Virus record (IMG/VR): IMGVR_UViG_3300045988_135886 | Length of the DNA stretch: 64,000 nt | Strand: one strand, 5' to 3' | Source of the DNA: a virus | In this document: in pieces, positions 1-64,000 of the stretch | How positions within the stretch are numbered: position 1 is the first letter of the stretch | How the letters are laid out: every line of letters starts with the position of its first letter | Position numbers and translations under genes: made by a program | The notes under the pieces: model-generated | Told to the model about the DNA's origin: nothing | Databases searched by the model: none | The model's input: only the letters and a program-made list of their open reading frames with translations

Positions 1-2
1 AG

Positions 3-641
3 TCTGAATTGTGGGATCTTGGTTATAACTATAGTAAGTTGGATGATTTTGATTTATTCATACTTCTTACTCGTGATATAGGTGTTGAAGATACCTGTCT
101 TCTTTTAGGTGATACTATTTCATTGAAAGATATGACACCTTTAGTCGATCCGGAAACTCATAATATAATGCTTTATGATGAAAATACTGAATTAATAATT
201 ACTCGTGATATATACATAGAAATGATATCTTTCATTCGTGAGATGCACAATATTCATCCTAAGCGTGAACGAGCTGCAAACAAAGAAACCTTACAGCTAT
301 TAGTAGATGAAGATAGAAGGAAAAAAATTCAAAGAGTAAAAGAAGCTTCTCAAGAACCCTCTCCGGGTTCTTTTTTATTGCCTTTAATTTCATCTATGGT
401 AAATAGTCCTGGTTTTAAATATGACATTAACAGTCTTAAAAGTCTTGGAATCTATGCATTTTTAGATTCTGTTCAAAGGATTCAGGCCATTAATACTGCT
501 GCCTCCATCTCTGCAGGAATGTACAGCGGAATGGTTGATATGTCTAAGAATCCAAATCTACTTAAACAATTAAATTGGTTACGTGACTTATCTAATGAGT
601 ACTCCTCTTCGAGCAATGTACGAGTCACTAAAACCGAATAA
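3..641 (+). CDS. hypothetical virion-module protein, 5'-partial (frame is open to the window edge)
   Basis: Long ORF with no stop back to position 3. The listed TTG at 9 is probably internal. No motif recognised. Confidence 0.6.
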   Translation, partial: SELWDLGYNYSKLDDFDLFILLTRDIGVEDTCLLLGDTISLKDMTPLVDPETHNIMLYDENTELIITRDIYIEMISFIREMHNIHPKRERAANKETLQLLVDEDRRKKIQRVKEASQEPSPGSFLLPLISSMVNSPGFKYDINSLKSLGIYAFLDSVQRIQAINTAASISAGMYSGMVDMSKNPNLLKQLNWLRDLSNEYSSSSNVRVTKTE

Positions 642-662
642 TAAATCAAGGAGGAAAATATT

Positions 663-1463
663 ATGGCAAATTTTGATTCTCTGGTTATTGATAGAGTCTT
701 AGAAATTGTTGGTGAAAATAGCGATGGAGATTTACTCTATCTGTTAAACAATTTATCTAATGTTTCTATTAATACAACTTCTGAAAGTAAAGATAAAACA
801 GATGCTCTTGGTGTACTGATTAAGAGATTCTATACATCCAAATCTGTAGAAGTATCTGCTGATTGTAACTTACTTTCATTCTCTATGCTGTCTCAGACAT
901 TTGGCACAGATAAGATTATTGCTTCAAAAGAATCTAAGATTCTTGCACCAAAAATCTTACATATTGATACAACTGGCATTAAGGAATATACAATTCCTGA
1001 AAAGCTGAAACCGAAAGCTCCACTTACAAAGCTTTATGCTCTGGAAGCAAACGGCACATTAGGAAAAGCTTATACTGCTTCTACTACTGCTGCTCCTACT
1101 GCTGATACTTTTGTATACACTGAAGATAGCGGAAAAATTACTCTTCCTACTGGAGTAACAGGTACTCTTATTGCTAAATATGAATATGAGACAGAAAGTG
1201 GTGTTAAGGTTACTAATGAGTCTGATAAGTTCCCGGCCACATCTTCTATTACAATGAAAGTTCTTGTTGCAGACACATGTTCTGTAGATGTAGTTCGTGC
1301 AGCTTATATCGTATTCCCAAGTTTCCAGGTATCACCAGATTGCGATCTGACACTTGAAACAGATAGTACAATTACATTCTCTGGTGTAGCTCAGAGAGAT
1401 TATTGTCAGACAGGTTCTCCACTGTATTACATTGTAATGACAGAGGATGATGTAGAGGAATAA
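663..1463 (+). CDS. putative major tail (tube) protein
   Basis: AAGGAGG RBS. 266-aa acidic, T/S-rich protein upstream of the chaperone and TMP genes, followed by a strong terminator as expected for a highly expressed structural gene. Function is inferred from position and composition only. Confidence 0.5.
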   Translation: MANFDSLVIDRVLEIVGENSDGDLLYLLNNLSNVSINTTSESKDKTDALGVLIKRFYTSKSVEVSADCNLLSFSMLSQTFGTDKIIASKESKILAPKILHIDTTGIKEYTIPEKLKPKAPLTKLYALEANGTLGKAYTASTTAAPTADTFVYTEDSGKITLPTGVTGTLIAKYEYETESGVKVTNESDKFPATSSITMKVLVADTCSVDVVRAAYIVFPSFQVSPDCDLTLETDSTITFSGVAQRDYCQTGSPLYYIVMTEDDVEE

Positions 1464-1476
1464 TCCTTGAATTGTT

Positions 1477-1504
1477 ATGCCCCGGATTCGTCCGGGGCAT
1501 TTCT
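1477..1504 (+). terminator. rho-independent terminator
   Basis: atgccccgga-ttcg-tccggggcat: a perfect 10-bp GC-rich stem with a tetraloop, followed by T-rich sequence. Confidence 0.8.
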
Positions 1505-1528
1505 AATAAGGCAAAGGAGGAATACTCA

Positions 1529-1834
1529 ATGAAATCAAAACCAAGAATTTGTGTAACTTGTGGCACTACTTATGAGTATTGTCCTAAGTGCACTAAAGAT
1601 GCAGATAAACCTGTTTGGATGGTAGCTTTTCATACAGAAGAATGTAGAAAAGTATATAACATTATTGCTAAATACAATACTGGTGATGTGACCAAAGAGG
1701 ATGCAAAAAAAGAATTGGCTGATGCTGTTACTCATAAAACAAGATTTACTAAACCTATTCAGGATAAAGTAAATGAAATTATGAAAGAAGAACAGCCTAA
1801 AGCAAAAACTAAAAAAATAGTGACGGAAAATTAA
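1529..1834 (+). CDS. small zinc-ribbon protein
   Basis: AAGGAGG RBS 7 nt before the ATG at 1529. Contains a CxxC...CxxC motif (CVTCGTTYEYCPKC). Confidence 0.7.
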   Translation: MKSKPRICVTCGTTYEYCPKCTKDADKPVWMVAFHTEECRKVYNIIAKYNTGDVTKEDAKKELADAVTHKTRFTKPIQDKVNEIMKEEQPKAKTKKIVTEN

Positions 1835-1846
1835 ATATTTTATTGA

Positions 1847-1888
1847 GGGGAAAGCCGCACTATTTTTGCAGTTTCCCCTTATTTTTTT
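1847..1888 (+). terminator. putative terminator
   Basis: ggggaaa / tttcccc stem with an 18-nt loop, followed by ttattttttt. Confidence 0.5.
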
Positions 1889-1900
1889 CGGAGGAATTAA

Positions 1901-2110
1901 ATGGAGATTGTAATACCTAACTTAAAAGGAGTTCCTTATGATCCTGTTCAAGCAGTAAAAATTATTGATCCAAATCAACAGAAACTCTACCTCAAACATG
2001 GATTAAAACCTTTAGATGTTTATTATAGTCCAGATGTGATTGTAATGTTGTTTGATAAAAAAGAAAGTTATCCGTATTACAAAGAATATCAAAATTATAC
2101 TTTGGAGTGA
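1901..2110 (+). CDS. hypothetical protein
   Basis: GGAGG RBS. 69-aa ORF. Confidence 0.6.
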   Translation: MEIVIPNLKGVPYDPVQAVKIIDPNQQKLYLKHGLKPLDVYYSPDVIVMLFDKKESYPYYKEYQNYTLE

Positions 2111-2114
2111 TAAC

Positions 2115-2597
2115 GTGAGGAACTATAAAAAAAGATCTAAATATGGTGTCGATCAAACTACTAAAGGTAAACAGAATCGTACTGTTATAGATAGAAAAAC
2201 AGAAAAAGAAGTATGTTTCGATTCTCTATTAGAGAAAAGATTTTATGAAGACATCGTATGCGCTGGATTGGACTCTGGTGAAATTGTAGATTATGAATTA
2301 CAAAAAAAATATAAATTGCAACCGTCTTTCAAACATAATGGAAAGACTATACGTGCAATAGATTATGTTGCTGACTTTTGGGTCAAATACTCAGATGGAA
2401 GCGAACGTGTCTACGACACTAAAGGTGGAATGGTTGATCCTTCTGCCAAGATTAAACGGAAACTGATGTATTATATCTATCCTGATTTGGACTATGTATG
2501 GATCACTCATACTAAGTCTACTGGTTGGATCGATTGGGATGAAAATGAAACTTTAAAAAGAGCAAGGAAGAAAGAGGGAAAAAAGGATGGAAATTAA
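2115..2597 (+). CDS. DUF1064-like (PD-(D/E)xK-type nuclease fold) protein
   Basis: GTG start at 2115 after a GGAG RBS; the track's ATG at 2052 overlaps the previous gene. The pattern FDSxxEkrfYedl...GEIvdyELQkkykLqP...gKtIRaIdYvADF...DtKG...KiKrKLmyyiYP matches the DUF1064 family as I remember it. Confidence 0.6.
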   Translation: MRNYKKRSKYGVDQTTKGKQNRTVIDRKTEKEVCFDSLLEKRFYEDIVCAGLDSGEIVDYELQKKYKLQPSFKHNGKTIRAIDYVADFWVKYSDGSERVYDTKGGMVDPSAKIKRKLMYYIYPDLDYVWITHTKSTGWIDWDENETLKRARKKEGKKDGN

Positions 2598-3102
2598 TAT
2601 TTTAGAATTTGTAAAAGAATATAAAGAGAACCCAGTAGGGGCTTTAGAAAAACTTGAAGTTGAAAATTATGTGCCGTTTGCTACTAAACGAGCACTTATA
2701 GATACAGTTATTGAAAGTATTATTGAATATGATACTTCTCTTCTTACATACGAACCAATGAATAAGCATTTAAACTTTTCTCTGACATGTGTGGTTATCT
2801 ATACTAATCTCACCTACGAAGACGAAGAAGGCCTTGATGCTTATGATGCCTTAGTATCTTCTGGTCTTTTAGATAAAATTATTGAAATGATTGGTGTTGA
2901 TTATGGAGATATGGTTGCTATGTTTGAAGAAACACTTTCTGCTCGTATTTCATTTACTAACTCTATGTCTAATAGATTAAGTGCATTATTTGGGATATTA
3001 GAAAATGTTTTTAAAGAAGCTACTCCGGAACAGTTAGATTATTTACGAAAGTTGGCTGATGTAAAAGATGGGGACAATTCCACAGTTAAGAAAGCTGATT
3101 GA
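2587..3102 (+). CDS. putative tail assembly chaperone
   Basis: 171-aa acidic protein in the position upstream of the TMP. Its 3' end overlaps the next ORF. Confidence 0.45.
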   Translation: MEINILEFVKEYKENPVGALEKLEVENYVPFATKRALIDTVIESIIEYDTSLLTYEPMNKHLNFSLTCVVIYTNLTYEDEEGLDAYDALVSSGLLDKIIEMIGVDYGDMVAMFEETLSARISFTNSMSNRLSALFGILENVFKEATPEQLDYLRKLADVKDGDNSTVKKAD

Positions 3103-3523
3103 CCAGGGAATAACTATTGGTTTACAGCAGTTTGTTAATGACTACAAGCCTAAGATGGAAAGAGATGCACAACAGTCAGAAGAAAAATATTATAATGACT
3201 ATTCCTCTTGGGCGGATGGTTATAGACTTTATGATTTAAAAAATATTCATACAATTACAGGCTTTGCTTATAGTCGAAGTGCAGAGCTTAGAGCACGATT
3301 TGATTCAAGCCATATGTCTGGAGGACATGGCATATGGGAACCATTGGAAGGTGATCCAGAAATAGTTTTTTCTTGGGGATTTGAAACAGGTAATCATGGA
3401 TTTCGTAAAACAATAACTCCTATCAGAAATTATTGGGAACAATATTTTCGTGCTAGAAAAATGCATGCCAAAGGGCAAGCAACAAAATTCGTTATCAGCG
3501 GATTACATTCTGTTGGTTTATAA
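3068..3523 (+). CDS. hypothetical protein (possible chaperone extension ORF)
   Basis: Overlaps the previous ORF by 35 nt in the +1 frame. Weak RBS. Directly precedes the TMP. Confidence 0.5.
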   Translation: MGTIPQLRKLIDQGITIGLQQFVNDYKPKMERDAQQSEEKYYNDYSSWADGYRLYDLKNIHTITGFAYSRSAELRARFDSSHMSGGHGIWEPLEGDPEIVFSWGFETGNHGFRKTITPIRNYWEQYFRARKMHAKGQATKFVISGLHSVGL

Positions 3524-3537
3524 AGTGAGGTGAGAAA

Positions 3538-6096
3538 ATGGCTGATTATATAATAAACGTTGGTGTACAAGTCGAGGACAGTGCGCTAAATGCATTAGAA
3601 ACACGAATTAATTCTTTAAAAGAGAAGCACATTAAACTAGGTGTGGAATTAAGTAATACTAAACAGCTAACTAAAAATGCACAGACAGCGGTAAAGACAA
3701 TAAGTAAAGCAACTGCCAAAGCCGCTAAAAATACTCCTGTTATTAAGGGATCTAATCTTGTAGAACAGATGGTAAATCCTGAAGAAGCTTTAAAATCTAT
3801 GGCTAATACAGTCAGTAAGCTGTCAAGGTATCAGGACAAGCTTGATCTAGGAGAAGTAAAACTTTCCGTAAATCAAGGTATTATGGGGGAGCTTGATGGA
3901 CTTTTAGCCAAACTTAATGAAATAAAATCTACAGCTAAAAACATGGGCTCTATTAAGCTTACTGTTGGAGACAATATAAAAACTAAAGACGGTAAAATAG
4001 TTGTTGGAGAAACTACTAGTTCTTCTAATACTGCAAGATCTACAGGCATTACTCTTAGACAAGCTCAAGCTGAAATTAAGAGAAATATGAAGACAATAGG
4101 AACCCTACAGGAACAGTATATAAGTGGGATTATTGATGAAAGTACTTATAAACAGTCAAAGAGAACTATAGGACATAGAAATTCTCAGCTGGCTAGACAG
4201 ATACAAAATCAAGGTACTGCTTCTGATTGGGTTACTTCTGCATCTGACATTCGAGGAGCACAGGCTAAGAATCAAGAAGCATACAAAGCAATGACTCAGA
4301 GTGCTTCAGAATATGACAAAGTTATCACTAATTTGGGTGAGAAACAGAAGACATTCAATAAAATGGCTCAAGTATATAATCCTAACAATGGTAAACCATT
4401 AGATAAAACTCTAGGACAAGGTTATGATGAAAGATTAAAATCTTTCAATGATACATATGAGCAATTAAAAAAATCTCGTGATAGTCTTGCGACTCTTACT
4501 GGAGACGAAAGAGACACTGAGCAAGTACGTTTTGCTGCTCTTCGCTCTGAAGCCAATCGTCAAGCTAGATATCTCGGTAATACTAATCAGTTTTTCTCAC
4601 GTACTCCAAATAGATATAGCCGTTCAGAATATATTGGTACAGATTTAGATCCAGCATCTGATAAGGTCCGTCTTAAGATGGAACAAATGTCAGCAGATCT
4701 GGCAAAAGGAAGCAAATACACAACAGAGTTTAATGCAGCACAAGGTAAAATGTATGCTACTATTGATAGAGGGTCTGGTGTATTTGAAAAATATCAATTA
4801 GCATATAAAAATGGTCCAGGTAATATTGACCAGTCTCTTACTAAAGTTACACAAAGTGTAAAACCTTTATCTAGTTATCTTTCTGAAATGGGACAAAAGT
4901 TCCGTAGTCTTAGCCAGTATCTTGTAAGCAATTTTGGATTCCAAGCATTAACAACGGGTGTCAGATCCGGTGTCGAATCAATAAAAGAATTAGATTCAGC
5001 GATGACTGAACTTAAGAAAACATCAGATGGTACAAAACAAGAATATAGAGACTTTACTACTCAGGCCAGAACTGATGCCAAAGACATTGGTAGTACAACA
5101 ACTCAGATTACTAGTAGTGCTGCTGATTTTTCTCGTCTTGGATATAGCTTAAATGAATCTCAGACTTTAGCTAAAAATACAGGTATTTTAAAAAATGTAT
5201 CAGAATTCGGATCTATAGATGATGCAACAACCGCTATGATTTCCATGATGAAAGCATACGATGTAAAAGTTGATGATTCTATGGATCTCGTTGATAAAAT
5301 GAATCTTATTGGTAACAACTATGCAATTTCTACAGACGGAATTGCCACTGCTTTACAAGATTCAGGTTCAGCATTAGTAGCAGCGGGAAATGACTTCGAT
5401 AAATCAGTTGCTCTCGTTACGGCAGCAAATAGTGTAGTGCAGGATCCATCGAAGGTAGGTGCTGGTCTTAGAACAATTGCATTACGACTTAGAGGCACTT
5501 CTGCTGAAGAATTATCTTCTATGGGTGAAGATACAGAAGGTCTTGTAGAGACCACTTCTAAACTTAATTCAAATATTAAATCTCTTACTGCCGTTAACGG
5601 TAAGGCTGGAGTTTCTATTCTTGATATGAATGGAAACTATAGAGATACTTATGATATTTTAAAAGATATCTCTCAGGTTTGGGATGATATTGGTAAACAA
5701 GATTTGGCAGATGGTCAGAATAGACAGGCTGCTCTGCTTGAAATGATGGCAGGAAAAAATAGAAGTAATATTCTTGCATCCATATTGCAGCATCCTGAAT
5801 TGCTTACAGATGTTTATAATGATTCCGCAAATAATTATCAAAATTCAGCTCAGAACGAGCTTAATACATACCTTGATTCTATCGAAGCAAAAACAACTAA
5901 AATTAAAGAATCTTGGTCACAGTTATGGCAATCAGAAGGTAGTACTAATACTTTTAAAGGATTGCTTGATATTGGCAACGGCGCTGTAGGACTCTTAAAT
6001 GGTTTGGGACTTAATAAATCCTTAGCCGGAGTCGGCGGTATGCTTGTTAGCCATGCTATGAACTGGGGTGGGACAAATTATCAGTTGGTCCTTTAG
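3538..6096 (+). CDS. tape measure protein, N-terminal piece (TP901-type core region)
   Basis: GAGGTGA RBS. Coiled-coil N-terminus. TP901-family TMP core pattern (NYAISTDGIATALQDSGSALVAAGNDFDKSVALVTAANSVVQDPSKVGAGLRTIALRLRG). Ends abruptly after a Gly/hydrophobic segment. Confidence 0.8.
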   Translation: MADYIINVGVQVEDSALNALETRINSLKEKHIKLGVELSNTKQLTKNAQTAVKTISKATAKAAKNTPVIKGSNLVEQMVNPEEALKSMANTVSKLSRYQDKLDLGEVKLSVNQGIMGELDGLLAKLNEIKSTAKNMGSIKLTVGDNIKTKDGKIVVGETTSSSNTARSTGITLRQAQAEIKRNMKTIGTLQEQYISGIIDESTYKQSKRTIGHRNSQLARQIQNQGTASDWVTSASDIRGAQAKNQEAYKAMTQSASEYDKVITNLGEKQKTFNKMAQVYNPNNGKPLDKTLGQGYDERLKSFNDTYEQLKKSRDSLATLTGDERDTEQVRFAALRSEANRQARYLGNTNQFFSRTPNRYSRSEYIGTDLDPASDKVRLKMEQMSADLAKGSKYTTEFNAAQGKMYATIDRGSGVFEKYQLAYKNGPGNIDQSLTKVTQSVKPLSSYLSEMGQKFRSLSQYLVSNFGFQALTTGVRSGVESIKELDSAMTELKKTSDGTKQEYRDFTTQARTDAKDIGSTTTQITSSAADFSRLGYSLNESQTLAKNTGILKNVSEFGSIDDATTAMISMMKAYDVKVDDSMDLVDKMNLIGNNYAISTDGIATALQDSGSALVAAGNDFDKSVALVTAANSVVQDPSKVGAGLRTIALRLRGTSAEELSSMGEDTEGLVETTSKLNSNIKSLTAVNGKAGVSILDMNGNYRDTYDILKDISQVWDDIGKQDLADGQNRQAALLEMMAGKNRSNILASILQHPELLTDVYNDSANNYQNSAQNELNTYLDSIEAKTTKIKESWSQLWQSEGSTNTFKGLLDIGNGAVGLLNGLGLNKSLAGVGGMLVSHAMNWGGTNYQLVL

Positions 6097-6475
6097 AAAA
6101 CGCCCCATGTAACCTGGTGGTGACACGGAACGATCTCATATGAGAAAGGGGTTACTAAGCAAACAACCGAAACTGTCTTTATTCGAAGGAATAGAGAAAT
6201 GCTTTTAATTTAGCATTCAGGGTGAACCGAAGTATATACTACTCCCCTATTACAGCAATGTAATAGGTATAGTAACAACGTATATATATGGGTGATCTGC
6301 AGCGAAGCTTCTCTCTGAGAAGAACGTTCATCGACTATAATGGGAACTTGGTCTCTGGATCAAGAAGGAATAGTCAGGACTGTTAGGCAGCTTGCGCCGA
6401 ATAAATTAAAGGGTAAATACATCTTACTCTCGTAAGCAATCTTACCTTATGTGCAAAGGTGATGTAAGCACAAAT
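6070..6475 (+). ncRNA. group I intron-like ribozyme core
   Basis: GUUCAUCGACUAUAAUGGG (6326-6344) resembles the R element. CAAGAAGGAAUAGUCAGG (6361-6378) resembles the S element. GACUA/UAGUC can form P7. A 7-bp P8 hairpin lies at 6347-6364. Candidate P3 is CCCAU (6104-6108) with AUGGG (6340-6344). GAUCUGCAGC (6294-6303) is Q-like. A 9-bp hairpin capped by a GCAA tetraloop lies at 6246-6267. Candidate P1 pairs GGGGU (6065-6069) with GUCCU (6088-6092). The boundaries are uncertain. Confidence 0.55.
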
Positions 6476-6476
6476 C

Positions 6477-6505
6477 TTTACTTTATTATTCTTCTATGCT
6501 ATATT
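6477..6505 (+). promoter_or_regulatory. candidate sigma-A-type promoter for the 6526 ORF
   Basis: TTTACT, 17-nt spacer, then TGcTATATT (extended -10). Confidence 0.3.
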
Positions 6506-6525
6506 TCACATAGGAGGGTAAAACT

Positions 6526-6990
6526 ATGATAATAAATAATTCTATCAGAACTTATGCACCAATTGCTCCGCCATATTTTGACGGATGCTTATTTATGAAT
6601 GCAACTTATGAAATGCCAGAGGAACTGGCCAATTTGTTTACTAAAGGATTAGAATCCTTAAGCAAACATTTATATGAAAAAAATATTGATCCTACTAAAT
6701 TATTTCCTGTAAGTTTAATATTTACAAAAGATGGCAGTTTTTCTGTCACCGAAAATGAAGCAACCACTTATGGAAGATGTATGTCTTTTTTAGTATACTC
6801 CATGGAACGAATAATTACATCTAACAATCAACACATGCAGCTATTCGCATTTATTGAAGAATTAGTGCATTACTATTTTCAAGAAACAAATGAAACAAAA
6901 GTCAAACTAACTACTTTTTCTGTTGTCCAGAAAATATTCCCAGAAATAACTTTCGAGGAGGTAACATCATGGGGAGTAAATTGGAGTTAA
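6526..6990 (+). CDS. hypothetical protein (island ORF)
   Basis: Strong AGGAGGG RBS 8 nt upstream. 154 aa. No recognised nuclease or other motif. Confidence 0.7.
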   Translation: MIINNSIRTYAPIAPPYFDGCLFMNATYEMPEELANLFTKGLESLSKHLYEKNIDPTKLFPVSLIFTKDGSFSVTENEATTYGRCMSFLVYSMERIITSNNQHMQLFAFIEELVHYYFQETNETKVKLTTFSVVQKIFPEITFEEVTSWGVNWS

Positions 6991-7098
6991 TGTTTATTAG
7001 CAAAGAGAAAAGTCAAATAATTAATTCTCCTATTATAAAAGGTATTACTTGTGATACTTATAAAACAAACTTACAAAATTCATCAAAAGAGCAAAAGA

Positions 7099-7209
7099 CT
7101 ATTCAGTCTCCTGCTCTTTCTTAATATAATACGTACAATCTTCGTTTTCAAAGTACGGACATTCCTCTTCCCTGCACTCTTTATAAAGAGGACATTCTAA
7201 TATTTCCAT
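7099..7209 (-). CDS. small Cys-rich hypothetical protein (36 aa)
   Basis: Not in the ORF track. GGAGG RBS 10 nt upstream. Sequence: MEILECPLYKECREEECPYFENEDCTYYIKKEQETE. Confidence 0.35.
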   Translation of the reverse strand: MEILECPLYKECREEECPYFENEDCTYYIKKEQETE

Positions 7210-7254
7210 AATCTTTAAACCTCCATAATATAGTTTTGAAAGTAGGTGTATTTA

Positions 7255-7425
7255 ATGGATAAAAACATTTTTGATAGATTAGTTCCTAAATATCTTCAAA
7301 AGCTAAGCTCAGACGAAATTACAGATTTACTTATAGAAATCAGTGATATTGGCAGAACAAAATTTATCAGTAATTACCCAAAAGAAATTGCTGATCAACT
7401 CCCAGGATATGACTTATACGAATAA
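7255..7425 (+). CDS. small hypothetical protein (56 aa)
   Basis: Not in the ORF track. AGGTG RBS. Divergent from the 7209(-) ORF. Sequence starts MDKNIFDRLVPKYLQKLSSDEITDLLIEISDIGRTKF. Confidence 0.4.
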   Translation: MDKNIFDRLVPKYLQKLSSDEITDLLIEISDIGRTKFISNYPKEIADQLPGYDLYE

Positions 7426-7500
7426 TCTTTTTCGGTTGTATTCAATGCAGTCGAGATTGTTAACTTTCCTATAGTATTGTGCAGAGTGTTAGTGTACAGA

Positions 7501-7528
7501 AAGGAGAACTGTGGTGGCAGTTCTCCTT
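7501..7528. terminator. bidirectional terminator hairpin
   Basis: aaggagaactg-tggtgg-cagttctcctt: an 11-bp perfect stem between convergent genes, with AT-rich flanks. Confidence 0.65.
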
Positions 7529-7604
7529 CTATTAAATAAAAATTTTAAAAAGAGAAATACATATGACGAAGTAATTAAATGATAAAGTAGAACATTATTA
7601 GCGA

Positions 7605-7790
7605 TTAGTCAACTTTTTTATTCTTGTATTGTCTTTTCATCATTCCGGTGATAAATTTGACTTTCTCATCAGATAATTCTGGATGATTGCAAATTTGATC
7701 AACAGTATGATTTTTCGAGTTGTAATATAGACCAGCTAATATTACAACAAGTAAAAGACTACTAAGAGATATTATTATTCCAGTATTCAT
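7605..7790 (-). CDS. small single-pass membrane protein
   Basis: ATG at 7790 preceded by a GGGGGTGA RBS. TM segment IIISLSSLLLVVILAGLYY. The track's TTG start at 7913 has no RBS. Confidence 0.6.
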   Translation of the reverse strand: MNTGIIISLSSLLLVVILAGLYYNSKNHTVDQICNHPELSDEKVKFITGMMKRQYKNKKVD

Positions 7791-8037
7791 ATTCTTCTTT
7801 TCACCCCCTTCCCTTATAAATTTCTTTATTGGGGAAGTGTATTGCCCAGAACGGGCAGATTCTTCGTCCACATCAACAATACAGAATGTATGCCAACACT
7901 TCTGCATGATCAAAAGAAATGATCAAGTATATTATCGTGCAGCGAGTTATAATGCAGCACCTATAACCATAATATACCTAGTAGTATAATAACAATATTC
8001 GACAACTTTGTATATACAGAACATTAGTTTATTATAA

Positions 8038-8538
8038 TCAAAACTTAGCTCCACACTTACAGCACTGATAAGTCTTACCAAGATCACCTGCTCCAAAAAG
8101 ACCAAACAGACCTATCTTCATTGCTTTTCTTGTTCCAGTGATTTTCTTAAGATTTGTGCTGCCGCAGATTGGACACTTAGGCCCAGTAGAGAATTTCTGA
8201 GCATTCTGTTTGGCATACCACTGGTCTGTGTTTTTGTTTCGTTGCTCTACTCCTTCAGGAGATTCCCAGTATTTTCTTTCTGCAGTGGCTGCTTTGGTAA
8301 CATCAGAGTCTAGCTTGCCATAGAAATATTTCTCTCGGAGCATTTCATCAGATTCTTCTATGCTAGGATAATCACCATTATGTGTTTTTTTATACTCTTC
8401 TGTTACTTCTGCATAAGCTTTAGAAAAGTTTATTGTTGTACCTATAAGATTACCCTTTAAACAACTTGAACATAAATCACCTATAGTATTTGAACAACTC
8501 ACTGCTCCACATTTATTACAAAATAAAAGTTCACTCAT
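8038..8538 (-). CDS. double zinc-ribbon protein
   Basis: ATG at 8538 after an AAGGTGA RBS. N-terminal CNKCG...CSSC and C-terminal CPICG...CCKCG ribbons. Confidence 0.7.
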   Translation of the reverse strand: MSELLFCNKCGAVSCSNTIGDLCSSCLKGNLIGTTINFSKAYAEVTEEYKKTHNGDYPSIEESDEMLREKYFYGKLDSDVTKAATAERKYWESPEGVEQRNKNTDQWYAKQNAQKFSTGPKCPICGSTNLKKITGTRKAMKIGLFGLFGAGDLGKTYQCCKCGAKF

Positions 8539-8566
8539 AATTTTCACCTTTTATATAGTTTTTAAG

Positions 8567-11500
8567 ATGAACTATATTATATCACAGTATCTGGTTTTTG
8601 AAAAGAACGATCAAGGTGGAATTTTACCAGAAACACGTTGGAGTAGAAGAACAAGATTGTACAACGAAGGTCGTGCGGAGGCTTTATCAAATTGGAAAGA
8701 ATATGATAATGACACAAGAGCATTGACCCAGCTTAATAATGCACTTCAGAATAATGGTCAAACTATTACCGATAACGCAGAAAGACAGAAAATTGCTGAT
8801 AAAACTCTAAAAAATGCCAGTGAAAGAGCGAAAGAATATGGTAACCAAATTGTAGCGAATACGAAAACTCTTAGTGACTTTAAGAAAGAGAATGAAGTAG
8901 AGGACCCCAATAAGCAAGTAAAACCTAAATTTACTGATGGATTAAAAAGTTTTGCTTCTTCTGCACTTTCATCAATTGGTAATGCTGTTGTTTCTGCCGG
9001 TACAGCAATGATTGCACAGCAATTAATCTCATGGGGACTTCAAGGTATTGATGCTATTGTTCATTGGAATGATAACATTATTGCTAAAGGAAAAGAAGCA
9101 AAAGAAACAATCCTTGAGCAAAATCAAACTTATAAAGATCAGAAGTCTCAATTAGAAGAGCTCCAAGAACAATATACAAAATACGCTTCAGGTGTCAAAA
9201 TCTCTGGTAATATTATTAAAAATGCCACTCTTTCGGATGAAGATTTTCAAGCGTTTCTCGATACAAGTAATCAAATTGCTAACTTAGCACCTTCTATGAT
9301 TGATGGTTGGGACTCTGAAGGCAATGCTATTCTTAAATTTGGAACGGATACCAAAGAAGCTAATCAGCAAATTTCAGATTATATTCAACTCCAACGTGAC
9401 GTAACACATCTATCCATTAGAGATAATCTACAGGATGAGTATAAGGGTGTAGTTAAAGATGCAGAGAAAACTGGAAAAGAAATTTCTAATAAAAAAGATC
9501 AAAAAAAGGAAGCAGATACTATTACATCTGGATGGACCGCATTAAAAAATGCAACCGAAACAGATGGACCTATTACTTTTACTACAACTGCACCACAAAA
9601 AGAAGTTGAAGAATTACTAGATAAATATAAAGTTACATCGTTAATAACTAGCGATGTAAATGGTGATACTTATACAGTAGATATGTCAGAGCTTTCTGCG
9701 GCAGATAAAAATGCTCTTAAAACGTCTCTTGAATCTAAAGAAGCATTAGCTCAAGGTAATGCCAATTTAATTGAATCTGAAAAACTTGCTCAAGAAGCTG
9801 TACAAGCATCTAAATGGAAAGATTTACTTCCAAGTTTACAAGCATATGTTGAATCATCAAATATGTTTGATAACATGGATTCAGATGTTGCAGAAAGAGC
9901 TAAAAATGGCATTAACACAATGCTATCCAATATTGATATTTCTAAAATGACAGATCAAATAAAAGATGCTGGTGGTATTGATGATTGGATTGATAAGACT
10001 TTAATCGCTCCTATGACATCGGGTTCGAAAGATGTTCAAAAAGCTTGGGCTGACCTTTTTTCATTGGAAGACTCTTATGGTTCCGAAGATTCAAAGATGA
10101 CAGTTGGAGAATGGTCCAAACAGCGAAATGATTATCTTAAAACAATTTCTGAAGGTACTGGTGAAAGTTTTGATAGTCTTGCTAAAAAATTAGGATATAA
10201 AACTGATGAAGGTTGGACTGTTAGAGAACAGATTAACAATGCAGCTGCTCGTCTTTATGGAAAAAACTATGATAGAGATCAAAGAGCGGAAATAGGTAGT
10301 TATTTAAATGGATTGACCAAAGATAATTATGAAATAGCTATTGATTTACTTATTAATGGTGATAAAGCATTTTCTTCTTTAGATGAATTTAAAGAAAAAG
10401 TTAATGAAGCAATAAGCAATGCTAAGAATCAGGCAGATGAAGCTGCTGTTTCTTTAGATTCAATGGAAACGAAAGTATCAACTGCTAAGTCTACTCTTTC
10501 TTCTATGGGAACTATTCTTACAGAGACTACTTCTGCAGGTGGAATTTCTAAAGACAATGTTAAGATCCTTTCTACTGCTTTCAAAGATGTGAAAGATCCT
10601 CGTGGCATTGAGCAAAATGTTAATGATTTATTCACCACTACTTCTGATGGTATCAAACTAAACATAGATGCTTTGAAAACCTTTACGGAATATCAGGCTG
10701 AAGCCACTGATGGAGATTTCGAAAAGGGTATTAAGTTACAGACTAAAGCTATTGCCGAGCAAGCAGAAGAAACAGATAAAGCTTGGAAAGCTATTGCTAA
10801 AGCCGATGACAAGGAAGCAGCTAGAGCAACTTATGACGCAGAAAAAGATAAATTAAAAGATGCTAGAGACGAATATTTATCCTATATGCAATCTCAGTCT
10901 GAATGGCAAGCGACTAAGAAACAGCAACAGGAACTTCTCTCCTATTATTCTCAGTGGCAACGTGCTCAGAGTACGGAGAATGCCGGAGATAAATATAATA
11001 ACATTGTCGCAGGACTAAAGAATGCTAAAGATGCATATGATAAAGGTCTTGTAGGTACAGATGATTTTAAATCATTTGCTGCTCTTATTTCTCCTACAGG
11101 TTCAGATGATAGAGCAAACTTTGCAGAGAATTATGGTAAAGCTGTAAGATACCTCACAGAAGATAAGACAGGTGTTAATAATTTCTTAGCTGATCTTAAA
11201 TCTAAGGGTATGGCATCTTATGATGATGCAAGTAAAAGATGGTCATTTGACATAGATGATATGAGTAAAGCCGCTCGATCAATGGGAATCAGCAAAGAAT
11301 TCATGAGTGCTAACTTCGGTCGTCTTCGTGATTATGGCATTGATAATAACTTTATATCATCTATAGAGGAAGGTATAGACAGAACTCAAGAACTTACTTC
11401 TGCCCTTTCAGATGAACAGAAACGACTCGAAGAACTGAAAAATACAGATAGTACTAACACTACTGCTATTTCTGCTTCTGAGGATAAAGTTAATAAATAT

Positions 11501-14500
11501 AAACAGGATTTAAAAGAAACCTATGATAACATGGAGTCTTATTCAGAAGATGCTGCTCAAAATGCTGTTGATAATTTCAATTCATCTGCCATGGGAGCGC
11601 AAGCCTACGAAGAAGAGATAAAAAGAGTTCAAAAAAATGATCAATTGACAAATGATCAGCGAAATGCAGCTATTAATCAATTAAAAGCTAAACAAGAAGA
11701 GCTAGCTGCTTCTGCCGGTACAACTGTTGAAGCTCTTTTAGGAACAGATGTATCTTCATTAATGGATGGTATCATAACAGATTCTGCTTCTGTTACTACA
11801 GCTCTTGATGGTATCAATAAAGCATATGAAGAACAGAACACAGATGTTACTTCTTTAGTAGACACTCTTGGAAAATATACTTCTGAACAGTTAGAAGGTA
11901 TAGATTTCAATGATGGTAAATGGGACACTGAATTAGGTGATGCAGAAAAAGCTGTTGAATCTTTATGCGAAAAACTCGGTTTAACTAAAGACCAAGCTCG
12001 TTCTGTTATTGAGGCTTTAAAAGAAGCTGGTAAATTAAAAGATTCTGAGAAAAGTAGTGATTCCTCTAAAGAAACTACTAAGGGGTCTTGGGAGAAACCA
12101 CAGACTGCTGAACAGATGGGATTCGGTGATGATCCTGATAGGGCTGCTGAATATACACATTCATTGGAAGCTCTTACTGCTGCCCATAAAGAAAACGATG
12201 CCGCTACTGAAAAGTCATTTGAAACCCTTTCTAAATATAACCGTACACAATTAGAGGGCATCAAATTAAATGATGGTGCTTATAATGTTGAGGGTATGGA
12301 ACAGGCTGAAGATGCCATACAACAGTTAGCAGATAAGACTCAGTTGTCTAAAGATCAGATCCTTACTGCTCTTGAAGGTCTTGGTGTTTTGAAAGTTAAT
12401 GCTCCTACTATGGATGCGACAAAAGGTTTGGAAGATTTAGTTTCTGAGGCTAAAGATGCACAGGACGAATTGTCTGACCTTACTGGTAAAACATACACAT
12501 TTGATTTTGATACTACTGATTTAGATACTGCTCATAAACAGGTAGCTGACCTGCAGGAAGAAGTAAATAAATATAGAGATCGTGATGGTAAATACCATCC
12601 AGAGATTACTGGCGGAGAACAGGTGCAATCAATGTACAAAGCCGCTATTGCTCAAGAACAGAATGCTGAATATAGTTCTTCTGCTATTGGACAGTCTAGC
12701 TTATCATCAGATGTCGTACAAGCTGCTCAAGATTTCATGCAAGCCAAGAATGAAATGGATCAACAAACACAACTCTATCAGAATGGTATGGACAACACCC
12801 TTGATCAGGCTACTCAAGATGCCAATGCAGCTTTTGAAACCTTACAACAGGCTCAGACTGATTCAGGTATCAAATTAGTAGATACAGACAATATTCAAAC
12901 TGCCGAAGATCAGTTATTACAATTATCCAATGAAGATATTGGTGATAAAATCAAAATAGATGTTGATACAACTTCTGTTGATGACGCTCTTGCCGATGTA
13001 CAAGCACTTGCAGCAGACGGAAAAATGGGAAGTATTGACTTAGATTTTAATGTTAATACGATGTCTATTGATGATATAGATTCTAAGATAGAAGAATTGA
13101 CAAATCAACAGAAAGTATTAACTATTCTAGGAGATGTTGAGGGAGCAGATAAAGTACAAGCTCTTATTGATGCCTTGCAGCAAGTACATGACAAACAAGT
13201 TGAAGTTGTTGCACAGACCCAAGGTGCAGATTTAGTAGACCAACTTCAGTCACGAATAGCCGAATTGCAAGATAAGAATGTATCTATTGATGCAATTGTT
13301 CAAGATGATAAAGTTCAAAGTCTTATAAGTGAAATTGCTGCTCTCCCACCAGAAGTCCAAATAGCTATTGGTGTAAATGAAAATAATGTAGGAAATGCAG
13401 AAGCTATCAAAGCTCAGATTGAATCCGATCCTGCAAGTATTACTGTAAATTATGTTAAAGGTGAAGAACCTGAAAAAGCGGATGACATTGAAGGAAAAGC
13501 TAATTTTACTCTTGGAGAACATCCTACAAAAGCTCCAGACATTTCAGGTACAGCTAATTATAGTCTTGGTAGTTATCCTAAAACTGCTCCAACTATTTTT
13601 GGTACTGCTGTTTATACTAAAAAGATTCAAGCTTCTGGCACAATGACATCAGTTGCTCACGCTTCTGGAACAGCTTATAACGTTCTTAATATGAGACCTC
13701 TCTCTTCTGCTCATGCAAAAGGTGATGTAGCACTTAAACATGATGAGCAAGCACTTATTAATGAGGTATGCATCAACGGTCATTCTGAATCCATAGTGCG
13801 TGATGGTGTATGGTCGCTTATTCCTGGTGGTGCTCATATTGAGAATTTGAAAAAAGGTGACATCATCTTTTCAGCTACTCAAACAGAGGATTTATTAAAA
13901 CATGGTGCTACACATGGTCATGCTAGAGCATATGCACAAGGCACTGCTTCCAGTGTAACCCTTGCTCCTGCCTATGCAGACGGTACATCAGAATTAGATG
14001 ATACAATTAAAAAAGTAAGTACTCAAGCTAAAGACTGGATAGAAACTGCTCTTGATCGTTTAGAGAGAATCGTTGAAAAGTATCAAGATATCGCTGAAAG
14101 CGATTATAGTAATTATAAGTCTTCTGAGAAGAATTATGATAAAGCACTTAAAAATCTGAATAAACAATTACAGACACAAAAAGATTCCAGAGCAAAATAC
14201 GTAGCTAAAGCAAATGAAGTTGCTTCTGCTGTTGGTTTATCTGACGAACTGAAAAAGAAAGTCCAGAATGGTACAATCAATATTGAAAGTTTATCCGAAG
14301 ATGATAAGAAACGTGTTGACGCATATCAGGAATGGTATGAAAAAATCTTGGATTGTGACAAAGCGATTCGTGAACTCACTAAGTCACAGAAAGATTTAGC
14401 TAAAGCAAAGGTCGAACGTGTTATTGAAGCTTATGACACCGTCATAGGTAAACGTGAGAATAAAGCTGACTATTACAAAGCTAAACAGGAATTGAGAATC

Positions 14501-17179
14501 TCACAAGGGTATAATCAGAAACCTGGTTCTAAATATGAAAAATACATGAAAAAGGAACTCTATTATACCAATGAACAGAAACGTCTTACTGATAAAGAAA
14601 TAAAAGAATATAAAGGTAGGATGAAAGAATATCTTAAGGTAAATGGACATAAAACTGTCGATCCAGAATACCAAAAGATGAAGAAACAGCTTTATAGTCT
14701 CCAGACAGAGGCTGTTAAGTTAGAAAATGAAGCTGCTGAATTAGTTCAGGCTTTACAAGATAATCGTGAACAGATAAAACAATGGGCTGTTGACCGCTGG
14801 GATCGTGCAGGTTCCAAGCAGGATGCAGTAATTGATTACGCAAAAGCAAATGATAATCCTGAGTATCAGATTAACGAAAAGATTTATCAGGAGCGCATTA
14901 AATCTAATGCGAGACAGATCAATGCACTTCAAAAGCTTCGTGCAGAAAAAGCCGAATACTATGATACTCATTTTTCTTCTATGAATAATGAAGAAGCCCA
15001 GAAATATCTTAATTCTATAGCACAGATTGACGAACAAATTTTAAAAATCGGCAGTGATATAGAAAATCTGAAAAATGAAATCATGGAACTTCGCTGGAAA
15101 CCATTTGATGATGCACAAGATAAACTATCAAATGTTATCACTGAATATCAGACTATGCAAAAACTTCTCGGTGACGCTGAAAGTTTTTACAATGATGATG
15201 GTTCATTTACTACAAATGGATTAACTAACATTTTATTAACTCAAGAATCTATAGATGCGACAAAACAGAAGATTGCTAACTATAGGGAAGGTCTTAATAA
15301 GCTTGAAGAACAATATAAAAATGGTTGTTACAGCTTAGACGAATACAATGAGAAAAGCAAACAACTTCTTGATGGTATTCAACAAGAATCTACTGCTCTT
15401 TCTGAACTGAAACAGAATATGCTTGATATGTATGAGACTCAAATTAAGAAAGAGAATGATTTACTTCAGGAAAATATTGATAAGCGTAAAGACGCTCTTT
15501 CTGCTAAAGAGAAATATTACGATTATGACAAAACTTTAAAAAAGAAGTCTAAAGATATTAATACTCTTAAATCCCAGATAGCTGCCCTTGAAGGAACCAG
15601 TAATGCTGCCGCCAAAGCTCGTCTTGAGAAATTACGTGCGGAACTTGCAGATGCCGAAGATGATATGGCAGATACCATGCATCAACACGAAGTCGATATG
15701 AAAAATACCGGCTATGAGAATTTCTCTAATGAAGCGAATAAAGCTCTTGATAATACACTTGATGCAGTAAAGAAAAATTCTTCGTTTCAGGAAGCTATTA
15801 TTAATGGAATGCTTACCAATGTAACCACTAATTATGATAACACATATAAACATTTACATACTGTGATGGATCAGTATGGTGTTAAGGTGTCTGGCACATT
15901 TGATACTATGATAGGTAAGTCTGCTGATTTCAATACAAGTTTAATTCAACAGATAAAAGCATTAGAAACCATTTCTAATATGAAAGTTACTCTTCCATAC
16001 GGAACAAGCAATGGACAAGGTGGTTCTACAACTGGTAATAATACATATACCGGTGCTGAGAATGGTATTCACAATACATTTAATAGCAATAAAGACTCCA
16101 CTGGTGCTGGAAATGAAACTCCAGGTACAGTTAATAACAAGAAATACAGTTTAAAACTAAACGCTACTGATATTTATTTAACTTATGACCATATTAAACA
16201 GCAGCTTAAAGCAACATGGTCACCAAGCAAACCGGAACACTCTGATATTGAGTGGAAAAGTTCTGATGAATCTATTGCAAAAGTTTCTTCTGATGGTACA
16301 GTTCGTGGTGTGTCTTCAGGTCTTAATAAGAACGGTTTAATGGCGCGTGATGAGTCTAAAACAAGAAAATGTATCATTACTGCTATTGGCGGTGGTGGTC
16401 TTGCTAAAGCTACTTGTACCGTTCATGTAATGCCAAATGCTCATTACGAAGCAATTAAATCCTATGCAGCTAATGCAGGGATTGATGTTACTTCTGGAGA
16501 TAACTTAAGAGCCGCCATGCAATATGCATATCAAAATGGGGCTAATCATAGCTACCAGTCTGATGTCGCAGTTGAAGGATTCAAAAAGGCATATCTGAAG
16601 GATTGGACAAGCTCTCTACCTAATCGTCCAGATGGAGCAACTGATATTCCATCTGGTGTTAGTCAGTTAGTAGGTTACTTCAATTCCAAAGGTAAAAAAG
16701 TCGGACCAAAAGAAATGCAACAGCTTGCAGATATTCTTGGAATTAGTACTCCAGGTGTTAAAAAATATGATTCATGGGGTTCTGCTTTAAAAAATCAGAT
16801 ACTTCAAAAGTATAAATCATATGGTTTTGCTACTGGTGGAATAATAAATAAGCTAATACCTGCTGATATGAGTACTCTTTTAGGTAAAGCTATTATTAGT
16901 AATGGAGATCAGGGATTCATTGGTGCAAAAGTTGGCGAATCAGTAATGACCGAGGAATTTACTCGTCTGCTCAAACCTTCTATTGCTGCAATGAATGACT
17001 TTACCAATATGTTTAACCCGGTTACTCCTACTGCCACAAATAATGATTATACTATCAACAACGAAGTGAACATTAATGTAGCAAATATGAGTAATGATTT
17101 AGACATCCAAGATGTCGCAAACAAAGTTTCTACAATTATTAATAAAAATATGACTAGAGACTGGAGAAAGCTTAGATGA
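8567..17179 (+). CDS. tape measure protein, C-terminal piece (giant coiled-coil protein with an Ig-like domain)
   Basis: 2870-aa ORF. Gly/hydrophobic segment near the N-terminus (SSALSSIGNAVVSAGTAMIAQQLISWG). Kilobases of E/K/Q-rich coiled coil. Repeated A(H/Y)AxGT motifs (AHASGT, AHAKGD, AYAQGT, AYADGT, GFATGG) typical of TMP C-termini. Big_2-like Ig domain around 16140-16430. No SD before the ATG at 8567. Confidence 0.7.
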   Translation: MNYIISQYLVFEKNDQGGILPETRWSRRTRLYNEGRAEALSNWKEYDNDTRALTQLNNALQNNGQTITDNAERQKIADKTLKNASERAKEYGNQIVANTKTLSDFKKENEVEDPNKQVKPKFTDGLKSFASSALSSIGNAVVSAGTAMIAQQLISWGLQGIDAIVHWNDNIIAKGKEAKETILEQNQTYKDQKSQLEELQEQYTKYASGVKISGNIIKNATLSDEDFQAFLDTSNQIANLAPSMIDGWDSEGNAILKFGTDTKEANQQISDYIQLQRDVTHLSIRDNLQDEYKGVVKDAEKTGKEISNKKDQKKEADTITSGWTALKNATETDGPITFTTTAPQKEVEELLDKYKVTSLITSDVNGDTYTVDMSELSAADKNALKTSLESKEALAQGNANLIESEKLAQEAVQASKWKDLLPSLQAYVESSNMFDNMDSDVAERAKNGINTMLSNIDISKMTDQIKDAGGIDDWIDKTLIAPMTSGSKDVQKAWADLFSLEDSYGSEDSKMTVGEWSKQRNDYLKTISEGTGESFDSLAKKLGYKTDEGWTVREQINNAAARLYGKNYDRDQRAEIGSYLNGLTKDNYEIAIDLLINGDKAFSSLDEFKEKVNEAISNAKNQADEAAVSLDSMETKVSTAKSTLSSMGTILTETTSAGGISKDNVKILSTAFKDVKDPRGIEQNVNDLFTTTSDGIKLNIDALKTFTEYQAEATDGDFEKGIKLQTKAIAEQAEETDKAWKAIAKADDKEAARATYDAEKDKLKDARDEYLSYMQSQSEWQATKKQQQELLSYYSQWQRAQSTENAGDKYNNIVAGLKNAKDAYDKGLVGTDDFKSFAALISPTGSDDRANFAENYGKAVRYLTEDKTGVNNFLADLKSKGMASYDDASKRWSFDIDDMSKAARSMGISKEFMSANFGRLRDYGIDNNFISSIEEGIDRTQELTSALSDEQKRLEELKNTDSTNTTAISASEDKVNKYKQDLKETYDNMESYSEDAAQNAVDNFNSSAMGAQAYEEEIKRVQKNDQLTNDQRNAAINQLKAKQEELAASAGTTVEALLGTDVSSLMDGIITDSASVTTALDGINKAYEEQNTDVTSLVDTLGKYTSEQLEGIDFNDGKWDTELGDAEKAVESLCEKLGLTKDQARSVIEALKEAGKLKDSEKSSDSSKETTKGSWEKPQTAEQMGFGDDPDRAAEYTHSLEALTAAHKENDAATEKSFETLSKYNRTQLEGIKLNDGAYNVEGMEQAEDAIQQLADKTQLSKDQILTALEGLGVLKVNAPTMDATKGLEDLVSEAKDAQDELSDLTGKTYTFDFDTTDLDTAHKQVADLQEEVNKYRDRDGKYHPEITGGEQVQSMYKAAIAQEQNAEYSSSAIGQSSLSSDVVQAAQDFMQAKNEMDQQTQLYQNGMDNTLDQATQDANAAFETLQQAQTDSGIKLVDTDNIQTAEDQLLQLSNEDIGDKIKIDVDTTSVDDALADVQALAADGKMGSIDLDFNVNTMSIDDIDSKIEELTNQQKVLTILGDVEGADKVQALIDALQQVHDKQVEVVAQTQGADLVDQLQSRIAELQDKNVSIDAIVQDDKVQSLISEIAALPPEVQIAIGVNENNVGNAEAIKAQIESDPASITVNYVKGEEPEKADDIEGKANFTLGEHPTKAPDISGTANYSLGSYPKTAPTIFGTAVYTKKIQASGTMTSVAHASGTAYNVLNMRPLSSAHAKGDVALKHDEQALINEVCINGHSESIVRDGVWSLIPGGAHIENLKKGDIIFSATQTEDLLKHGATHGHARAYAQGTASSVTLAPAYADGTSELDDTIKKVSTQAKDWIETALDRLERIVEKYQDIAESDYSNYKSSEKNYDKALKNLNKQLQTQKDSRAKYVAKANEVASAVGLSDELKKKVQNGTINIESLSEDDKKRVDAYQEWYEKILDCDKAIRELTKSQKDLAKAKVERVIEAYDTVIGKRENKADYYKAKQELRISQGYNQKPGSKYEKYMKKELYYTNEQKRLTDKEIKEYKGRMKEYLKVNGHKTVDPEYQKMKKQLYSLQTEAVKLENEAAELVQALQDNREQIKQWAVDRWDRAGSKQDAVIDYAKANDNPEYQINEKIYQERIKSNARQINALQKLRAEKAEYYDTHFSSMNNEEAQKYLNSIAQIDEQILKIGSDIENLKNEIMELRWKPFDDAQDKLSNVITEYQTMQKLLGDAESFYNDDGSFTTNGLTNILLTQESIDATKQKIANYREGLNKLEEQYKNGCYSLDEYNEKSKQLLDGIQQESTALSELKQNMLDMYETQIKKENDLLQENIDKRKDALSAKEKYYDYDKTLKKKSKDINTLKSQIAALEGTSNAAAKARLEKLRAELADAEDDMADTMHQHEVDMKNTGYENFSNEANKALDNTLDAVKKNSSFQEAIINGMLTNVTTNYDNTYKHLHTVMDQYGVKVSGTFDTMIGKSADFNTSLIQQIKALETISNMKVTLPYGTSNGQGGSTTGNNTYTGAENGIHNTFNSNKDSTGAGNETPGTVNNKKYSLKLNATDIYLTYDHIKQQLKATWSPSKPEHSDIEWKSSDESIAKVSSDGTVRGVSSGLNKNGLMARDESKTRKCIITAIGGGGLAKATCTVHVMPNAHYEAIKSYAANAGIDVTSGDNLRAAMQYAYQNGANHSYQSDVAVEGFKKAYLKDWTSSLPNRPDGATDIPSGVSQLVGYFNSKGKKVGPKEMQQLADILGISTPGVKKYDSWGSALKNQILQKYKSYGFATGGIINKLIPADMSTLLGKAIISNGDQGFIGAKVGESVMTEEFTRLLKPSIAAMNDFTNMFNPVTPTATNNDYTINNEVNINVANMSNDLDIQDVANKVSTIINKNMTRDWRKLR
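8576..8604 (-). promoter_or_regulatory. sigma-A-type promoter driving the 8538(-) gene
   Basis: On the minus strand: TTTTCA, 17-nt spacer, then TGaTATAAT (perfect extended -10). It lies inside the first codons of the 8567 ORF. Confidence 0.55.
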
Positions 17180-17180
17180 T

Positions 17181-17209
17181 AAAAGGACTGCTTCGGCAGT
17201 TCTTTTATT
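17181..17209 (+). terminator. terminator hairpin with a UUCG loop
   Basis: aaaaggactgc-ttcg-gcagttctttt followed by a T-run. Confidence 0.6.
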
Positions 17210-17241
17210 GTATGAAATTATAAAATGAAAGAGGTGAATAA

Positions 17242-18186
17242 ATGTTACAATTTGAATTTGATGGACATAATTCTAGTGAATACGGGATTATAATGACTGG
17301 AATCACAGACAATGATAATCTTGAAAGCAGATCTTTACAGTTAGGAGAAAAGAATAGATATAGAGCAAGAGAAAATCATTTCGGAGCAGTGTACGGTGAT
17401 AATTATAGCTTTACACTTAGCATCATGAAAAATCCTTGTCACAATACAAATGTGACACCTGAATTATCTAGTGGAATCATCACATATCCAGAAAAATGTA
17501 CTCCTATATTGAAAAATGGTATTATTACTTTCCCATTGGAGTACATTCCAGATGTTAAATTAGGTGTTATACAGATGAATGATACGGATTACCTTTCTTC
17601 AAGCAATATCCGTATTATTAATGGCTGGTTAACTTCTCCACAAACACCAAAATTATTTAAGATAATTGGTGGTGACTACTTCTACGAAGATATAGAGTTC
17701 TTTGCTACATTCACAGAAATTACTACTGATCATGTTGTGTTCCCATATGAAATGAATTTTACAGTCACTTGCGACAGTCCATATGGTTACACTCCTGAGA
17801 TTACGCATAATATCACCTCTTCTTCTACTCTTCCAAAAACTTATATAATTAACAACACTTCTGACTGTCATGAAGATTACATCTATCCTCTTATTAAAAT
17901 TTCCCCTAAAAGCCATGGCACTATTACAATCCAAAATGTAACAGACAATAACGGAACAATGAAAATAAATGCTTTAAAAGATGATGACTTTTATATTGAT
18001 TGCCAGCATTTAAAAATATATGACATTACTAATTCAATTATAAGTTTTGAAGATTTGGGTGTAAAAGATATAGATAATATATACTGGCTTAGATTGGCTT
18101 ACGGTGAAAATGAATTAAGATTCACTGGTGATGCTACATTTGAGCTTATTTATAGAGAACCAAGAAAGGTGGGTGCGTTTGGGTGA
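17242..18186 (+). CDS. distal tail protein (Dit)
   Basis: AGAGGTGA RBS. Lies directly after the TMP. N-terminus (LQFEFDGHNSSEYGIIMTGI) is typical of siphovirus Dit proteins. Confidence 0.65.
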   Translation: MLQFEFDGHNSSEYGIIMTGITDNDNLESRSLQLGEKNRYRARENHFGAVYGDNYSFTLSIMKNPCHNTNVTPELSSGIITYPEKCTPILKNGIITFPLEYIPDVKLGVIQMNDTDYLSSSNIRIINGWLTSPQTPKLFKIIGGDYFYEDIEFFATFTEITTDHVVFPYEMNFTVTCDSPYGYTPEITHNITSSSTLPKTYIINNTSDCHEDYIYPLIKISPKSHGTITIQNVTDNNGTMKINALKDDDFYIDCQHLKIYDITNSIISFEDLGVKDIDNIYWLRLAYGENELRFTGDATFELIYREPRKVGAFG

Positions 18187-21100
18187 AAATAAATCATAAG
18201 TATGATATTTATGGACGTACTGAGCCTTCTATTATTTATTTAGCTAAACCTGGCAAAAGATTATATTGTGCGCTAGGAGGCATTGATACATCTACCGTTT
18301 CATTGTCATTAAAAACTAATAATACAGCTGAATTAACATTTACTGTTGATAAATACATAAACAATACTGTTACTGACGGGTATGAAGAACTTGATGAGCT
18401 AATGGAGCTATACTGTGATGGCATTTGGTTCAAAATAGTAGATCCGCCAACTATTAATAACGATGGTTTGCGTGAAACTAAAGAGATTACTGCTGAGTCT
18501 TATGAAATCATGCTTACTCAATATAAACTGAAAAACTTTAAAATTAATATGGGCGAAGAAGATTCCTATGAAATGATGTATCAGGCAACTCATGATACAA
18601 ATAAGTTTTATCAGATTAAGTTTTATGATTCAGAAAATGAAGATCTAAGTTTTTTACATTTAGTATTAAAACATGCAGATGTTCCTGGTTGGCATATAGG
18701 TTATGTGGATAATATTACTCCTGATGACGACGGAAAATTACTCCCTAATAATATATGTAACTTTGAAGTAGACGATCAAAATGTATATGCTTTCTTAACA
18801 CAAGAGGCCGCACAAGCCTATAAATGTGTGTTTGAGTTTGATACTGTAAATATGACCATAAATGTTTATAGACCTGACAGCTTAGGTAAAGATACAAATG
18901 TAGTTTTGGGTTTTAGAAACATTCAGAATAGTATAACTATTTCCAGAGATGAAAATTTAGTTACACAATTTTATGTTGAAGGCTTAGATGATTATAATAT
19001 TGATGCAGTCAATTTTGGTGATTCTGTAATTACTGATCTTTCCTATTTTGTATGTGAGCCTTACATGGACACTTCACTACAAGAAAAATATAATGCATGG
19101 CAAAGCTACCGGGAGTCCCGCAGAGAAGAGTTTATTAATTTATCCAAAGAATATAATAAAAATCTGGAAGTTCTTACTGAATTAATGAATAGAGTCCCAA
19201 TTGATACTGCTCAAACAAATTGGTTCGGGAAAAAAGTTGAAGATTTAAAAGATGCATATAATGCTAACATGGCAATCATTAAGGGTTTAGAAGCTCTATA
19301 TGTTGACGATGAAAAGAATTTTGATTTAGAAGCTTTAAAAAAGTCACATGATTGGCCTTTATATGAATCAATTATGAACTACACTCTTCCATCTATTGTG
19401 GCTGCATTACAAGCTCAAGACGAAACCGTAGAAGGATTCGGTAAAGGAAATATTATTTCATGTGTAAATCCGATTGTATTGGGCCAAGATTGGTATATGG
19501 TAAACCCTGGAACTTCTTCTTTTCAAACTATACAAATTGATGATGCTCCTGCTTATGGAATCACTCGTGGAGTTAAAGTAACTGGTACTAATGGAGGAAT
19601 TTATCAACACAATATTAGTATTGAACCATCTCAGAGATATACTCTTAGTTGTTTTGTAAAAGGATCCGGTACATTTTATCTTGGTTATAATAACACCGGA
19701 GAGGACAGAAAGAATATTTCTTATAACATCACATCTTCTTGGACCAGAGTTTATACTTCTTTCAATCTTTCTTCTCGTTTAATTGATGTAGCATTCACTG
19801 GAACTAATGATTTCACTATATGCGGTATGCAATTAGAGATGGGCGATTCACCTAGCCAGTTTGGGTATTTCACGCAATCTGAAAATATTATAAAAGCTTA
19901 TGAAACTGATTGGAAGTTATATGGAATCTCAGAATTAAAAGTAAAGATTTCAACTTACGATAGCTGTATTAAAGAATTAAAAAAGAGTGGTTATGCAGAT
20001 GGGTATAATCCTTTATCTGGATATGAAGAAGCATATTTTACTCAGATGCATCAAAAATATCTGGATTATCTGAATTTAAAAGATCAGGCTGAGACTGCTT
20101 TAAAAGAACGCCAGGCTGAATATGATAAGGCTAAGAAACCTGAAATTCAAGAGAAACGAAACCAGATTGCAAAAGATGTATTACTTGAAAATTTTGGTAA
20201 AGTACAGAACAAATACTCAGCTTTTACTGATAAAGAAACATATATTATTAAGAGTTTATATAGCCAATCCACTTATACAAATGAAAATATTATTATTACT
20301 ACTCTTGACAGTACTGCTGATGCCGTAGATAAGTCTAAAGTTCTTTATGACGATGCATTGGAAGAATTGTATGTGGAATCACATCCACAATATACATATA
20401 CTGATGATGTAGAGAATGTATACGCTCTTCCAGAATTTAAGGAGTACCATGAACAGCTTGCGGTAAATGATTTTGTACGTGTAGGAATCACTGATACTAA
20501 TTATATTAAACTAAGAGTAATTGAGATCACATATAATCCTTGTGATTTAGATGAATCTATGGAAGTTACTTTTAGCAATATGATTCAGTACAAAGCTAAA
20601 AGGAATGATTATAATACTCTTTTAAACGATGCTCTTAATACTTCCAACCGTAATGGTGGTCGTGTTAACTCAGTCAACAAATCTTCTACTTCTGATTATG
20701 TCATCACATCAGAAGCTATCAAACAAATCTTTTCAAATCCTCTATTCAATTCAATGTTAGGTGGAACTGTCACTGGAGGATCCGGATCTGGTGGAACCAT
20801 TACCGCTGATACAATTATTGCAGAACTCGTGAAAGCAAAAGAAGGTATATTTGATAAGCTTACTGTTGACACTGCTTTCATGAAATATCTCGATGTAAAA
20901 CTTATTTCCGCAGATAAGATCACAACTCGTATTCTCGAAGCGGAACAGGCAAATATTGAAAAGCTGTCAGCTAAGATTATAGAATCTAATCAGATTAATG
21001 CTGATATGATTAATGTAAAAAATCTTCTTGCAGGTCATGCAGGAGTTGGAGAATTACATACAATTCATCTTACTGTAGAAAATGCAGAAATTGATCAGGC

Positions 21101-24100
21101 TGTTATTACTAATCTCATCGCAAAGAAAATTGCAGTTGGAGATTTAATGGCTCAAAATGCTCTTGCAAATCAAATTGTACTTATCTCTAAAGACAATAAA
21201 CCTACTATTGCATTTCAAGAAAGTACTCAACAGTTTTATGATTCCAAAGGAAATGTTCGTGTGCAGATTGGTATGGACGGTAAAGGGGATTTCAACTTTA
21301 TTGTTAAAAATGGAGACAGAGCCGCTTTATTTGATGAAAATGGTATTACCCAGACAGGTATTCCAGATAATACAATTCTTGGAGACATGATTAATAACGC
21401 CACCATTACCAAAGACAAACTTGGATTTCAAATCATAGAACCAAATGAACAAGGTGGTATTGACATCACTAATATTTATGATGGCAAAGGAAATCAATGG
21501 TGGGGAATAGAAAAGACGACTATTACAGATGACTACACAAAGCAGATTAAGAATGTTACAGATACTCTGACCGGACAAATCGAAACTAAGGTTAGTAATA
21601 CTCAATATCTTAAAGATCAAGAATCTATCCGAACAGATTTTTCTGATATCAAACAAAATGTTTCTGGGATTACATCTACTGTAAGCAGTATGCAAACAGA
21701 TCTTTCTGAAGCTCAAGAAAAAATTAAAGCAAACACCTCTTCTATTACTCAGAATTCAGATAAAATCAGTTTTATGGTAACTGGTGACAAAGAGTCTGAG
21801 TTCACAGTTACTGATAAATTTATTCAGATGATTTCTGACCATATTAGCATTGATGCCAGCACCATTGACATTAATGGTATTATCACTGCAATGAATACAC
21901 ACACTGGACCAGGTAAAACTAAAATCGACGGTGGTATTATTGAAACCAATACTATTACTGCTGATTCTATTAAAGTTGATGCAATCAGATCAAAAATATT
22001 TGAAGATGATCTGACATCTAATTATTCACTAAAAGGTATCTGGTTTGATTTATCAGAGAACGGTGCTATTAAAGGTAAAAATTTTGCTGTTGATTCTAAT
22101 GGTAATGCTTATATTCGTGGTGACAGCACTGTTGAGGGAACCATTATAGCTAATAAAGGTTATATTGGTGGTATTGGCGGTTTCCATATTGAAGCGGGAA
22201 AATTGTATTCTGGTATGGATAGCCTTCCTGAACAACCAACATCAGTATCAAAGGATAAAAATGTATATATTGGTACAGACGGAATTGCTCTTGGTAGTGG
22301 AAACTTCAGAGTTGATTCAAATGGTAAGCTTTATGCTAACTCTGGTACATTCTCAGGAACTATTTACGCTGATGGAGGAACTATTGGCGGTTGGAATATA
22401 TCTGCAAATTCATTAAGCAACAGAGACGGATCCATAAGTTTAAATCCTGATGGTTTAAAACTTGGCAATCAGTTAAATGTAGATAATCAAGGGAATGCAA
22501 CTTTTGGTGGTAAACTATCAGCTGCTACCGGAAGTTTTTCTGGTGAATTAGTTGCAGCAACAGGTAGCTTTTCTGGAGAATTAAAAGCTGCAAGAGGTAG
22601 TTTTAAAGGAGAACTTTCTGGTGCAACTGGAAGTTTTACAGGTAGTGTTATTGCTACATCTATTACTGCAAAGCAATCATATTCTATTTATTATAACGAT
22701 GTTGGAACTGGTGAACCAACTGATTCAGTACAAGTAATTACTGCATTTGACTGGGGAACTAATACAACTCAAATTGGATTTGGGTTGATAGATTCATCTT
22801 TAGACTCTTCAAAAATGCATGGAATGCTTCTGATAAAAGAACAAGGCGCAAGAGTTCTAACATTAATTGCAGATGATATTAATACAAATGGATGGTTAAA
22901 TGTTAATAAACTTAATATTACTGATTCATTCGGACAGTATAAAGGAGTGCCATATAAATCAATTATGTGGAAACCAACAGACACATTTGACTTTAATGGT
23001 TATAATCATCATCACACTATTCTTCCTTATAAAAACGGTAACTTTGCAGTAGGTATGGAAAGTACGACTACAGGAATGTTATCTATTAGTTTATTACCAT
23101 ATTTGTTATCAACTGAAACCGATGCATATGGTAATATTACAGTAAGTAAAACTAAAGATACTACTTCTCAGATAAGCATTGGAGCAACAGCTAATCCATA
23201 TGCATGTATTTATGTAGATGCTATTTATCTTACTGGTGATAAAAAAACTTATACTTCACTGGCTAATTTAGGTGAAGGCGGCACAACTAATTATAATGGA
23301 CTTACAAATAAACCTAAAATTAATAATGTTGAATTGGCAAGCGGAAATAATACATTATCTAATTTAGGGATCGCTGCACGATCACATTCCCATTCAAATT
23401 CTGACATTAATTGGAGTACTACGTTAGGGTATAAAGGATTTGGTCACAACCATACCATGATTTATGATGGAAATGGTAAAAAAGCTATTGCTATTGCAGG
23501 TTCTGGTTCAAATACGGGGTTGATTCCATATGATGTGTCATATAATAATGCGGATAATATTTCTCTGACTCGTGGCGGGACTATGTATCTTGGTGCGGCT
23601 TATTATTCTAATAAATTAACTGCTTATCCTTTTGAATGCGGATATTTTAAAAACATTAAAGTTTACAAAGGTAGTGGAGATGCAAGTGATATAGATAATT
23701 ATATTACTCCATCTGGTAGTGATTCTTCTATCACTGGTGGATTGACTATTAAACTAAATGGAACACCGAAAATTAGTTCGTGGAAAGGGGCATCAGATGT
23801 CTCTGTGAACATAACGGCAAGTAGTATTGGAGCTGCAACTTCTAACCATTCACATGATATGAGTAGTTATGCTACTACAAGTTGGGTTAAAAGGGCATTT
23901 GGAAGTACAATAGATGTTTCTAATGGATATTTATACTTATATAACAATAATGGTACTCAATTAAGCTCCGTACAATTACCAACAAGTTCTGGTGGAAGCT
24001 CCATTCCTTCACACGCTATTGCATCGGATGGCACAACTAGACCTATTGTTACATCTGGAACAGCGGGCAGCAATACCTATACTGCATGGATCGGAACATA

Positions 24101-24536
24101 TTATGAAAGTAGCAATTATGTATTAAAAGTCAATGGTAGATGGGGTTCTTCATCATCGTGGGAAACACATGGATTCAAATCAAATTATTCGGATATTAGA
24201 TTAAAAACAAATATTTCAAATTCAAATAGAAAAGCTTTAGATATTATTAATTCTATAAAAATTCGTCAATTTGATTGGATACGAAGTGGAGAACATCAAG
24301 ATATTGGATTCATAGCAGATGAATTAGAAACTCTTGATCAACATTTTACATTTGGTGGAGGATATGAAGAAGATGGATCTATGAATATTAAATCTGTGGA
24401 TTCCTTGTATCTTCAAGGTTATGAAGTAAAAGCTATTCAAGAATTATCTCAAGAAAATCAAAAACTTAAAAACACTATTCTCTCATTGCAAGGAGAAATT
24501 GCAATCATAAAACAAAAATTGGAGGAATTAGCATGA
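18183..24536 (+). CDS. tail-associated protein (Tal) with a CBM-like insert and a C-terminal S74 intramolecular chaperone domain
   Basis: GTGA start/stop overlap with Dit. The N-terminus resembles the prophage-tail endopeptidase family. C-terminus (SDIRLKTNI...IRQFDW...IGFIADELE...LQGYEVKAIQEL) matches the endosialidase chaperone (peptidase S74) pattern. Confidence 0.7.
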   Translation: MKINHKYDIYGRTEPSIIYLAKPGKRLYCALGGIDTSTVSLSLKTNNTAELTFTVDKYINNTVTDGYEELDELMELYCDGIWFKIVDPPTINNDGLRETKEITAESYEIMLTQYKLKNFKINMGEEDSYEMMYQATHDTNKFYQIKFYDSENEDLSFLHLVLKHADVPGWHIGYVDNITPDDDGKLLPNNICNFEVDDQNVYAFLTQEAAQAYKCVFEFDTVNMTINVYRPDSLGKDTNVVLGFRNIQNSITISRDENLVTQFYVEGLDDYNIDAVNFGDSVITDLSYFVCEPYMDTSLQEKYNAWQSYRESRREEFINLSKEYNKNLEVLTELMNRVPIDTAQTNWFGKKVEDLKDAYNANMAIIKGLEALYVDDEKNFDLEALKKSHDWPLYESIMNYTLPSIVAALQAQDETVEGFGKGNIISCVNPIVLGQDWYMVNPGTSSFQTIQIDDAPAYGITRGVKVTGTNGGIYQHNISIEPSQRYTLSCFVKGSGTFYLGYNNTGEDRKNISYNITSSWTRVYTSFNLSSRLIDVAFTGTNDFTICGMQLEMGDSPSQFGYFTQSENIIKAYETDWKLYGISELKVKISTYDSCIKELKKSGYADGYNPLSGYEEAYFTQMHQKYLDYLNLKDQAETALKERQAEYDKAKKPEIQEKRNQIAKDVLLENFGKVQNKYSAFTDKETYIIKSLYSQSTYTNENIIITTLDSTADAVDKSKVLYDDALEELYVESHPQYTYTDDVENVYALPEFKEYHEQLAVNDFVRVGITDTNYIKLRVIEITYNPCDLDESMEVTFSNMIQYKAKRNDYNTLLNDALNTSNRNGGRVNSVNKSSTSDYVITSEAIKQIFSNPLFNSMLGGTVTGGSGSGGTITADTIIAELVKAKEGIFDKLTVDTAFMKYLDVKLISADKITTRILEAEQANIEKLSAKIIESNQINADMINVKNLLAGHAGVGELHTIHLTVENAEIDQAVITNLIAKKIAVGDLMAQNALANQIVLISKDNKPTIAFQESTQQFYDSKGNVRVQIGMDGKGDFNFIVKNGDRAALFDENGITQTGIPDNTILGDMINNATITKDKLGFQIIEPNEQGGIDITNIYDGKGNQWWGIEKTTITDDYTKQIKNVTDTLTGQIETKVSNTQYLKDQESIRTDFSDIKQNVSGITSTVSSMQTDLSEAQEKIKANTSSITQNSDKISFMVTGDKESEFTVTDKFIQMISDHISIDASTIDINGIITAMNTHTGPGKTKIDGGIIETNTITADSIKVDAIRSKIFEDDLTSNYSLKGIWFDLSENGAIKGKNFAVDSNGNAYIRGDSTVEGTIIANKGYIGGIGGFHIEAGKLYSGMDSLPEQPTSVSKDKNVYIGTDGIALGSGNFRVDSNGKLYANSGTFSGTIYADGGTIGGWNISANSLSNRDGSISLNPDGLKLGNQLNVDNQGNATFGGKLSAATGSFSGELVAATGSFSGELKAARGSFKGELSGATGSFTGSVIATSITAKQSYSIYYNDVGTGEPTDSVQVITAFDWGTNTTQIGFGLIDSSLDSSKMHGMLLIKEQGARVLTLIADDINTNGWLNVNKLNITDSFGQYKGVPYKSIMWKPTDTFDFNGYNHHHTILPYKNGNFAVGMESTTTGMLSISLLPYLLSTETDAYGNITVSKTKDTTSQISIGATANPYACIYVDAIYLTGDKKTYTSLANLGEGGTTNYNGLTNKPKINNVELASGNNTLSNLGIAARSHSHSNSDINWSTTLGYKGFGHNHTMIYDGNGKKAIAIAGSGSNTGLIPYDVSYNNADNISLTRGGTMYLGAAYYSNKLTAYPFECGYFKNIKVYKGSGDASDIDNYITPSGSDSSITGGLTIKLNGTPKISSWKGASDVSVNITASSIGAATSNHSHDMSSYATTSWVKRAFGSTIDVSNGYLYLYNNNGTQLSSVQLPTSSGGSSIPSHAIASDGTTRPIVTSGTAGSNTYTAWIGTYYESSNYVLKVNGRWGSSSSWETHGFKSNYSDIRLKTNISNSNRKALDIINSIKIRQFDWIRSGEHQDIGFIADELETLDQHFTFGGGYEEDGSMNIKSVDSLYLQGYEVKAIQELSQENQKLKNTILSLQGEIAIIKQKLEELA

Positions 24537-24757
24537 TTAAAATTAATACAACAACTAATGTAAGTGCAAATATTTATGTTGGGGAAGCAGAAAATCAAAA
24601 GAATGTCGCTTATGCAAACGCATCTGTAAGTAAGAATGGTGACGTTTCTATTAACAAATCCATTCAAGATGGTGAAGCATTCAAAGCTAATAAAGAATCA
24701 GTTCTGAAAGACTTTACAGAGTTTGAAACATACGTATATGGAATTATTCCTGAATAA
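24533..24757 (+). CDS. hypothetical protein
   Basis: ATGA overlap with Tal. GGAGG RBS. Confidence 0.65.
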   Translation: MIKINTTTNVSANIYVGEAENQKNVAYANASVSKNGDVSINKSIQDGEAFKANKESVLKDFTEFETYVYGIIPE

Positions 24758-24810
24758 ATAAGAGGCCATGAGCAATCGTGGTCTTTTATTATGTAAAGAA
24801 GGTGAAATAT

Positions 24811-25185
24811 TTGACCAGTCGAGAATATGAACTTGAATTAAAGAAAATTAAAGCCCAAAATCGGCAGATTGAAATGAAACGAAATCTGAAGGCAGCAAAG
24901 GTTAAGAGATTCAATATTCCAAGAGTCTCTACAAGTAAATTGATACTTGTTGCTGTACTTTTACTTAATCTACAGATTATTCATTTTGTAGAAAAAGCAA
25001 TCATGACCTATGGAGATTTATCTGCTCTCTACGCTCTCATTGCTATTCCAGCAACACTCGTCCCTACAGTTTGGGCTTATTATGCAAAGGCTCGTGCAGA
25101 AAACTGCACAGGAGGCATTACTTATGATTCTGCAATGGAACAACTTAGACAGTCATCTTCAGAAAATGATGAAGCTGTCGGTTAG
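24811..25185 (+). CDS. two-TM membrane protein (holin-like)
   Basis: TTG at 24811 after an AAGGTG RBS; the track's start at 24778 lies inside a hairpin. Two hydrophobic helices follow a charged N-terminus. Confidence 0.45.
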   Translation: MTSREYELELKKIKAQNRQIEMKRNLKAAKVKRFNIPRVSTSKLILVAVLLLNLQIIHFVEKAIMTYGDLSALYALIAIPATLVPTVWAYYAKARAENCTGGITYDSAMEQLRQSSSENDEAVG

Positions 25186-25194
25186 GAGGAAATT

Positions 25195-25593
25195 ATGAAT
25201 ATTAAACAGGGTATTCAGGACGTATTATATCTGATCATTACTGGTATTCTTCCACTTCTTATTACTTATGGAATCCTCTTCCTAAAAGTAAAGATTAAAG
25301 AACAGGAAAAGAACTTGGAGAATGATCAGCTCGTAAAATATATAGACGCTGCTACTGATGCTATTAGTAAAGCAGTGCTCACAGTTAATCAGACTTATGT
25401 AGATGCTTTGAAAAAGGAAGGTAAGTTTGACGCAGAAGCTCAGAAAACTGCTAAACAGATGGCTATTGATAAAGCTAAGGCGTTGATTACAGAAGATTCT
25501 AAAGCGGCTATCGAAACATTATATTCTGACTTTGAAGCATATCTAAATGATGCTATTGAAGAACTCGTCAGAGAAAATAAAGTTACATATTAA
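25195..25593 (+). CDS. LL-H-family-like holin
   Basis: AGGAGG RBS. An N-terminal TM helix is followed by a helical A/K/E-rich region (AISKAVLTVNQTYVDALKKEGKFDAEAQKTAKQMAIDKA), resembling Holin_LLH proteins as I remember them. Confidence 0.5.
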   Translation: MNIKQGIQDVLYLIITGILPLLITYGILFLKVKIKEQEKNLENDQLVKYIDAATDAISKAVLTVNQTYVDALKKEGKFDAEAQKTAKQMAIDKAKALITEDSKAAIETLYSDFEAYLNDAIEELVRENKVTY

Positions 25594-25614
25594 TATAAAA
25601 GGAGTACAAGGATT

Positions 25615-26058
25615 ATGAAAAAAGTTATTGTAAATGCAGACATTATGGCAATGTATAAAACATTAAATTCTATGAAGAGTCGTGCGGATTTAATCGCAGG
25701 AGATGTTGATGTATTCTGGGCGAATACAATGAATCTAAAGGCTCTTAAGGCGCAGGTAGATAAAATCTCAGAGGTCGAGCAGGAGTTAGTTGATTCTTAT
25801 TTTACAGAGGAAAACTCACATCCTATTGTTGACGAAAACGGTAATGAAACAGGAAATCGTGTTCTTAATGATGACATAAAAGATAAAATCATCCCTGAAA
25901 TCCAAGAAAGTCTGCAGAAAATTTATGATAAAACATGTGAACTTGATGTTGAGATGATTCCAGAGGAATCTCTCAAGAAAATGCTTAAATCTAATGAAGA
26001 CAAACTGTCTATGCTTGATATGACAGTACTATATGAATTTGTAGAAAAAGGTGAGTAA
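25615..26058 (+). CDS. hypothetical protein
   Basis: AAGGAG RBS. 147 aa, acidic. Confidence 0.7.
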   Translation: MKKVIVNADIMAMYKTLNSMKSRADLIAGDVDVFWANTMNLKALKAQVDKISEVEQELVDSYFTEENSHPIVDENGNETGNRVLNDDIKDKIIPEIQESLQKIYDKTCELDVEMIPEESLKKMLKSNEDKLSMLDMTVLYEFVEKGE

Positions 26059-26060
26059 TA

Positions 26061-26507
26061 ATGGCAACATATATTCAGGGAATTCAAACCTCTGTTGGTG
26101 TTGTTAAGTATGATTACAATTATCTGGCTAATCTCCCTGAATCAGATATGACATTATCTAAACAGGGTGCATTCGCTGATGCCCTTGTTGTTGGAAGAAA
26201 ACTTACTCAGCTGGGAGCTGATGTGGATAAATTGAAAGAATCTATGACTGCAGTACAGAAATCTATCTCTGATCTGCAGTCTGCAGATTCTTCTTCTAAC
26301 ACTTCAATTGAACAGATCAATACATCATTACTTAGCATGACCAATAATATCGAAACAATACAGAACAATATTACTACTTTGACTCAGAATACTGCTGAGA
26401 TCAAGAAAAGTGCTGATAATGCGAATTCATCAGTCACAACACTGCAGGAAACTATTAAGTCACTACAGACTAGAATTGAAGCTTTAGAAAAAACTCAGAC
26501 TAAATAA
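26061..26507 (+). CDS. coiled-coil fibre-associated protein
   Basis: AAGGTGA RBS. Heptad-rich S/T/Q sequence. Confidence 0.6.
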   Translation: MATYIQGIQTSVGVVKYDYNYLANLPESDMTLSKQGAFADALVVGRKLTQLGADVDKLKESMTAVQKSISDLQSADSSSNTSIEQINTSLLSMTNNIETIQNNITTLTQNTAEIKKSADNANSSVTTLQETIKSLQTRIEALEKTQTK

Positions 26508-26521
26508 GGAAGGAGGCAGTT

Positions 26522-27229
26522 ATGTATACACTAAAAATTACAGATGAAAATACTGTTGTAACAACAGTCAAAGAATCAATTGTGGAAAGAAGTAACTATG
26601 TAGATAAGATTCAGATTGTGACAAGCAAACTATACAGAGAACAGATTGATATGACTGATACTACTGTTTATATGAAATATAAGCTTCCGATATCAAATAA
26701 AATCAAAATGACACAGCTGATTCCGAATGATCTTGCATATGAACAGAATTATATCCAGTATTTAATTCCCGTTGATGCCGGACTTACTGCTGAAGCTGGT
26801 GATATTGAAGTATCTTTCACATTTTTAAAACTGATTGCAAATGAAGACAAATCTTACACTTCTTATATTCGCAAGACCACATCAGGTGTTATCCATATCA
26901 CTCCACTTGTACAATTTGATAAATATGAACCTTCAGAAATGTTTACTGAAATTGATCAGAGACTTCTTGTTATGGAAGGAATGATTAAAGATTTAGATGC
27001 TCAGAACAAAGCTGCTTATGAAGGTATGGTAAAAGATATTCGTCTGGATACAGATGGAAGAAAGATTACGCTGACAGACAGAAACGGTGATGACACCGGA
27101 GATGGTATCGTTGTAAAAAATCTTTCTGCTATGGTAGCCGAAGATATGACAGGTAAAGATCCTGATGGAACACAGGATGGAGTTGTCCATCTTGATCAGG
27201 TTGTTGACCTGGATAAATTATTAAAGTAA
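26522..27229 (+). CDS. baseplate/fibre-anchor-like protein (BppU_N-like N-terminus, tentative)
   Basis: GGAGG RBS. The N-terminal roughly 110 aa parallels the N-terminus of the next gene (...AGLTAEAGDIEVSFTF versus ...AAVTANAGDIIFEIMA). Confidence 0.4.
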   Translation: MYTLKITDENTVVTTVKESIVERSNYVDKIQIVTSKLYREQIDMTDTTVYMKYKLPISNKIKMTQLIPNDLAYEQNYIQYLIPVDAGLTAEAGDIEVSFTFLKLIANEDKSYTSYIRKTTSGVIHITPLVQFDKYEPSEMFTEIDQRLLVMEGMIKDLDAQNKAAYEGMVKDIRLDTDGRKITLTDRNGDDTGDGIVVKNLSAMVAEDMTGKDPDGTQDGVVHLDQVVDLDKLLK

Positions 27230-27241
27230 AGGAGTCATGAT

Positions 27242-30200
27242 ATGTCATTTAAAGATTCTAAAATTGCTGCTGCGGCTAATTCGGCAATGACTTTGAGTGC
27301 TGAGTTAGCCGTAGACACTGAGGAATATACATTATGTACTGATGGTCGTTATGAAGTATATACCAAATATCAAGACAATGCATATTCAACAGTGGATAAC
27401 TTAAAAAATATTGCCGTTGATGCTACACAGATTAATATTATGCAGGAAGAAAACAGCCAGTATATGCCATTTAGGATTCCAAGATATTGGGATGGTATGG
27501 ATCTTATGGATATGCTCATCCAGATAAGATATGAATCTGTAGCTGAGAAAAAAGGTAAAGTAGCGACAGTTATCAATGTAGCTTCCAACAATACTTATAT
27601 TCGATTTGGTTGGTTGATTGATGCTGCTGTTACAGCAAATGCCGGAGATATAATTTTTGAAATTATGGCTACTGGCGTAAATGAAAAAGGAAACAATTAT
27701 ATTTGGAGAACCAGACCAAATGGTAAGTTTACTGTTCTTCAAGGATTAAATTATGACGGAATCATTGAACCTTCTGAAGATTGGTATACAAGTTTTGTAA
27801 ATATGATTCTTGGTCATGTAGCCGAAGCAAAACAATACGCAGATGAAGCAAAAGCTTCCGCTGCTTCTATTAATGTAGATGATATAAAAGCAGATGTAAA
27901 AACATCTGTTATGAATGATCTTAATGGAACAGTAACTGAATCTCTGAAAGCATATTATACAAAAACAGAAGTTGATACAAAAGTCAAAGAATTAAACACT
28001 GCTATTTCTGGTATTGACAGTTTGAAGAACTTAAAAGTTGAATATGACAACACAACTGGAAATTTAGTGTTTAAAGATGGAACGGAACCTATTGGAGAAC
28101 CTATTACTATTAACAGTCTTGCAAACCTTATAGTTGAGTATTCTGTTGTCAATGGAAAAGGTTCATTAGTATTCAAAGATGGAGAAACTATTATTCAGAC
28201 TGTAGAACTTAGTTCTATTGAGCCATCTGCTGAGTGGAGAGCTGCATTGAAGCAGGAACTTGAAGCAGAAATGGACGAGAAAGATACAGTAATCTCTAAT
28301 CGAATTGGTCCACTTGAAACAGCTAAAACTGAAATCGAAAAGAATGTAAATGCCAATACTGCTGCTGTCTCAGAGATAAAAACTACTATTTCAAACATTG
28401 AGAAGAAAGTAGAAAGTGCTACTACAAAATCTGATGAGGCCAAAAATGCTGTAGATATCTTGAAACAAAATATGACTTCTTATGATACTCAGTTTGAAGG
28501 AATTAATACAGATATTACAGATGTTAAGGCCGCTATTGAAGAAATCAAGAAAAATCCTGCGGCTGCAGAGTACGATGTTACATACGAAAATAGTATTTTT
28601 ACATTTTTAAAGGATGGAGAAATCCAGAAAAGCTTTAAAATTGAAGGTGGTGGAGGATCTTCCTCAGATACTACTACTATTACTATTAAAAGAATCACAA
28701 ATGCAGATGCTATTTTCTTACTTGGTTCAAAAGCAATTATTGAATATAGTTTTTCATCTGTAGATAATACTGGTGATACAACTGGAGCCGGTACTGCTGT
28801 GTGGAAAGTTGGTAATACTATTGTAGCTACGAATACGGCTGCGCAAGGAAACAATAGTTTTGATATCACTGAATATCTTAATGTCGGTGCAAATACTATT
28901 AGATTAACTATTACCGACAGTTTTGGGACACTTGCCACTAAGACATGGACTGTTACTATTGTAGAATTCAAACTTGAAAGCACATTTGATGATACTTTGT
29001 TATATACAAATACAGATGTAGTATTTAGGTATACACCTTACGGAAATGTCAATAAGACTCTTCATTTTATTCTTGATGGAAAAGACTTAGGCACTGTTGA
29101 AACTCAGTCTTCAGGTAGAATTATGTCTTATAATATTCCTAAACAGGAACATGGCAGCCATTTACTCAAAGTATATATGACTGCGACAATTAACAATAAA
29201 GAAATAACCTCAAATACTATTTGTAAGGATATTATTTGTGTTGATCCTACAAATAGAACTCCTATTATTGGATGTGCTCAACAGGAATTTACAGCACAAC
29301 AGTACCAGGCAACAAGTATTAAATATGTTGTATATGATCCTGATCACAATCCAGCCTCTGTAAAACTATCAATTGATGGTAAAGTACAGAGCACTCTTTC
29401 TGTAAATCGTTCTGCTCAAATCTGGAGTTATAAGTCATCCACTGAAGGAAAACATAACCTGACCATCTCATGTCGTAAAGTGACTAAGATTTTATCAGTT
29501 AATATCACTAAACTTGATATTGATGTTGAACCAATCACAGCCAACTTAGCATTTGATTTTAACCCTGTTGGAAAATCCAATGGAGATACCGACAGACTCT
29601 GGACCGATAAAAATAACTCTGCTATTACTCTTTCAGTATCAGATAACTTTGACTGGGATAATGGTGGATACCAGATTGATGCTTCTGGAAACCAGTATTT
29701 CTGTGTAAAAGCTGGAACAACTGCTCAGATTAATTATAATCTCTTCGGAAAAGACCCGAAACAGACTGGTTCTGAATTCAAATTTGTATTTAAGACTCAG
29801 AATGTTCGCAATGCTTCTGCTACTTTCTTATCATGTATTGATGGTACTGAAGGCTCTGACGTAGGTATTAAAATGGATGTTCACGAAGCATACGTGAACA
29901 CTTCTACTGACAGCTTATATTTTCCATATAGCGAAGAGGATATTATTGAATTTGAATATAATATCAATACAATTGATACAAAAGACACATCTGCAACTTC
30001 TATCATTATGACTTATGAAGACGGAGTTGGAGGAAGACCTCTTATTTATGATAATTCTCATAGACTGCACCAGTATTCTCCTGTTCCGATTACTATCGGT
30101 TCTCCGGATTGTGATGTGTTGATTTATAGAATGAAAGCTTATTCTGCTTCTCTCACAGATTCTGACATTCTTGCTAACTTTATTGCAGATGCTAGAGATT

Positions 30201-33200
30201 CAGATGAAATGATTGCAAGATATAATAGAAACCAGATCTACAATGACAATAATGCTCTTACTCCAGATTCTGTAGCTAATGCTTGCCCGAATTTAAGAAT
30301 TATAAAAATTGAAGCCCCTCACTTTACAAATGATAAGAAGGATTTTGTTAAAAATACTTCTATGGAATGTATTTATAAGAATGGGGATCCTAAATTAGAT
30401 AACTGGAAATTTATTAACTGTTTCCACGCCGGACAGGGAACTACAAGTAATGAATATGGTTTTGCTGCCAGAAATATTGATGTTATTTGTTGTGCGGATG
30501 GTGTACATCAGATCAATAGTAAGATTCCTCTTGATCCTAACTATAAGACAGAGTTAGTTCTTGGTGATGGCACAAAATATGAGGACGGAACTGGTAAGAT
30601 TAGTCTTACAAGAAACTCTGTTCCAAATAATTGGTGGAATTTTAAAGTAAATGTAGCATCTTCAAATATGGCAACTAATGCATTAGGACAGAAGAGATTC
30701 AACGACTTTTTACCATATGAAAGTCCTGCGGTACGTAGAGATCCTAAAGTTAAAAACTCTATGGAATTTGTCAACTGTGTAATCTTTATTAAAGAATCTG
30801 ATCCTGATATTACTACTCATAGAGAATTTCAGGATACAGACTGGCACTTCTACTCTCTCGGTAATATGGGAGATTCAAAGAAGACTGATATTACAAGAGC
30901 TTATGATCCAGAGGATATGAAAGAATTCTGTATTGAAATCAGTGACAATACTCTTCCAAACTCTGCATTCCAGACCGGTATAACAAACCAAGATGGAACT
31001 ATGAAATATCCTATCAGTAAAGCTGAATGGAAAACTGGTAATACAGCATATGATGCTCTGTATAATAACTGGGATGGATCATTTGAATTCAGATATGATT
31101 GTTGCGGCGATTCTAAGGATGGTTCTGCTCTTACTTCTGATGAAGCAAAAAAGAAAATACGTACAGATAATAAACAGATTTGGAGAGACTTCTATGAGTT
31201 TGTAATTACGTCTAGTGATAAAGAATTTAAAGATGGCTTGAAAGATTGGTGTATTCAGGATGCAATGCTCTATTTCTATTTAGTTACACTCAGATATAGT
31301 ATGATTGATAATAGAGCCAAGAATGTTTTCCCGCATTGGGCAAAACATTATATCACTCAGGAAGAAGCTACAACTATGGGTGATAAAGCTAAATATTATA
31401 CTATAGATGATGATGCGGCTGCTCTGCATAATGGTTATAGATTTGATCTATGGGCATATGATATGGACACTCAGCTTGGTATTAATAATTCAGGTGAGCT
31501 GTCATTCCCATATGGTAAGGAAGATACTGACTATAAAGAAGAAGGAAATCCTTCATCTGGTTATGTTTTCAATGCTGCTGAATCTGTATTGTGGTGCAGA
31601 ATACGTGATGTATTTACACAAGAATTAAGAAACATGTATCAGTCTGTAGACTCTAACTGTTGGTCAGACTCCCACTTAATCAATGAGTATGAAGCATGGC
31701 AGAATCAGTTCCCAGAAGAACTGTGGAGAATCCACTATGAAAGATTGTATATAAGAACATATCGTGCTGGAACAGTAAGATTCCTTAATGAGATGATGAA
31801 TGGACGTGGAAAATATCATCTCAGACAATGGGAACGTGACCAGCATATTTATATGGGAACGAAATTCTTACATACAGATGTAAAGTCTGATCAGATTATG
31901 TTCAGATGTAATACACCTAAGAAAGTTGTAGTTAAACCAGATTATACTCTGAAAATCATTCCTTATTCTGATATGTATATTTCTGTACTTTATGGTAATT
32001 CACCAGAAACTACTCAGGTACGTGCAAAAGCCGGACAAGAATATCAGATTACTACGGACTTAACAAATATGGATGATACAGCTATTCTTATCTATGCTGC
32101 ATCAAGAATTGAGGCACTAAATGACCTCTCTGCTTGTTATATTCATGATAATGATTTCTCAAAGGCTTCTAAGCTGAAAACTCTTATCATTGGTAATAAT
32201 ACAGCTGGATATCAGAATACTTTTATGACATCTCTTAATATGGGTAATAATACTCTTCTTGAGACTTTGGATATTCGTAATTGTCCAAATCTTACAGGAT
32301 CTGTTAACCTGTCTGCATGTGAAAATCTTATTAATCTTTATGCTGATGGAACTATTGTAACATCTGTATTATTTGCTAATCATGGTAAGATTGCTCATGC
32401 TTCTCTCCCATCTTCTATCAACACTCTTACACTCAAGAACCTCAAAGACTTAACTGATCTTAAGGTTGCAGGATACGATAATTTACAGACATTTGTATGT
32501 CAGAATTCTATCGTAGATGCTCTTGCTATCTTAAATGCTGCTATTAATACTCTTCGTACCGTAACAATTACTGGTATCTCATGGAATCTTGATGATACTA
32601 CGCTTCTTCTGAAATTATCAAAACTTGCCGGTATTGATGATAATGGCGCTACTACTGAGCAGTCAATTCTTACTGGATCTGTTCATGTTCCTGTAGTCAG
32701 ACAGCAGGAATATAAAGAATTTGTTGGTTCTGAAGATGAACCTGGAATCTGGACAGACCTTGTTCTTACTTACGATTCAATCATTACTCAGTTTAAAATT
32801 ACATTTATAAATGATGATGAAAGTAATACTATCCTTGATATCCAGTACGTAGATAAAGGTGGAAACGCTGTTGATCCTACTACAAGAGAAGTTAATCCGA
32901 TTCCTATTCCTACAAAGAAAAGCACAATTAAGCTTGATTATACCTTCAAAGGATGGGAAGGTTCAATGACAGGAATCTTTGCTGACAGAACTATTACTGC
33001 TGTATATGACAGTAAAATTCGTGAATATACTGTAAAATATGTTTCTAAAGGATTATCTCTTCAAGAATCTACTGCCCAGTATGGTTCTTATGTAAAATAT
33101 ACAGGTGATACTCCTGTATATACTGCTGAGGAATCTGCTTATAAGTACAATCTGTTTAAAGGATGGGATAAGTCAGGATTTGTCGATGGAAATAAAACGA

Positions 33201-34465
33201 TCAATGCAGTATATGAAACCTGCGAATATGTAGATGGATATTTTGATGGTAAGGATCTGGCCAATATGACACAGGTTGAGCTTTATACTCTTATGAAAAT
33301 GGGACTTGAAGCAAAATTATTATCATTAAAAGATACATTAGATTTCAAACTTGGTGTTGATTATAGCTATGGCGACATTGAAGAGCATGAAGTTATTTCA
33401 ACTGCGACTAAATTTGATGGAACAAACTATATTGACACCGGATTAAAGATCATGGAAAAAGACAGAGACTTTACGATTGCTATTGACTTTGAATTTGATT
33501 CAGGAAATAGTGTAAACTCCACTCTTGCTCAGTGTTTTCAGGGTGATGGTTCAAATGGATTCAGACTTTGGTATTCTCAGGAACCTCGTTTCTCATGGAA
33601 TACTGATAGTATAACTCCATCTGCTGGAACAAATCGAGAGATTATTGTATTCCGTCATGAAGCTGGAAGTCAGAAGCTTTATGTATACAATTCAAACATG
33701 ACTGGGAAAGAAGTGTCTTCTACTACTCTGAATGCGATTAGGATTCCAGAGCATAGTTCCACTCTCGTATTTGGATGTTCTAAAGCTGACGACGGAGCAT
33801 ATGAAAACTTTGCAAAAGGCACTATACATTGGGCTAAAGTATGGTACGCAGATCTTGGTGAAGAACAATGTATGGATATTGCTGCATGGATCCACGAAAT
33901 AATCCCTATGGAAGTGGCTAAGTTTAAAGGATATTATCTGTCTGACGTTGCTTCAAAGAGAGCTAACATTACATTTGTTGCTTCAAACCTGTTAGGTACT
34001 GAAAAGCCTTATAATAATAAGAGCACAAATGCAGGTGGATGGGCTGATTCTACATTAAATACATGGTTGAATACTCGTATGGTTAAGGCAATCTCTCCTT
34101 TATGGAAAGCTCTGATCAAACCTGTAAAAGTATACTCTTCTATTGGTAATAAATCAAATGATACATCCGTATCTAATTGCAGATTCTATGTTCCATCTCT
34201 GTACGAAATTGATCCTACTGCTACTTCTGAACCATATATTTCTGAAACAAATGCTCCTATTGCTTATTTCACAGATGATGATACCAGAAAGAAAGCAAAT
34301 TCTTCTACTCCTACGGAGTATAAATCTTACTGGACCAGATCTCCAAATGCTACAGTTGCAAACTGGCTGTATACAGTCAATGAAGCCGGTGGAACATATG
34401 GGTTCTCTTATCCAGGACAGAATTCTGGAATCTTACTTATGTTCTCAATTTCAAGTGAGGGGTAA
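27242..34465 (+). CDS. giant multidomain receptor-binding/adhesin protein (2407 aa)
   Basis: AAGGAG RBS. Contains an anchor-like N-terminus, a coiled coil, Ig-like repeats, a CotH-like segment (NRAKNVFPHW...YRFDLWAYDMDTQLG), an LRR block, two Listeria-Bacteroides-type repeats (YTFKGW, NLFKGW), a LamG-like segment, and a C-terminal domain ending YWTRSP. Confidence 0.6.
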   Translation: MSFKDSKIAAAANSAMTLSAELAVDTEEYTLCTDGRYEVYTKYQDNAYSTVDNLKNIAVDATQINIMQEENSQYMPFRIPRYWDGMDLMDMLIQIRYESVAEKKGKVATVINVASNNTYIRFGWLIDAAVTANAGDIIFEIMATGVNEKGNNYIWRTRPNGKFTVLQGLNYDGIIEPSEDWYTSFVNMILGHVAEAKQYADEAKASAASINVDDIKADVKTSVMNDLNGTVTESLKAYYTKTEVDTKVKELNTAISGIDSLKNLKVEYDNTTGNLVFKDGTEPIGEPITINSLANLIVEYSVVNGKGSLVFKDGETIIQTVELSSIEPSAEWRAALKQELEAEMDEKDTVISNRIGPLETAKTEIEKNVNANTAAVSEIKTTISNIEKKVESATTKSDEAKNAVDILKQNMTSYDTQFEGINTDITDVKAAIEEIKKNPAAAEYDVTYENSIFTFLKDGEIQKSFKIEGGGGSSSDTTTITIKRITNADAIFLLGSKAIIEYSFSSVDNTGDTTGAGTAVWKVGNTIVATNTAAQGNNSFDITEYLNVGANTIRLTITDSFGTLATKTWTVTIVEFKLESTFDDTLLYTNTDVVFRYTPYGNVNKTLHFILDGKDLGTVETQSSGRIMSYNIPKQEHGSHLLKVYMTATINNKEITSNTICKDIICVDPTNRTPIIGCAQQEFTAQQYQATSIKYVVYDPDHNPASVKLSIDGKVQSTLSVNRSAQIWSYKSSTEGKHNLTISCRKVTKILSVNITKLDIDVEPITANLAFDFNPVGKSNGDTDRLWTDKNNSAITLSVSDNFDWDNGGYQIDASGNQYFCVKAGTTAQINYNLFGKDPKQTGSEFKFVFKTQNVRNASATFLSCIDGTEGSDVGIKMDVHEAYVNTSTDSLYFPYSEEDIIEFEYNINTIDTKDTSATSIIMTYEDGVGGRPLIYDNSHRLHQYSPVPITIGSPDCDVLIYRMKAYSASLTDSDILANFIADARDSDEMIARYNRNQIYNDNNALTPDSVANACPNLRIIKIEAPHFTNDKKDFVKNTSMECIYKNGDPKLDNWKFINCFHAGQGTTSNEYGFAARNIDVICCADGVHQINSKIPLDPNYKTELVLGDGTKYEDGTGKISLTRNSVPNNWWNFKVNVASSNMATNALGQKRFNDFLPYESPAVRRDPKVKNSMEFVNCVIFIKESDPDITTHREFQDTDWHFYSLGNMGDSKKTDITRAYDPEDMKEFCIEISDNTLPNSAFQTGITNQDGTMKYPISKAEWKTGNTAYDALYNNWDGSFEFRYDCCGDSKDGSALTSDEAKKKIRTDNKQIWRDFYEFVITSSDKEFKDGLKDWCIQDAMLYFYLVTLRYSMIDNRAKNVFPHWAKHYITQEEATTMGDKAKYYTIDDDAAALHNGYRFDLWAYDMDTQLGINNSGELSFPYGKEDTDYKEEGNPSSGYVFNAAESVLWCRIRDVFTQELRNMYQSVDSNCWSDSHLINEYEAWQNQFPEELWRIHYERLYIRTYRAGTVRFLNEMMNGRGKYHLRQWERDQHIYMGTKFLHTDVKSDQIMFRCNTPKKVVVKPDYTLKIIPYSDMYISVLYGNSPETTQVRAKAGQEYQITTDLTNMDDTAILIYAASRIEALNDLSACYIHDNDFSKASKLKTLIIGNNTAGYQNTFMTSLNMGNNTLLETLDIRNCPNLTGSVNLSACENLINLYADGTIVTSVLFANHGKIAHASLPSSINTLTLKNLKDLTDLKVAGYDNLQTFVCQNSIVDALAILNAAINTLRTVTITGISWNLDDTTLLLKLSKLAGIDDNGATTEQSILTGSVHVPVVRQQEYKEFVGSEDEPGIWTDLVLTYDSIITQFKITFINDDESNTILDIQYVDKGGNAVDPTTREVNPIPIPTKKSTIKLDYTFKGWEGSMTGIFADRTITAVYDSKIREYTVKYVSKGLSLQESTAQYGSYVKYTGDTPVYTAEESAYKYNLFKGWDKSGFVDGNKTINAVYETCEYVDGYFDGKDLANMTQVELYTLMKMGLEAKLLSLKDTLDFKLGVDYSYGDIEEHEVISTATKFDGTNYIDTGLKIMEKDRDFTIAIDFEFDSGNSVNSTLAQCFQGDGSNGFRLWYSQEPRFSWNTDSITPSAGTNREIIVFRHEAGSQKLYVYNSNMTGKEVSSTTLNAIRIPEHSSTLVFGCSKADDGAYENFAKGTIHWAKVWYADLGEEQCMDIAAWIHEIIPMEVAKFKGYYLSDVASKRANITFVASNLLGTEKPYNNKSTNAGGWADSTLNTWLNTRMVKAISPLWKALIKPVKVYSSIGNKSNDTSVSNCRFYVPSLYEIDPTATSEPYISETNAPIAYFTDDDTRKKANSSTPTEYKSYWTRSPNATVANWLYTVNEAGGTYGFSYPGQNSGILLMFSISSEG

Positions 34466-34494
34466 CCATTCCCATCTTATAAGGAGGATATCAC

Positions 34495-34737
34495 ATGTAT
34501 TATAAAGTAATCAAAAATGATGAAGTCGTAGATGTCCTTAATCATATCCTGTATATCAAATATCAGGAGAAACATAGTCTGTTGCTTCTATGTGATATCA
34601 CAGAAGCACAGGCTATTTTAAGTTCAGACGGAAAATATGGATGGCACATTGAAGGTCTCTATAATTTTCCGCCTGATAATGACATCTATGCAATAAAAGA
34701 AATTTCAAAATATGAATATGACAAATTGAAGAGGTGA
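34495..34737 (+). CDS. hypothetical protein
   Basis: AAGGAGG RBS. Confidence 0.7.
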   Translation: MYYKVIKNDEVVDVLNHILYIKYQEKHSLLLLCDITEAQAILSSDGKYGWHIEGLYNFPPDNDIYAIKEISKYEYDKLKR

Positions 34738-34744
34738 TCACAGC

Positions 34745-35608
34745 ATGGCGTTAATTCCAACCTGGTATTCTGCATCAACTAAGCAAATTGCAGAAAAGGC
34801 TTTACAAAGAGGGGTGCTAAAATACCCAGGACTTTGTTACATCCAAGACAGTAAGAGTATAGCGTGGGTGACCATCGACAACACATTAGAATATGTCAAA
34901 GGAGATAAACAGATTACAGATGTAAAATGCATCGGATCAAATCTTATGTTTTTCTCTGGAGATAAACTGCTTTTCTCTTATGACATATCTATGACTGACG
35001 AAGATAAAGGTCATATTATTGAAGAGGTCAAGAAAACAATCGGATTGGATAATTATGTCAAGTCTTCTGAGCTTTCTACTCTTTTAGATAATATAATCGG
35101 TAATCTTGAAGATAAGTCCACTGTTGTAGACTATATCAACAGCTTATCTTATAACAAATTATTTGACGTACCTATTGTAAATCTTATAGGTACACTTACT
35201 GTTCCTGTGAAGATATCATCACTCGATGATGGTATTTATAAAGTAAAAGGCCAATGTATCATTGGCGGAAACAATACTACTGTTCAATCTTCTGCAGACG
35301 ATGTTCTGTATCTTGTATCTCATGATGCTGATACTTCCAGCACAACAATCACAAAAATGCAAGGAAAATCTATTACATTGTATTTCATTCAGCAAGATGG
35401 TGAATATACGACTGATCGTTATGTCACTGAAAGCTGGATTAATGAACAGAATTTTGCAAGTGCTGATTCTGTAAAAGAATATGTTTCAAATATCATTGAA
35501 GAAACTGTTCTGGATGTTTTAGATGAACATATTGACTCTGCTTTAGACCGAAAACTCGGAGGTATTGATTCCGAAGATTTAACAAATATATTTCAAGGAG
35601 GAAACTAA
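34745..35608 (+). CDS. hypothetical structural protein
   Basis: AGAGGTGA RBS. Lies within the fibre cluster. Confidence 0.65.
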   Translation: MALIPTWYSASTKQIAEKALQRGVLKYPGLCYIQDSKSIAWVTIDNTLEYVKGDKQITDVKCIGSNLMFFSGDKLLFSYDISMTDEDKGHIIEEVKKTIGLDNYVKSSELSTLLDNIIGNLEDKSTVVDYINSLSYNKLFDVPIVNLIGTLTVPVKISSLDDGIYKVKGQCIIGGNNTTVQSSADDVLYLVSHDADTSSTTITKMQGKSITLYFIQQDGEYTTDRYVTESWINEQNFASADSVKEYVSNIIEETVLDVLDEHIDSALDRKLGGIDSEDLTNIFQGGN

Positions 35609-35610
35609 TT

Positions 35611-36681
35611 ATGGCAAAATTACAGTTCGCTACACTTTCTAATCTTCAGGAGTTTTTAAATCTGCATAACGTACAGATCGACTCTAAAATCAGTGAGGCT
35701 GTCAAAAACTCAATTAAAACAGTATCTCAGTCAGAAGACGGATACACACTTTATTTCTACACAAAAACTGCTCCAGTAACTATTGATGAAGCAGCATTTA
35801 CTATTACTATTCCTCAGCCAACAGGAAAAGCTGACAAAGTAAAAGGTGCAGTAAAAGGTCATCTTGCAGGATTAGATGAAAATGGTAATCTGGTAGATTC
35901 TGGAAAGACTGTTGCAGATTTCGATGCTGCTGGCGCTGCTAACACAGCAAAAACAGAAGTAATGTCTTATGTTGGTACCATTCCTGCTGATGCAAAAGCT
36001 AAAAATGTAGTTGCTTATATCAAAGAAGCTGTTACTACTGGTCAGTATGATGATTCTGCATTAAAAGCAAGCGTTGCAGCTAATACAGCAGCTATTGGAA
36101 CACTGAATGGCACTGGTGACGGATCAGTAAAGAAAGCTGTTGCAGATGCAGTCGCTAAAATCGTCGCAGATGCTCCAGAAGCATATGATACACTGAAAGA
36201 GATTTCTGATTGGATTTCTACACATACATCTGATGCTGCTACAATGAATTCTCAGATCAAAACAAATAAAGAGGATATCACAAAGCTGAAGACTCTTATC
36301 GGTACTCTTCCAGAATCTGCTACATCTAAAGATATCGTAGGTTATATTGCAGAATACGTATCTAAAGCTCTTGCTGATTCTGATCTTTCTAAGTATGCAA
36401 AAGCTGCTGATCTTGAAGCTGCTGTAGGCAGAATTGATGCTATCGAAAAGAAATTACCTACATTAGAGGCTGCTGATAAAAAGAATGCCGAAGATATTAC
36501 TGCTGTTAAAGGTAGAATGGATACAGCGGAAGGCAAAATTACTGCTGTAGAAAAAGATCTTGCTACTGAAAAACCGAAGATTGCTAAAAACACATCTGAT
36601 ATTGCCGCTCTTAAGGGACTTGTTGGAGATGGATATGAAGCAATTCCAAGTGCGTCTATCAAAGGTTTATTTAGTGCGTAA
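35611..36681 (+). CDS. Ala-rich coiled-coil fibre-like protein
   Basis: AAGGAGG RBS. N-terminal motif FATLSNLQEFLN. A/K/D/T-rich helical repeats. Confidence 0.6.
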   Translation: MAKLQFATLSNLQEFLNLHNVQIDSKISEAVKNSIKTVSQSEDGYTLYFYTKTAPVTIDEAAFTITIPQPTGKADKVKGAVKGHLAGLDENGNLVDSGKTVADFDAAGAANTAKTEVMSYVGTIPADAKAKNVVAYIKEAVTTGQYDDSALKASVAANTAAIGTLNGTGDGSVKKAVADAVAKIVADAPEAYDTLKEISDWISTHTSDAATMNSQIKTNKEDITKLKTLIGTLPESATSKDIVGYIAEYVSKALADSDLSKYAKAADLEAAVGRIDAIEKKLPTLEAADKKNAEDITAVKGRMDTAEGKITAVEKDLATEKPKIAKNTSDIAALKGLVGDGYEAIPSASIKGLFSA

Positions 36682-36732
36682 AGTAAGGGGTTACTCCCCT
36701 TGCTTTAATTAAAGCGAAGGGATGTGCAGATA

Positions 36733-36990
36733 ATGAAAGAACAATTTCTTAATTTACAAGGTCTTACTGAGCTTGTTGATTATATTAAAAAATATATAGC
36801 TGATCAGCAAGAAGTCATCCCTTATGCATCTTATACATTGTTTCCAACAATTGGTAAAACAAACGCAATTTATGTGGACACAACCACAAATGCAATCTAT
36901 AGATGGGATGATAATAATATCAAATATTATGCATTGGCATTTGATCCTGAAAAGGAATTCATCATGCAATGCGGTAGCTCGAAAGGATGA
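36733..36990 (+). CDS. hypothetical protein
   Basis: N-terminal FLNLQGLTELVDYIKKY echoes the N-terminus of the preceding gene. The start (ATG 36733 or GTG 36724) is uncertain. Confidence 0.5.
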   Translation: MKEQFLNLQGLTELVDYIKKYIADQQEVIPYASYTLFPTIGKTNAIYVDTTTNAIYRWDDNNIKYYALAFDPEKEFIMQCGSSKG

Positions 36991-36995
36991 TGTAA

Positions 36996-38765
36996 ATGGC
37001 TACACAGACATTGAATACTCGTATTGCCCTTAAATCGGATACAACCGCTAATTGGGCGAAATCTACGCTTGTTCTTTTAAAGGGTGAACAAGCGATTGAA
37101 ATTACAGAATCTGGTGCTTACAAAATTAAAATTGGTGATGGAGTTAAAACATTTGCTGAATTGCCATATGCAACTATGACACCAGAAGAAATCTCTGCAC
37201 TGATTGGTGATGGTTCAGTACAGAACGTAACTCTTGCTTCCGGTACTAACAACGGTACATTAAAACTGACTGTAGATGGAACAACTACAGATAATATTGC
37301 GGTAAAAGGATTAGGAAGTGCTGCATATACAAATACTTCTGCTTATGCAACTGCCGCACAGGGTGCTCTTGCTACAAACGCAGTCCGTAAAGTAGTTTCT
37401 GGCACTGCGAACGGTACAATCTCTGTAACAACAGGAACTGGAGCAGCAACAGATATAGCAGTAAAAGGATTGGGATCTGCTGCATATAAAGGAGCTGGAG
37501 CTTCACAGGGACAAGTTCCTGTAAATGGAGCCGCTCTTGGAACGACAGCCAATGTTCCTGTAGTAACAAATACTTCCGGACAGTTAGTTCCGCATGCCTC
37601 TGGTGCTCTTGGTTCTGCCGCATTTAAAGGTGCCGAGACATTTGCAACAGCTGCACAAGGTGCTAAAGCAGATAAATCAGTTCAGTCTGTATCTATTACT
37701 TCTGGAACTAATAACGGCACAATTAAATTAACTGTTAACGGCAATGCTACTGACAATATTGCTGTTAAAGGGCTAGGTTCTGCTGCTTACACAGCTTCAG
37801 GTGCCTATGCTACATCCGCTCAGGGTGCAAAAGCAGACGCGGCTATGCCAAAAGCCGGTGGTACATTCACAGGTACAGTAACGCTTGCAGCCGATCCAAC
37901 TGATGCTTTACAGCCAACAACAAAACAGTATGTAGATGCCAAAATTTCAAGTTCTATTGCTGCTTCTGATGCAATGGTGTTTAAAGGAACACTTGGAACT
38001 AATGGTACTGCTACTGCTCTTCCTACATCTTCTGTTGTAATAGGCGATACATATAAAGTAATTACTCAGGTTTCTGTAGTTGCTGATAATTCTTATACAG
38101 GAGCTGCTGTGACAGCTAAGGTCGGTGACTTAGTAGTCGCTATGTCAAAGGATCCAAAATGGATTGTTGTACCATCTGGTGATGAAATCGTTACTACTGT
38201 TAAGTATTCCACTACAACACAGAATCTTACAACAAGTGCTAAATCTGGAGAAATTACAGTAGGTGAAGCTGCTACAAAACAGGTAGATTCTTCTATCGCA
38301 GCCGCTTCTACTTCTACTAAGCTTCCAACTTCAAAAGCTGTTGCCGCTTTTGTTGAAGGAAAAGGTTACAAAACAACTGACCAGAAAGTAAAGAATACTC
38401 TTAATACTACTGCAAAGGCTTATGTAACTGGTACTACAAGTGCAACAACTGGTATTGGAGAACAGGTATTTGATACAGGTGTATATCTTGATACAACTGC
38501 TGGGAAACTTGTTGCTACTACTTTTGCAGGTGCTCTTCAGGGTAACGCAACGACTGCTACTTCTGCGGCTGCTTGTACAGGTAATGCTGCTTCTGCAACA
38601 AAACTTGCAGCATCAAGAAATTTCTCTCTTACTGGAGGTGCCGTTGCTGATGCTGTAGCATTTAACGGTGGAGGAAATGTTGCTCTTAGTGTTAAAAGTT
38701 TAAATACTGATTATTTAACTAATGGAGCCAATACTCTTATTTTAAATTGTGGGACATCTGTTTAA
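36996..38765 (+). CDS. tail fibre protein (paralog A)
   Basis: The N-terminus (TRIALKSDTTANWAKSTLVLLKGEQAIE...KIKIGDGVKTFAELPYA) is the hyaluronidase/fibre-type anchor motif. Internal ~50-aa repeats (SGTNNGT(L/I)KLTV(D/N)G..TDNIAVKGLGSAAYT). Motif KLAASRNFSLTGG. Confidence 0.7.
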   Translation: MATQTLNTRIALKSDTTANWAKSTLVLLKGEQAIEITESGAYKIKIGDGVKTFAELPYATMTPEEISALIGDGSVQNVTLASGTNNGTLKLTVDGTTTDNIAVKGLGSAAYTNTSAYATAAQGALATNAVRKVVSGTANGTISVTTGTGAATDIAVKGLGSAAYKGAGASQGQVPVNGAALGTTANVPVVTNTSGQLVPHASGALGSAAFKGAETFATAAQGAKADKSVQSVSITSGTNNGTIKLTVNGNATDNIAVKGLGSAAYTASGAYATSAQGAKADAAMPKAGGTFTGTVTLAADPTDALQPTTKQYVDAKISSSIAASDAMVFKGTLGTNGTATALPTSSVVIGDTYKVITQVSVVADNSYTGAAVTAKVGDLVVAMSKDPKWIVVPSGDEIVTTVKYSTTTQNLTTSAKSGEITVGEAATKQVDSSIAAASTSTKLPTSKAVAAFVEGKGYKTTDQKVKNTLNTTAKAYVTGTTSATTGIGEQVFDTGVYLDTTAGKLVATTFAGALQGNATTATSAAACTGNAASATKLAASRNFSLTGGAVADAVAFNGGGNVALSVKSLNTDYLTNGANTLILNCGTSV

Positions 38766-38858
38766 ATGAAAGTGGCCTCTTTTATGGGGCTGCTTTACTA
38801 AATATGAAAATTATAGATTATATCTATTTAAATAAAAATTAAAAAAGGGAGGTGCACA

Positions 38859-40274
38859 ATGGGAGAACAAAATCTCAATATACGAATCAAACATAAATAT
38901 GATACGGAAGCTAATTGGAATAAAAATAATCCTGTTCTTTTAAGTGGAGAAATAGCAATTACAAGTGATAAATTCGGTAAACATAAAGTGGGAGATGGAA
39001 CACATAAATGGTCTGAACTATCTTATGCAAAAGCTGAACTTACAAAAGGCGATGTAACAGGCGCTCTTGGCTATACGCCTCCTTCAAGTGACACTTGGCG
39101 AGGTATTCAGGATAATCTAATAAGCAGCTCTACAACTGAGTCTCTATCTGCTGCACAGGGTAAAATATTAAAAGAGTTAGTTGACGGGAAAGCTCCGTCT
39201 TCACATACGCATACTAAAAGCGAAGTCGGATTAGGCAACGTTGACAATACTGCTGATGCCACAAAAAGTGTTAAATATGCTATTTCTGCAGGTAGCGCAT
39301 CATCTGCCGCTGCTCTTACTTCTAATGCTGGATCATCAACTCAGCCAGTATATTTCTCAGGTGGTAAACCAGTAGCTTGTTCATATACACTTGGTAAGTC
39401 AGTGCCTGCAGATGCATTATTTACCGATCATACTTATGGAAACATGAAGGGTGCTACTTCTTCTTCTGCCGGAAGTGCTGGTCTTGTTCCTGCACCTAAT
39501 ATAGGAGAACAATTAAAGTTTCTTCGTGCAGATGGTGCATGGGTAATCCCTACAAATACGACATATTCTGTAGGTACATCAAGTTACTTAGGAATAACTA
39601 AGCTTTATACTGAAACTGGGTCGGCTACAGATGGTACCATGACTCAAAATGCTATTACTTCTGCTCTTAACGGGAAATCTCCTACCTCTCATACGCACAA
39701 TTATGCAGGAAGTTCTTCTGCTGGCGGTGCTGCTACATCAGCAATTAAATTATCCACACCTAGAAAAATTGGTAACGCATCTTTTGATGGTACTGCTGAT
39801 ATTACCTTATCTCAGATGGGACTTAATGTTCCTGTTGAAATTACAAAAGCTAACTATCTTGCAAAAAAGAAAGCTGGAACTTTAAATGCAAATACCTATT
39901 ACAATGTTATTGATGAATATGATTCTGCAAATGTTATTAACGACTCATCTGTAACAGCCAACAGTGCGTTTTCAAGTACTAAATCAGAAAAAACATATGC
40001 GAAGAAAAGTACACTTGTTAATACTACTCTCACAGCAAGTAAATGGACTGGATCTTCTGCTCCATATAGTTATGTATTATCCGTATCTGGAGTAACTTCT
40101 TCAAATATTGTAGAAATAGATTATGCTTCTAATGCTTCATCTGCTGCTATTGAAGCTTATCAAAATGCAATGTTAGCTGACGGAGGACAGACTACAAATC
40201 AAATTACTATAAAAGCAACCGAGAAACCAACTGTAGATATTCCCATTACTATTGTTATAAGAAATGATTTATAA
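38859..40274 (+). CDS. tail fibre protein (paralog B)
   Basis: GGGAGGTG RBS. Same N-terminal motif (IRIKHKYDTEANWNKNNPVLLSGEIAI...HKVGDGTHKWSELSYA). Fibre repeat STPRKIGNASFDGTADITL. Confidence 0.7.
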   Translation: MGEQNLNIRIKHKYDTEANWNKNNPVLLSGEIAITSDKFGKHKVGDGTHKWSELSYAKAELTKGDVTGALGYTPPSSDTWRGIQDNLISSSTTESLSAAQGKILKELVDGKAPSSHTHTKSEVGLGNVDNTADATKSVKYAISAGSASSAAALTSNAGSSTQPVYFSGGKPVACSYTLGKSVPADALFTDHTYGNMKGATSSSAGSAGLVPAPNIGEQLKFLRADGAWVIPTNTTYSVGTSSYLGITKLYTETGSATDGTMTQNAITSALNGKSPTSHTHNYAGSSSAGGAATSAIKLSTPRKIGNASFDGTADITLSQMGLNVPVEITKANYLAKKKAGTLNANTYYNVIDEYDSANVINDSSVTANSAFSSTKSEKTYAKKSTLVNTTLTASKWTGSSAPYSYVLSVSGVTSSNIVEIDYASNASSAAIEAYQNAMLADGGQTTNQITIKATEKPTVDIPITIVIRNDL

Positions 40275-40288
40275 AAGGAGGCGATAAC

Positions 40289-40831
40289 ATGGCAATTTAT
40301 AAAGGTGAACAATGTCTTGCCGGAGTTGGTAAGAATGCAACTATTAAAATTGGTACTGCTAAAACAGGTACTTCGGCTGCGGTAACTAATTCTGGTACTG
40401 ATACAGATGCTATATTGAATTTTACATTACCTAAAGGTGATCAGGGAGTTGGAATTTCAAGTGTTATCCCTCATTATCTTGCAAGTCCTAAATCGCAGGG
40501 AGTGACCAGATCAACTACTGGATGGGCGACTTCCGCTCAAGTTATGACATCTACAAATAAATATTTGTGGTGTTATCATGAATTTGTTTTGACAAACAAT
40601 AATCATTTGTATACAGATGCAACCGTTATAGGTGTTTATGGAGATAAAGGTGATCCGGGTACAACTGATTACAATGGATTGAAGAATAAACCGGTCGTTA
40701 ATGGAGCTGTAACTGCTTATCAGTCAGATATTATGAAATCTCAGTTGAGAAATGTGACATTCTCTACTGAAGAACCTAAGACAACTGATGGTAAACCTGG
40801 TGATATGTGGGTGGTGTATGGCGATGAGTAA
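40289..40831 (+). CDS. fibre adaptor-like protein
   Basis: AAGGAGG RBS. Short collagen-like GDKGDPG. C-terminus GKPGDMWVVYGDE, which overlaps the start of the next gene. Confidence 0.6.
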   Translation: MAIYKGEQCLAGVGKNATIKIGTAKTGTSAAVTNSGTDTDAILNFTLPKGDQGVGISSVIPHYLASPKSQGVTRSTTGWATSAQVMTSTNKYLWCYHEFVLTNNNHLYTDATVIGVYGDKGDPGTTDYNGLKNKPVVNGAVTAYQSDIMKSQLRNVTFSTEEPKTTDGKPGDMWVVYGDE

Positions 40832-42590
40832 TATTAAAACTGGAGATATATTGAACTTTGATTATACTGGTGCTGTTCAGAGCGTAACATTGAAACCTGG
40901 AAAATATGTGCTTGAGTGTTGGGGTGCTCAAGGTGGAAATGGATGTACGGGAAATTCATATAAAGGCGGTGCCGGAGGATATTCCAAAGGTACTCTCACA
41001 CTAGCCAAAACAGAAACTTTATACATATATGTTGGTGGACAAGGAGTTAGCGCTGCAGCTTCTGGCAATGGAAATATTCGAGAAGGTGGATTCAACGGTG
41101 GTGGATCTGGACGTGATTGGGGTAGTACTGGTAATGGCGGTGGCGGAGGTGGTGGCGCCTCTGATATTCGAATTATAACTGATAACTTCTATGCTCGTGT
41201 TATAGTCGCCGGCGCTGGTGGTGGAGCTTCTGATAATGGAGCAGGCGGTGCTGGCGGCGGCACTTCTGGGATTTCATCATCCTCTTCCGCTGGAACAGCA
41301 ACTGGAGGCAGCGGTTTTGGTCAAGCGGCGGCATCAAGTTACACTTCAGGTGAATGTGGTGGCGGTGGCGGTGGCTGGTATGGAGGTTATGGCGGATCCT
41401 CAGAAAATTATTCTGGCGGTGGTGGATCAGGTTATGTCTACACTTCTTCTTCTGCTTCTAACTACCCTTCTGGATGCCTACTAAATTCTACTTATTATCT
41501 TTCTAATGCTCAAACCATTGCAGGAAATCAAACTTTTAAATCGCCTACTAATACAAATGAAACCGGTCACTCTGGTAACGGCTATTGTCGAATTACTGTT
41601 ATTGAATGCAGTAATACAGCACTATATGTCAGAATAAACAATTCTATGAAAAAAGCTACTGCTTTCTATTTCAAATTAAATAACAACAAAATGTACGGTG
41701 TTGGTTCTGCTAATTATAATGGTTCTGTTATGAATTTTGATTATACTGGTTCGGTTCAAACTGCTACATTGACTCCTGGTACATATACAATAGAATGCTG
41801 GGGTGGCCAAGGAGGAAGTTATAATAGTTACATAGGCGGATATGGTGGTTACTCCAAAGGCACAATTACTCTTACTAAAGCAACTACTGTTTATATATCT
41901 GTTGGTGGAGCTGGATCTTCCTCTTCTACTGCTGCAGGATTCAATGGTGGAGGAACTGGTATTTCTTCTGGTAGAGGTGGTGGAGGAGCTACAGATGTTC
42001 GTATAGGTCAAAATTCTCTATATTCAAGAGTTATCGTAGCCGGAGGTGGCGGCGGAGCTGGTGTAACAAGTGCCAATGCTAATCCTTGTGGTTGTGGTGG
42101 TGGAGAATATGGTGGAGATGGCTATTATAATAACACTACCGGTTCTTATACTACTGGTCAAAATAGATCTGGCGGTAGTGCCTCACAAACTGCAGGTGGT
42201 ATAACTTGGAGTACAGGCACCCAGGCTACTTTTGGTCAAGGCGGAAATGCTTCCGGCTACTCTTGTGGTGGCGGCGGAGGCGGCTGGTATGGAGGCGGCG
42301 GAGCCTATGACAATGATTCTGACTCTGATGGACGTTGGGGTGGAGGAGGATCAGGATATGTTTATACCTCTTCTACAGCTAAAAATTACCCTAACGGATG
42401 CCTACTAAATTCTACTTATTATCTTTCTAATGCTCAAACCATCGCAGGAAACACTTCTTTTACTTCTCCTACAGGATCAGCAGAAACTGGTCACACAGGC
42501 AGTGGATTCTGCAGAATTACAAATTTGAACCCAACACAATATGGATTATACGTAAAAACGAACTCTGGTTGGAAACACATAGATTTATAA
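40818..42590 (+). CDS. glycine-rich domain protein (two tandem Gly-rich modules)
   Basis: Two copies of NFDYTG.VQ..TL.PG.Y..ECWG.QGG...GG.GGYS.GT.TL...(I/V)VAG(A/G)GGG...GGGSGYVYTS...ETGH.G.G.CRIT. Confidence 0.7.
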   Translation: MAMSNIKTGDILNFDYTGAVQSVTLKPGKYVLECWGAQGGNGCTGNSYKGGAGGYSKGTLTLAKTETLYIYVGGQGVSAAASGNGNIREGGFNGGGSGRDWGSTGNGGGGGGGASDIRIITDNFYARVIVAGAGGGASDNGAGGAGGGTSGISSSSSAGTATGGSGFGQAAASSYTSGECGGGGGGWYGGYGGSSENYSGGGGSGYVYTSSSASNYPSGCLLNSTYYLSNAQTIAGNQTFKSPTNTNETGHSGNGYCRITVIECSNTALYVRINNSMKKATAFYFKLNNNKMYGVGSANYNGSVMNFDYTGSVQTATLTPGTYTIECWGGQGGSYNSYIGGYGGYSKGTITLTKATTVYISVGGAGSSSSTAAGFNGGGTGISSGRGGGGATDVRIGQNSLYSRVIVAGGGGGAGVTSANANPCGCGGGEYGGDGYYNNTTGSYTTGQNRSGGSASQTAGGITWSTGTQATFGQGGNASGYSCGGGGGGWYGGGGAYDNDSDSDGRWGGGGSGYVYTSSTAKNYPNGCLLNSTYYLSNAQTIAGNTSFTSPTGSAETGHTGSGFCRITNLNPTQYGLYVKTNSGWKHIDL

Positions 42591-42605
42591 AAGGAGGGCT
42601 TAACT

Positions 42606-42881
42606 ATGCCGATTATATTTCACGGAACAGGTAGTGGCGGCTCTGCTAAAAAACTAAAAACCGCACGAACTATTAATGGTACGAATTTTGATGGTACAGC
42701 TAATATTACTACTGCTAATTGGGGAACAACAAGAACCGTTACTGTAGGAAATACAAGTAAATCTGTAAATGGATCTGGAAACGTAAGTTGGTCGTTAGCT
42801 GAAATAGGTATTCATCTTTCAACAACGGAACCTGCAGCTAGTGACGGAAAGAATGGAGATATTTGGATTACTTATGAATAA
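42606..42881 (+). CDS. fibre adaptor-like protein
   Basis: AAGGAGGG RBS. Fibre repeat KLKTARTINGTNFDGTANIT. C-terminus GKNGDIWITYE parallels the C-terminus of the 40289 gene. Confidence 0.6.
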   Translation: MPIIFHGTGSGGSAKKLKTARTINGTNFDGTANITTANWGTTRTVTVGNTSKSVNGSGNVSWSLAEIGIHLSTTEPAASDGKNGDIWITYE

Positions 42882-42905
42882 AAGACTGAAAGGAAGGTGA
42901 GGCTT

Positions 42906-45347
42906 ATGGCTTGTTCTGGTGGATGTGGAACTTCTTGTTCTACTGACTGCACTCATTCATCATCTGGTGGATGTGGTGGTTCTTGTGGTGGTTCTTGCTC
43001 TACTAACTGTACTGGTGGATGTTCTGGATATTGTGATGGAACTTGTAAGGGAGGTTCAGGAAGTACTTGTTCTGACTGTACTGCCAAATGTGCTAATGAC
43101 TGTACCGGAGCTTGTACAAATGCTTGTGTAACCGGATGCACTGGCTGTGGGAACAACTGTGATGGAGACTGTACAAGCGCCTGTGCTCAAAGGTGCTCTA
43201 ATGATTGCAATGCTGCATGTACTGCTACTTGTGCTTATGATTGCGAACATACTTGCACTGCTTCTTGTGCCAACGACTGCACCAGTTGTGGTGGATCTTG
43301 CTCAAGTAATTGCTCAGGAAATTGTGATTCCGGTTGTTATACTGGTTGTTCCGGTTGTGATTCTACCTGTTCTGGATCCTGCACTGGTACTTGTAATACT
43401 ACTTGCACTACCACTTGTGCCAATGACTGCACTGGCGGGTGCAAAGGAACCTGTACAGGTGGATGTGGTGGTTCTTGTGATAATTCATGCGGCTTTTCTT
43501 GTGAAGCTTCATGTGATAACAATTGTACTGCTGTTTGTTCTGTATCTTCTGTGTATGGTGGAAACTCAGAGAAGAGTGTATTGAATTTTGCTTATACAGG
43601 TAAAGCTCAATCTGTAACCCTTGAGCCTGGAAAATATGTTCTTGAATGCTGGGGAGCACAGGGAGGTTATCGTTCTAATTCTAGTTATGGTGGAAAAGGT
43701 GGCTATTCTACAGGGACTTTAACATTGACTCAAAAAACTACTATATACATATATGTCGGTGGATCTGGAAATTCTGTTACATCAGCATCAAATTCAATCT
43801 ATCCCGGAGGTTTCAATGGTGGTGGATATAGATACAATTATAAAGGTGGTGGTGGCGCTACTGATATTCGTATTGGAAGTGCTTCTTTATATGCCCGTGT
43901 TATCGTTGCAGGTGGCGGTGGTTCTGATGGTAGTCCTAATTATAGTGGTGGGTATGCAGGTGGTGTATCTGGTACTAGGGGAAATTTTGGATGTGGTTCA
44001 TATGGATATGGTGGATCTCAAACTGCTTCATATTCATCTTTAAGTGCTATTAATTCACAAGGCACCACAAATTCTTCTTCTAACTGTGCTGCTGGTTTTG
44101 GTTTCGGTGGTTTTGGATGTTATTACGCTTCAGGTTACGGTGGAGCTGGCGGCGGAGGATGGTACGGTGGACAAGGTACTTATCCTGATGGTTCTGGAGA
44201 TGATGATGGCGGTGGCGGAGGTGGATCTGGTTACGTTTATACTTCCTCTTCTGCTTCTAACTATCCTCAAGGCTGTCTCCTAAATTCATCTTACTATCTT
44301 TCTGATGCTTCTAATTTATCTGGCAATGAATCTTTCAAATCTCCTTCTGGTGCTACAGAAACTGGTCATTCTGATAATGGCTATTGTAGGATTACCTGTT
44401 ATATCAAAAAGAAAACTCTACATTGTAAAATGAACAATGAAATTAAAAAAGCAGCTCCAGTATTTATGAAAATGAACAATAAAATTTATGATGCTGGCGC
44501 TAATGCTGTAATGGATTTTGCTTATACAGGAACAGCTCAAGCTATATCACTTCCAAGAGGAAAATATATTATAGAATGCTGGGGCGCTCAAGGCGGTTCA
44601 TATAGTAGTTATTATGGTGGTGCTGGAGGATATTCTGTCGGAACCATAACTCTAACTAAAAATTCTACGGATTTATATATTTATGTTGGTGGACAACCAG
44701 AAGCTACAACTTCAACAGGTGAAACACCTGGTGGATTTAACGGAGGAGGAAAAGGTTGTTCAAGAACTTATAATTATAGTAGTTATGGACAAGGTGGCGG
44801 CGGTGCAACCGATGTTCGTATAGGAAAAAATGATCTTTATGCTAGAGTTATTGTCGCTGGTGGCGGCGGAGGTTCATCATCAGAAAATTCGCTTACAACA
44901 AAATATGGCGGTGGAACTACTGGTGGTTCTTCTGCTTCTGGATATGGAGCTACACAAACTGCTGCAGGTACAAATGGTTCGTTTGGTCAAGGTGGTTCTG
45001 CAACAACTTCTGGAACTAATTATAATTATGGTTCCGGCGGTGGTGGAGGTGGATGGTATGGTGGTGGTGCATGTTCTGATTATAGTGACAGCACTAACTA
45101 CCAAGGCTATAATGGCGGAGGTTCAGGATATGTTTACACTTCAGCTACTGCTGCTAATTATCCAAGTGGTAATTATGTAAATTCTTCTTACTACCTTACC
45201 GATGCGCAAACTATAGCAGGAAATCAATCATTTAAATCACCTAATGGAACAAATGAAACAGGCCATACCGGAAATGGTTTCTGTCGTATCACACGTAAAT
45301 CAGGAAAAATATTTGTAAAACAAAACGGTTCATGGATCAAAGTATAA
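42906..45347 (+). CDS. CXXX-repeat / glycine-rich chimeric fibre protein
   Basis: ATG at 42906 after an AGGAAGGTGA RBS. The first ~210 aa carry 52 Cys, almost all spaced CxxxC. Two Gly-rich modules follow, as in the 40818 gene. Confidence 0.75.
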   Translation: MACSGGCGTSCSTDCTHSSSGGCGGSCGGSCSTNCTGGCSGYCDGTCKGGSGSTCSDCTAKCANDCTGACTNACVTGCTGCGNNCDGDCTSACAQRCSNDCNAACTATCAYDCEHTCTASCANDCTSCGGSCSSNCSGNCDSGCYTGCSGCDSTCSGSCTGTCNTTCTTTCANDCTGGCKGTCTGGCGGSCDNSCGFSCEASCDNNCTAVCSVSSVYGGNSEKSVLNFAYTGKAQSVTLEPGKYVLECWGAQGGYRSNSSYGGKGGYSTGTLTLTQKTTIYIYVGGSGNSVTSASNSIYPGGFNGGGYRYNYKGGGGATDIRIGSASLYARVIVAGGGGSDGSPNYSGGYAGGVSGTRGNFGCGSYGYGGSQTASYSSLSAINSQGTTNSSSNCAAGFGFGGFGCYYASGYGGAGGGGWYGGQGTYPDGSGDDDGGGGGGSGYVYTSSSASNYPQGCLLNSSYYLSDASNLSGNESFKSPSGATETGHSDNGYCRITCYIKKKTLHCKMNNEIKKAAPVFMKMNNKIYDAGANAVMDFAYTGTAQAISLPRGKYIIECWGAQGGSYSSYYGGAGGYSVGTITLTKNSTDLYIYVGGQPEATTSTGETPGGFNGGGKGCSRTYNYSSYGQGGGGATDVRIGKNDLYARVIVAGGGGGSSSENSLTTKYGGGTTGGSSASGYGATQTAAGTNGSFGQGGSATTSGTNYNYGSGGGGGGWYGGGACSDYSDSTNYQGYNGGGSGYVYTSATAANYPSGNYVNSSYYLTDAQTIAGNQSFKSPNGTNETGHTGNGFCRITRKSGKIFVKQNGSWIKV
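42912..43538 (+). repeat. CXXX-repeat coding region (protein-level period 4)
   Basis: 45 of the 51 Cys-to-Cys intervals are exactly CxxxC. The intervening residues are G/S/T/D/N/A-rich and variable, so this is not a simple DNA tandem repeat. Confidence 0.9.
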
Positions 45348-45385
45348 CACTTTGGTCCATATTTAAATTACAAGGAGGAATTGTT

Positions 45386-45784
45386 ATGAAACTTATTTTG
45401 AAAGACGGACAAGAATTAGTTATTACTCGTGCTAACGATACATATTCATATGAAGGATATAAAGATGGGTTGGGAAATGATATGAACAAAAATATTGTAG
45501 CTACTATTTCTATCTTCAATTCTGATAAATCTTTAAACACTATTAAGGATATGATTACTGATGACAATAGAACAGGTTTTAAAATTATTTATGGGAATAC
45601 CCAGAAAGATTATACTGGAATGAAAATTGAAAGTATTTCAGAAGAAATCTCCAATGAAAGAAGTGTTATTAATATCTCATTAGCTACAGATAAAACCATA
45701 GCTCCTACTGAGACCACTGGAACAACAACAGAAAAAACTAAAGAAGAAACTAAAGAAAAAACGGAAACAGCTTCTGATAAATAA
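45386..45784 (+). CDS. hypothetical protein
   Basis: AAGGAGG RBS before the ATG at 45386. T/E/K-rich tail. Confidence 0.65.
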   Translation: MKLILKDGQELVITRANDTYSYEGYKDGLGNDMNKNIVATISIFNSDKSLNTIKDMITDDNRTGFKIIYGNTQKDYTGMKIESISEEISNERSVINISLATDKTIAPTETTGTTTEKTKEETKEKTETASDK

Positions 45785-45809
45785 TTAAGAATGAAAGGAA
45801 TATAAGGAT

Positions 45810-46148
45810 ATGAGAAAAATAATCGTAAAGATTGATAAAGAAAAAGCTACAGAGCTTGAAAGAGTTAATTTTGAATTAAACTTCGTAAAAGACATTGTAC
45901 AGAGAGTTATTGAATCACATCCAAGCGATTTAGAACTCATCAATGGAGATACTCTTATGTCTTACAATAAACGTGGTGCAGAATTACAGAGAAAGTATGC
46001 TGCTCTTGCAAATGAGATGGAAAAGGAATACATCCCAGAATACCTCGAAGGTCATCAGTATAGTTGGATTATTCCAAATAATTCTGATGAAATGACTATT
46101 ACTATTAAATGTAATTGTGAGATTCCAGAATTAGAGGAAATAGCATGA
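45810..46148 (+). CDS. small protein translationally coupled to the radical SAM gene (candidate accessory/partner protein)
   Basis: ATGA overlap with the 46145 gene. 112 aa, helical and acidic. C-terminus is ...TITIKCNCEIPELEEIA. Confidence 0.6.
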   Translation: MRKIIVKIDKEKATELERVNFELNFVKDIVQRVIESHPSDLELINGDTLMSYNKRGAELQRKYAALANEMEKEYIPEYLEGHQYSWIIPNNSDEMTITIKCNCEIPELEEIA

Positions 46149-48544
46149 AAAGGACAGAACAATATTCGGATCAGATAGCTAGACTTTATCCATCTAAGAA
46201 GGTAAAAACCGATGACGGACAAAGAATATTAACACAGAGTATCACTTTTCAAGTAACTGATGATTGTAACCTTGCATGTAGTTATTGCCTTAGTGGAGAT
46301 ACAAAAATCCGTATGGCAGATTATTCGTTAAAATCAATCAAAGATATTCAGTTGGGAGATAAAGTGTTAGGATTTGAGGAATATCCTCAAAAAGGGAAAC
46401 AGACTAAGGTAATTGTTTCAGACGTAGAGAAATTATATTGTCATGAAGCATCAACTATCGAGTTAACATTTAATGACGGACAAATTCTTAATATTACTCC
46501 TAATCATAAAATTTTAGTTCGAAGAAATTCTTATGATAATAGATATGACTATGTTGAAGCTGGTAAACTAAATATAGGCAGTGAAGTGTATTACCTCCCT
46601 ATTATTGATTCAAAATTACATATAGAAGAGCCGATACATGACATAAATTATAAAATAGGATACCTTATTGCAATGATTAAAGGTGACGGTTCATTAAAAC
46701 ATTATAATCGAAAGTCTGATGGTTGTGATGTATTCAAGTTTAGAATAGCTGTAAAAGATACGGAAATAATCGAACGTTGTAAGAAGTATCTTGATGATTT
46801 AGATATTCCGGTTTATTTGAAACCGTATAATGTATCTAAAAAATACGATATATGGAACAATGCTATTTTTGCAAATACAAGATACGTATATAATAAATTA
46901 AATCAATTAATTAGCGATAATTTCTCTCAAAATACTTCTCTTTCATATTATCAAGGATATCTTGCAGGATTTTACGATGCTGAAGGTCATATTTCAAAAG
47001 AACGTGTTATCAGAATTTGCAATACAGATATTAAGATGATTAATGAGGCTACCTTAGGATTGGATTTGTTAAAGATTCCATACATAATCGAAGTTGATGC
47101 AAAAGGAACTGTGAATAAACCATTAAAATACAATATTCGAATAACTGATAACTTAAATTCTATATCTACATATCGTTTTATCAAATCTGTTCATCCAGCA
47201 ATAAAAAGAAAATCTTTTGATAATTTCCTTAATTATTCTCCATTAAAAAAGACTAAAATTATAGATATAAAAAAAAATCCTATTAGTACTACGGTATATA
47301 ACATAGGAACTTCATCTCGTACTTATATCGCAAACACTATTGCTGTACATAATTGTTACCAAGGACATAAAGGAAAAAATCGAATGTCGTTTGAAACAGC
47401 TAAGAAATTCTTTGATTTAGTTGTATCAGGTGAAAAAGGTTTTAAATCTTATATCAATCCAGAGAAATCTCCTGGATTGGTTGTAGATTTCATTGGAGGA
47501 GAACCTTTTCTTGAGATAGAGCTTATAGATCAAATCTGTACTTATATTATGGATAAACTCATAGAGTTGGATCATCCTTGGGCCATGAAAACTATGTTCT
47601 CTATTTGTTCAAATGGTGTTTTATACAGGGACGAAAAAGTACAAGCATTTCTTCGTAAGTGGGCCAATAGATTATCTTTCTCAGTTACTATTGATGGGAA
47701 TAAAGAATTACATGATTCCTGTCGAGTATTCCCAGATGGCAGTCCAAGTTATGACATAGCTGTCGATGCTGCGTCTGATTGGATGAAACGTGGAAATCAT
47801 ATGGGAAGCAAGATCACAATTGCTCCAGGTAATATCAGCTTTCTATACGATGCTATTAAGCATATGGTCGATCTTGGATATGATGAAATCAATGCCAATT
47901 GTGTATATGAAAAGGGTTGGACACCTGTACATGCAACTGTTCTTTACGATCAAATGAAACGCATATCTGATTATTTCTTGGAACAGAATTTTGATTTTGA
48001 ACGTGATTTCTTCTGTTCCCTTTATAATGAAGATTTCTTTCATCCTAAAGATCCTGATGATTTACAAAGCTGGTGCGGAGGCGTTGGTAATTCAATGATT
48101 GCTTGCGATCCTCAAGGTCGCATATTTCCATGTATCAGATATATGGAATCTTCTCTTAATGGAGAGCAAGAACCGTACTCTATTGGTGATGTAGATAATG
48201 GTATAGGATGCACAGAATGTTATAAATGCAGAATTAATTGTATGGCAAAAATAGATAGAAGGACACAGAGTACAGATGAATGTTTCTATTGTCCTATAGC
48301 TGCAGGATGTTCTAATTGTTCTGGTTATGATTATCAAGTGAATGGTACTCCTGACTCAAAAGCTACTTATATATGTGTTATGCATAAAGCTCGTGCTCTT
48401 GGAAACCTGTATTTCTGGAATAAATATTATAGAAAAAATAATATGAATAAACGAATGAAAAACTATGTGCCAGATGAATGGGCGCTTGAGATTATTTCTG
48501 AATCAGAACTTAATATGTTGAAAGAACTTGAAAGAGAGGATTAA
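46145..48544 (+). CDS. radical SAM/SPASM-domain maturase-like enzyme, interrupted by an intein
   Basis: CNLACSY[C...intein...N]C restores CX3CX2C after splicing. GGEP motif (FIGGEPFLE). C-terminal Cys-rich SPASM-like region (CGGVGNSMIACD...CIRY...CTECYKCRINC...CFYCPIAAGCSNCSG). Confidence 0.75.
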   Translation: MKRTEQYSDQIARLYPSKKVKTDDGQRILTQSITFQVTDDCNLACSYCLSGDTKIRMADYSLKSIKDIQLGDKVLGFEEYPQKGKQTKVIVSDVEKLYCHEASTIELTFNDGQILNITPNHKILVRRNSYDNRYDYVEAGKLNIGSEVYYLPIIDSKLHIEEPIHDINYKIGYLIAMIKGDGSLKHYNRKSDGCDVFKFRIAVKDTEIIERCKKYLDDLDIPVYLKPYNVSKKYDIWNNAIFANTRYVYNKLNQLISDNFSQNTSLSYYQGYLAGFYDAEGHISKERVIRICNTDIKMINEATLGLDLLKIPYIIEVDAKGTVNKPLKYNIRITDNLNSISTYRFIKSVHPAIKRKSFDNFLNYSPLKKTKIIDIKKNPISTTVYNIGTSSRTYIANTIAVHNCYQGHKGKNRMSFETAKKFFDLVVSGEKGFKSYINPEKSPGLVVDFIGGEPFLEIELIDQICTYIMDKLIELDHPWAMKTMFSICSNGVLYRDEKVQAFLRKWANRLSFSVTIDGNKELHDSCRVFPDGSPSYDIAVDAASDWMKRGNHMGSKITIAPGNISFLYDAIKHMVDLGYDEINANCVYEKGWTPVHATVLYDQMKRISDYFLEQNFDFERDFFCSLYNEDFFHPKDPDDLQSWCGGVGNSMIACDPQGRIFPCIRYMESSLNGEQEPYSIGDVDNGIGCTECYKCRINCMAKIDRRTQSTDECFYCPIAAGCSNCSGYDYQVNGTPDSKATYICVMHKARALGNLYFWNKYYRKNNMNKRMKNYVPDEWALEIISESELNMLKELERED
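46286..47353 (+). mobile_element. intein (356 aa) with a LAGLIDADG homing endonuclease domain
   Basis: N-terminal splice block CLSGDTKIRM. Two LAGLIDADG motifs (GYLIAMIKGDGSL and GYLAGFYDAEGHI). C-terminal block TIAVHN followed by the +1 Cys. Confidence 0.85.
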
Positions 48545-48560
48545 AAGCCTCTCTTTTTTA
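48533..48560 (+). terminator. terminator hairpin
   Basis: agagagg-attaaaag-cctctct followed by tttttatt. It overlaps the stop codon. Confidence 0.55.
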
Positions 48561-48584
48561 TTGACTAAAAGGAGGCTTGATATT

Positions 48585-50255
48585 ATGGCAGAAATTAAAG
48601 GAATTGATGTTTCCAGATGGAATGGAAACATCGACTGGAAAACTGTTGCTAGTTATGGAATGGGCTTCGCTATCCTAAGAATTACAGAAAAAGGAAATAT
48701 TGTTGATAGCACATTCGAACCTAATTATAAAGGCTGTATTGAGAATAAAATTCCTGTTGGAGTCTATAAATACAGCTATGCTACTACTATTGCTCAAATT
48801 AAAAATGAAGCAAATGTAGTTATTAAAACATTGAATAAAAGAAAACTGGATTATCCAGTGTTTCTTGATATAGAGGATAAATGTCAGGAGAATTTATCTG
48901 ACAATTTAATGATGAAAATGATCGAAGCGTTTAGAGCTATTATTGTCAAAGCTGGATATAAATTTGGTATTTACTGTGGTTATTCTTGGTATCAGTATCA
49001 ACTACCAGAAGGTGCTAAAAAGTATGATTGTTGGGTTGCCCGATATCCTAATAATGATACCGGTGAATTACAGGAAAGATTAAGAGTTCCTGCTTCTACT
49101 GGTGTTATTGGATGGCAATATTCTAGTAAGGCAACCATTCCTGGAATTCCAACAAAAACTGATCGAAGTGTATTCTATAAAGACTATTCTAAATCTTCTA
49201 CTACTTCTACAGACTCTCCCAAACCAACAACTACACAAGGAAGTGATACTATGAATAAAGATAAAGCTATTGATGCTCTTATTGCTTGCGCTGAAAATGA
49301 GGTTGGATATTTAGAGAAGAAATCTAATTCTCAGCTTGATGATAAAACTGCAAATGCAGGTTACAATAACTACACTAAATACTGGAGAGACGTATATCCT
49401 CAGTATCAGGCACAGGCTTGGTGTGCAGCGTTTGTGAGTTGGTGCATGATGAAAACATTCGGTCTTGATGTAGCTAAAAAACTCCTTAAACATTGGCCTT
49501 ATGTATACTGTCCTACTCTTGGAAATCTCTTTACAAAGTATGCAAATCCACAGCGAGGAGACATTGTGATCTTCTATCGTAACGGTACTTTTGCACATAC
49601 AGGAATTGTCACAAAAGTTGAAGGTGATAAGTTTTATACTATTGAAGGGAATACTTCAGCTGGCTCTACTGTTGTTCCAAATGGTGGAGGAGTTTTTGCT
49701 AAATCTTATTACAATTCTAATCTTCCAGGCACTAAATTCTGTCGTCCAGACTATTCTATTGTCACATCTATTTTAACATCTACTGCACCTGTACAGCCAT
49801 CTTATACTGCATGGGTAGGTTCTTGTACAGCTAATGGAACAGATGTATTCTCAGGCGCTACAGGAGCTTCTAAGTTAAGTACATATCCTAAACTTAATGC
49901 AGGTAATCTTGTGGATATCATCGGTGAATCTGGTACAAGATATCAGGTTCGTATCGCTGCAAAATATATAGGGTATGTAGAAAAATCTAACATTAAAAAT
50001 CCTAATACTCCTGCTGCAACAACTACAAAAAAATATCCATTTGTAGGAAAAGTAACTGCAAGTAAATTGAATGTTCGCAAAAAACCCGGTACTGAACATC
50101 CGGTACTTCCAGAGTATCCGATGTTAAATAAAGACAATCTTATTAATGTCCTCGGAGTTACAAAAGATACTAAAGGTGACAGATGGTACAAAGTATCAAT
50201 CACTAAAAAAGAATATGTTGGCTATGTATCAGCCAAATATATTACTAAGGCATAA
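48585..50255 (+). CDS. modular endolysin: GH25 muramidase + CHAP + two SH3 domains
   Basis: AAGGAGG RBS before the ATG at 48585. GIDVSRWNGNIDW...VFLDIED matches GH25. CAAFVSWC...HTGIV...EGNTS matches CHAP. Two SH3_3-like repeats lie at the C-terminus. Confidence 0.8.
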   Translation: MAEIKGIDVSRWNGNIDWKTVASYGMGFAILRITEKGNIVDSTFEPNYKGCIENKIPVGVYKYSYATTIAQIKNEANVVIKTLNKRKLDYPVFLDIEDKCQENLSDNLMMKMIEAFRAIIVKAGYKFGIYCGYSWYQYQLPEGAKKYDCWVARYPNNDTGELQERLRVPASTGVIGWQYSSKATIPGIPTKTDRSVFYKDYSKSSTTSTDSPKPTTTQGSDTMNKDKAIDALIACAENEVGYLEKKSNSQLDDKTANAGYNNYTKYWRDVYPQYQAQAWCAAFVSWCMMKTFGLDVAKKLLKHWPYVYCPTLGNLFTKYANPQRGDIVIFYRNGTFAHTGIVTKVEGDKFYTIEGNTSAGSTVVPNGGGVFAKSYYNSNLPGTKFCRPDYSIVTSILTSTAPVQPSYTAWVGSCTANGTDVFSGATGASKLSTYPKLNAGNLVDIIGESGTRYQVRIAAKYIGYVEKSNIKNPNTPAATTTKKYPFVGKVTASKLNVRKKPGTEHPVLPEYPMLNKDNLINVLGVTKDTKGDRWYKVSITKKEYVGYVSAKYITKA

Positions 50256-50266
50256 GGAGGTATATC

Positions 50267-50815
50267 ATGGGTATTGAACAGATACAGAAAATCCATGAGT
50301 TTGGTGAGATCAATGTGATCATATCTTTACTTCTTTGTGCAATGCTTGTTATAGCTTTAAAAGCTGGATGGGAGAAACTTCTTGATGTTCTTGGTCTCGA
50401 AACAAAAGCATCTCTACAGAAGAAAGCTTTAGAGAAGAAGTTGTCTGATATGGAACAGAAAATTGCTGATTTTGAGCAGTCTCAACATAATTATCATGAC
50501 CAGTCCATTAATATCAGAGATGATCTGAGAACAAATCAAAATACTCTAAGCACACAGCTTACTGATCTTACAACTTTGATGCAGAACTTTATAACTAATC
50601 AAGATGAGTGTACTGTAGCATCATTTAGAAGTTCTCTCTGGAGAATGCATAGAGACTTTATGGCACAAGGGTACATCACACCGGATGGATTAAAGACATT
50701 CCTAGAGATGGGAAAGCTTTATGAAAAGGCTGGTGGAAATGATATTTATCATGAGAAATTACTTCCAGATATTGAATCTCTGGAAGTCAGATATACAAAA
50801 GACAATGTACTATAA
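50267..50815 (+). CDS. N-terminally membrane-anchored coiled-coil protein (lysis-associated?)
   Basis: AAGGAGG RBS. One TM helix (INVIISLLLCAMLVIALKA). Lies immediately after the endolysin. Confidence 0.4.
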   Translation: MGIEQIQKIHEFGEINVIISLLLCAMLVIALKAGWEKLLDVLGLETKASLQKKALEKKLSDMEQKIADFEQSQHNYHDQSINIRDDLRTNQNTLSTQLTDLTTLMQNFITNQDECTVASFRSSLWRMHRDFMAQGYITPDGLKTFLEMGKLYEKAGGNDIYHEKLLPDIESLEVRYTKDNVL

Positions 50816-50820
50816 TTTAT

Positions 50821-50849
50821 GGGTAGTCAAGCATTATACTTGGCTACCC
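50821..50849. terminator. bidirectional terminator
   Basis: gggtagtcaag-cattata-cttggctaccc followed by attttttta. Lies between convergent genes. Confidence 0.7.
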
Positions 50850-50855
50850 ATTTTT

Positions 50856-51122
50856 TTACTTTGATTCTTTATCAAGCATATTCCGAACGTCTTCTACAGA
50901 AAGTCCTTTTTCTCGAAGTAATTTGGCAAGATCTTTCATAGACTGTTCTTCTTTTACGGCTGCTTCTTTCTTCTCTGCTGCAACAAGATCTTTAGAAAGA
51001 TTCTTTTTCTGCACTCTCAAGCCTTTGATATCTTCTGTAAGCTTAGTAATTTGTTCTTCTATAGATGTAATTTGTGCCTTAATTTCTTCTGATGTAAGCT
51101 CTACTTTTCTTACTCTTGCCAT
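50856..51122 (-). CDS. small coiled-coil protein
   Basis: 88-aa K/E-rich ORF next to the attP region. Confidence 0.55.
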   Translation of the reverse strand: MARVRKVELTSEEIKAQITSIEEQITKLTEDIKGLRVQKKNLSKDLVAAEKKEAAVKEEQSMKDLAKLLREKGLSVEDVRNMLDKESK

Positions 51123-51147
51123 TTTTTAACTACCTCTTTTCGATTTA

Positions 51148-51169
51148 ATAAGGGTGAAATAAGGGTGAA
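51148..51169 (+). repeat. two tandem 11-bp repeats ATAAGGGTGAA (candidate integrase arm-type sites, left arm)
   Basis: Direct tandem copies at 51148-51158 and 51159-51169. Confidence 0.6.
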
Positions 51170-51217
51170 GTTTTTAAGAAGTGCTTGTTTTATAAGGCTC
51201 TAAGTCGGTTTTTCATG

Positions 51218-51258
51218 GGTACCGGAAACCACTGCTCTATCCACTGAGCTACAGGCGC
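51218..51258 (-). other. 5' 41 nt of a tRNA-Arg(CCG)-like gene: candidate attP core
   Basis: Minus strand reads GCGCCTG-TA-GCTC-AGTGGATA-GAGC-A-GTGGT-TTCCGGT-ACC. That is the acceptor 5' strand, a complete D arm, and the anticodon stem with a CCG loop. There is no T arm or 3' acceptor strand after it. Confidence 0.6.
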
Positions 51259-51388
51259 GTATCTTGAAAATCAATCTTTTGAAACCTTTGTAAATACTGA
51301 AAAGTATTGATTTTACTGGCTTTAAAGCCACTTTATAAGAGATATTCAGTTGTCAAACTTGATACCTAGTCGTGTTAGTTTATACCCT

Positions 51389-51463
51389 TTTCACCCTATT
51401 AAATTTAATTCATAAGGGGGAAATAAGGGGGAATATTTCATTTTCCGCATTGATAAGGGGGAA
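51389..51463 (+). repeat. cluster of 11-bp repeats ATAAGGGGGAA (three direct copies) plus one inverted TTCACCCTAT (candidate arm-type sites, right arm)
   Basis: Direct copies at 51412-51422, 51423-51433 and 51453-51463. Inverted copy at 51389-51399. Confidence 0.6.
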
Positions 51464-51600
51464 ATAATTATTGCTTCATCCTTATCCTTATGCTATAATT
51501 TACTTAACACATAATTCATATTATCATAATTTTGGAAAAAAGTAAAGTTTTTTATTTTGTAAGTAAAATTAGTGTAATTTTGTACAACGGAGGGATGTAT

Positions 51601-52794
51601 ATGGCAAGAAGGGAAAAAGGTTCAGGATCATGGGATACTGTAACAAAGAATGACATTACATACTATAGGTACCGTAAGAAATATAATGGTATGACAAGCC
51701 GGAAAGAATTTGTAGGAAGGACAAAAGCTGATGTAAAACGCAAGATACAAGAATTTGAAGCTAAGAGTATGAGGGTTAACCAAAAAGATTATCGTAAGAT
51801 GACTCTTGGGGAATGTATAGATAATATCCTGCAGACGTTGGAGCCGACTTTCAAGACAAATAACTATGCTACTCTTCAGTCTACAAATCGCTGCTATATT
51901 AAAACTAATCCGATTGCTGATGTTCAGATGGCTGCTATAGACAAGATTGTCATTCAAACATACTATACAAATATGTCGAAGAAATATTCTGAGAGCACTG
52001 TTAAAAAGACACGCACTCTTTTCAATATTGTTTTCGACTATCTTGTATCCTGTAACATTATCACAGAGAATCCTGCAAAAGGGATTAAGATGCCGCATAA
52101 GTCAAAATATGCAGTACAGAAGAAAGAACACTCTTTCTTATCTTTAGAAGAAGCTGAGAAGTTTTATAAGACGGCTCTTATGAAAGCAAATTCTGCTTTG
52201 CCAGGCGTAAAGACAGGTGATTACATCTATGGACGTAATGCTAGGTTCTGTCTGTTAGTTCTTTATACTGGTATGCGTATAGGAGAAGCTTATGCTCTCA
52301 CATGGAAAGATATAGATTTTAAGAATAATACCATTAACATAGATAAGACAATGGAGCGTATCAAAGTAGATAGCAAATATCAGTGGCTCATAGATACACC
52401 AAAACGTCCTAAGTCAATCAGAGTTATTCCTCTGGCAAATCGTGCAAAGGAACAGCTGCTCTGGCTTAAAACTGTGTCTCCTGGACTGGAAGCATCCGGA
52501 GATGACCATATATTCGTAACTAAGAACAATATTCCACCATCACAGTCAACTCTTACCAGGACGCTTAAAGCGATCCTCAAGAGAGCCGGCATCGAATCTA
52601 ATGGTTTCGGCCTACATGATCTTAGGCATTCGTTCGGATCTATGCTGCTGCAGAAAGGATGGGAACAGAACCAGCCTGTAGATATTAAGGTAATATCAGA
52701 GATACTTGGACATGAAGATGTTTCCACAACTTATAACATATATATGCATATCATGAATAAACATAAATCAGAAGTCATAAATTTACTTGATTAA
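51601..52794 (+). CDS. int: tyrosine recombinase / phage integrase
   Basis: GGAGGG RBS before the ATG at 51601. Motifs GMRIGEAYALTWKDIDF, HDLRHSFGS and LGHEDVSTTYNIYMH (the R..HxxR..Y catalytic pattern). Confidence 0.85.
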   Translation: MARREKGSGSWDTVTKNDITYYRYRKKYNGMTSRKEFVGRTKADVKRKIQEFEAKSMRVNQKDYRKMTLGECIDNILQTLEPTFKTNNYATLQSTNRCYIKTNPIADVQMAAIDKIVIQTYYTNMSKKYSESTVKKTRTLFNIVFDYLVSCNIITENPAKGIKMPHKSKYAVQKKEHSFLSLEEAEKFYKTALMKANSALPGVKTGDYIYGRNARFCLLVLYTGMRIGEAYALTWKDIDFKNNTINIDKTMERIKVDSKYQWLIDTPKRPKSIRVIPLANRAKEQLLWLKTVSPGLEASGDDHIFVTKNNIPPSQSTLTRTLKAILKRAGIESNGFGLHDLRHSFGSMLLQKGWEQNQPVDIKVISEILGHEDVSTTYNIYMHIMNKHKSEVINLLD

Positions 52795-52800
52795 AAATAA

Positions 52801-52829
52801 GGGAGTTATATCATTTCGATATAGCTCCC
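52801..52829. terminator. bidirectional terminator
   Basis: gggagttatatc-atttc-gatatagctccc followed by atttttta. Confidence 0.65.
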
Positions 52830-52837
52830 ATTTTTTA

Positions 52838-53020
52838 CTATAAAAATATTGTTTTACGTATATTATCAGATATCCATTTAAGATACTTTTCTTTAGGAAT
52901 CCTGTATGTATTTCCTATTTTTATTTTAGGAAAAGAACTTAGTTGAATAAGCTGATATGTTTTGTTACGTCCTATTTTTAGATGTTTTTGTATATCTGTT
53001 GGAGTTAACATTTCATCCAT
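52838..53020 (-). CDS. excisionase-like helix-turn-helix protein
   Basis: ATG at 53020 after an AAGGAG RBS. MLTPTDIQKHLKIGRNKTYQLIQ...IGNTYRIPKEKYLKWI matches the excisionase/MerR-type HTH pattern. Adjacent to int. Confidence 0.6.
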   Translation of the reverse strand: MDEMLTPTDIQKHLKIGRNKTYQLIQLSSFPKIKIGNTYRIPKEKYLKWISDNIRKTIFL

Positions 53021-53538
53021 TCCATACTCCTTTTGATTATATGAGCCATATTTAAAGGACTCCATGAATAGCCTTTATTTGAAATTACATAATCTACTTC
53101 ATCCTTAATACCATCAAATTGACCCACATCAGATAGATTTCTCCTATAGGCTTCTTCTATGTCGTCACCACGTTCCAGAATTTTAATTAATCTATCCCTT
53201 CGAGGAACATCAATATAGAAAGATATAATATGCAAATCTTTGTTCTTCTTTAATTGTCTGAGCCCATGAGGAGTCAAGACAACTACTTTATCATCTGTAC
53301 AGTCTTCTTTGGCTGTTCCATATTGCCAACCATTGTAAGAAGCATGTTCAGCAAAAAGATCTTTTTCTATCATATCATTAAATTGCTCTTCTGTAATAAA
53401 ATGATATGTTTCTCCATCTACATCTTCTTTTCTCATAGGTCTAGTAGTATATGTAACTATTTTATTAAAACCTAAAGCAATAAGCTCTCTTTCGATAGAA
53501 CTTTTACCTGATGCTGATTCTCCTACAAGTACTATCAT
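53005..53538 (-). CDS. guanylate kinase-family (d)NMP kinase
   Basis: P-loop GESASGKSS. TTRPMRKEDVDGETYHF motif. Confidence 0.7.
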   Translation of the reverse strand: MIVLVGESASGKSSIERELIALGFNKIVTYTTRPMRKEDVDGETYHFITEEQFNDMIEKDLFAEHASYNGWQYGTAKEDCTDDKVVVLTPHGLRQLKKNKDLHIISFYIDVPRRDRLIKILERGDDIEEAYRRNLSDVGQFDGIKDEVDYVISNKGYSWSPLNMAHIIKRSMEWMKC

Positions 53539-54215
53539 TCTTTAGTCTCCTTTGTATAAGTAATTAACTCTTTAGCATAAGGAAGAGTTAAAATCCAATC
53601 ACAGAACTGATGCCATTCAGTTAATTTATGAGACTTCCTCTGAAAATACATAGAACGAAGATTCTCATAATTCAAACTGAGAGTTCTTGTCTGAAGCCAT
53701 CCATTAGGCAACCAACGTACTAAAGCTTTCCAATAGCGTTTGTCTTTAGTCTCAAGATATTTCTGTCTATAATGCTCACACTGATTAATAATAGTTGTTG
53801 GGTCTTCAATCTCTGAATCGAAATCGTCTGTTTCAAAACATTCCAAAGTAATAGGTGTACTAGCAAGTTTGTGCATTGTACTGGAACTATTAGCTACTGT
53901 TCCTACTTTGTATGTATCGTACTCTTTCCACCAATAAAGCGGTGCGGTAATAGTAACAGCTACAGAAATCTGTCTTAAAAATTTTCTATGCTCTGGTCCG
54001 GCACTGATAAGTCTCTGACATAAATCCATATCGTTTGGACCAATAATATAATCCGTCATACCACACTGGTCATAAGGCCCGTCATCAAATGGGCATTCAC
54101 CACATTCGGCAAGCACACAAGAAACACTATCACTCTTATTATGAGACATTAACGGCAGTCTCATTCCATAAAGTGCTTCCTCAAAGTTATATACATGTGT
54201 TCTTTCAAATTTCAT
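53535..54215 (-). CDS. divergent ThyX-like (flavin-dependent thymidylate synthase fold) protein
   Basis: ATG at 54215 after a GGAGGG RBS. ...TITAPLYWWKEYDTYKVGTVANSSSTMHKL... and ...NYENLRSMYFQRKSHKLTEWHQF... align by eye with the ThyX core, but the RHR motif is replaced (DTY). Confidence 0.45.
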   Translation of the reverse strand: MKFERTHVYNFEEALYGMRLPLMSHNKSDSVSCVLAECGECPFDDGPYDQCGMTDYIIGPNDMDLCQRLISAGPEHRKFLRQISVAVTITAPLYWWKEYDTYKVGTVANSSSTMHKLASTPITLECFETDDFDSEIEDPTTIINQCEHYRQKYLETKDKRYWKALVRWLPNGWLQTRTLSLNYENLRSMYFQRKSHKLTEWHQFCDWILTLPYAKELITYTKETKE

Positions 54216-54217
54216 AA

Positions 54218-54445
54218 TTAAACCCTCCACTTTTTAATAGCTTTATTAAAAATTTCTATATCTATTTCTGGACCCATAATATTTATGTCAATATCTTTTG
54301 GTAATCCAAAAGATAAGACTCCCAGAATAGACTTTAAATCAATAACATATCTTCCGAACTGTGCATCAATATCACAATTTTTAAATCTATTGGCAATACT
54401 GACGATTTCTGTAGCATCTGTTGAATCATTCAGTCGAATTTTCAT
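54218..54445 (-). CDS. HPr/Crh-like small protein
   Basis: VIDLKSILGVLSFGLPKDIDINIMG aligns by eye with the HPr segment NLKSIMGVMSLGIAKGAEITISASG (Ser46 region). There is no His15-equivalent context. Confidence 0.45.
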   Translation of the reverse strand: MKIRLNDSTDATEIVSIANRFKNCDIDAQFGRYVIDLKSILGVLSFGLPKDIDINIMGPEIDIEIFNKAIKKWRV

Positions 54446-54566
54446 CTTTATCCTTTCTTTTTGTTAAATAGTATGATATAGCGTAGATGGTTGTTCTATA
54501 CGCTTCACTTATACACAACCAATACACATTTTTCTTTAGAGGCACTCTATTCAGCGCCTCTATTTT

Positions 54567-55082
54567 TTATTTATCTGTACTTCCAAATCCACCATTACGA
54601 GTACCCTCAGTATTATCATCTTCTGTAATTCCATAAGGTAAGAAAATCCCCTGACAGAAGCCATCACCTTTAGCTACTTTCATAGTTTTAACTCCTTCAT
54701 TGGTAATTTTAACCATAATATGGCCTTCGTTATCTGAATAGAAATAATCACTGTCAATGATGCCAACTGTGTTCTCAAGTCTTATTCTATATTTAAAACC
54801 TAAACCACTTCTTGGAAACAACATTAGCACCCAATCATTGTTCATTCCGCAACGAATACCAGTTGGAATCTTAATTGTTTCTCCCGGCTCTAACACAAAT
54901 GACAATGGTGAATAGAAGTCATAGCCAGCACTACCTTTAGTTGCTCTCTGAGGAAGTTCAATAGGGTAATATGCATCTTTAATTGTTTTATCAGTAATCA
55001 TTGATGGCTTACTGAATGAATCTTTCCATGCTGTTTCAAACTGTTCATAAGATACTTTTTCAAATTTTGCAACTCTTTTCAT
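54567..55082 (-). CDS. dut: dUTP diphosphatase
   Basis: Motifs AGYDFYSP, RSGLG, GIIDSDY and GGFGSTD. Confidence 0.8.
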   Translation of the reverse strand: MKRVAKFEKVSYEQFETAWKDSFSKPSMITDKTIKDAYYPIELPQRATKGSAGYDFYSPLSFVLEPGETIKIPTGIRCGMNNDWVLMLFPRSGLGFKYRIRLENTVGIIDSDYFYSDNEGHIMVKITNEGVKTMKVAKGDGFCQGIFLPYGITEDDNTEGTRNGGFGSTDK

Positions 55083-55771
55083 TTACAAATCTCCTTTTTT
55101 AAATATTCAATATATTTGTCCCATTCACCCAATGAATGGATATATTCTTTAGTTTTTAAACATTTTTTCTTCATATCTTTTTTCAAATCAATTGTCCTAT
55201 ACTGCTTACTTTTTTGAAGTTTATTGGTCAAAAAAGCGTCAGTTACCCTAGAGACTAACAAGTAATCCTTGTTGTCCATAGAATCCAAAATAGCATTGTA
55301 TTCTGCTAAATCTTCCTCAGGAATAGGGTAATCACATTTGGGTAAGTTCTTAGTCGAGAAAGGACTAATATCTGATCCTGCAGTTGCAGGTTTAAGAAAA
55401 GATGCTATGTATTCTAACTTACGAGCATGGAACTTAAATTCTATTTCTTTATCATTTTCCATGATACTTCGTACAGTTCCTTCATCTTCAAGTGCTTTGT
55501 ATAATTCTTCATAAGTCTTATATTCCGGCAACCCAATATCATTAGCTATAGCTTTTAAAATATTGTGTCCTCTTCCTATAGATGGGATATAAGCTACAAG
55601 AGTAGAAAAACCATAATGATATATCTGAGCACCACCATAACATTTAATATAAATATCATCAAAACTTGGATCTATTCCTCCAGAATCATCTCTGGGATAA
55701 TCATTGGTACTTTGATCTATTGCAGCTTTTAGTCTGTAAGTACCTTTATATTTCATTAGATATTTTGCCAT
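55079..55771 (-). CDS. hypothetical protein
   Basis: AGAGG RBS. 230 aa. Confidence 0.7.
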   Translation of the reverse strand: MAKYLMKYKGTYRLKAAIDQSTNDYPRDDSGGIDPSFDDIYIKCYGGAQIYHYGFSTLVAYIPSIGRGHNILKAIANDIGLPEYKTYEELYKALEDEGTVRSIMENDKEIEFKFHARKLEYIASFLKPATAGSDISPFSTKNLPKCDYPIPEEDLAEYNAILDSMDNKDYLLVSRVTDAFLTNKLQKSKQYRTIDLKKDMKKKCLKTKEYIHSLGEWDKYIEYLKKEICK

Positions 55772-55962
55772 TTAAAAACCTCTTTAGAATCAGTTCCTTT
55801 CTTAAATCCAAAGAACGGAACATCTTCTTTAAAAATATAATCATCATTAATATAGTAACATGGATGCTCTTTTGTTTTTATAAAGAAGCATTCCTCTTGC
55901 GTTAACTCACAACAGTTAAATAAATAGCTTTCTCTATAATAATCACAATTGAGACAATTCAT
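55756..55962 (-). CDS. hypothetical Cys-rich protein
   Basis: GAGAGGA RBS. N-terminus MNCLNCDYY...CCE...C. Confidence 0.6.
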   Translation of the reverse strand: MNCLNCDYYRESYLFNCCELTQEECFFIKTKEHPCYYINDDYIFKEDVPFFGFKKGTDSKEVFKWQNI

Positions 55963-55966
55963 TAAA

Positions 55967-56224
55967 TCACTGTCCTCTCATTTCCTTAATAATTTCTTTA
56001 TATATTGGATTGCAATCTTTATATTTACTTGATTGCAAAATTTCTAAGACCAATGTTTCTTTGTCTGTATTAAATCCAAGCGTAAATTTAGGAAATAATA
56101 TACCTCCTGATACTCTAAATGGAGGACTAATTTTTACTGAATTAATCTTTTTTAGTCTTTTGATACAGTCGTGATATGAATATACTGGATTCACTTGATA
56201 ATACTTTCTATTTCTCCAATCCAT
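55967..56224 (-). CDS. hypothetical protein
   Basis: GGAGG RBS. Confidence 0.65.
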   Translation of the reverse strand: MDWRNRKYYQVNPVYSYHDCIKRLKKINSVKISPPFRVSGGILFPKFTLGFNTDKETLVLEILQSSKYKDCNPIYKEIIKEMRGQ

Positions 56225-56442
56225 TAAATCCTTGCCTCCATATTTATAAAATCTATAATCTCACCATTGTCTTTCTTCTCTTCCATATCCTTTATAGCAT
56301 CTTCAATTGAATCAAATTTACAAGTGCAAATGTGTCCTTTTGTAAGATTTACGAAAGAATATGTATGGTCTAATTTATTCATCATAATAGACACAACTAC
56401 ATTATCTTTTTCTCTTATAACTAAATATATATTATCCTTCAT
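56224..56442 (-). CDS. hypothetical protein
   Basis: GAGGAG RBS. Confidence 0.65.
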   Translation of the reverse strand: MKDNIYLVIREKDNVVVSIMMNKLDHTYSFVNLTKGHICTCKFDSIEDAIKDMEEKKDNGEIIDFINMEARI

Positions 56443-56497
56443 CTTTTAAACTCCTCTGCTAAGATTTCAAATTCCACATCCACATTATCACGTAACT

Positions 56498-56617
56498 TTA
56501 ACTCATTAATAATGGTAATAAAAACGCCCATAAGCACCATGGCGATTCTGTAATTTTCATACCTATTATTACTGCTACAGCAGTTGAAATCCATGCTATT
56601 GCTTTTGCAAATTCCAT
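56498..56617 (-). CDS. possible 39-aa membrane peptide
   Basis: Not in the track. AAGGAG RBS. Sequence: MEFAKAIAWISTAVAVIIGMKITESPWCLWAFLLPLLMS. Confidence 0.3.
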   Translation of the reverse strand: MEFAKAIAWISTAVAVIIGMKITESPWCLWAFLLPLLMS

Positions 56618-56620
56618 ATT

Positions 56621-56842
56621 CTAATTCTCCTTCAATACCATAATAACTGCATTACACATACCAATAATCTTTTGAAATTTTTCATCTTTCGAATGAACGT
56701 TTGCACTAGATAAGGCATATCCATTTTCTGCAATTTCTTTTATTGCTGACATCCATTCAACAACAATGTTACTACCAGATTTTTCTTTAAGCTGATTTTC
56801 AGCATACATTCTTTCTTTATCAATAACTTCTTTATCAATCAT
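56621..56842 (-). CDS. hypothetical protein
   Basis: GAGGA RBS. Confidence 0.65.
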   Translation of the reverse strand: MIDKEVIDKERMYAENQLKEKSGSNIVVEWMSAIKEIAENGYALSSANVHSKDEKFQKIIGMCNAVIMVLKEN

Positions 56843-56844
56843 TG

Positions 56845-57114
56845 TTAATATTCCTCATAGTCAGTCTCATCACTGATATTTAATTTATGTTTCTCAGCTT
56901 CATGTACTTTATTCAATGCGACTTTTTTACTATCAAATACTACTTCTCCTACAGTATTAAATCCTAAGAGATACTCATGTTTATCTCTTTTATCCATACC
57001 TACAAAGTAGGTGTCTGTGACTGTACGAACAGTCAAATCACAGACATCATAGATACCTACTGTAGGGAAAATTCTTGTATAATAGAGCTTGTCACCTTTT
57101 TCTATTACTTTCAT
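56845..57114 (-). CDS. hypothetical protein
   Basis: GGAG RBS. Start overlaps the stop of the RNR gene. Confidence 0.65.
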   Translation of the reverse strand: MKVIEKGDKLYYTRIFPTVGIYDVCDLTVRTVTDTYFVGMDKRDKHEYLLGFNTVGEVVFDSKKVALNKVHEAEKHKLNISDETDYEEY

Positions 57115-59363
57115 TAATCACATTTACTCCATCCACAATTCTTGCAAGTGTTACAGCCACCTTCAAAGACTAATTCTCCACCACACTGAGGACATTTCGC
57201 CTTAGAAACTGGTACAATTTTAGGTGTAATAACTTCTAATTCTTTTTCTTCAATATCTGAAAAACCTACTTCATCCATCATCTCTTCATACATTTCAAGA
57301 AGAGCATTTCCAATAGCTACAGGGCAACTGCTGCCTTTAGATGTATCGTGCTTAGTAGCTGTTCTAACCGCATATGATGGACAGGTACCAGAAGATTTTA
57401 ACTGATCTACTATGGAATAAACATCAATTCCGCCTCTAGCTGCCAAAGAAATCATTCTCGAAAGTCCAATCATAAAATTATTACACCCACCGGAAGACCC
57501 TTTACTGAAATAAGTTTCAAGCAACTGGCCATTGTCTGGATCAAAGAAAGCTTCACAATGGAGTGTTCCACAACCTGTCCTAAGAGTTCTCTTTTTGCCA
57601 ATGCAATTATCATCTGCTTTGATGATCATTCCTCTTTCTAATCTGTGAGGTTTTTCTACAATATCTTCTACATTCTCTTTAATAGTAAGAATACCTGCAC
57701 GTTTACATCCATCTCTAAAGATAGTTACACCTTTTAATCCTGCATCCCATGCAGTCATGTATAATCCTTCCACCTGTTCAACTGTAAAATCATTTGGAAC
57801 ATTAACAGTAGAACTGATAGATGCATCAATGTGTGACTGCCAAATACTTTGCATATAGATTCTGTTCTTATAATCCAGTGTCTGAGCTGTTACAAAGTAA
57901 TCTGGTAATTCAGAATCATCTTTTAATCCATGTTTATCCATATATTCTTTTACAATTGAAGTGTAGACTTTATAATATTCATCATGACCTTTAAGAGACT
58001 CTGTTTTTCTTGTATAGTAGTTTGCAAAAATAGGTTCAATACCACCAGACACACCAAGCATAGTTGAAAGAGATCCAGTTGGTGCAATTGTAAGTAACTG
58101 AGAGTTTCTAAGTCCAAATGATTCTACTAATTCTTTTGTTTCTCCTAATGCATTTTTACTATAAAACGCTGATTGTTCTACCGCTTCTGGTTTATATTTA
58201 GGATATACACCATATTCTTTTGCTAACACAGCAGATGTTTTAATTGCCATATCTGCCATAGTATGTCCAATCATGTCACATAAATCAATGGCTTCTGGAC
58301 TACCATATTTAATTCCCAGTTTAATAAGCAAATCGGCAAGACCAAAGATTCCAAGTCCAATCTGTCTCCAATCATATACAGATTCTCTTTGTTCTTTTAA
58401 TGGATGGAGTGGAAGTCCTTCATCTAATACTTCATTTAATGCAATAACAGACGATTTGACACAATGCTTAAAACTCTCAAAATCAAATCCTGTATCACAT
58501 GCAAATTCAGCTAGGTTAATGCTACCAAGAAGGCATGAACCTCCCGCTGGCAAAGGTTCTTCTGCGCATGGATTTGTTCCTGCATATTCAAACTCATCAT
58601 CACAACTAAGTAAATTCCAGTTATTGATTCTGTCCCAGAAAAGCATTCCAGGTTCAGCATAATCCCAGTTCATTTCACACATTTTATGAAACATTTCATA
58701 TGCATCAATTTCTTTAGTGATGGTTTCTCCTGTTTCTAACCTAGTAAATGATAAAGTAAATGGAGTTTTATTCTTTACCGCAGCCATAAACTTGTCTGTA
58801 ATTCTAATAGAAATATTAGCTTTTGTGACTCTATCAAGGTCTGATTTAATACCAATAAACTCTTCTAAGTCTGGATGCTCACATGAAAGACTAAGCATTA
58901 AAGCTCCTCTACGTCCCGCTTGCCCGATTAATCCAGTAACCATAGAATATAAGTCCATAAATGATACAGAACCAGTTGTTTCTTTAGCGGCATTATTGAC
59001 CTTTGCACCTCTTGGAGATAATTTACTAATATCAACTCCACATCCACCACCATAGCTATATGTACGAGCAAGTTTTTTAGCGCAGTCAAAGATACTTTCA
59101 ATATTGTCTTCCGGTGGTTCAATTACATAGCAATTACTGAGACTAATTTTACGTCCTTTATTCTCAAGACCTCTATTAGCAAGAATGCGACCTCCAAATA
59201 AGAACTTTTTCTCTTTAATTAAATTAGCAATTTCTGAATTTCCACCAGATACACGATTAATCCACTCATCAAAAGTTTCATTTTCATATCTGTATTTTCT
59301 TTCCCAAATATCTTGTCCTAATTGATTCTCTGTTCCTAACCATTCCTGTACTGTCATACACAT
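57114..59363 (-). CDS. nrdJ: class II (adenosylcobalamin-dependent) ribonucleotide reductase
   Basis: GTNPCAEEPLPAGGSCLLGSINL active-site pattern. C-terminal zinc ribbon CPQCGG...CNTCKNCGWSKC. The start may be the third codon (ATG at 59357), which has better RBS spacing. Confidence 0.8.
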   Translation of the reverse strand: MCMTVQEWLGTENQLGQDIWERKYRYENETFDEWINRVSGGNSEIANLIKEKKFLFGGRILANRGLENKGRKISLSNCYVIEPPEDNIESIFDCAKKLARTYSYGGGCGVDISKLSPRGAKVNNAAKETTGSVSFMDLYSMVTGLIGQAGRRGALMLSLSCEHPDLEEFIGIKSDLDRVTKANISIRITDKFMAAVKNKTPFTLSFTRLETGETITKEIDAYEMFHKMCEMNWDYAEPGMLFWDRINNWNLLSCDDEFEYAGTNPCAEEPLPAGGSCLLGSINLAEFACDTGFDFESFKHCVKSSVIALNEVLDEGLPLHPLKEQRESVYDWRQIGLGIFGLADLLIKLGIKYGSPEAIDLCDMIGHTMADMAIKTSAVLAKEYGVYPKYKPEAVEQSAFYSKNALGETKELVESFGLRNSQLLTIAPTGSLSTMLGVSGGIEPIFANYYTRKTESLKGHDEYYKVYTSIVKEYMDKHGLKDDSELPDYFVTAQTLDYKNRIYMQSIWQSHIDASISSTVNVPNDFTVEQVEGLYMTAWDAGLKGVTIFRDGCKRAGILTIKENVEDIVEKPHRLERGMIIKADDNCIGKKRTLRTGCGTLHCEAFFDPDNGQLLETYFSKGSSGGCNNFMIGLSRMISLAARGGIDVYSIVDQLKSSGTCPSYAVRTATKHDTSKGSSCPVAIGNALLEMYEEMMDEVGFSDIEEKELEVITPKIVPVSKAKCPQCGGELVFEGGCNTCKNCGWSKCD

Positions 59364-59368
59364 TCTCC

Positions 59369-59794
59369 TTAATCGTAATAATTAATAATATAATCAACAG
59401 CTTCTTCAAGAGTATCAAACACTACATCACAATCTTCAGGAAGCCATTCATATACATTCTGTTTCCCAAATCCAATAACAGGTATCCCTTTATCAACTGC
59501 ATATTGTAATTCCTGTCCAGTTCCCACAGAATTTTCAGTATTATTAAGGTTTACTAAAATCAAATCACTATTGGCGATGAGATACTTTATATAGAAATTT
59601 TTTGTCTGCTTGGCTGTAATAGATTTAGAGCCATCTCTAGGAAAATACTCTGTTGGATCATATAAGTGATATGCAATAAGATCTAAATACTTTTGTGCTA
59701 AAATAAATCTCTCAAAAGCTTCATTCCTCCAAGATGTCCCTTCATCAACTAATCCTTTGCAAGCACCAGCTAAATAAATATTTAATCTTTTCAT
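59369..59794 (-). CDS. nucleoside 2-deoxyribosyltransferase-like protein
   Basis: NIYLAG...SDLILVNL...SVGTGQELQYAVDKGIPVIGF pattern. Confidence 0.55.
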   Translation of the reverse strand: MKRLNIYLAGACKGLVDEGTSWRNEAFERFILAQKYLDLIAYHLYDPTEYFPRDGSKSITAKQTKNFYIKYLIANSDLILVNLNNTENSVGTGQELQYAVDKGIPVIGFGKQNVYEWLPEDCDVVFDTLEEAVDYIINYYD

Positions 59795-59795
59795 T

Positions 59796-60032
59796 TTATT
59801 CCTCCATCATATATTTAATAAACAAAGCTGCATCATCAGGGTTCTCACAATGCAATTCAAGAGTATCTAATAAAGTGTCCCCTGACTGTACCAAAGCAGT
59901 TAAAACAAATCTGCATAACTGACTGTTAAGGACAATATTGTCACCTTCCGGTGAGACAATATCTACTCTTCCTTTACATTTATCTACTACTTTAAAAAAT
60001 GATTCAAAATCTTTAATTCTATTAATTTTCAC
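59796..60032 (-). CDS. hypothetical protein
   Basis: GTG start after an AAGGAGG RBS. Confidence 0.6.
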   Translation of the reverse strand: MKINRIKDFESFFKVVDKCKGRVDIVSPEGDNIVLNSQLCRFVLTALVQSGDTLLDTLELHCENPDDAALFIKYMMEE

Positions 60033-60050
60033 TCTTGTCCTCCTTATCTC

Positions 60051-60404
60051 TCAAATCATCTTTTCTAAACATACTGCGTAATCAACTTTTCGTGAAATTT
60101 CATTGAATACTACATCCTCAGATACTTTGCCAACATACCAAAAATAAGGACTAATACCTTCGTTCATTTTTTCTGCTAATTTATCTGCTCTTTCCTGGTG
60201 CTCATATGCTATATTGCCATATTTAAGTTTCTCTGAATCCCATACAGTATTCCCTATTTTTGTTTTAAATGTTAAATATGATTCATACTCTTTAATATAT
60301 TCTTTAACTACCGAAAGCATTTTAGGGATATTTTCTTCTAGCACTGGATCACCAATAAATTCCACTGGATACACGACAATGATGTTGATATGTGGCGGTT
60401 CCAT
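60051..60404 (-). CDS. hypothetical protein
   Basis: 117-aa ORF in the co-directional gene array. Weak RBS. Confidence 0.55.
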   Translation of the reverse strand: MEPPHINIIVVYPVEFIGDPVLEENIPKMLSVVKEYIKEYESYLTFKTKIGNTVWDSEKLKYGNIAYEHQERADKLAEKMNEGISPYFWYVGKVSEDVVFNEISRKVDYAVCLEKMI

Positions 60405-60457
60405 ACTAGCAACTTCTTTTACACAAAAGTTTTTGTCATCTAAAACTATTATTTTAG

Positions 60458-60730
60458 TTACTTCCCTTCTACTAATTCAAATTCTTCTTTAAATTCTTCG
60501 TCTGTATAGCAACTCCATGTATAATCTTCTAATCCTAAAACATACCACCGATTATAGAAGTAATATGATCTATACCAACCAAGATGTTCAACAATACAAT
60601 GCCTGTCATTATCTTCTTTGATAAATATATGTTCACCATCAATATTAGGCTCAAATATTTTCAAAACTTCTTCTCGATTTTGTTTTGTTAAATATATACA
60701 TTCATATTGTTCTTTCCTCACACATTTCAT
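60458..60730 (-). CDS. hypothetical protein
   Basis: AGGAG RBS. Confidence 0.65.
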   Translation of the reverse strand: MKCVRKEQYECIYLTKQNREEVLKIFEPNIDGEHIFIKEDNDRHCIVEHLGWYRSYYFYNRWYVLGLEDYTWSCYTDEEFKEEFELVEGK

Positions 60731-60914
60731 TGTTGTCTCCTATAAATAATTGAAAATCATTAGCTTCACAACAAGCTGCTTTATATAGAGTAGCCATAGA
60801 AAATACTTCTCCTGGCTGGAATCTATCTACTTCTTTGTATCTATAACAGGATTCTTTTTTAGGACAATCCACTAACTCTCCTGCACAGAAAGTAATATCG
60901 TGACTAAACGCCAT
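60702..60914 (-). CDS. hypothetical Cys-containing protein
   Basis: ATG at 60914 after a GGGAGG RBS. Sequence starts MAFSHDITFCAGELVDCPKKESCYRY. Confidence 0.55.
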   Translation of the reverse strand: MAFSHDITFCAGELVDCPKKESCYRYKEVDRFQPGEVFSMATLYKAACCEANDFQLFIGDNNEMCEERTI

Positions 60915-61101
60915 AATACCCGCCTCCCATCGGTTCATTAATAAATTCATCTATTGATCTATAGTCTTTAAGCATAGCAATTGCTCTACATAAGATGCCT
61001 TCTATTTCACAATATTGAGCACTATCAGCAATATCTGATAATCTATCAATCACCTGTGTAATTGTCATATTCTTATATGATGGCTCTTTGTATTCATCCA
61101 T
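60904..61101 (-). CDS. hypothetical protein
   Basis: AGGAGG RBS. Confidence 0.65.
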   Translation of the reverse strand: MDEYKEPSYKNMTITQVIDRLSDIADSAQYCEIEGILCRAIAMLKDYRSIDEFINEPMGGGYYGV

Positions 61102-61112
61102 ATTTATACCTC

Positions 61113-63272
61113 CTAAAAATCAAATTTCTTGTTACATAATTCATCTAAATCATCCATAAGATAAGTTTGTCTATGGATAATCTGTTCTTTAGTAATTGCG
61201 TATTGCAGAGCCTTAGTCTGAGCACATAGTATAAATTTTTTACTGGCTCTAGTAATCATGGTGTATAAGAGTTCTTTATTAAGCATAATAAACATTGAAA
61301 AGTCTATTCCTCCAATAACTGTATCAAACTGACTTCCTTGAGCTGAATGACAAGTTATTGCATATCCAAGCTCTATATAAGGAGCATGTGATTTAGGTAC
61401 TTCTACATAGCCAATTCCTTGAAAATCTATCAGGATATAGTCATTTTTTATATCTTTTATGATGCCTAAATTCCCGTTGAAAATATCTACAACTGAACCA
61501 TCAGAATTAATTATCTGGTACTTATTCTGTTTGTTTATAACTTTATCTCCTACTTTTAATACCCATTGAACTACTCCACTTTTCATAATTTTGTATTGCT
61601 TTTTTGATTTGGGGTTGTATATCTGTTGAGCTATATGATTTAAAGAAGCTACTGAAGACACTCCTTGTTTACAAGGAACAATGATTTGCACATCCAGAAT
61701 AGATTTAGCATGTTTGATTTCTTCTTTAAAATACTGCACTATATTATGATATGTATTAGATTTATCAGTATAGCAATTAAGAATCATGTCCTGAAGTTCA
61801 CCTCTTGTTTCTTCTCCAGTCCACCCATCAGAAGTTAATTGTTTTCCTTGTCTCACTCGAATACTTTCAGTAATAATCGCTGATTTCTGAGCTTGTCTAT
61901 GAATTTTATCAAGGAAAATTGAAGATATATATTTAGATTCAAGCATATCAGCAGCTACTGCACAGGAACCTATAGATTCTAGCTGCCCCACATCTCCAAT
62001 AAAGATTACTTTTGTTCCAGTAGCACACGCTTTCAGTAATTGCTTAAAAAGATAACCATCAATCATAGACATTTCGTCCACTACAATAATGTCATAATCT
62101 AAAGGATCATACTCATAGTCAAATGGTGTTCTTGGATCTCCATATTTGAGTTTGAGTAACTTATGAATTGTTTGACTTTCTTTACCAGAAGCTTCACTAA
62201 TTCTCGCCGCAGCTCTTCCGGCTAAAGCTACTGTTACACTTTTATAATCTTGCAGGATAGTAAGAATACCATCAATAATACTCGTCTTACCTGTTCCGCC
62301 GTAACCGGAGATACAGCATAACTGATTATCGAGAACCATTTTAATACCCTCAAGCTGTTGCTCTGTATAATCCCATCCTTGAGCTTTTTCTTTCTTTTTA
62401 ATTATCTCTAGCCAGTTACTATACTTAAATTTATTAGGGGCATTTTTTAATCTTACTAAATGTTCAGCTATCGAATATTCTAAGTCATAATACCATTTCA
62501 ATCCTATCTTAGTTTTTTCTTTATTCCATACAATCATTTGGGAATCTTGTAAATCATGTATCGCTTCAGCGATATTCAAATCAGGTACTTCTTCTCCTAT
62601 TTTATCTATTAACTCTTGCATGATTTCTTCTGAATAACTAAATGATTTTCCATTCTCTCCTTGATTCCTTAGAAACATTTTAATACAAGTTTCAATCCGA
62701 TCTATACCATAAGGATCAGCTCCATTCTGCAGTGCTATATCATCGGCTGTTTTCCAACCTATCCCTCTTATGATTGTCAAATCATATGGATGATTTTTTA
62801 CTACATCAACGGCTTTATCTACATCTTCATGATAGTATTTAATAATCTTTTCTATCAATTTATCAGTAATAGAATATCTGGCTAAATCAATATAAGCTTT
62901 GTGTTTGTCATAAGTATCATTAAATTTCTCAATCCACTTAGTAGCTACGTTAGGGCCACATCCTTTAATTTTTGTAAGTTCTTTTACGTTCCCTTCTTTT
63001 AAAGCTAAGTAAGGATTATCTAAAGTCTCATACATTCTTTGTACATGTTTGGGGAATAGTTTGCAGAGAATATATTTTTGACCTCTAATATCAGTTTCAG
63101 CTAAATCATTATTCATAGAGCTTTCAAGAATACTAATTTGCTCTCCCCAGGTGGGGCTATAATCCATTTCACCTTTTATGTCGTAAACTTTTCCTATAAT
63201 AGGCGTATGAATATTTCCTTTAATACAATATCTCATGCCTTTTGTAAGATTTCCTACAGTTATTTCTCTCAC
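61113..63272 (-). CDS. RecD-like SF1 DNA helicase
   Basis: Walker A SGYGGTGKTS. Walker B IIVVDEMSMID. AITCHSAQGSQFD motif. HhH-like N-terminal region. The start codon is uncertain (GTG with a weak RBS). Confidence 0.8.
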   Translation of the reverse strand: MREITVGNLTKGMRYCIKGNIHTPIIGKVYDIKGEMDYSPTWGEQISILESSMNNDLAETDIRGQKYILCKLFPKHVQRMYETLDNPYLALKEGNVKELTKIKGCGPNVATKWIEKFNDTYDKHKAYIDLARYSITDKLIEKIIKYYHEDVDKAVDVVKNHPYDLTIIRGIGWKTADDIALQNGADPYGIDRIETCIKMFLRNQGENGKSFSYSEEIMQELIDKIGEEVPDLNIAEAIHDLQDSQMIVWNKEKTKIGLKWYYDLEYSIAEHLVRLKNAPNKFKYSNWLEIIKKKEKAQGWDYTEQQLEGIKMVLDNQLCCISGYGGTGKTSIIDGILTILQDYKSVTVALAGRAAARISEASGKESQTIHKLLKLKYGDPRTPFDYEYDPLDYDIIVVDEMSMIDGYLFKQLLKACATGTKVIFIGDVGQLESIGSCAVAADMLESKYISSIFLDKIHRQAQKSAIITESIRVRQGKQLTSDGWTGEETRGELQDMILNCYTDKSNTYHNIVQYFKEEIKHAKSILDVQIIVPCKQGVSSVASLNHIAQQIYNPKSKKQYKIMKSGVVQWVLKVGDKVINKQNKYQIINSDGSVVDIFNGNLGIIKDIKNDYILIDFQGIGYVEVPKSHAPYIELGYAITCHSAQGSQFDTVIGGIDFSMFIMLNKELLYTMITRASKKFILCAQTKALQYAITKEQIIHRQTYLMDDLDELCNKKFDF

Positions 63273-63367
63273 TGTTGCATAAAATATGCCCCAGTGAGTA
63301 GAATCATTATAGTATTTTTGCTCTTCTAAAAGACCTTTGAACTGTACCTGTTCAACTACAGTTTCTA

Positions 63368-64000
63368 TTATCCTTCACCAACTTTCTTTCTATCTGTTTG
63401 AGCCAATATTGTTCCATCATTGTAAATTTCCTCAATTCTATTAGTTGTATGAGTATAAACAGTGTCTGCATATTTCGTGACAACAAATTGATCCTCACGC
63501 CTATAACCACAAACAATGATTTTAGAACCTCTTTTAAACCAAGACTCTTCCAGAACTTTTTTCTTGCCTGCAGGTGTCTGCTCAGAAATTCTTTTATTAT
63601 AATAACTATACTGACCTTTGTTATATTTACAGGTCACTACACCATGATTAGTGAGTAAAGTTACCAAATGTTTGTTGTTATCAGAATCTAAAACAGTTCC
63701 AGCTAATCGAACAATCTGGAATTTAGGAGTATGCTTAATTTCTCCTCGTATTCTTCTCGTAATATATTGATATACGAGAGGAGTTTCAGAGAGTGAATTA
63801 TAATCAACTACTCCATATTTTGGCTCATTCAAATTCCACAACTCATGTCGATCCGGGTAATAGCTTAATGATTCCATATCCCATTGTTCTAATGATCCAG
63901 ATGCATAAGATTCCATTGTTGAGTCAAGTTTTTTCTGGTTATATAATTGAAGTGTCTCAGGTAAAGCCATATAATCTTTCAATGGTTGGATAAGAGCGTC
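63368..64000 (-). CDS. C-terminal part of a larger replication-module protein (5' end lies outside the window)
   Basis: The frame stays open upstream of the listed TTG to the window edge. An OB-fold-like segment (FQIVRLAGTVLDSDNNKHLVTLLTNHGVVTCKY) suggests a polymerase or ssDNA-binding C-terminus, but this is not established. Confidence 0.4.
   Translation of the reverse strand, partial: DALIQPLKDYMALPETLQLYNQKKLDSTMESYASGSLEQWDMESLSYYPDRHELWNLNEPKYGVVDYNSLSETPLVYQYITRRIRGEIKHTPKFQIVRLAGTVLDSDNNKHLVTLLTNHGVVTCKYNKGQYSYYNKRISEQTPAGKKKVLEESWFKRGSKIIVCGYRREDQFVVTKYADTVYTHTTNRIEEIYNDGTILAQTDRKKVGEG

Follow-up and report, generated by a model that had tools for sequence, protein, structure and literature searches.

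The segment 46286-47353 of the window (that is, the whole stretch of 64,000 nucleotides of viral DNA analysed here) can be regarded with high confidence as a genuine class-1 intein, which carries a double-motif LAGLIDADG endonuclease and is probably mobile to this day. It interrupts, in frame, the CX3CX2C motif of a phage radical SAM/SPASM peptide maturase (TIGR04115), the residues on either side being Tyr47 and Cys48. An intein at this place had been proposed in the initial annotation of the sequence, and the proposal has been borne out by translation, by profile searches, by the predicted fold and by an exact indel of 1068 bp.

Organisation of the precursor

The precursor is encoded by an ORF at 46145..48544 (+), which corresponds to 799 aa and 92.0 kDa as predicted from the ORF list and its translation. 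It reads ...DDCNLACSY/CLSGD...AVHN/CYQGHKG..., where the slashes mark the intein junctions, and translation of the insert on the + strand gives 356 codons (CLSGDTKIRM...TIAVHN) with zero stops. The features of the precursor and of the neighbouring genes are collected in Table 1; both LAGLIDADG motifs quoted in the initial annotation were found at the places claimed for them. The first two Cys of CX3CX2C (C41 and C45) belong to the N-extein, C45 being at position -3 to the intein, and the third ligand, C48, is the +1 Cys (codon 47354-47356), i.e. the first residue of the C-extein. In-silico splicing restores C41-NLA-C45-SY-C48, with the predicted junction peptide ...CNLACSYCYQGHK, and gives a ligated extein of 443 aa and 51.0 kDa; the masses expected earlier for the intein and for the ligated extein were thus right.

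Table 1. Features of the intein-containing gene and of its neighbours in the window
Feature	Coordinates	Strand	Remarks
N-extein, radical SAM maturase	46145..46285	+	residues 1-47, ends ...DDC41-NLA-C45-SY
Intein, class-1 type	46286..47353	+	356 aa, 41.0 kDa predicted; Cys1 ... His355-Asn356, then +1 Cys
Hint N-terminal lobe	46286..46621	+	intein residues ~1-112; block A CLSGDTKI, block B ITPNH (T71, H74)
LAGLIDADG homing-endonuclease domain	46622..47239	+	intein residues ~113-318
LAGLIDADG motif 1, GYLIAMIKGDGSL	46658-46696	+	intein residues 125-137, acid D134
LAGLIDADG motif 2, GYLAGFYDAEGHI	46955-46993	+	intein residues 224-236, acid E233
Hint C-terminal lobe	47240..47353	+	intein residues 319-356; block F VYNIGTSSRTYIAN, block G TIAVHN
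C-extein	47354..48544	+	precursor residues 404-799 plus stop codon; rest of radical SAM barrel and Cys-rich, putative SPASM region
Putative maturase substrate	42897..45347	+	816 aa; Cys counts, profile matches
112-aa ORF upstream of maturase	45810..46148	+	stop overlaps maturase ATG at 46145 (ATGA)

Host maturase and neighbouring genes

The host is predicted to be a TIGR04115 radical SAM/SPASM peptide maturase, a family with CXXX-repeat targets. The spliced 443-aa product scores 523.7 bits against TIGR04115 (cut-off 350) and covers model positions 1-359 in one uninterrupted stretch, which agrees with the earlier claim that splicing regenerates CNLACSYC with the +1 Cys as third cluster Cys. The unspliced protein scores 504.6 bits, its C-extein covering model positions 14-359. 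C-terminal Cys residues are found at positions 288, 298, 307, 333-343, 357, 360, 366, 369 and 388, and predicted Fe-S ligands were assigned following the published SPASM pattern. Among NCBIfam families, the nearest bear the name radical SAM/SPASM, and the Pfam SPASM model falls short of E 0.01. In cellular organisms, the maturase has its closest relatives in strictly anaerobic gut Clostridia, e.g. Blautia and Lachnospiraceae. The phage itself is without close cultured relative; a megablast search of positions 45000-49000 against GenBank phages gave zero matches.

The 816-aa protein encoded upstream is the probable substrate of the maturase, as suggested by gene adjacency and by the definition of TIGR04115. 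It contains 52 Cys and 45 C-X3-C steps within its first 235 aa, and the Cys-rich part is followed by two ALK/LTK-type glycine-rich domains (PF12810, 325 bits). Its match to TIGR04117, 'Cys-Xaa-Xaa-Xaa repeat radical SAM target', is weak (E 0.007), and the 813-aa orthologue in the related phage locus L001 has a faint match to PF27846 (tSAM_targ_Cxxx_rpt). The phage appears to cross-link a large structural protein post-translationally. The 112-aa ORF is in the same place at all loci examined, intein-free and intein-containing, and gave zero family matches in profile searches; its product may serve the modification system as an accessory protein.

Splicing and endonuclease domains

When the insert alone was compared with profile models, three of them were found above their curated cut-offs: Pfam LAGLIDADG_3 (PF14528; 38.9 bits, cut-off 22.5, E 1e-9), Pfam Hint (PF01079; 37.0 bits, cut-off 29.7, E 3e-9; intein residues 1-105) and NCBIfam intein_Nterm (TIGR01445; 26.7 bits, cut-off 24.5; intein residues 1-78). 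The score against Pfam Intein_splicing (31.6 bits) is slightly below the cut-off of 35.8; the matches as a whole clearly exceed chance. The AlphaFold (AF2) model of the intein has a pLDDT of 93 and a pTM of 0.88, with beta-strands up to about residue 103 and helices at 120-133 and 219-233. Its best fold matches in the PDB, obtained with Foldseek, are the TliVMA intein, PI-PfuI and PI-SceI (E 3e-18 to 1e-12), and the endonuclease core superposes on I-DmoI chains with a target-normalised TM-score of 0.72-0.80 and an rmsd of ~3 Å. When the PDB was searched by sequence, the intein gave zero matches at E 0.01, so that these relationships were seen by the fold search alone. PI-SceI (VMA1), PI-PfuI (RNR) and TliVMA have the same Hint domain split by a double-motif LAGLIDADG endonuclease; however, they share only 8-15% identity with the present intein in structural alignments, they belong to other host proteins, and the intein described here (356 aa) is more compact than PI-SceI and PI-PfuI, the matched PDB chains of which have ~400-450 aa.

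The conservation of individual residues was counted over 30 same-site inteins with 38-99% identity. Regarding splicing, C1, H74, H355, N356 and the +1 Cys are kept in 30/30 and T71 in 29/30. The LAGLIDADG helices carry the catalytic acids at their ends (GYLIAMIKGD134G and GYLAGFYDAE233G), and these acids are kept as well (D134 in 30/30, E233 in 29/30). Towards the C-terminus, V337, Y338, N339, T342, T346, Y347, H355 and N356 are invariant or almost so. Selection was estimated from a protein-guided codon alignment with the L006 allele, giving a dN/dS of ~0.15 for the whole intein and ~0.13 for the endonuclease domain; these are approximate values, with dS near saturation. The intein thus appears to evolve under purifying selection.

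Related to this, it could be asked whether the insertion has decayed into a non-splicing form, which would make the maturase gene effectively a pseudogene. The F block might give this impression: position 345 is Arg in place of the majority His, and position F:4 is Asn (N339), whereas many class-1 inteins have Asp there. Either residue could slow splicing. N339 is invariant within the same-site inteins. Position 345, nevertheless, is unconstrained among them (H in 19, R in 5, G in 5 and K in 1 of the 30), so the change from His to Arg has been rejected as a sign of decay. The essential splicing residues (C1, T71, H74, H355, N356 and C+1) are intact, the exteins are free of frameshifts and stops and have ~99% protein identity to intein-free alleles, the intein seems to be under the purifying selection mentioned above, and the whole precursor matches at ~99% a cluster of 151 member sequences (P0001). 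A decayed insertion is consequently considered highly improbable, and an intein able to splice is the preferred reading.

Allelic variation and signs of mobility

Comparison with intein-free homologues fixes the insertion point at Y47/C48, a check that had been suggested in the initial annotation. The gene differs by a clean presence or absence of 1068 bp (356 codons) from four loci (L001-L004) belonging to phage genomes with 97.6-98.2% nucleotide identity elsewhere: positions 42003-46287 of the window align to L001 1859-6143 (97.6%), and positions 47352-50870 align to L001 6140-9658 (98.2%). The intein-free allele has the sequence DDCNLACLYCYQGHKG at the junction, with the motif CNLACLYC, and reads CNLACLYCYQG. 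Two intein-free alleles of 443 aa (P0013 and P0015) share 98-99% identity with the ligated exteins, the N-extein being of the same length as in P0013 and ~99% identical to it. Besides, 33 of the 106 complete homologue clusters are insert-free and have 439-458 aa. The idea that the 356 aa are an ordinary domain found across the family, or an artefact of gene calling, is refuted by these insert-free clusters and by the exact indel at the DNA level; the domain and fold matches, which are to inteins and homing endonucleases, also speak against it, and we regard it as almost certainly wrong.

Three states of the gene coexist in one phage lineage: intein-free (P0013/P0015), with the present intein (P0001) and with another intein of 1044 bp located 9 nt upstream (P0008/L008). 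Of the extein substitutions with respect to L001, 5 out of 22 are found in a short stretch (nt 122-155) on both sides of the junction, which is at nt 141; this clustering could stem from selection on the codons flanking the motif and not from co-conversion. With respect to L006, pS amounts to 0.655 for the intein and is higher, 0.81, for the exteins, both values being approximate with dS near saturation, and the GC content is 0.285 in the intein against 0.350 in the exteins. Allele polymorphism, junction substitutions, lower intein pS and low intein GC may be taken together as signs of mobility.

Proposed splicing and homing

According to the conserved residues, the 92-kDa precursor would splice by the standard four steps. 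First, an N-S acyl shift would take place at Cys1; the thiol of the cluster ligand C48, the +1 Cys, would then take over the N-extein; cyclisation of Asn356, aided by His355, would free the intein, and an S-N shift would finally restore the peptide bond. The expected products are a maturase of 51 kDa in which CNLACSYC is intact, and the intein/endonuclease, of 41 kDa, in free form. As suggested by the population data, homing would occur when related phages or prophages share a cell: the endonuclease would cut intein-less alleles, and repair after the cut would copy the intein into them.

From general intein biology, splicing is probably needed for the activity of the maturase, which would have to be spliced before acting on the neighbouring CXXX-repeat protein. 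The statement of the initial annotation that the cluster cannot be bound before splicing should be tempered: in the unspliced precursor, Cys1 of the intein stands in for C48 and preserves the C-X3-C-X2-C string, and for this reason the precursor may bind a metal or a cluster.

Related inteins in other radical SAM proteins

The junction CX3CX2/C of radical SAM proteins is the insertion site in 68 of the 97 best-scoring matches with junctions examined, and in 52 of the 56 full-length relatives of the intein in GTDB genomes. The radical SAM hosts of these related inteins include Rv2578c-family, SPASM, B12-binding, DUF5131 and SPL-like proteins. Hence, the intein is one of a large and widespread group homing to CX3CX2/C in many unrelated radical SAM families. 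One tblastn match (H3, from Virus Rctr197k, "radical SAM protein-like"), which at first resembled another viral intein in a radical SAM host, was dropped, as its apparent N-terminal junction is preceded by ...RYCLPGEAP... and CX3CX2C is absent.

Part of this group is already curated in NCBIfam as NF038136, "intein-containing Rv2578c family radical SAM protein". These proteins read INPYRGCxHxCxY/C...SHN/C(F or Y)ARP, so that their intein, like the present one, directly precedes the third Cys of CX3CX2C, with two residues separating it from the middle Cys. They also share the architecture (Cys1, LAGLIDADG endonuclease, HN and +1 Cys), and the homology extends over the full length of the intein, the best aligned segment being 22-31% identical, with E values down to 1e-43; the NF038136 model aligns to intein residues 1-356. 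However, the precursor scores 69.1 bits against a cut-off of 700, with the intein part alone aligning, and is therefore not a member. The hosts of NF038136 inteins belong to another radical SAM family and are cellular (Actinomycetota, Thermoanaerobaculia, Proteobacteria and archaea), not phage, and the inteins themselves have only ~25-30% identity to the present one.

The initial annotation had considered a peptide maturase an unusual host for an intein. This holds with respect to the intein literature: the word "radical" is absent from the survey of Novikova 2015, radical SAM hosts are unmentioned in the intein literature searched, with the exception of the MoaA of P. abyssi, and literature searches gave zero papers on inteins in SPASM/RiPP maturases or in phage radical SAM genes. 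A paper on a Campylobacter phage speaks of inteins and of radical SAM, though not for one and the same gene. It does not hold with respect to the sequence databases; host and site are less unusual than thought because most of the nearest intein relatives share CX3CX2/C in other radical SAM families.

The MoaA of P. abyssi is a radical SAM enzyme. Its intein shares with the present one a Cys at -3 which forms with the catalytic Cys1 a CXXC-like pair (here C45-S-Y-C1), and this geometry suggests that it would lie at the identical CX3CX2/C junction. It is different in being archaeal and chromosomal, not from a phage; moreover, it is absent among the 150 closest intein representatives, whose hosts have zero MoaA-type domains. 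In two reviews (PMC3922620 and PMC10663303, citing Callahan et al. 2011, Nat Struct Mol Biol 18:630), where MoaA is called only an oxygen-labile oxidoreductase, it is for this intein that redox-trapped splicing in such an enzyme is documented, the native Cys-3/Cys1 disulfide stopping splicing under oxidising conditions.

By analogy, the present intein could be a domesticated conditional switch, with splicing gated by redox, metal or Fe-S, so that active maturase would be limited to host cells that are anaerobic, reducing and replete with iron. The gate would be a disulfide between Cys45(-3) and Cys1 or between Cys1 and Cys+1, or a metal bound to C41, C45, C1 and C+1. The CXXC arrangement at the N-terminal junction, the complete C-X3-C-X2-C string retained by the precursor through Cys1, the MoaA precedent described in those reviews and the strictly anaerobic clostridial relatives of the maturase are consistent with such a switch. 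Nevertheless, Cys at -3 is not evidence of adaptation because the host motif imposes it on any intein at CX3CX2/C; near-identical phages live without the intein, and the presence/absence pattern, the degenerate mini-inteins and the multiple alternative sites resemble a selfish homing cycle. A switch is thus plausible, if unlikely, and the default reading is that of a selfish element at an indispensable, highly conserved site, not of a dedicated regulator.

Insertion sites in the maturase family

In addition to the claims of the initial annotation, the present analysis shows that the maturase family of gut-Clostridia phages, which has at least 3465 members, is an intein hot spot. Five insertion sites were found in it, each directly before a Cys, which at 4/5 sites is a predicted Fe-S ligand; three of the sites (44/45, 45/46 and 47/48) lie within four residues. 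One protein carries four inteins, some carry two inteins parted by only three extein residues, and mini-inteins of 128-160 aa also occur. In a search with the exteins only, 20 of 120 clusters appear insert-bearing, judged by listed lengths only and with the known carriers P0001 and P0008 absent; the carrier frequency can be bracketed between ~17% and ~69% of the clusters sampled.

Proteins with several inteins are already known: two are described for the DnaB of M. smegmatis, and seven known sites for fungal Prp8, in the abstracts of PMC6195587 and PMC6805012. Such proteins share with the maturase family several independent sites clustered at catalytic motifs and, at a given site, the occurrence of both full-size and mini-inteins, a pattern typical of the homing cycle. 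Unlike them, the maturase family has a phage Fe-S enzyme as host, all five sites lie before Cys (four of them predicted ligands), three sites fall within four residues, and inteins may be only three extein residues apart.

The +1 nucleophiles of the maturase-family inteins are Cys, usually Fe-S ligands. A broader proposal would be that splicing throughout the family is gated by redox or by Fe-S/metal loading, as a multi-input post-translational phage switch; this we consider improbable.

Implications

Regarding annotation, the 799-aa ORF should be described as two elements, a CXXX-repeat radical SAM maturase of 443 aa and the mobile intein that interrupts it, and not as a novel fusion. The group of inteins specialised on the universal CX3CX2/C signature has both mycobacterial-type Rv2578c proteins and phage RiPP-like maturases among its hosts. 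The inteins of the maturase family are compact, have Cys +1 in a defined short context and include mini versions, which makes them candidate tools for protein engineering. They also offer a natural test system in which an Fe-S ligand Cys may couple cluster assembly or redox to splicing. If gating were true, an enzyme would have as many as four gates, with a distance of only three residues between two of these, and the cross-linking of the Cys-rich tail-fibre-like protein, hence virion maturation, would be tied to the physiological state of the anaerobic host.

Identity and insertion point of the intein

The initial annotation had described the 356-aa insert as a LAGLIDADG intein whose +1 nucleophile is the third ligand of the radical SAM cluster, and both statements hold. 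The maturase ORF translates as ...TFQVTDDCNLACSY/CLSGDTKIRM...NTIAVHN/CYQGHKG... (slashes mark intein boundaries, here and below), the insert gives exactly 356 residues with zero stops, and three curated models exceed their cut-offs against the insert alone: Pfam LAGLIDADG_3 (38.9 bits, cut-off 22.5), Pfam Hint (37.0 bits, cut-off 29.7) and NCBIfam intein_Nterm (26.7 bits, cut-off 24.5). The CX3CX2C motif of the maturase consists of C41, C45 and C48, and the intein is placed between Y47 and C48. It is AT-richer than the host gene (GC 0.285 vs 0.350).

The insertion point is confirmed by intein-free homologues. The precursor, intein included, retrieved 1114 relatives as search query; the 443-aa protein clusters P0013 and P0015, 98-99% identical to the ligated exteins of the window, read DDCNLACLYCYQGHKG. 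The gene order is common to the window and four P0013-carrying contigs: CXXX-repeat/glycine-rich protein, 132-aa ORF, 112-aa ORF, maturase and GH25+CHAP+SH3 lysin. At the nucleotide level, the intein-free contig L001 matches the window over 42003-46287 (97.6%) and 47352-50870 (98.2%), and the sole difference between these blocks is a clean 1068-bp indel. The 356-aa segment is an insertion and not a domain of the family; the probability of a non-intein domain, contradicted by this indel and by the conservation described below, is negligible. Besides, the extein gene (1332 nt) shows 22 substitutions against L001, five of them within nt 122-155, with the junction at nt 141. Those flanking the junction are TGC>TGT, CTA>AGT (Leu>Ser at -2) and CAC>CAT, and their clustering is suggestive, without being proof, of traces of homing co-conversion or of endonuclease-site changes.

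Predicted functional integrity

Across 30 same-site inteins of full length (38-99% identity), all residues required for class-1 splicing and both acidic residues of the endonuclease are conserved: C1, H74, D134, H355 and N356 in 30/30, T71 and E233 in 29/30. Position 345 of the F-block is variable (H in 19, R in 5, G in 5, K in 1; Arg in the window), and position 4 of block F is Asn in 30/30. Against the 69%-identical allele of contig L006, the intein has a dN/dS of about 0.15 and its endonuclease domain one of 0.13. Synonymous divergence (pS) is 0.655 in the intein, below the 0.81 of the exteins; with dS near saturation, all these values are approximate. The direction of this last difference agrees with intein movement more recent than the divergence of the host genes. 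In an AlphaFold2 model computed from 16 same-site inteins (pLDDT 93, pTM 0.88), the top PDB matches are the TliVMA intein, PI-PfuI and PI-SceI (E 3e-18 to 1e-12), and the central domain aligns structurally with I-DmoI (target-normalised TM-score 0.72-0.80). From its sequence, the intein looks functional. A dead intein is contradicted by this conservation as well as by the indel, and is very improbable.

The insert is very probably a selfish intein, able to splice and to home, that occupies an indispensable motif, and the finding of the initial annotation is real and was correctly interpreted. Splicing would restore CNLACSYC, and would precede, and be required for, maturase activity.

The same junction in other radical SAM enzymes

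A profile-free search with the intein alone against 1.84 billion representatives gave 911 matches. The junctions were inspected in 97 of the best 150 of these, nearly all full-length over the intein, and 68 of the 97 have C-X3-C-X2 before the match, Cys at its start and Cys after it. The hosts are varied: Rv2578c-family proteins (NPYRGCxHxCxY/C), SPASM peptide maturases, B12-binding radical SAM, DUF5131 and SPL-like proteins. On GTDB contigs, with one genome per species, 52 of 56 full-length relatives lie at CX3CX2/C, in Actinomycetota, Thermoanaerobaculia, Proteobacteria, Gemmatimonadota, Myxococcota, Firmicutes and archaea. The Rv2578c case is already covered by the NCBIfam "exception" model NF038136. 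Related to this, MoaA of P. abyssi, a radical SAM enzyme, has an intein. Published work (PMC3922620, PMC10663303) describes experiments on this intein, which has a Cys-3/Cys1 disulfide trap. Because of these many hosts, of NF038136 and of the MoaA intein, radical SAM CX3CX2/C inteins are already known as a kind; the literature search found no paper on inteins in this maturase family or its phage setting.

The insert could also be read as an adaptive redox or metal switch. Three points make up the case for gating: the CXXC geometry C45-S-Y-C1, though forced, the MoaA precedent, and the CX3CX2C string that the precursor keeps via Cys1. Gating of splicing in any form seems unlikely, and an adaptive role less likely still.

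Phage context, host maturase and candidate substrate

The window is a large tailed phage, temperate as it carries a tyrosine integrase. Its recognisable genes encode tape-measure, Dit-like, very large tail, Mtd_N/fibre-repeat and glycine-rich-domain proteins and a lysin, and guanylate kinase, dUTPase, an RNR large-subunit-type protein and a RecD2-like helicase follow the integrase. At 160-185 kb, related contigs are long by the standards of temperate siphovirus-like phages. RNR and helicase are classic intein host families. No Hint/intein domain was seen in the RNR and RecD2-like helicase of the window, and the maturase holds the only intein seen in it. The nearest cellular maturase copies, all intein-free, belong to Blautia, Lachnospiraceae, Anaerosporobacter and other Clostridia, so the phage host is probably a strictly anaerobic gut Firmicute.

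Coordinates of features in the window
Feature	Coordinates	Strand	Size	Remarks
Very large tail-region ORF	8567-17179	+	2870 aa	Weak tape-measure-like match only
Very large tail-region ORF	18183-24536	+	2117 aa	Ends in PblB-type receptor-binding/hyaluronidase-like segment
Very large tail-region ORF	27242-34465	+	2407 aa	
Paralogue of CXXX-repeat protein	40788-42590	+	600 aa	Glycine-rich domains present
CXXX-repeat protein	42897-45347	+	816 aa	Tail-fibre region; upstream-but-two from maturase gene
Maturase ORF	46145-48544	+	799 aa	
Equivalent of P0008 intein position	46277-46285			
Intein	46286-47353		356 aa	
Tyrosine integrase	51532-52794	+		Between lysis module and leftward nucleotide-metabolism/replication module
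RNR large-subunit-type protein	57114-59363	-		RNR barrel + TSCPD domains
RecD2-like helicase	61113-63272	-		

The TTG at which the lysin ORF is listed to begin (48528) lies within the end of the maturase gene and is probably not the true start. An ATG at 48585 is preceded by a AAAGGAGG ribosome-binding site, the lysin gene is called 41 nt past the maturase stop at orthologous loci, and a GC-poor hairpin with a T-run (AAAAGCCTCTCTTTTTT) lies between both genes, within 48528-48590.

Spliced in silico, the 443-aa maturase scores 523.7 bits (cut-off 350) against NCBIfam TIGR04115, "radical SAM peptide maturase, CXXX-repeat target family", over model positions 1-359 in one unbroken stretch; the second-best model is the PapB ranthipeptide maturase (170 bits). 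The first 235 residues of the 816-aa protein, with Cys at every fourth residue, contain 52 Cys and 45 C-X3-C steps, and two ALK/LTK-type glycine-rich domains come after this N-terminal region. The protein is the obvious candidate substrate. This Cys-rich protein of the tail-fibre region, near a radical SAM maturase, suggests that the target of RiPP-type cross-linking is a large phage structural/receptor-binding protein rather than a small peptide. In its 600-aa paralogue PF12810 begins at residue 32, which, judged by length and domain position, leaves no space for a long Cys-rich N-terminal extension.

An intein hot spot in the maturase family

The phage lineage of the window (about 98% nucleotide identity) has at least three states: empty, with an intein at site 47/48, and with a 1044-bp intein at site 44/45, 9 nt upstream (P0008; contigs L008 and L009). 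The last intein differs from that of the window and precedes the second cluster Cys; in one population, then, different inteins vie for neighbouring sites.

When 120 listed homologues from the 1114 relatives were placed on intein-free P0013, five insertion sites appeared, each with Cys as +1 residue.

Intein insertion sites among the 120 mapped homologues
Site	+1 residue	Intein length	Occurrences
44/45	C45, second ligand	141-350 aa	24
45/46	Cys, non-ligand motif position	128 aa (mini-inteins)	9
47/48	C48, site of the window	137-381 aa	49
287/288	C288, first SPASM-region Cys	129-349 aa	35
368/369	C369, last Cys of CX2CX5CX2C string	135-345 aa	20

By the published SPASM pattern, C288 and C369 are predicted auxiliary-cluster ligands. 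Both full-size and mini forms occur across the sites, with 45/46 represented by mini-inteins. An intein is absent from 33 of 106 complete clusters; 37 carry one, 27 two, eight three and one (P0011, 1299 aa) four. Sites 44/45 and 47/48, which share one CX3CX2C motif, are both filled in P0003, P0007, P0009, P0011 and P0100, the two inteins standing three extein residues apart (...DDCNLA/intein/C(N/T)Y/intein/CYQ...). The intein-bearing query skews this sample of sites and carriers towards carriers. With the exteins alone as query, about 20 of 120 clusters appeared to be carriers, judged by listed lengths; this search missed P0001 (about 99% match to the window precursor), P0002 and P0008 despite C-exteins 81-99% identical to the query, so its carrier frequencies are unreliable. 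The carrier fraction is bracketed at about 17% to 69% of sampled clusters. The maturase family is a hot spot for inteins, a point that goes beyond the initial annotation; several sites and tandem inteins in a phage maturase of the RiPP type add moderate interest.
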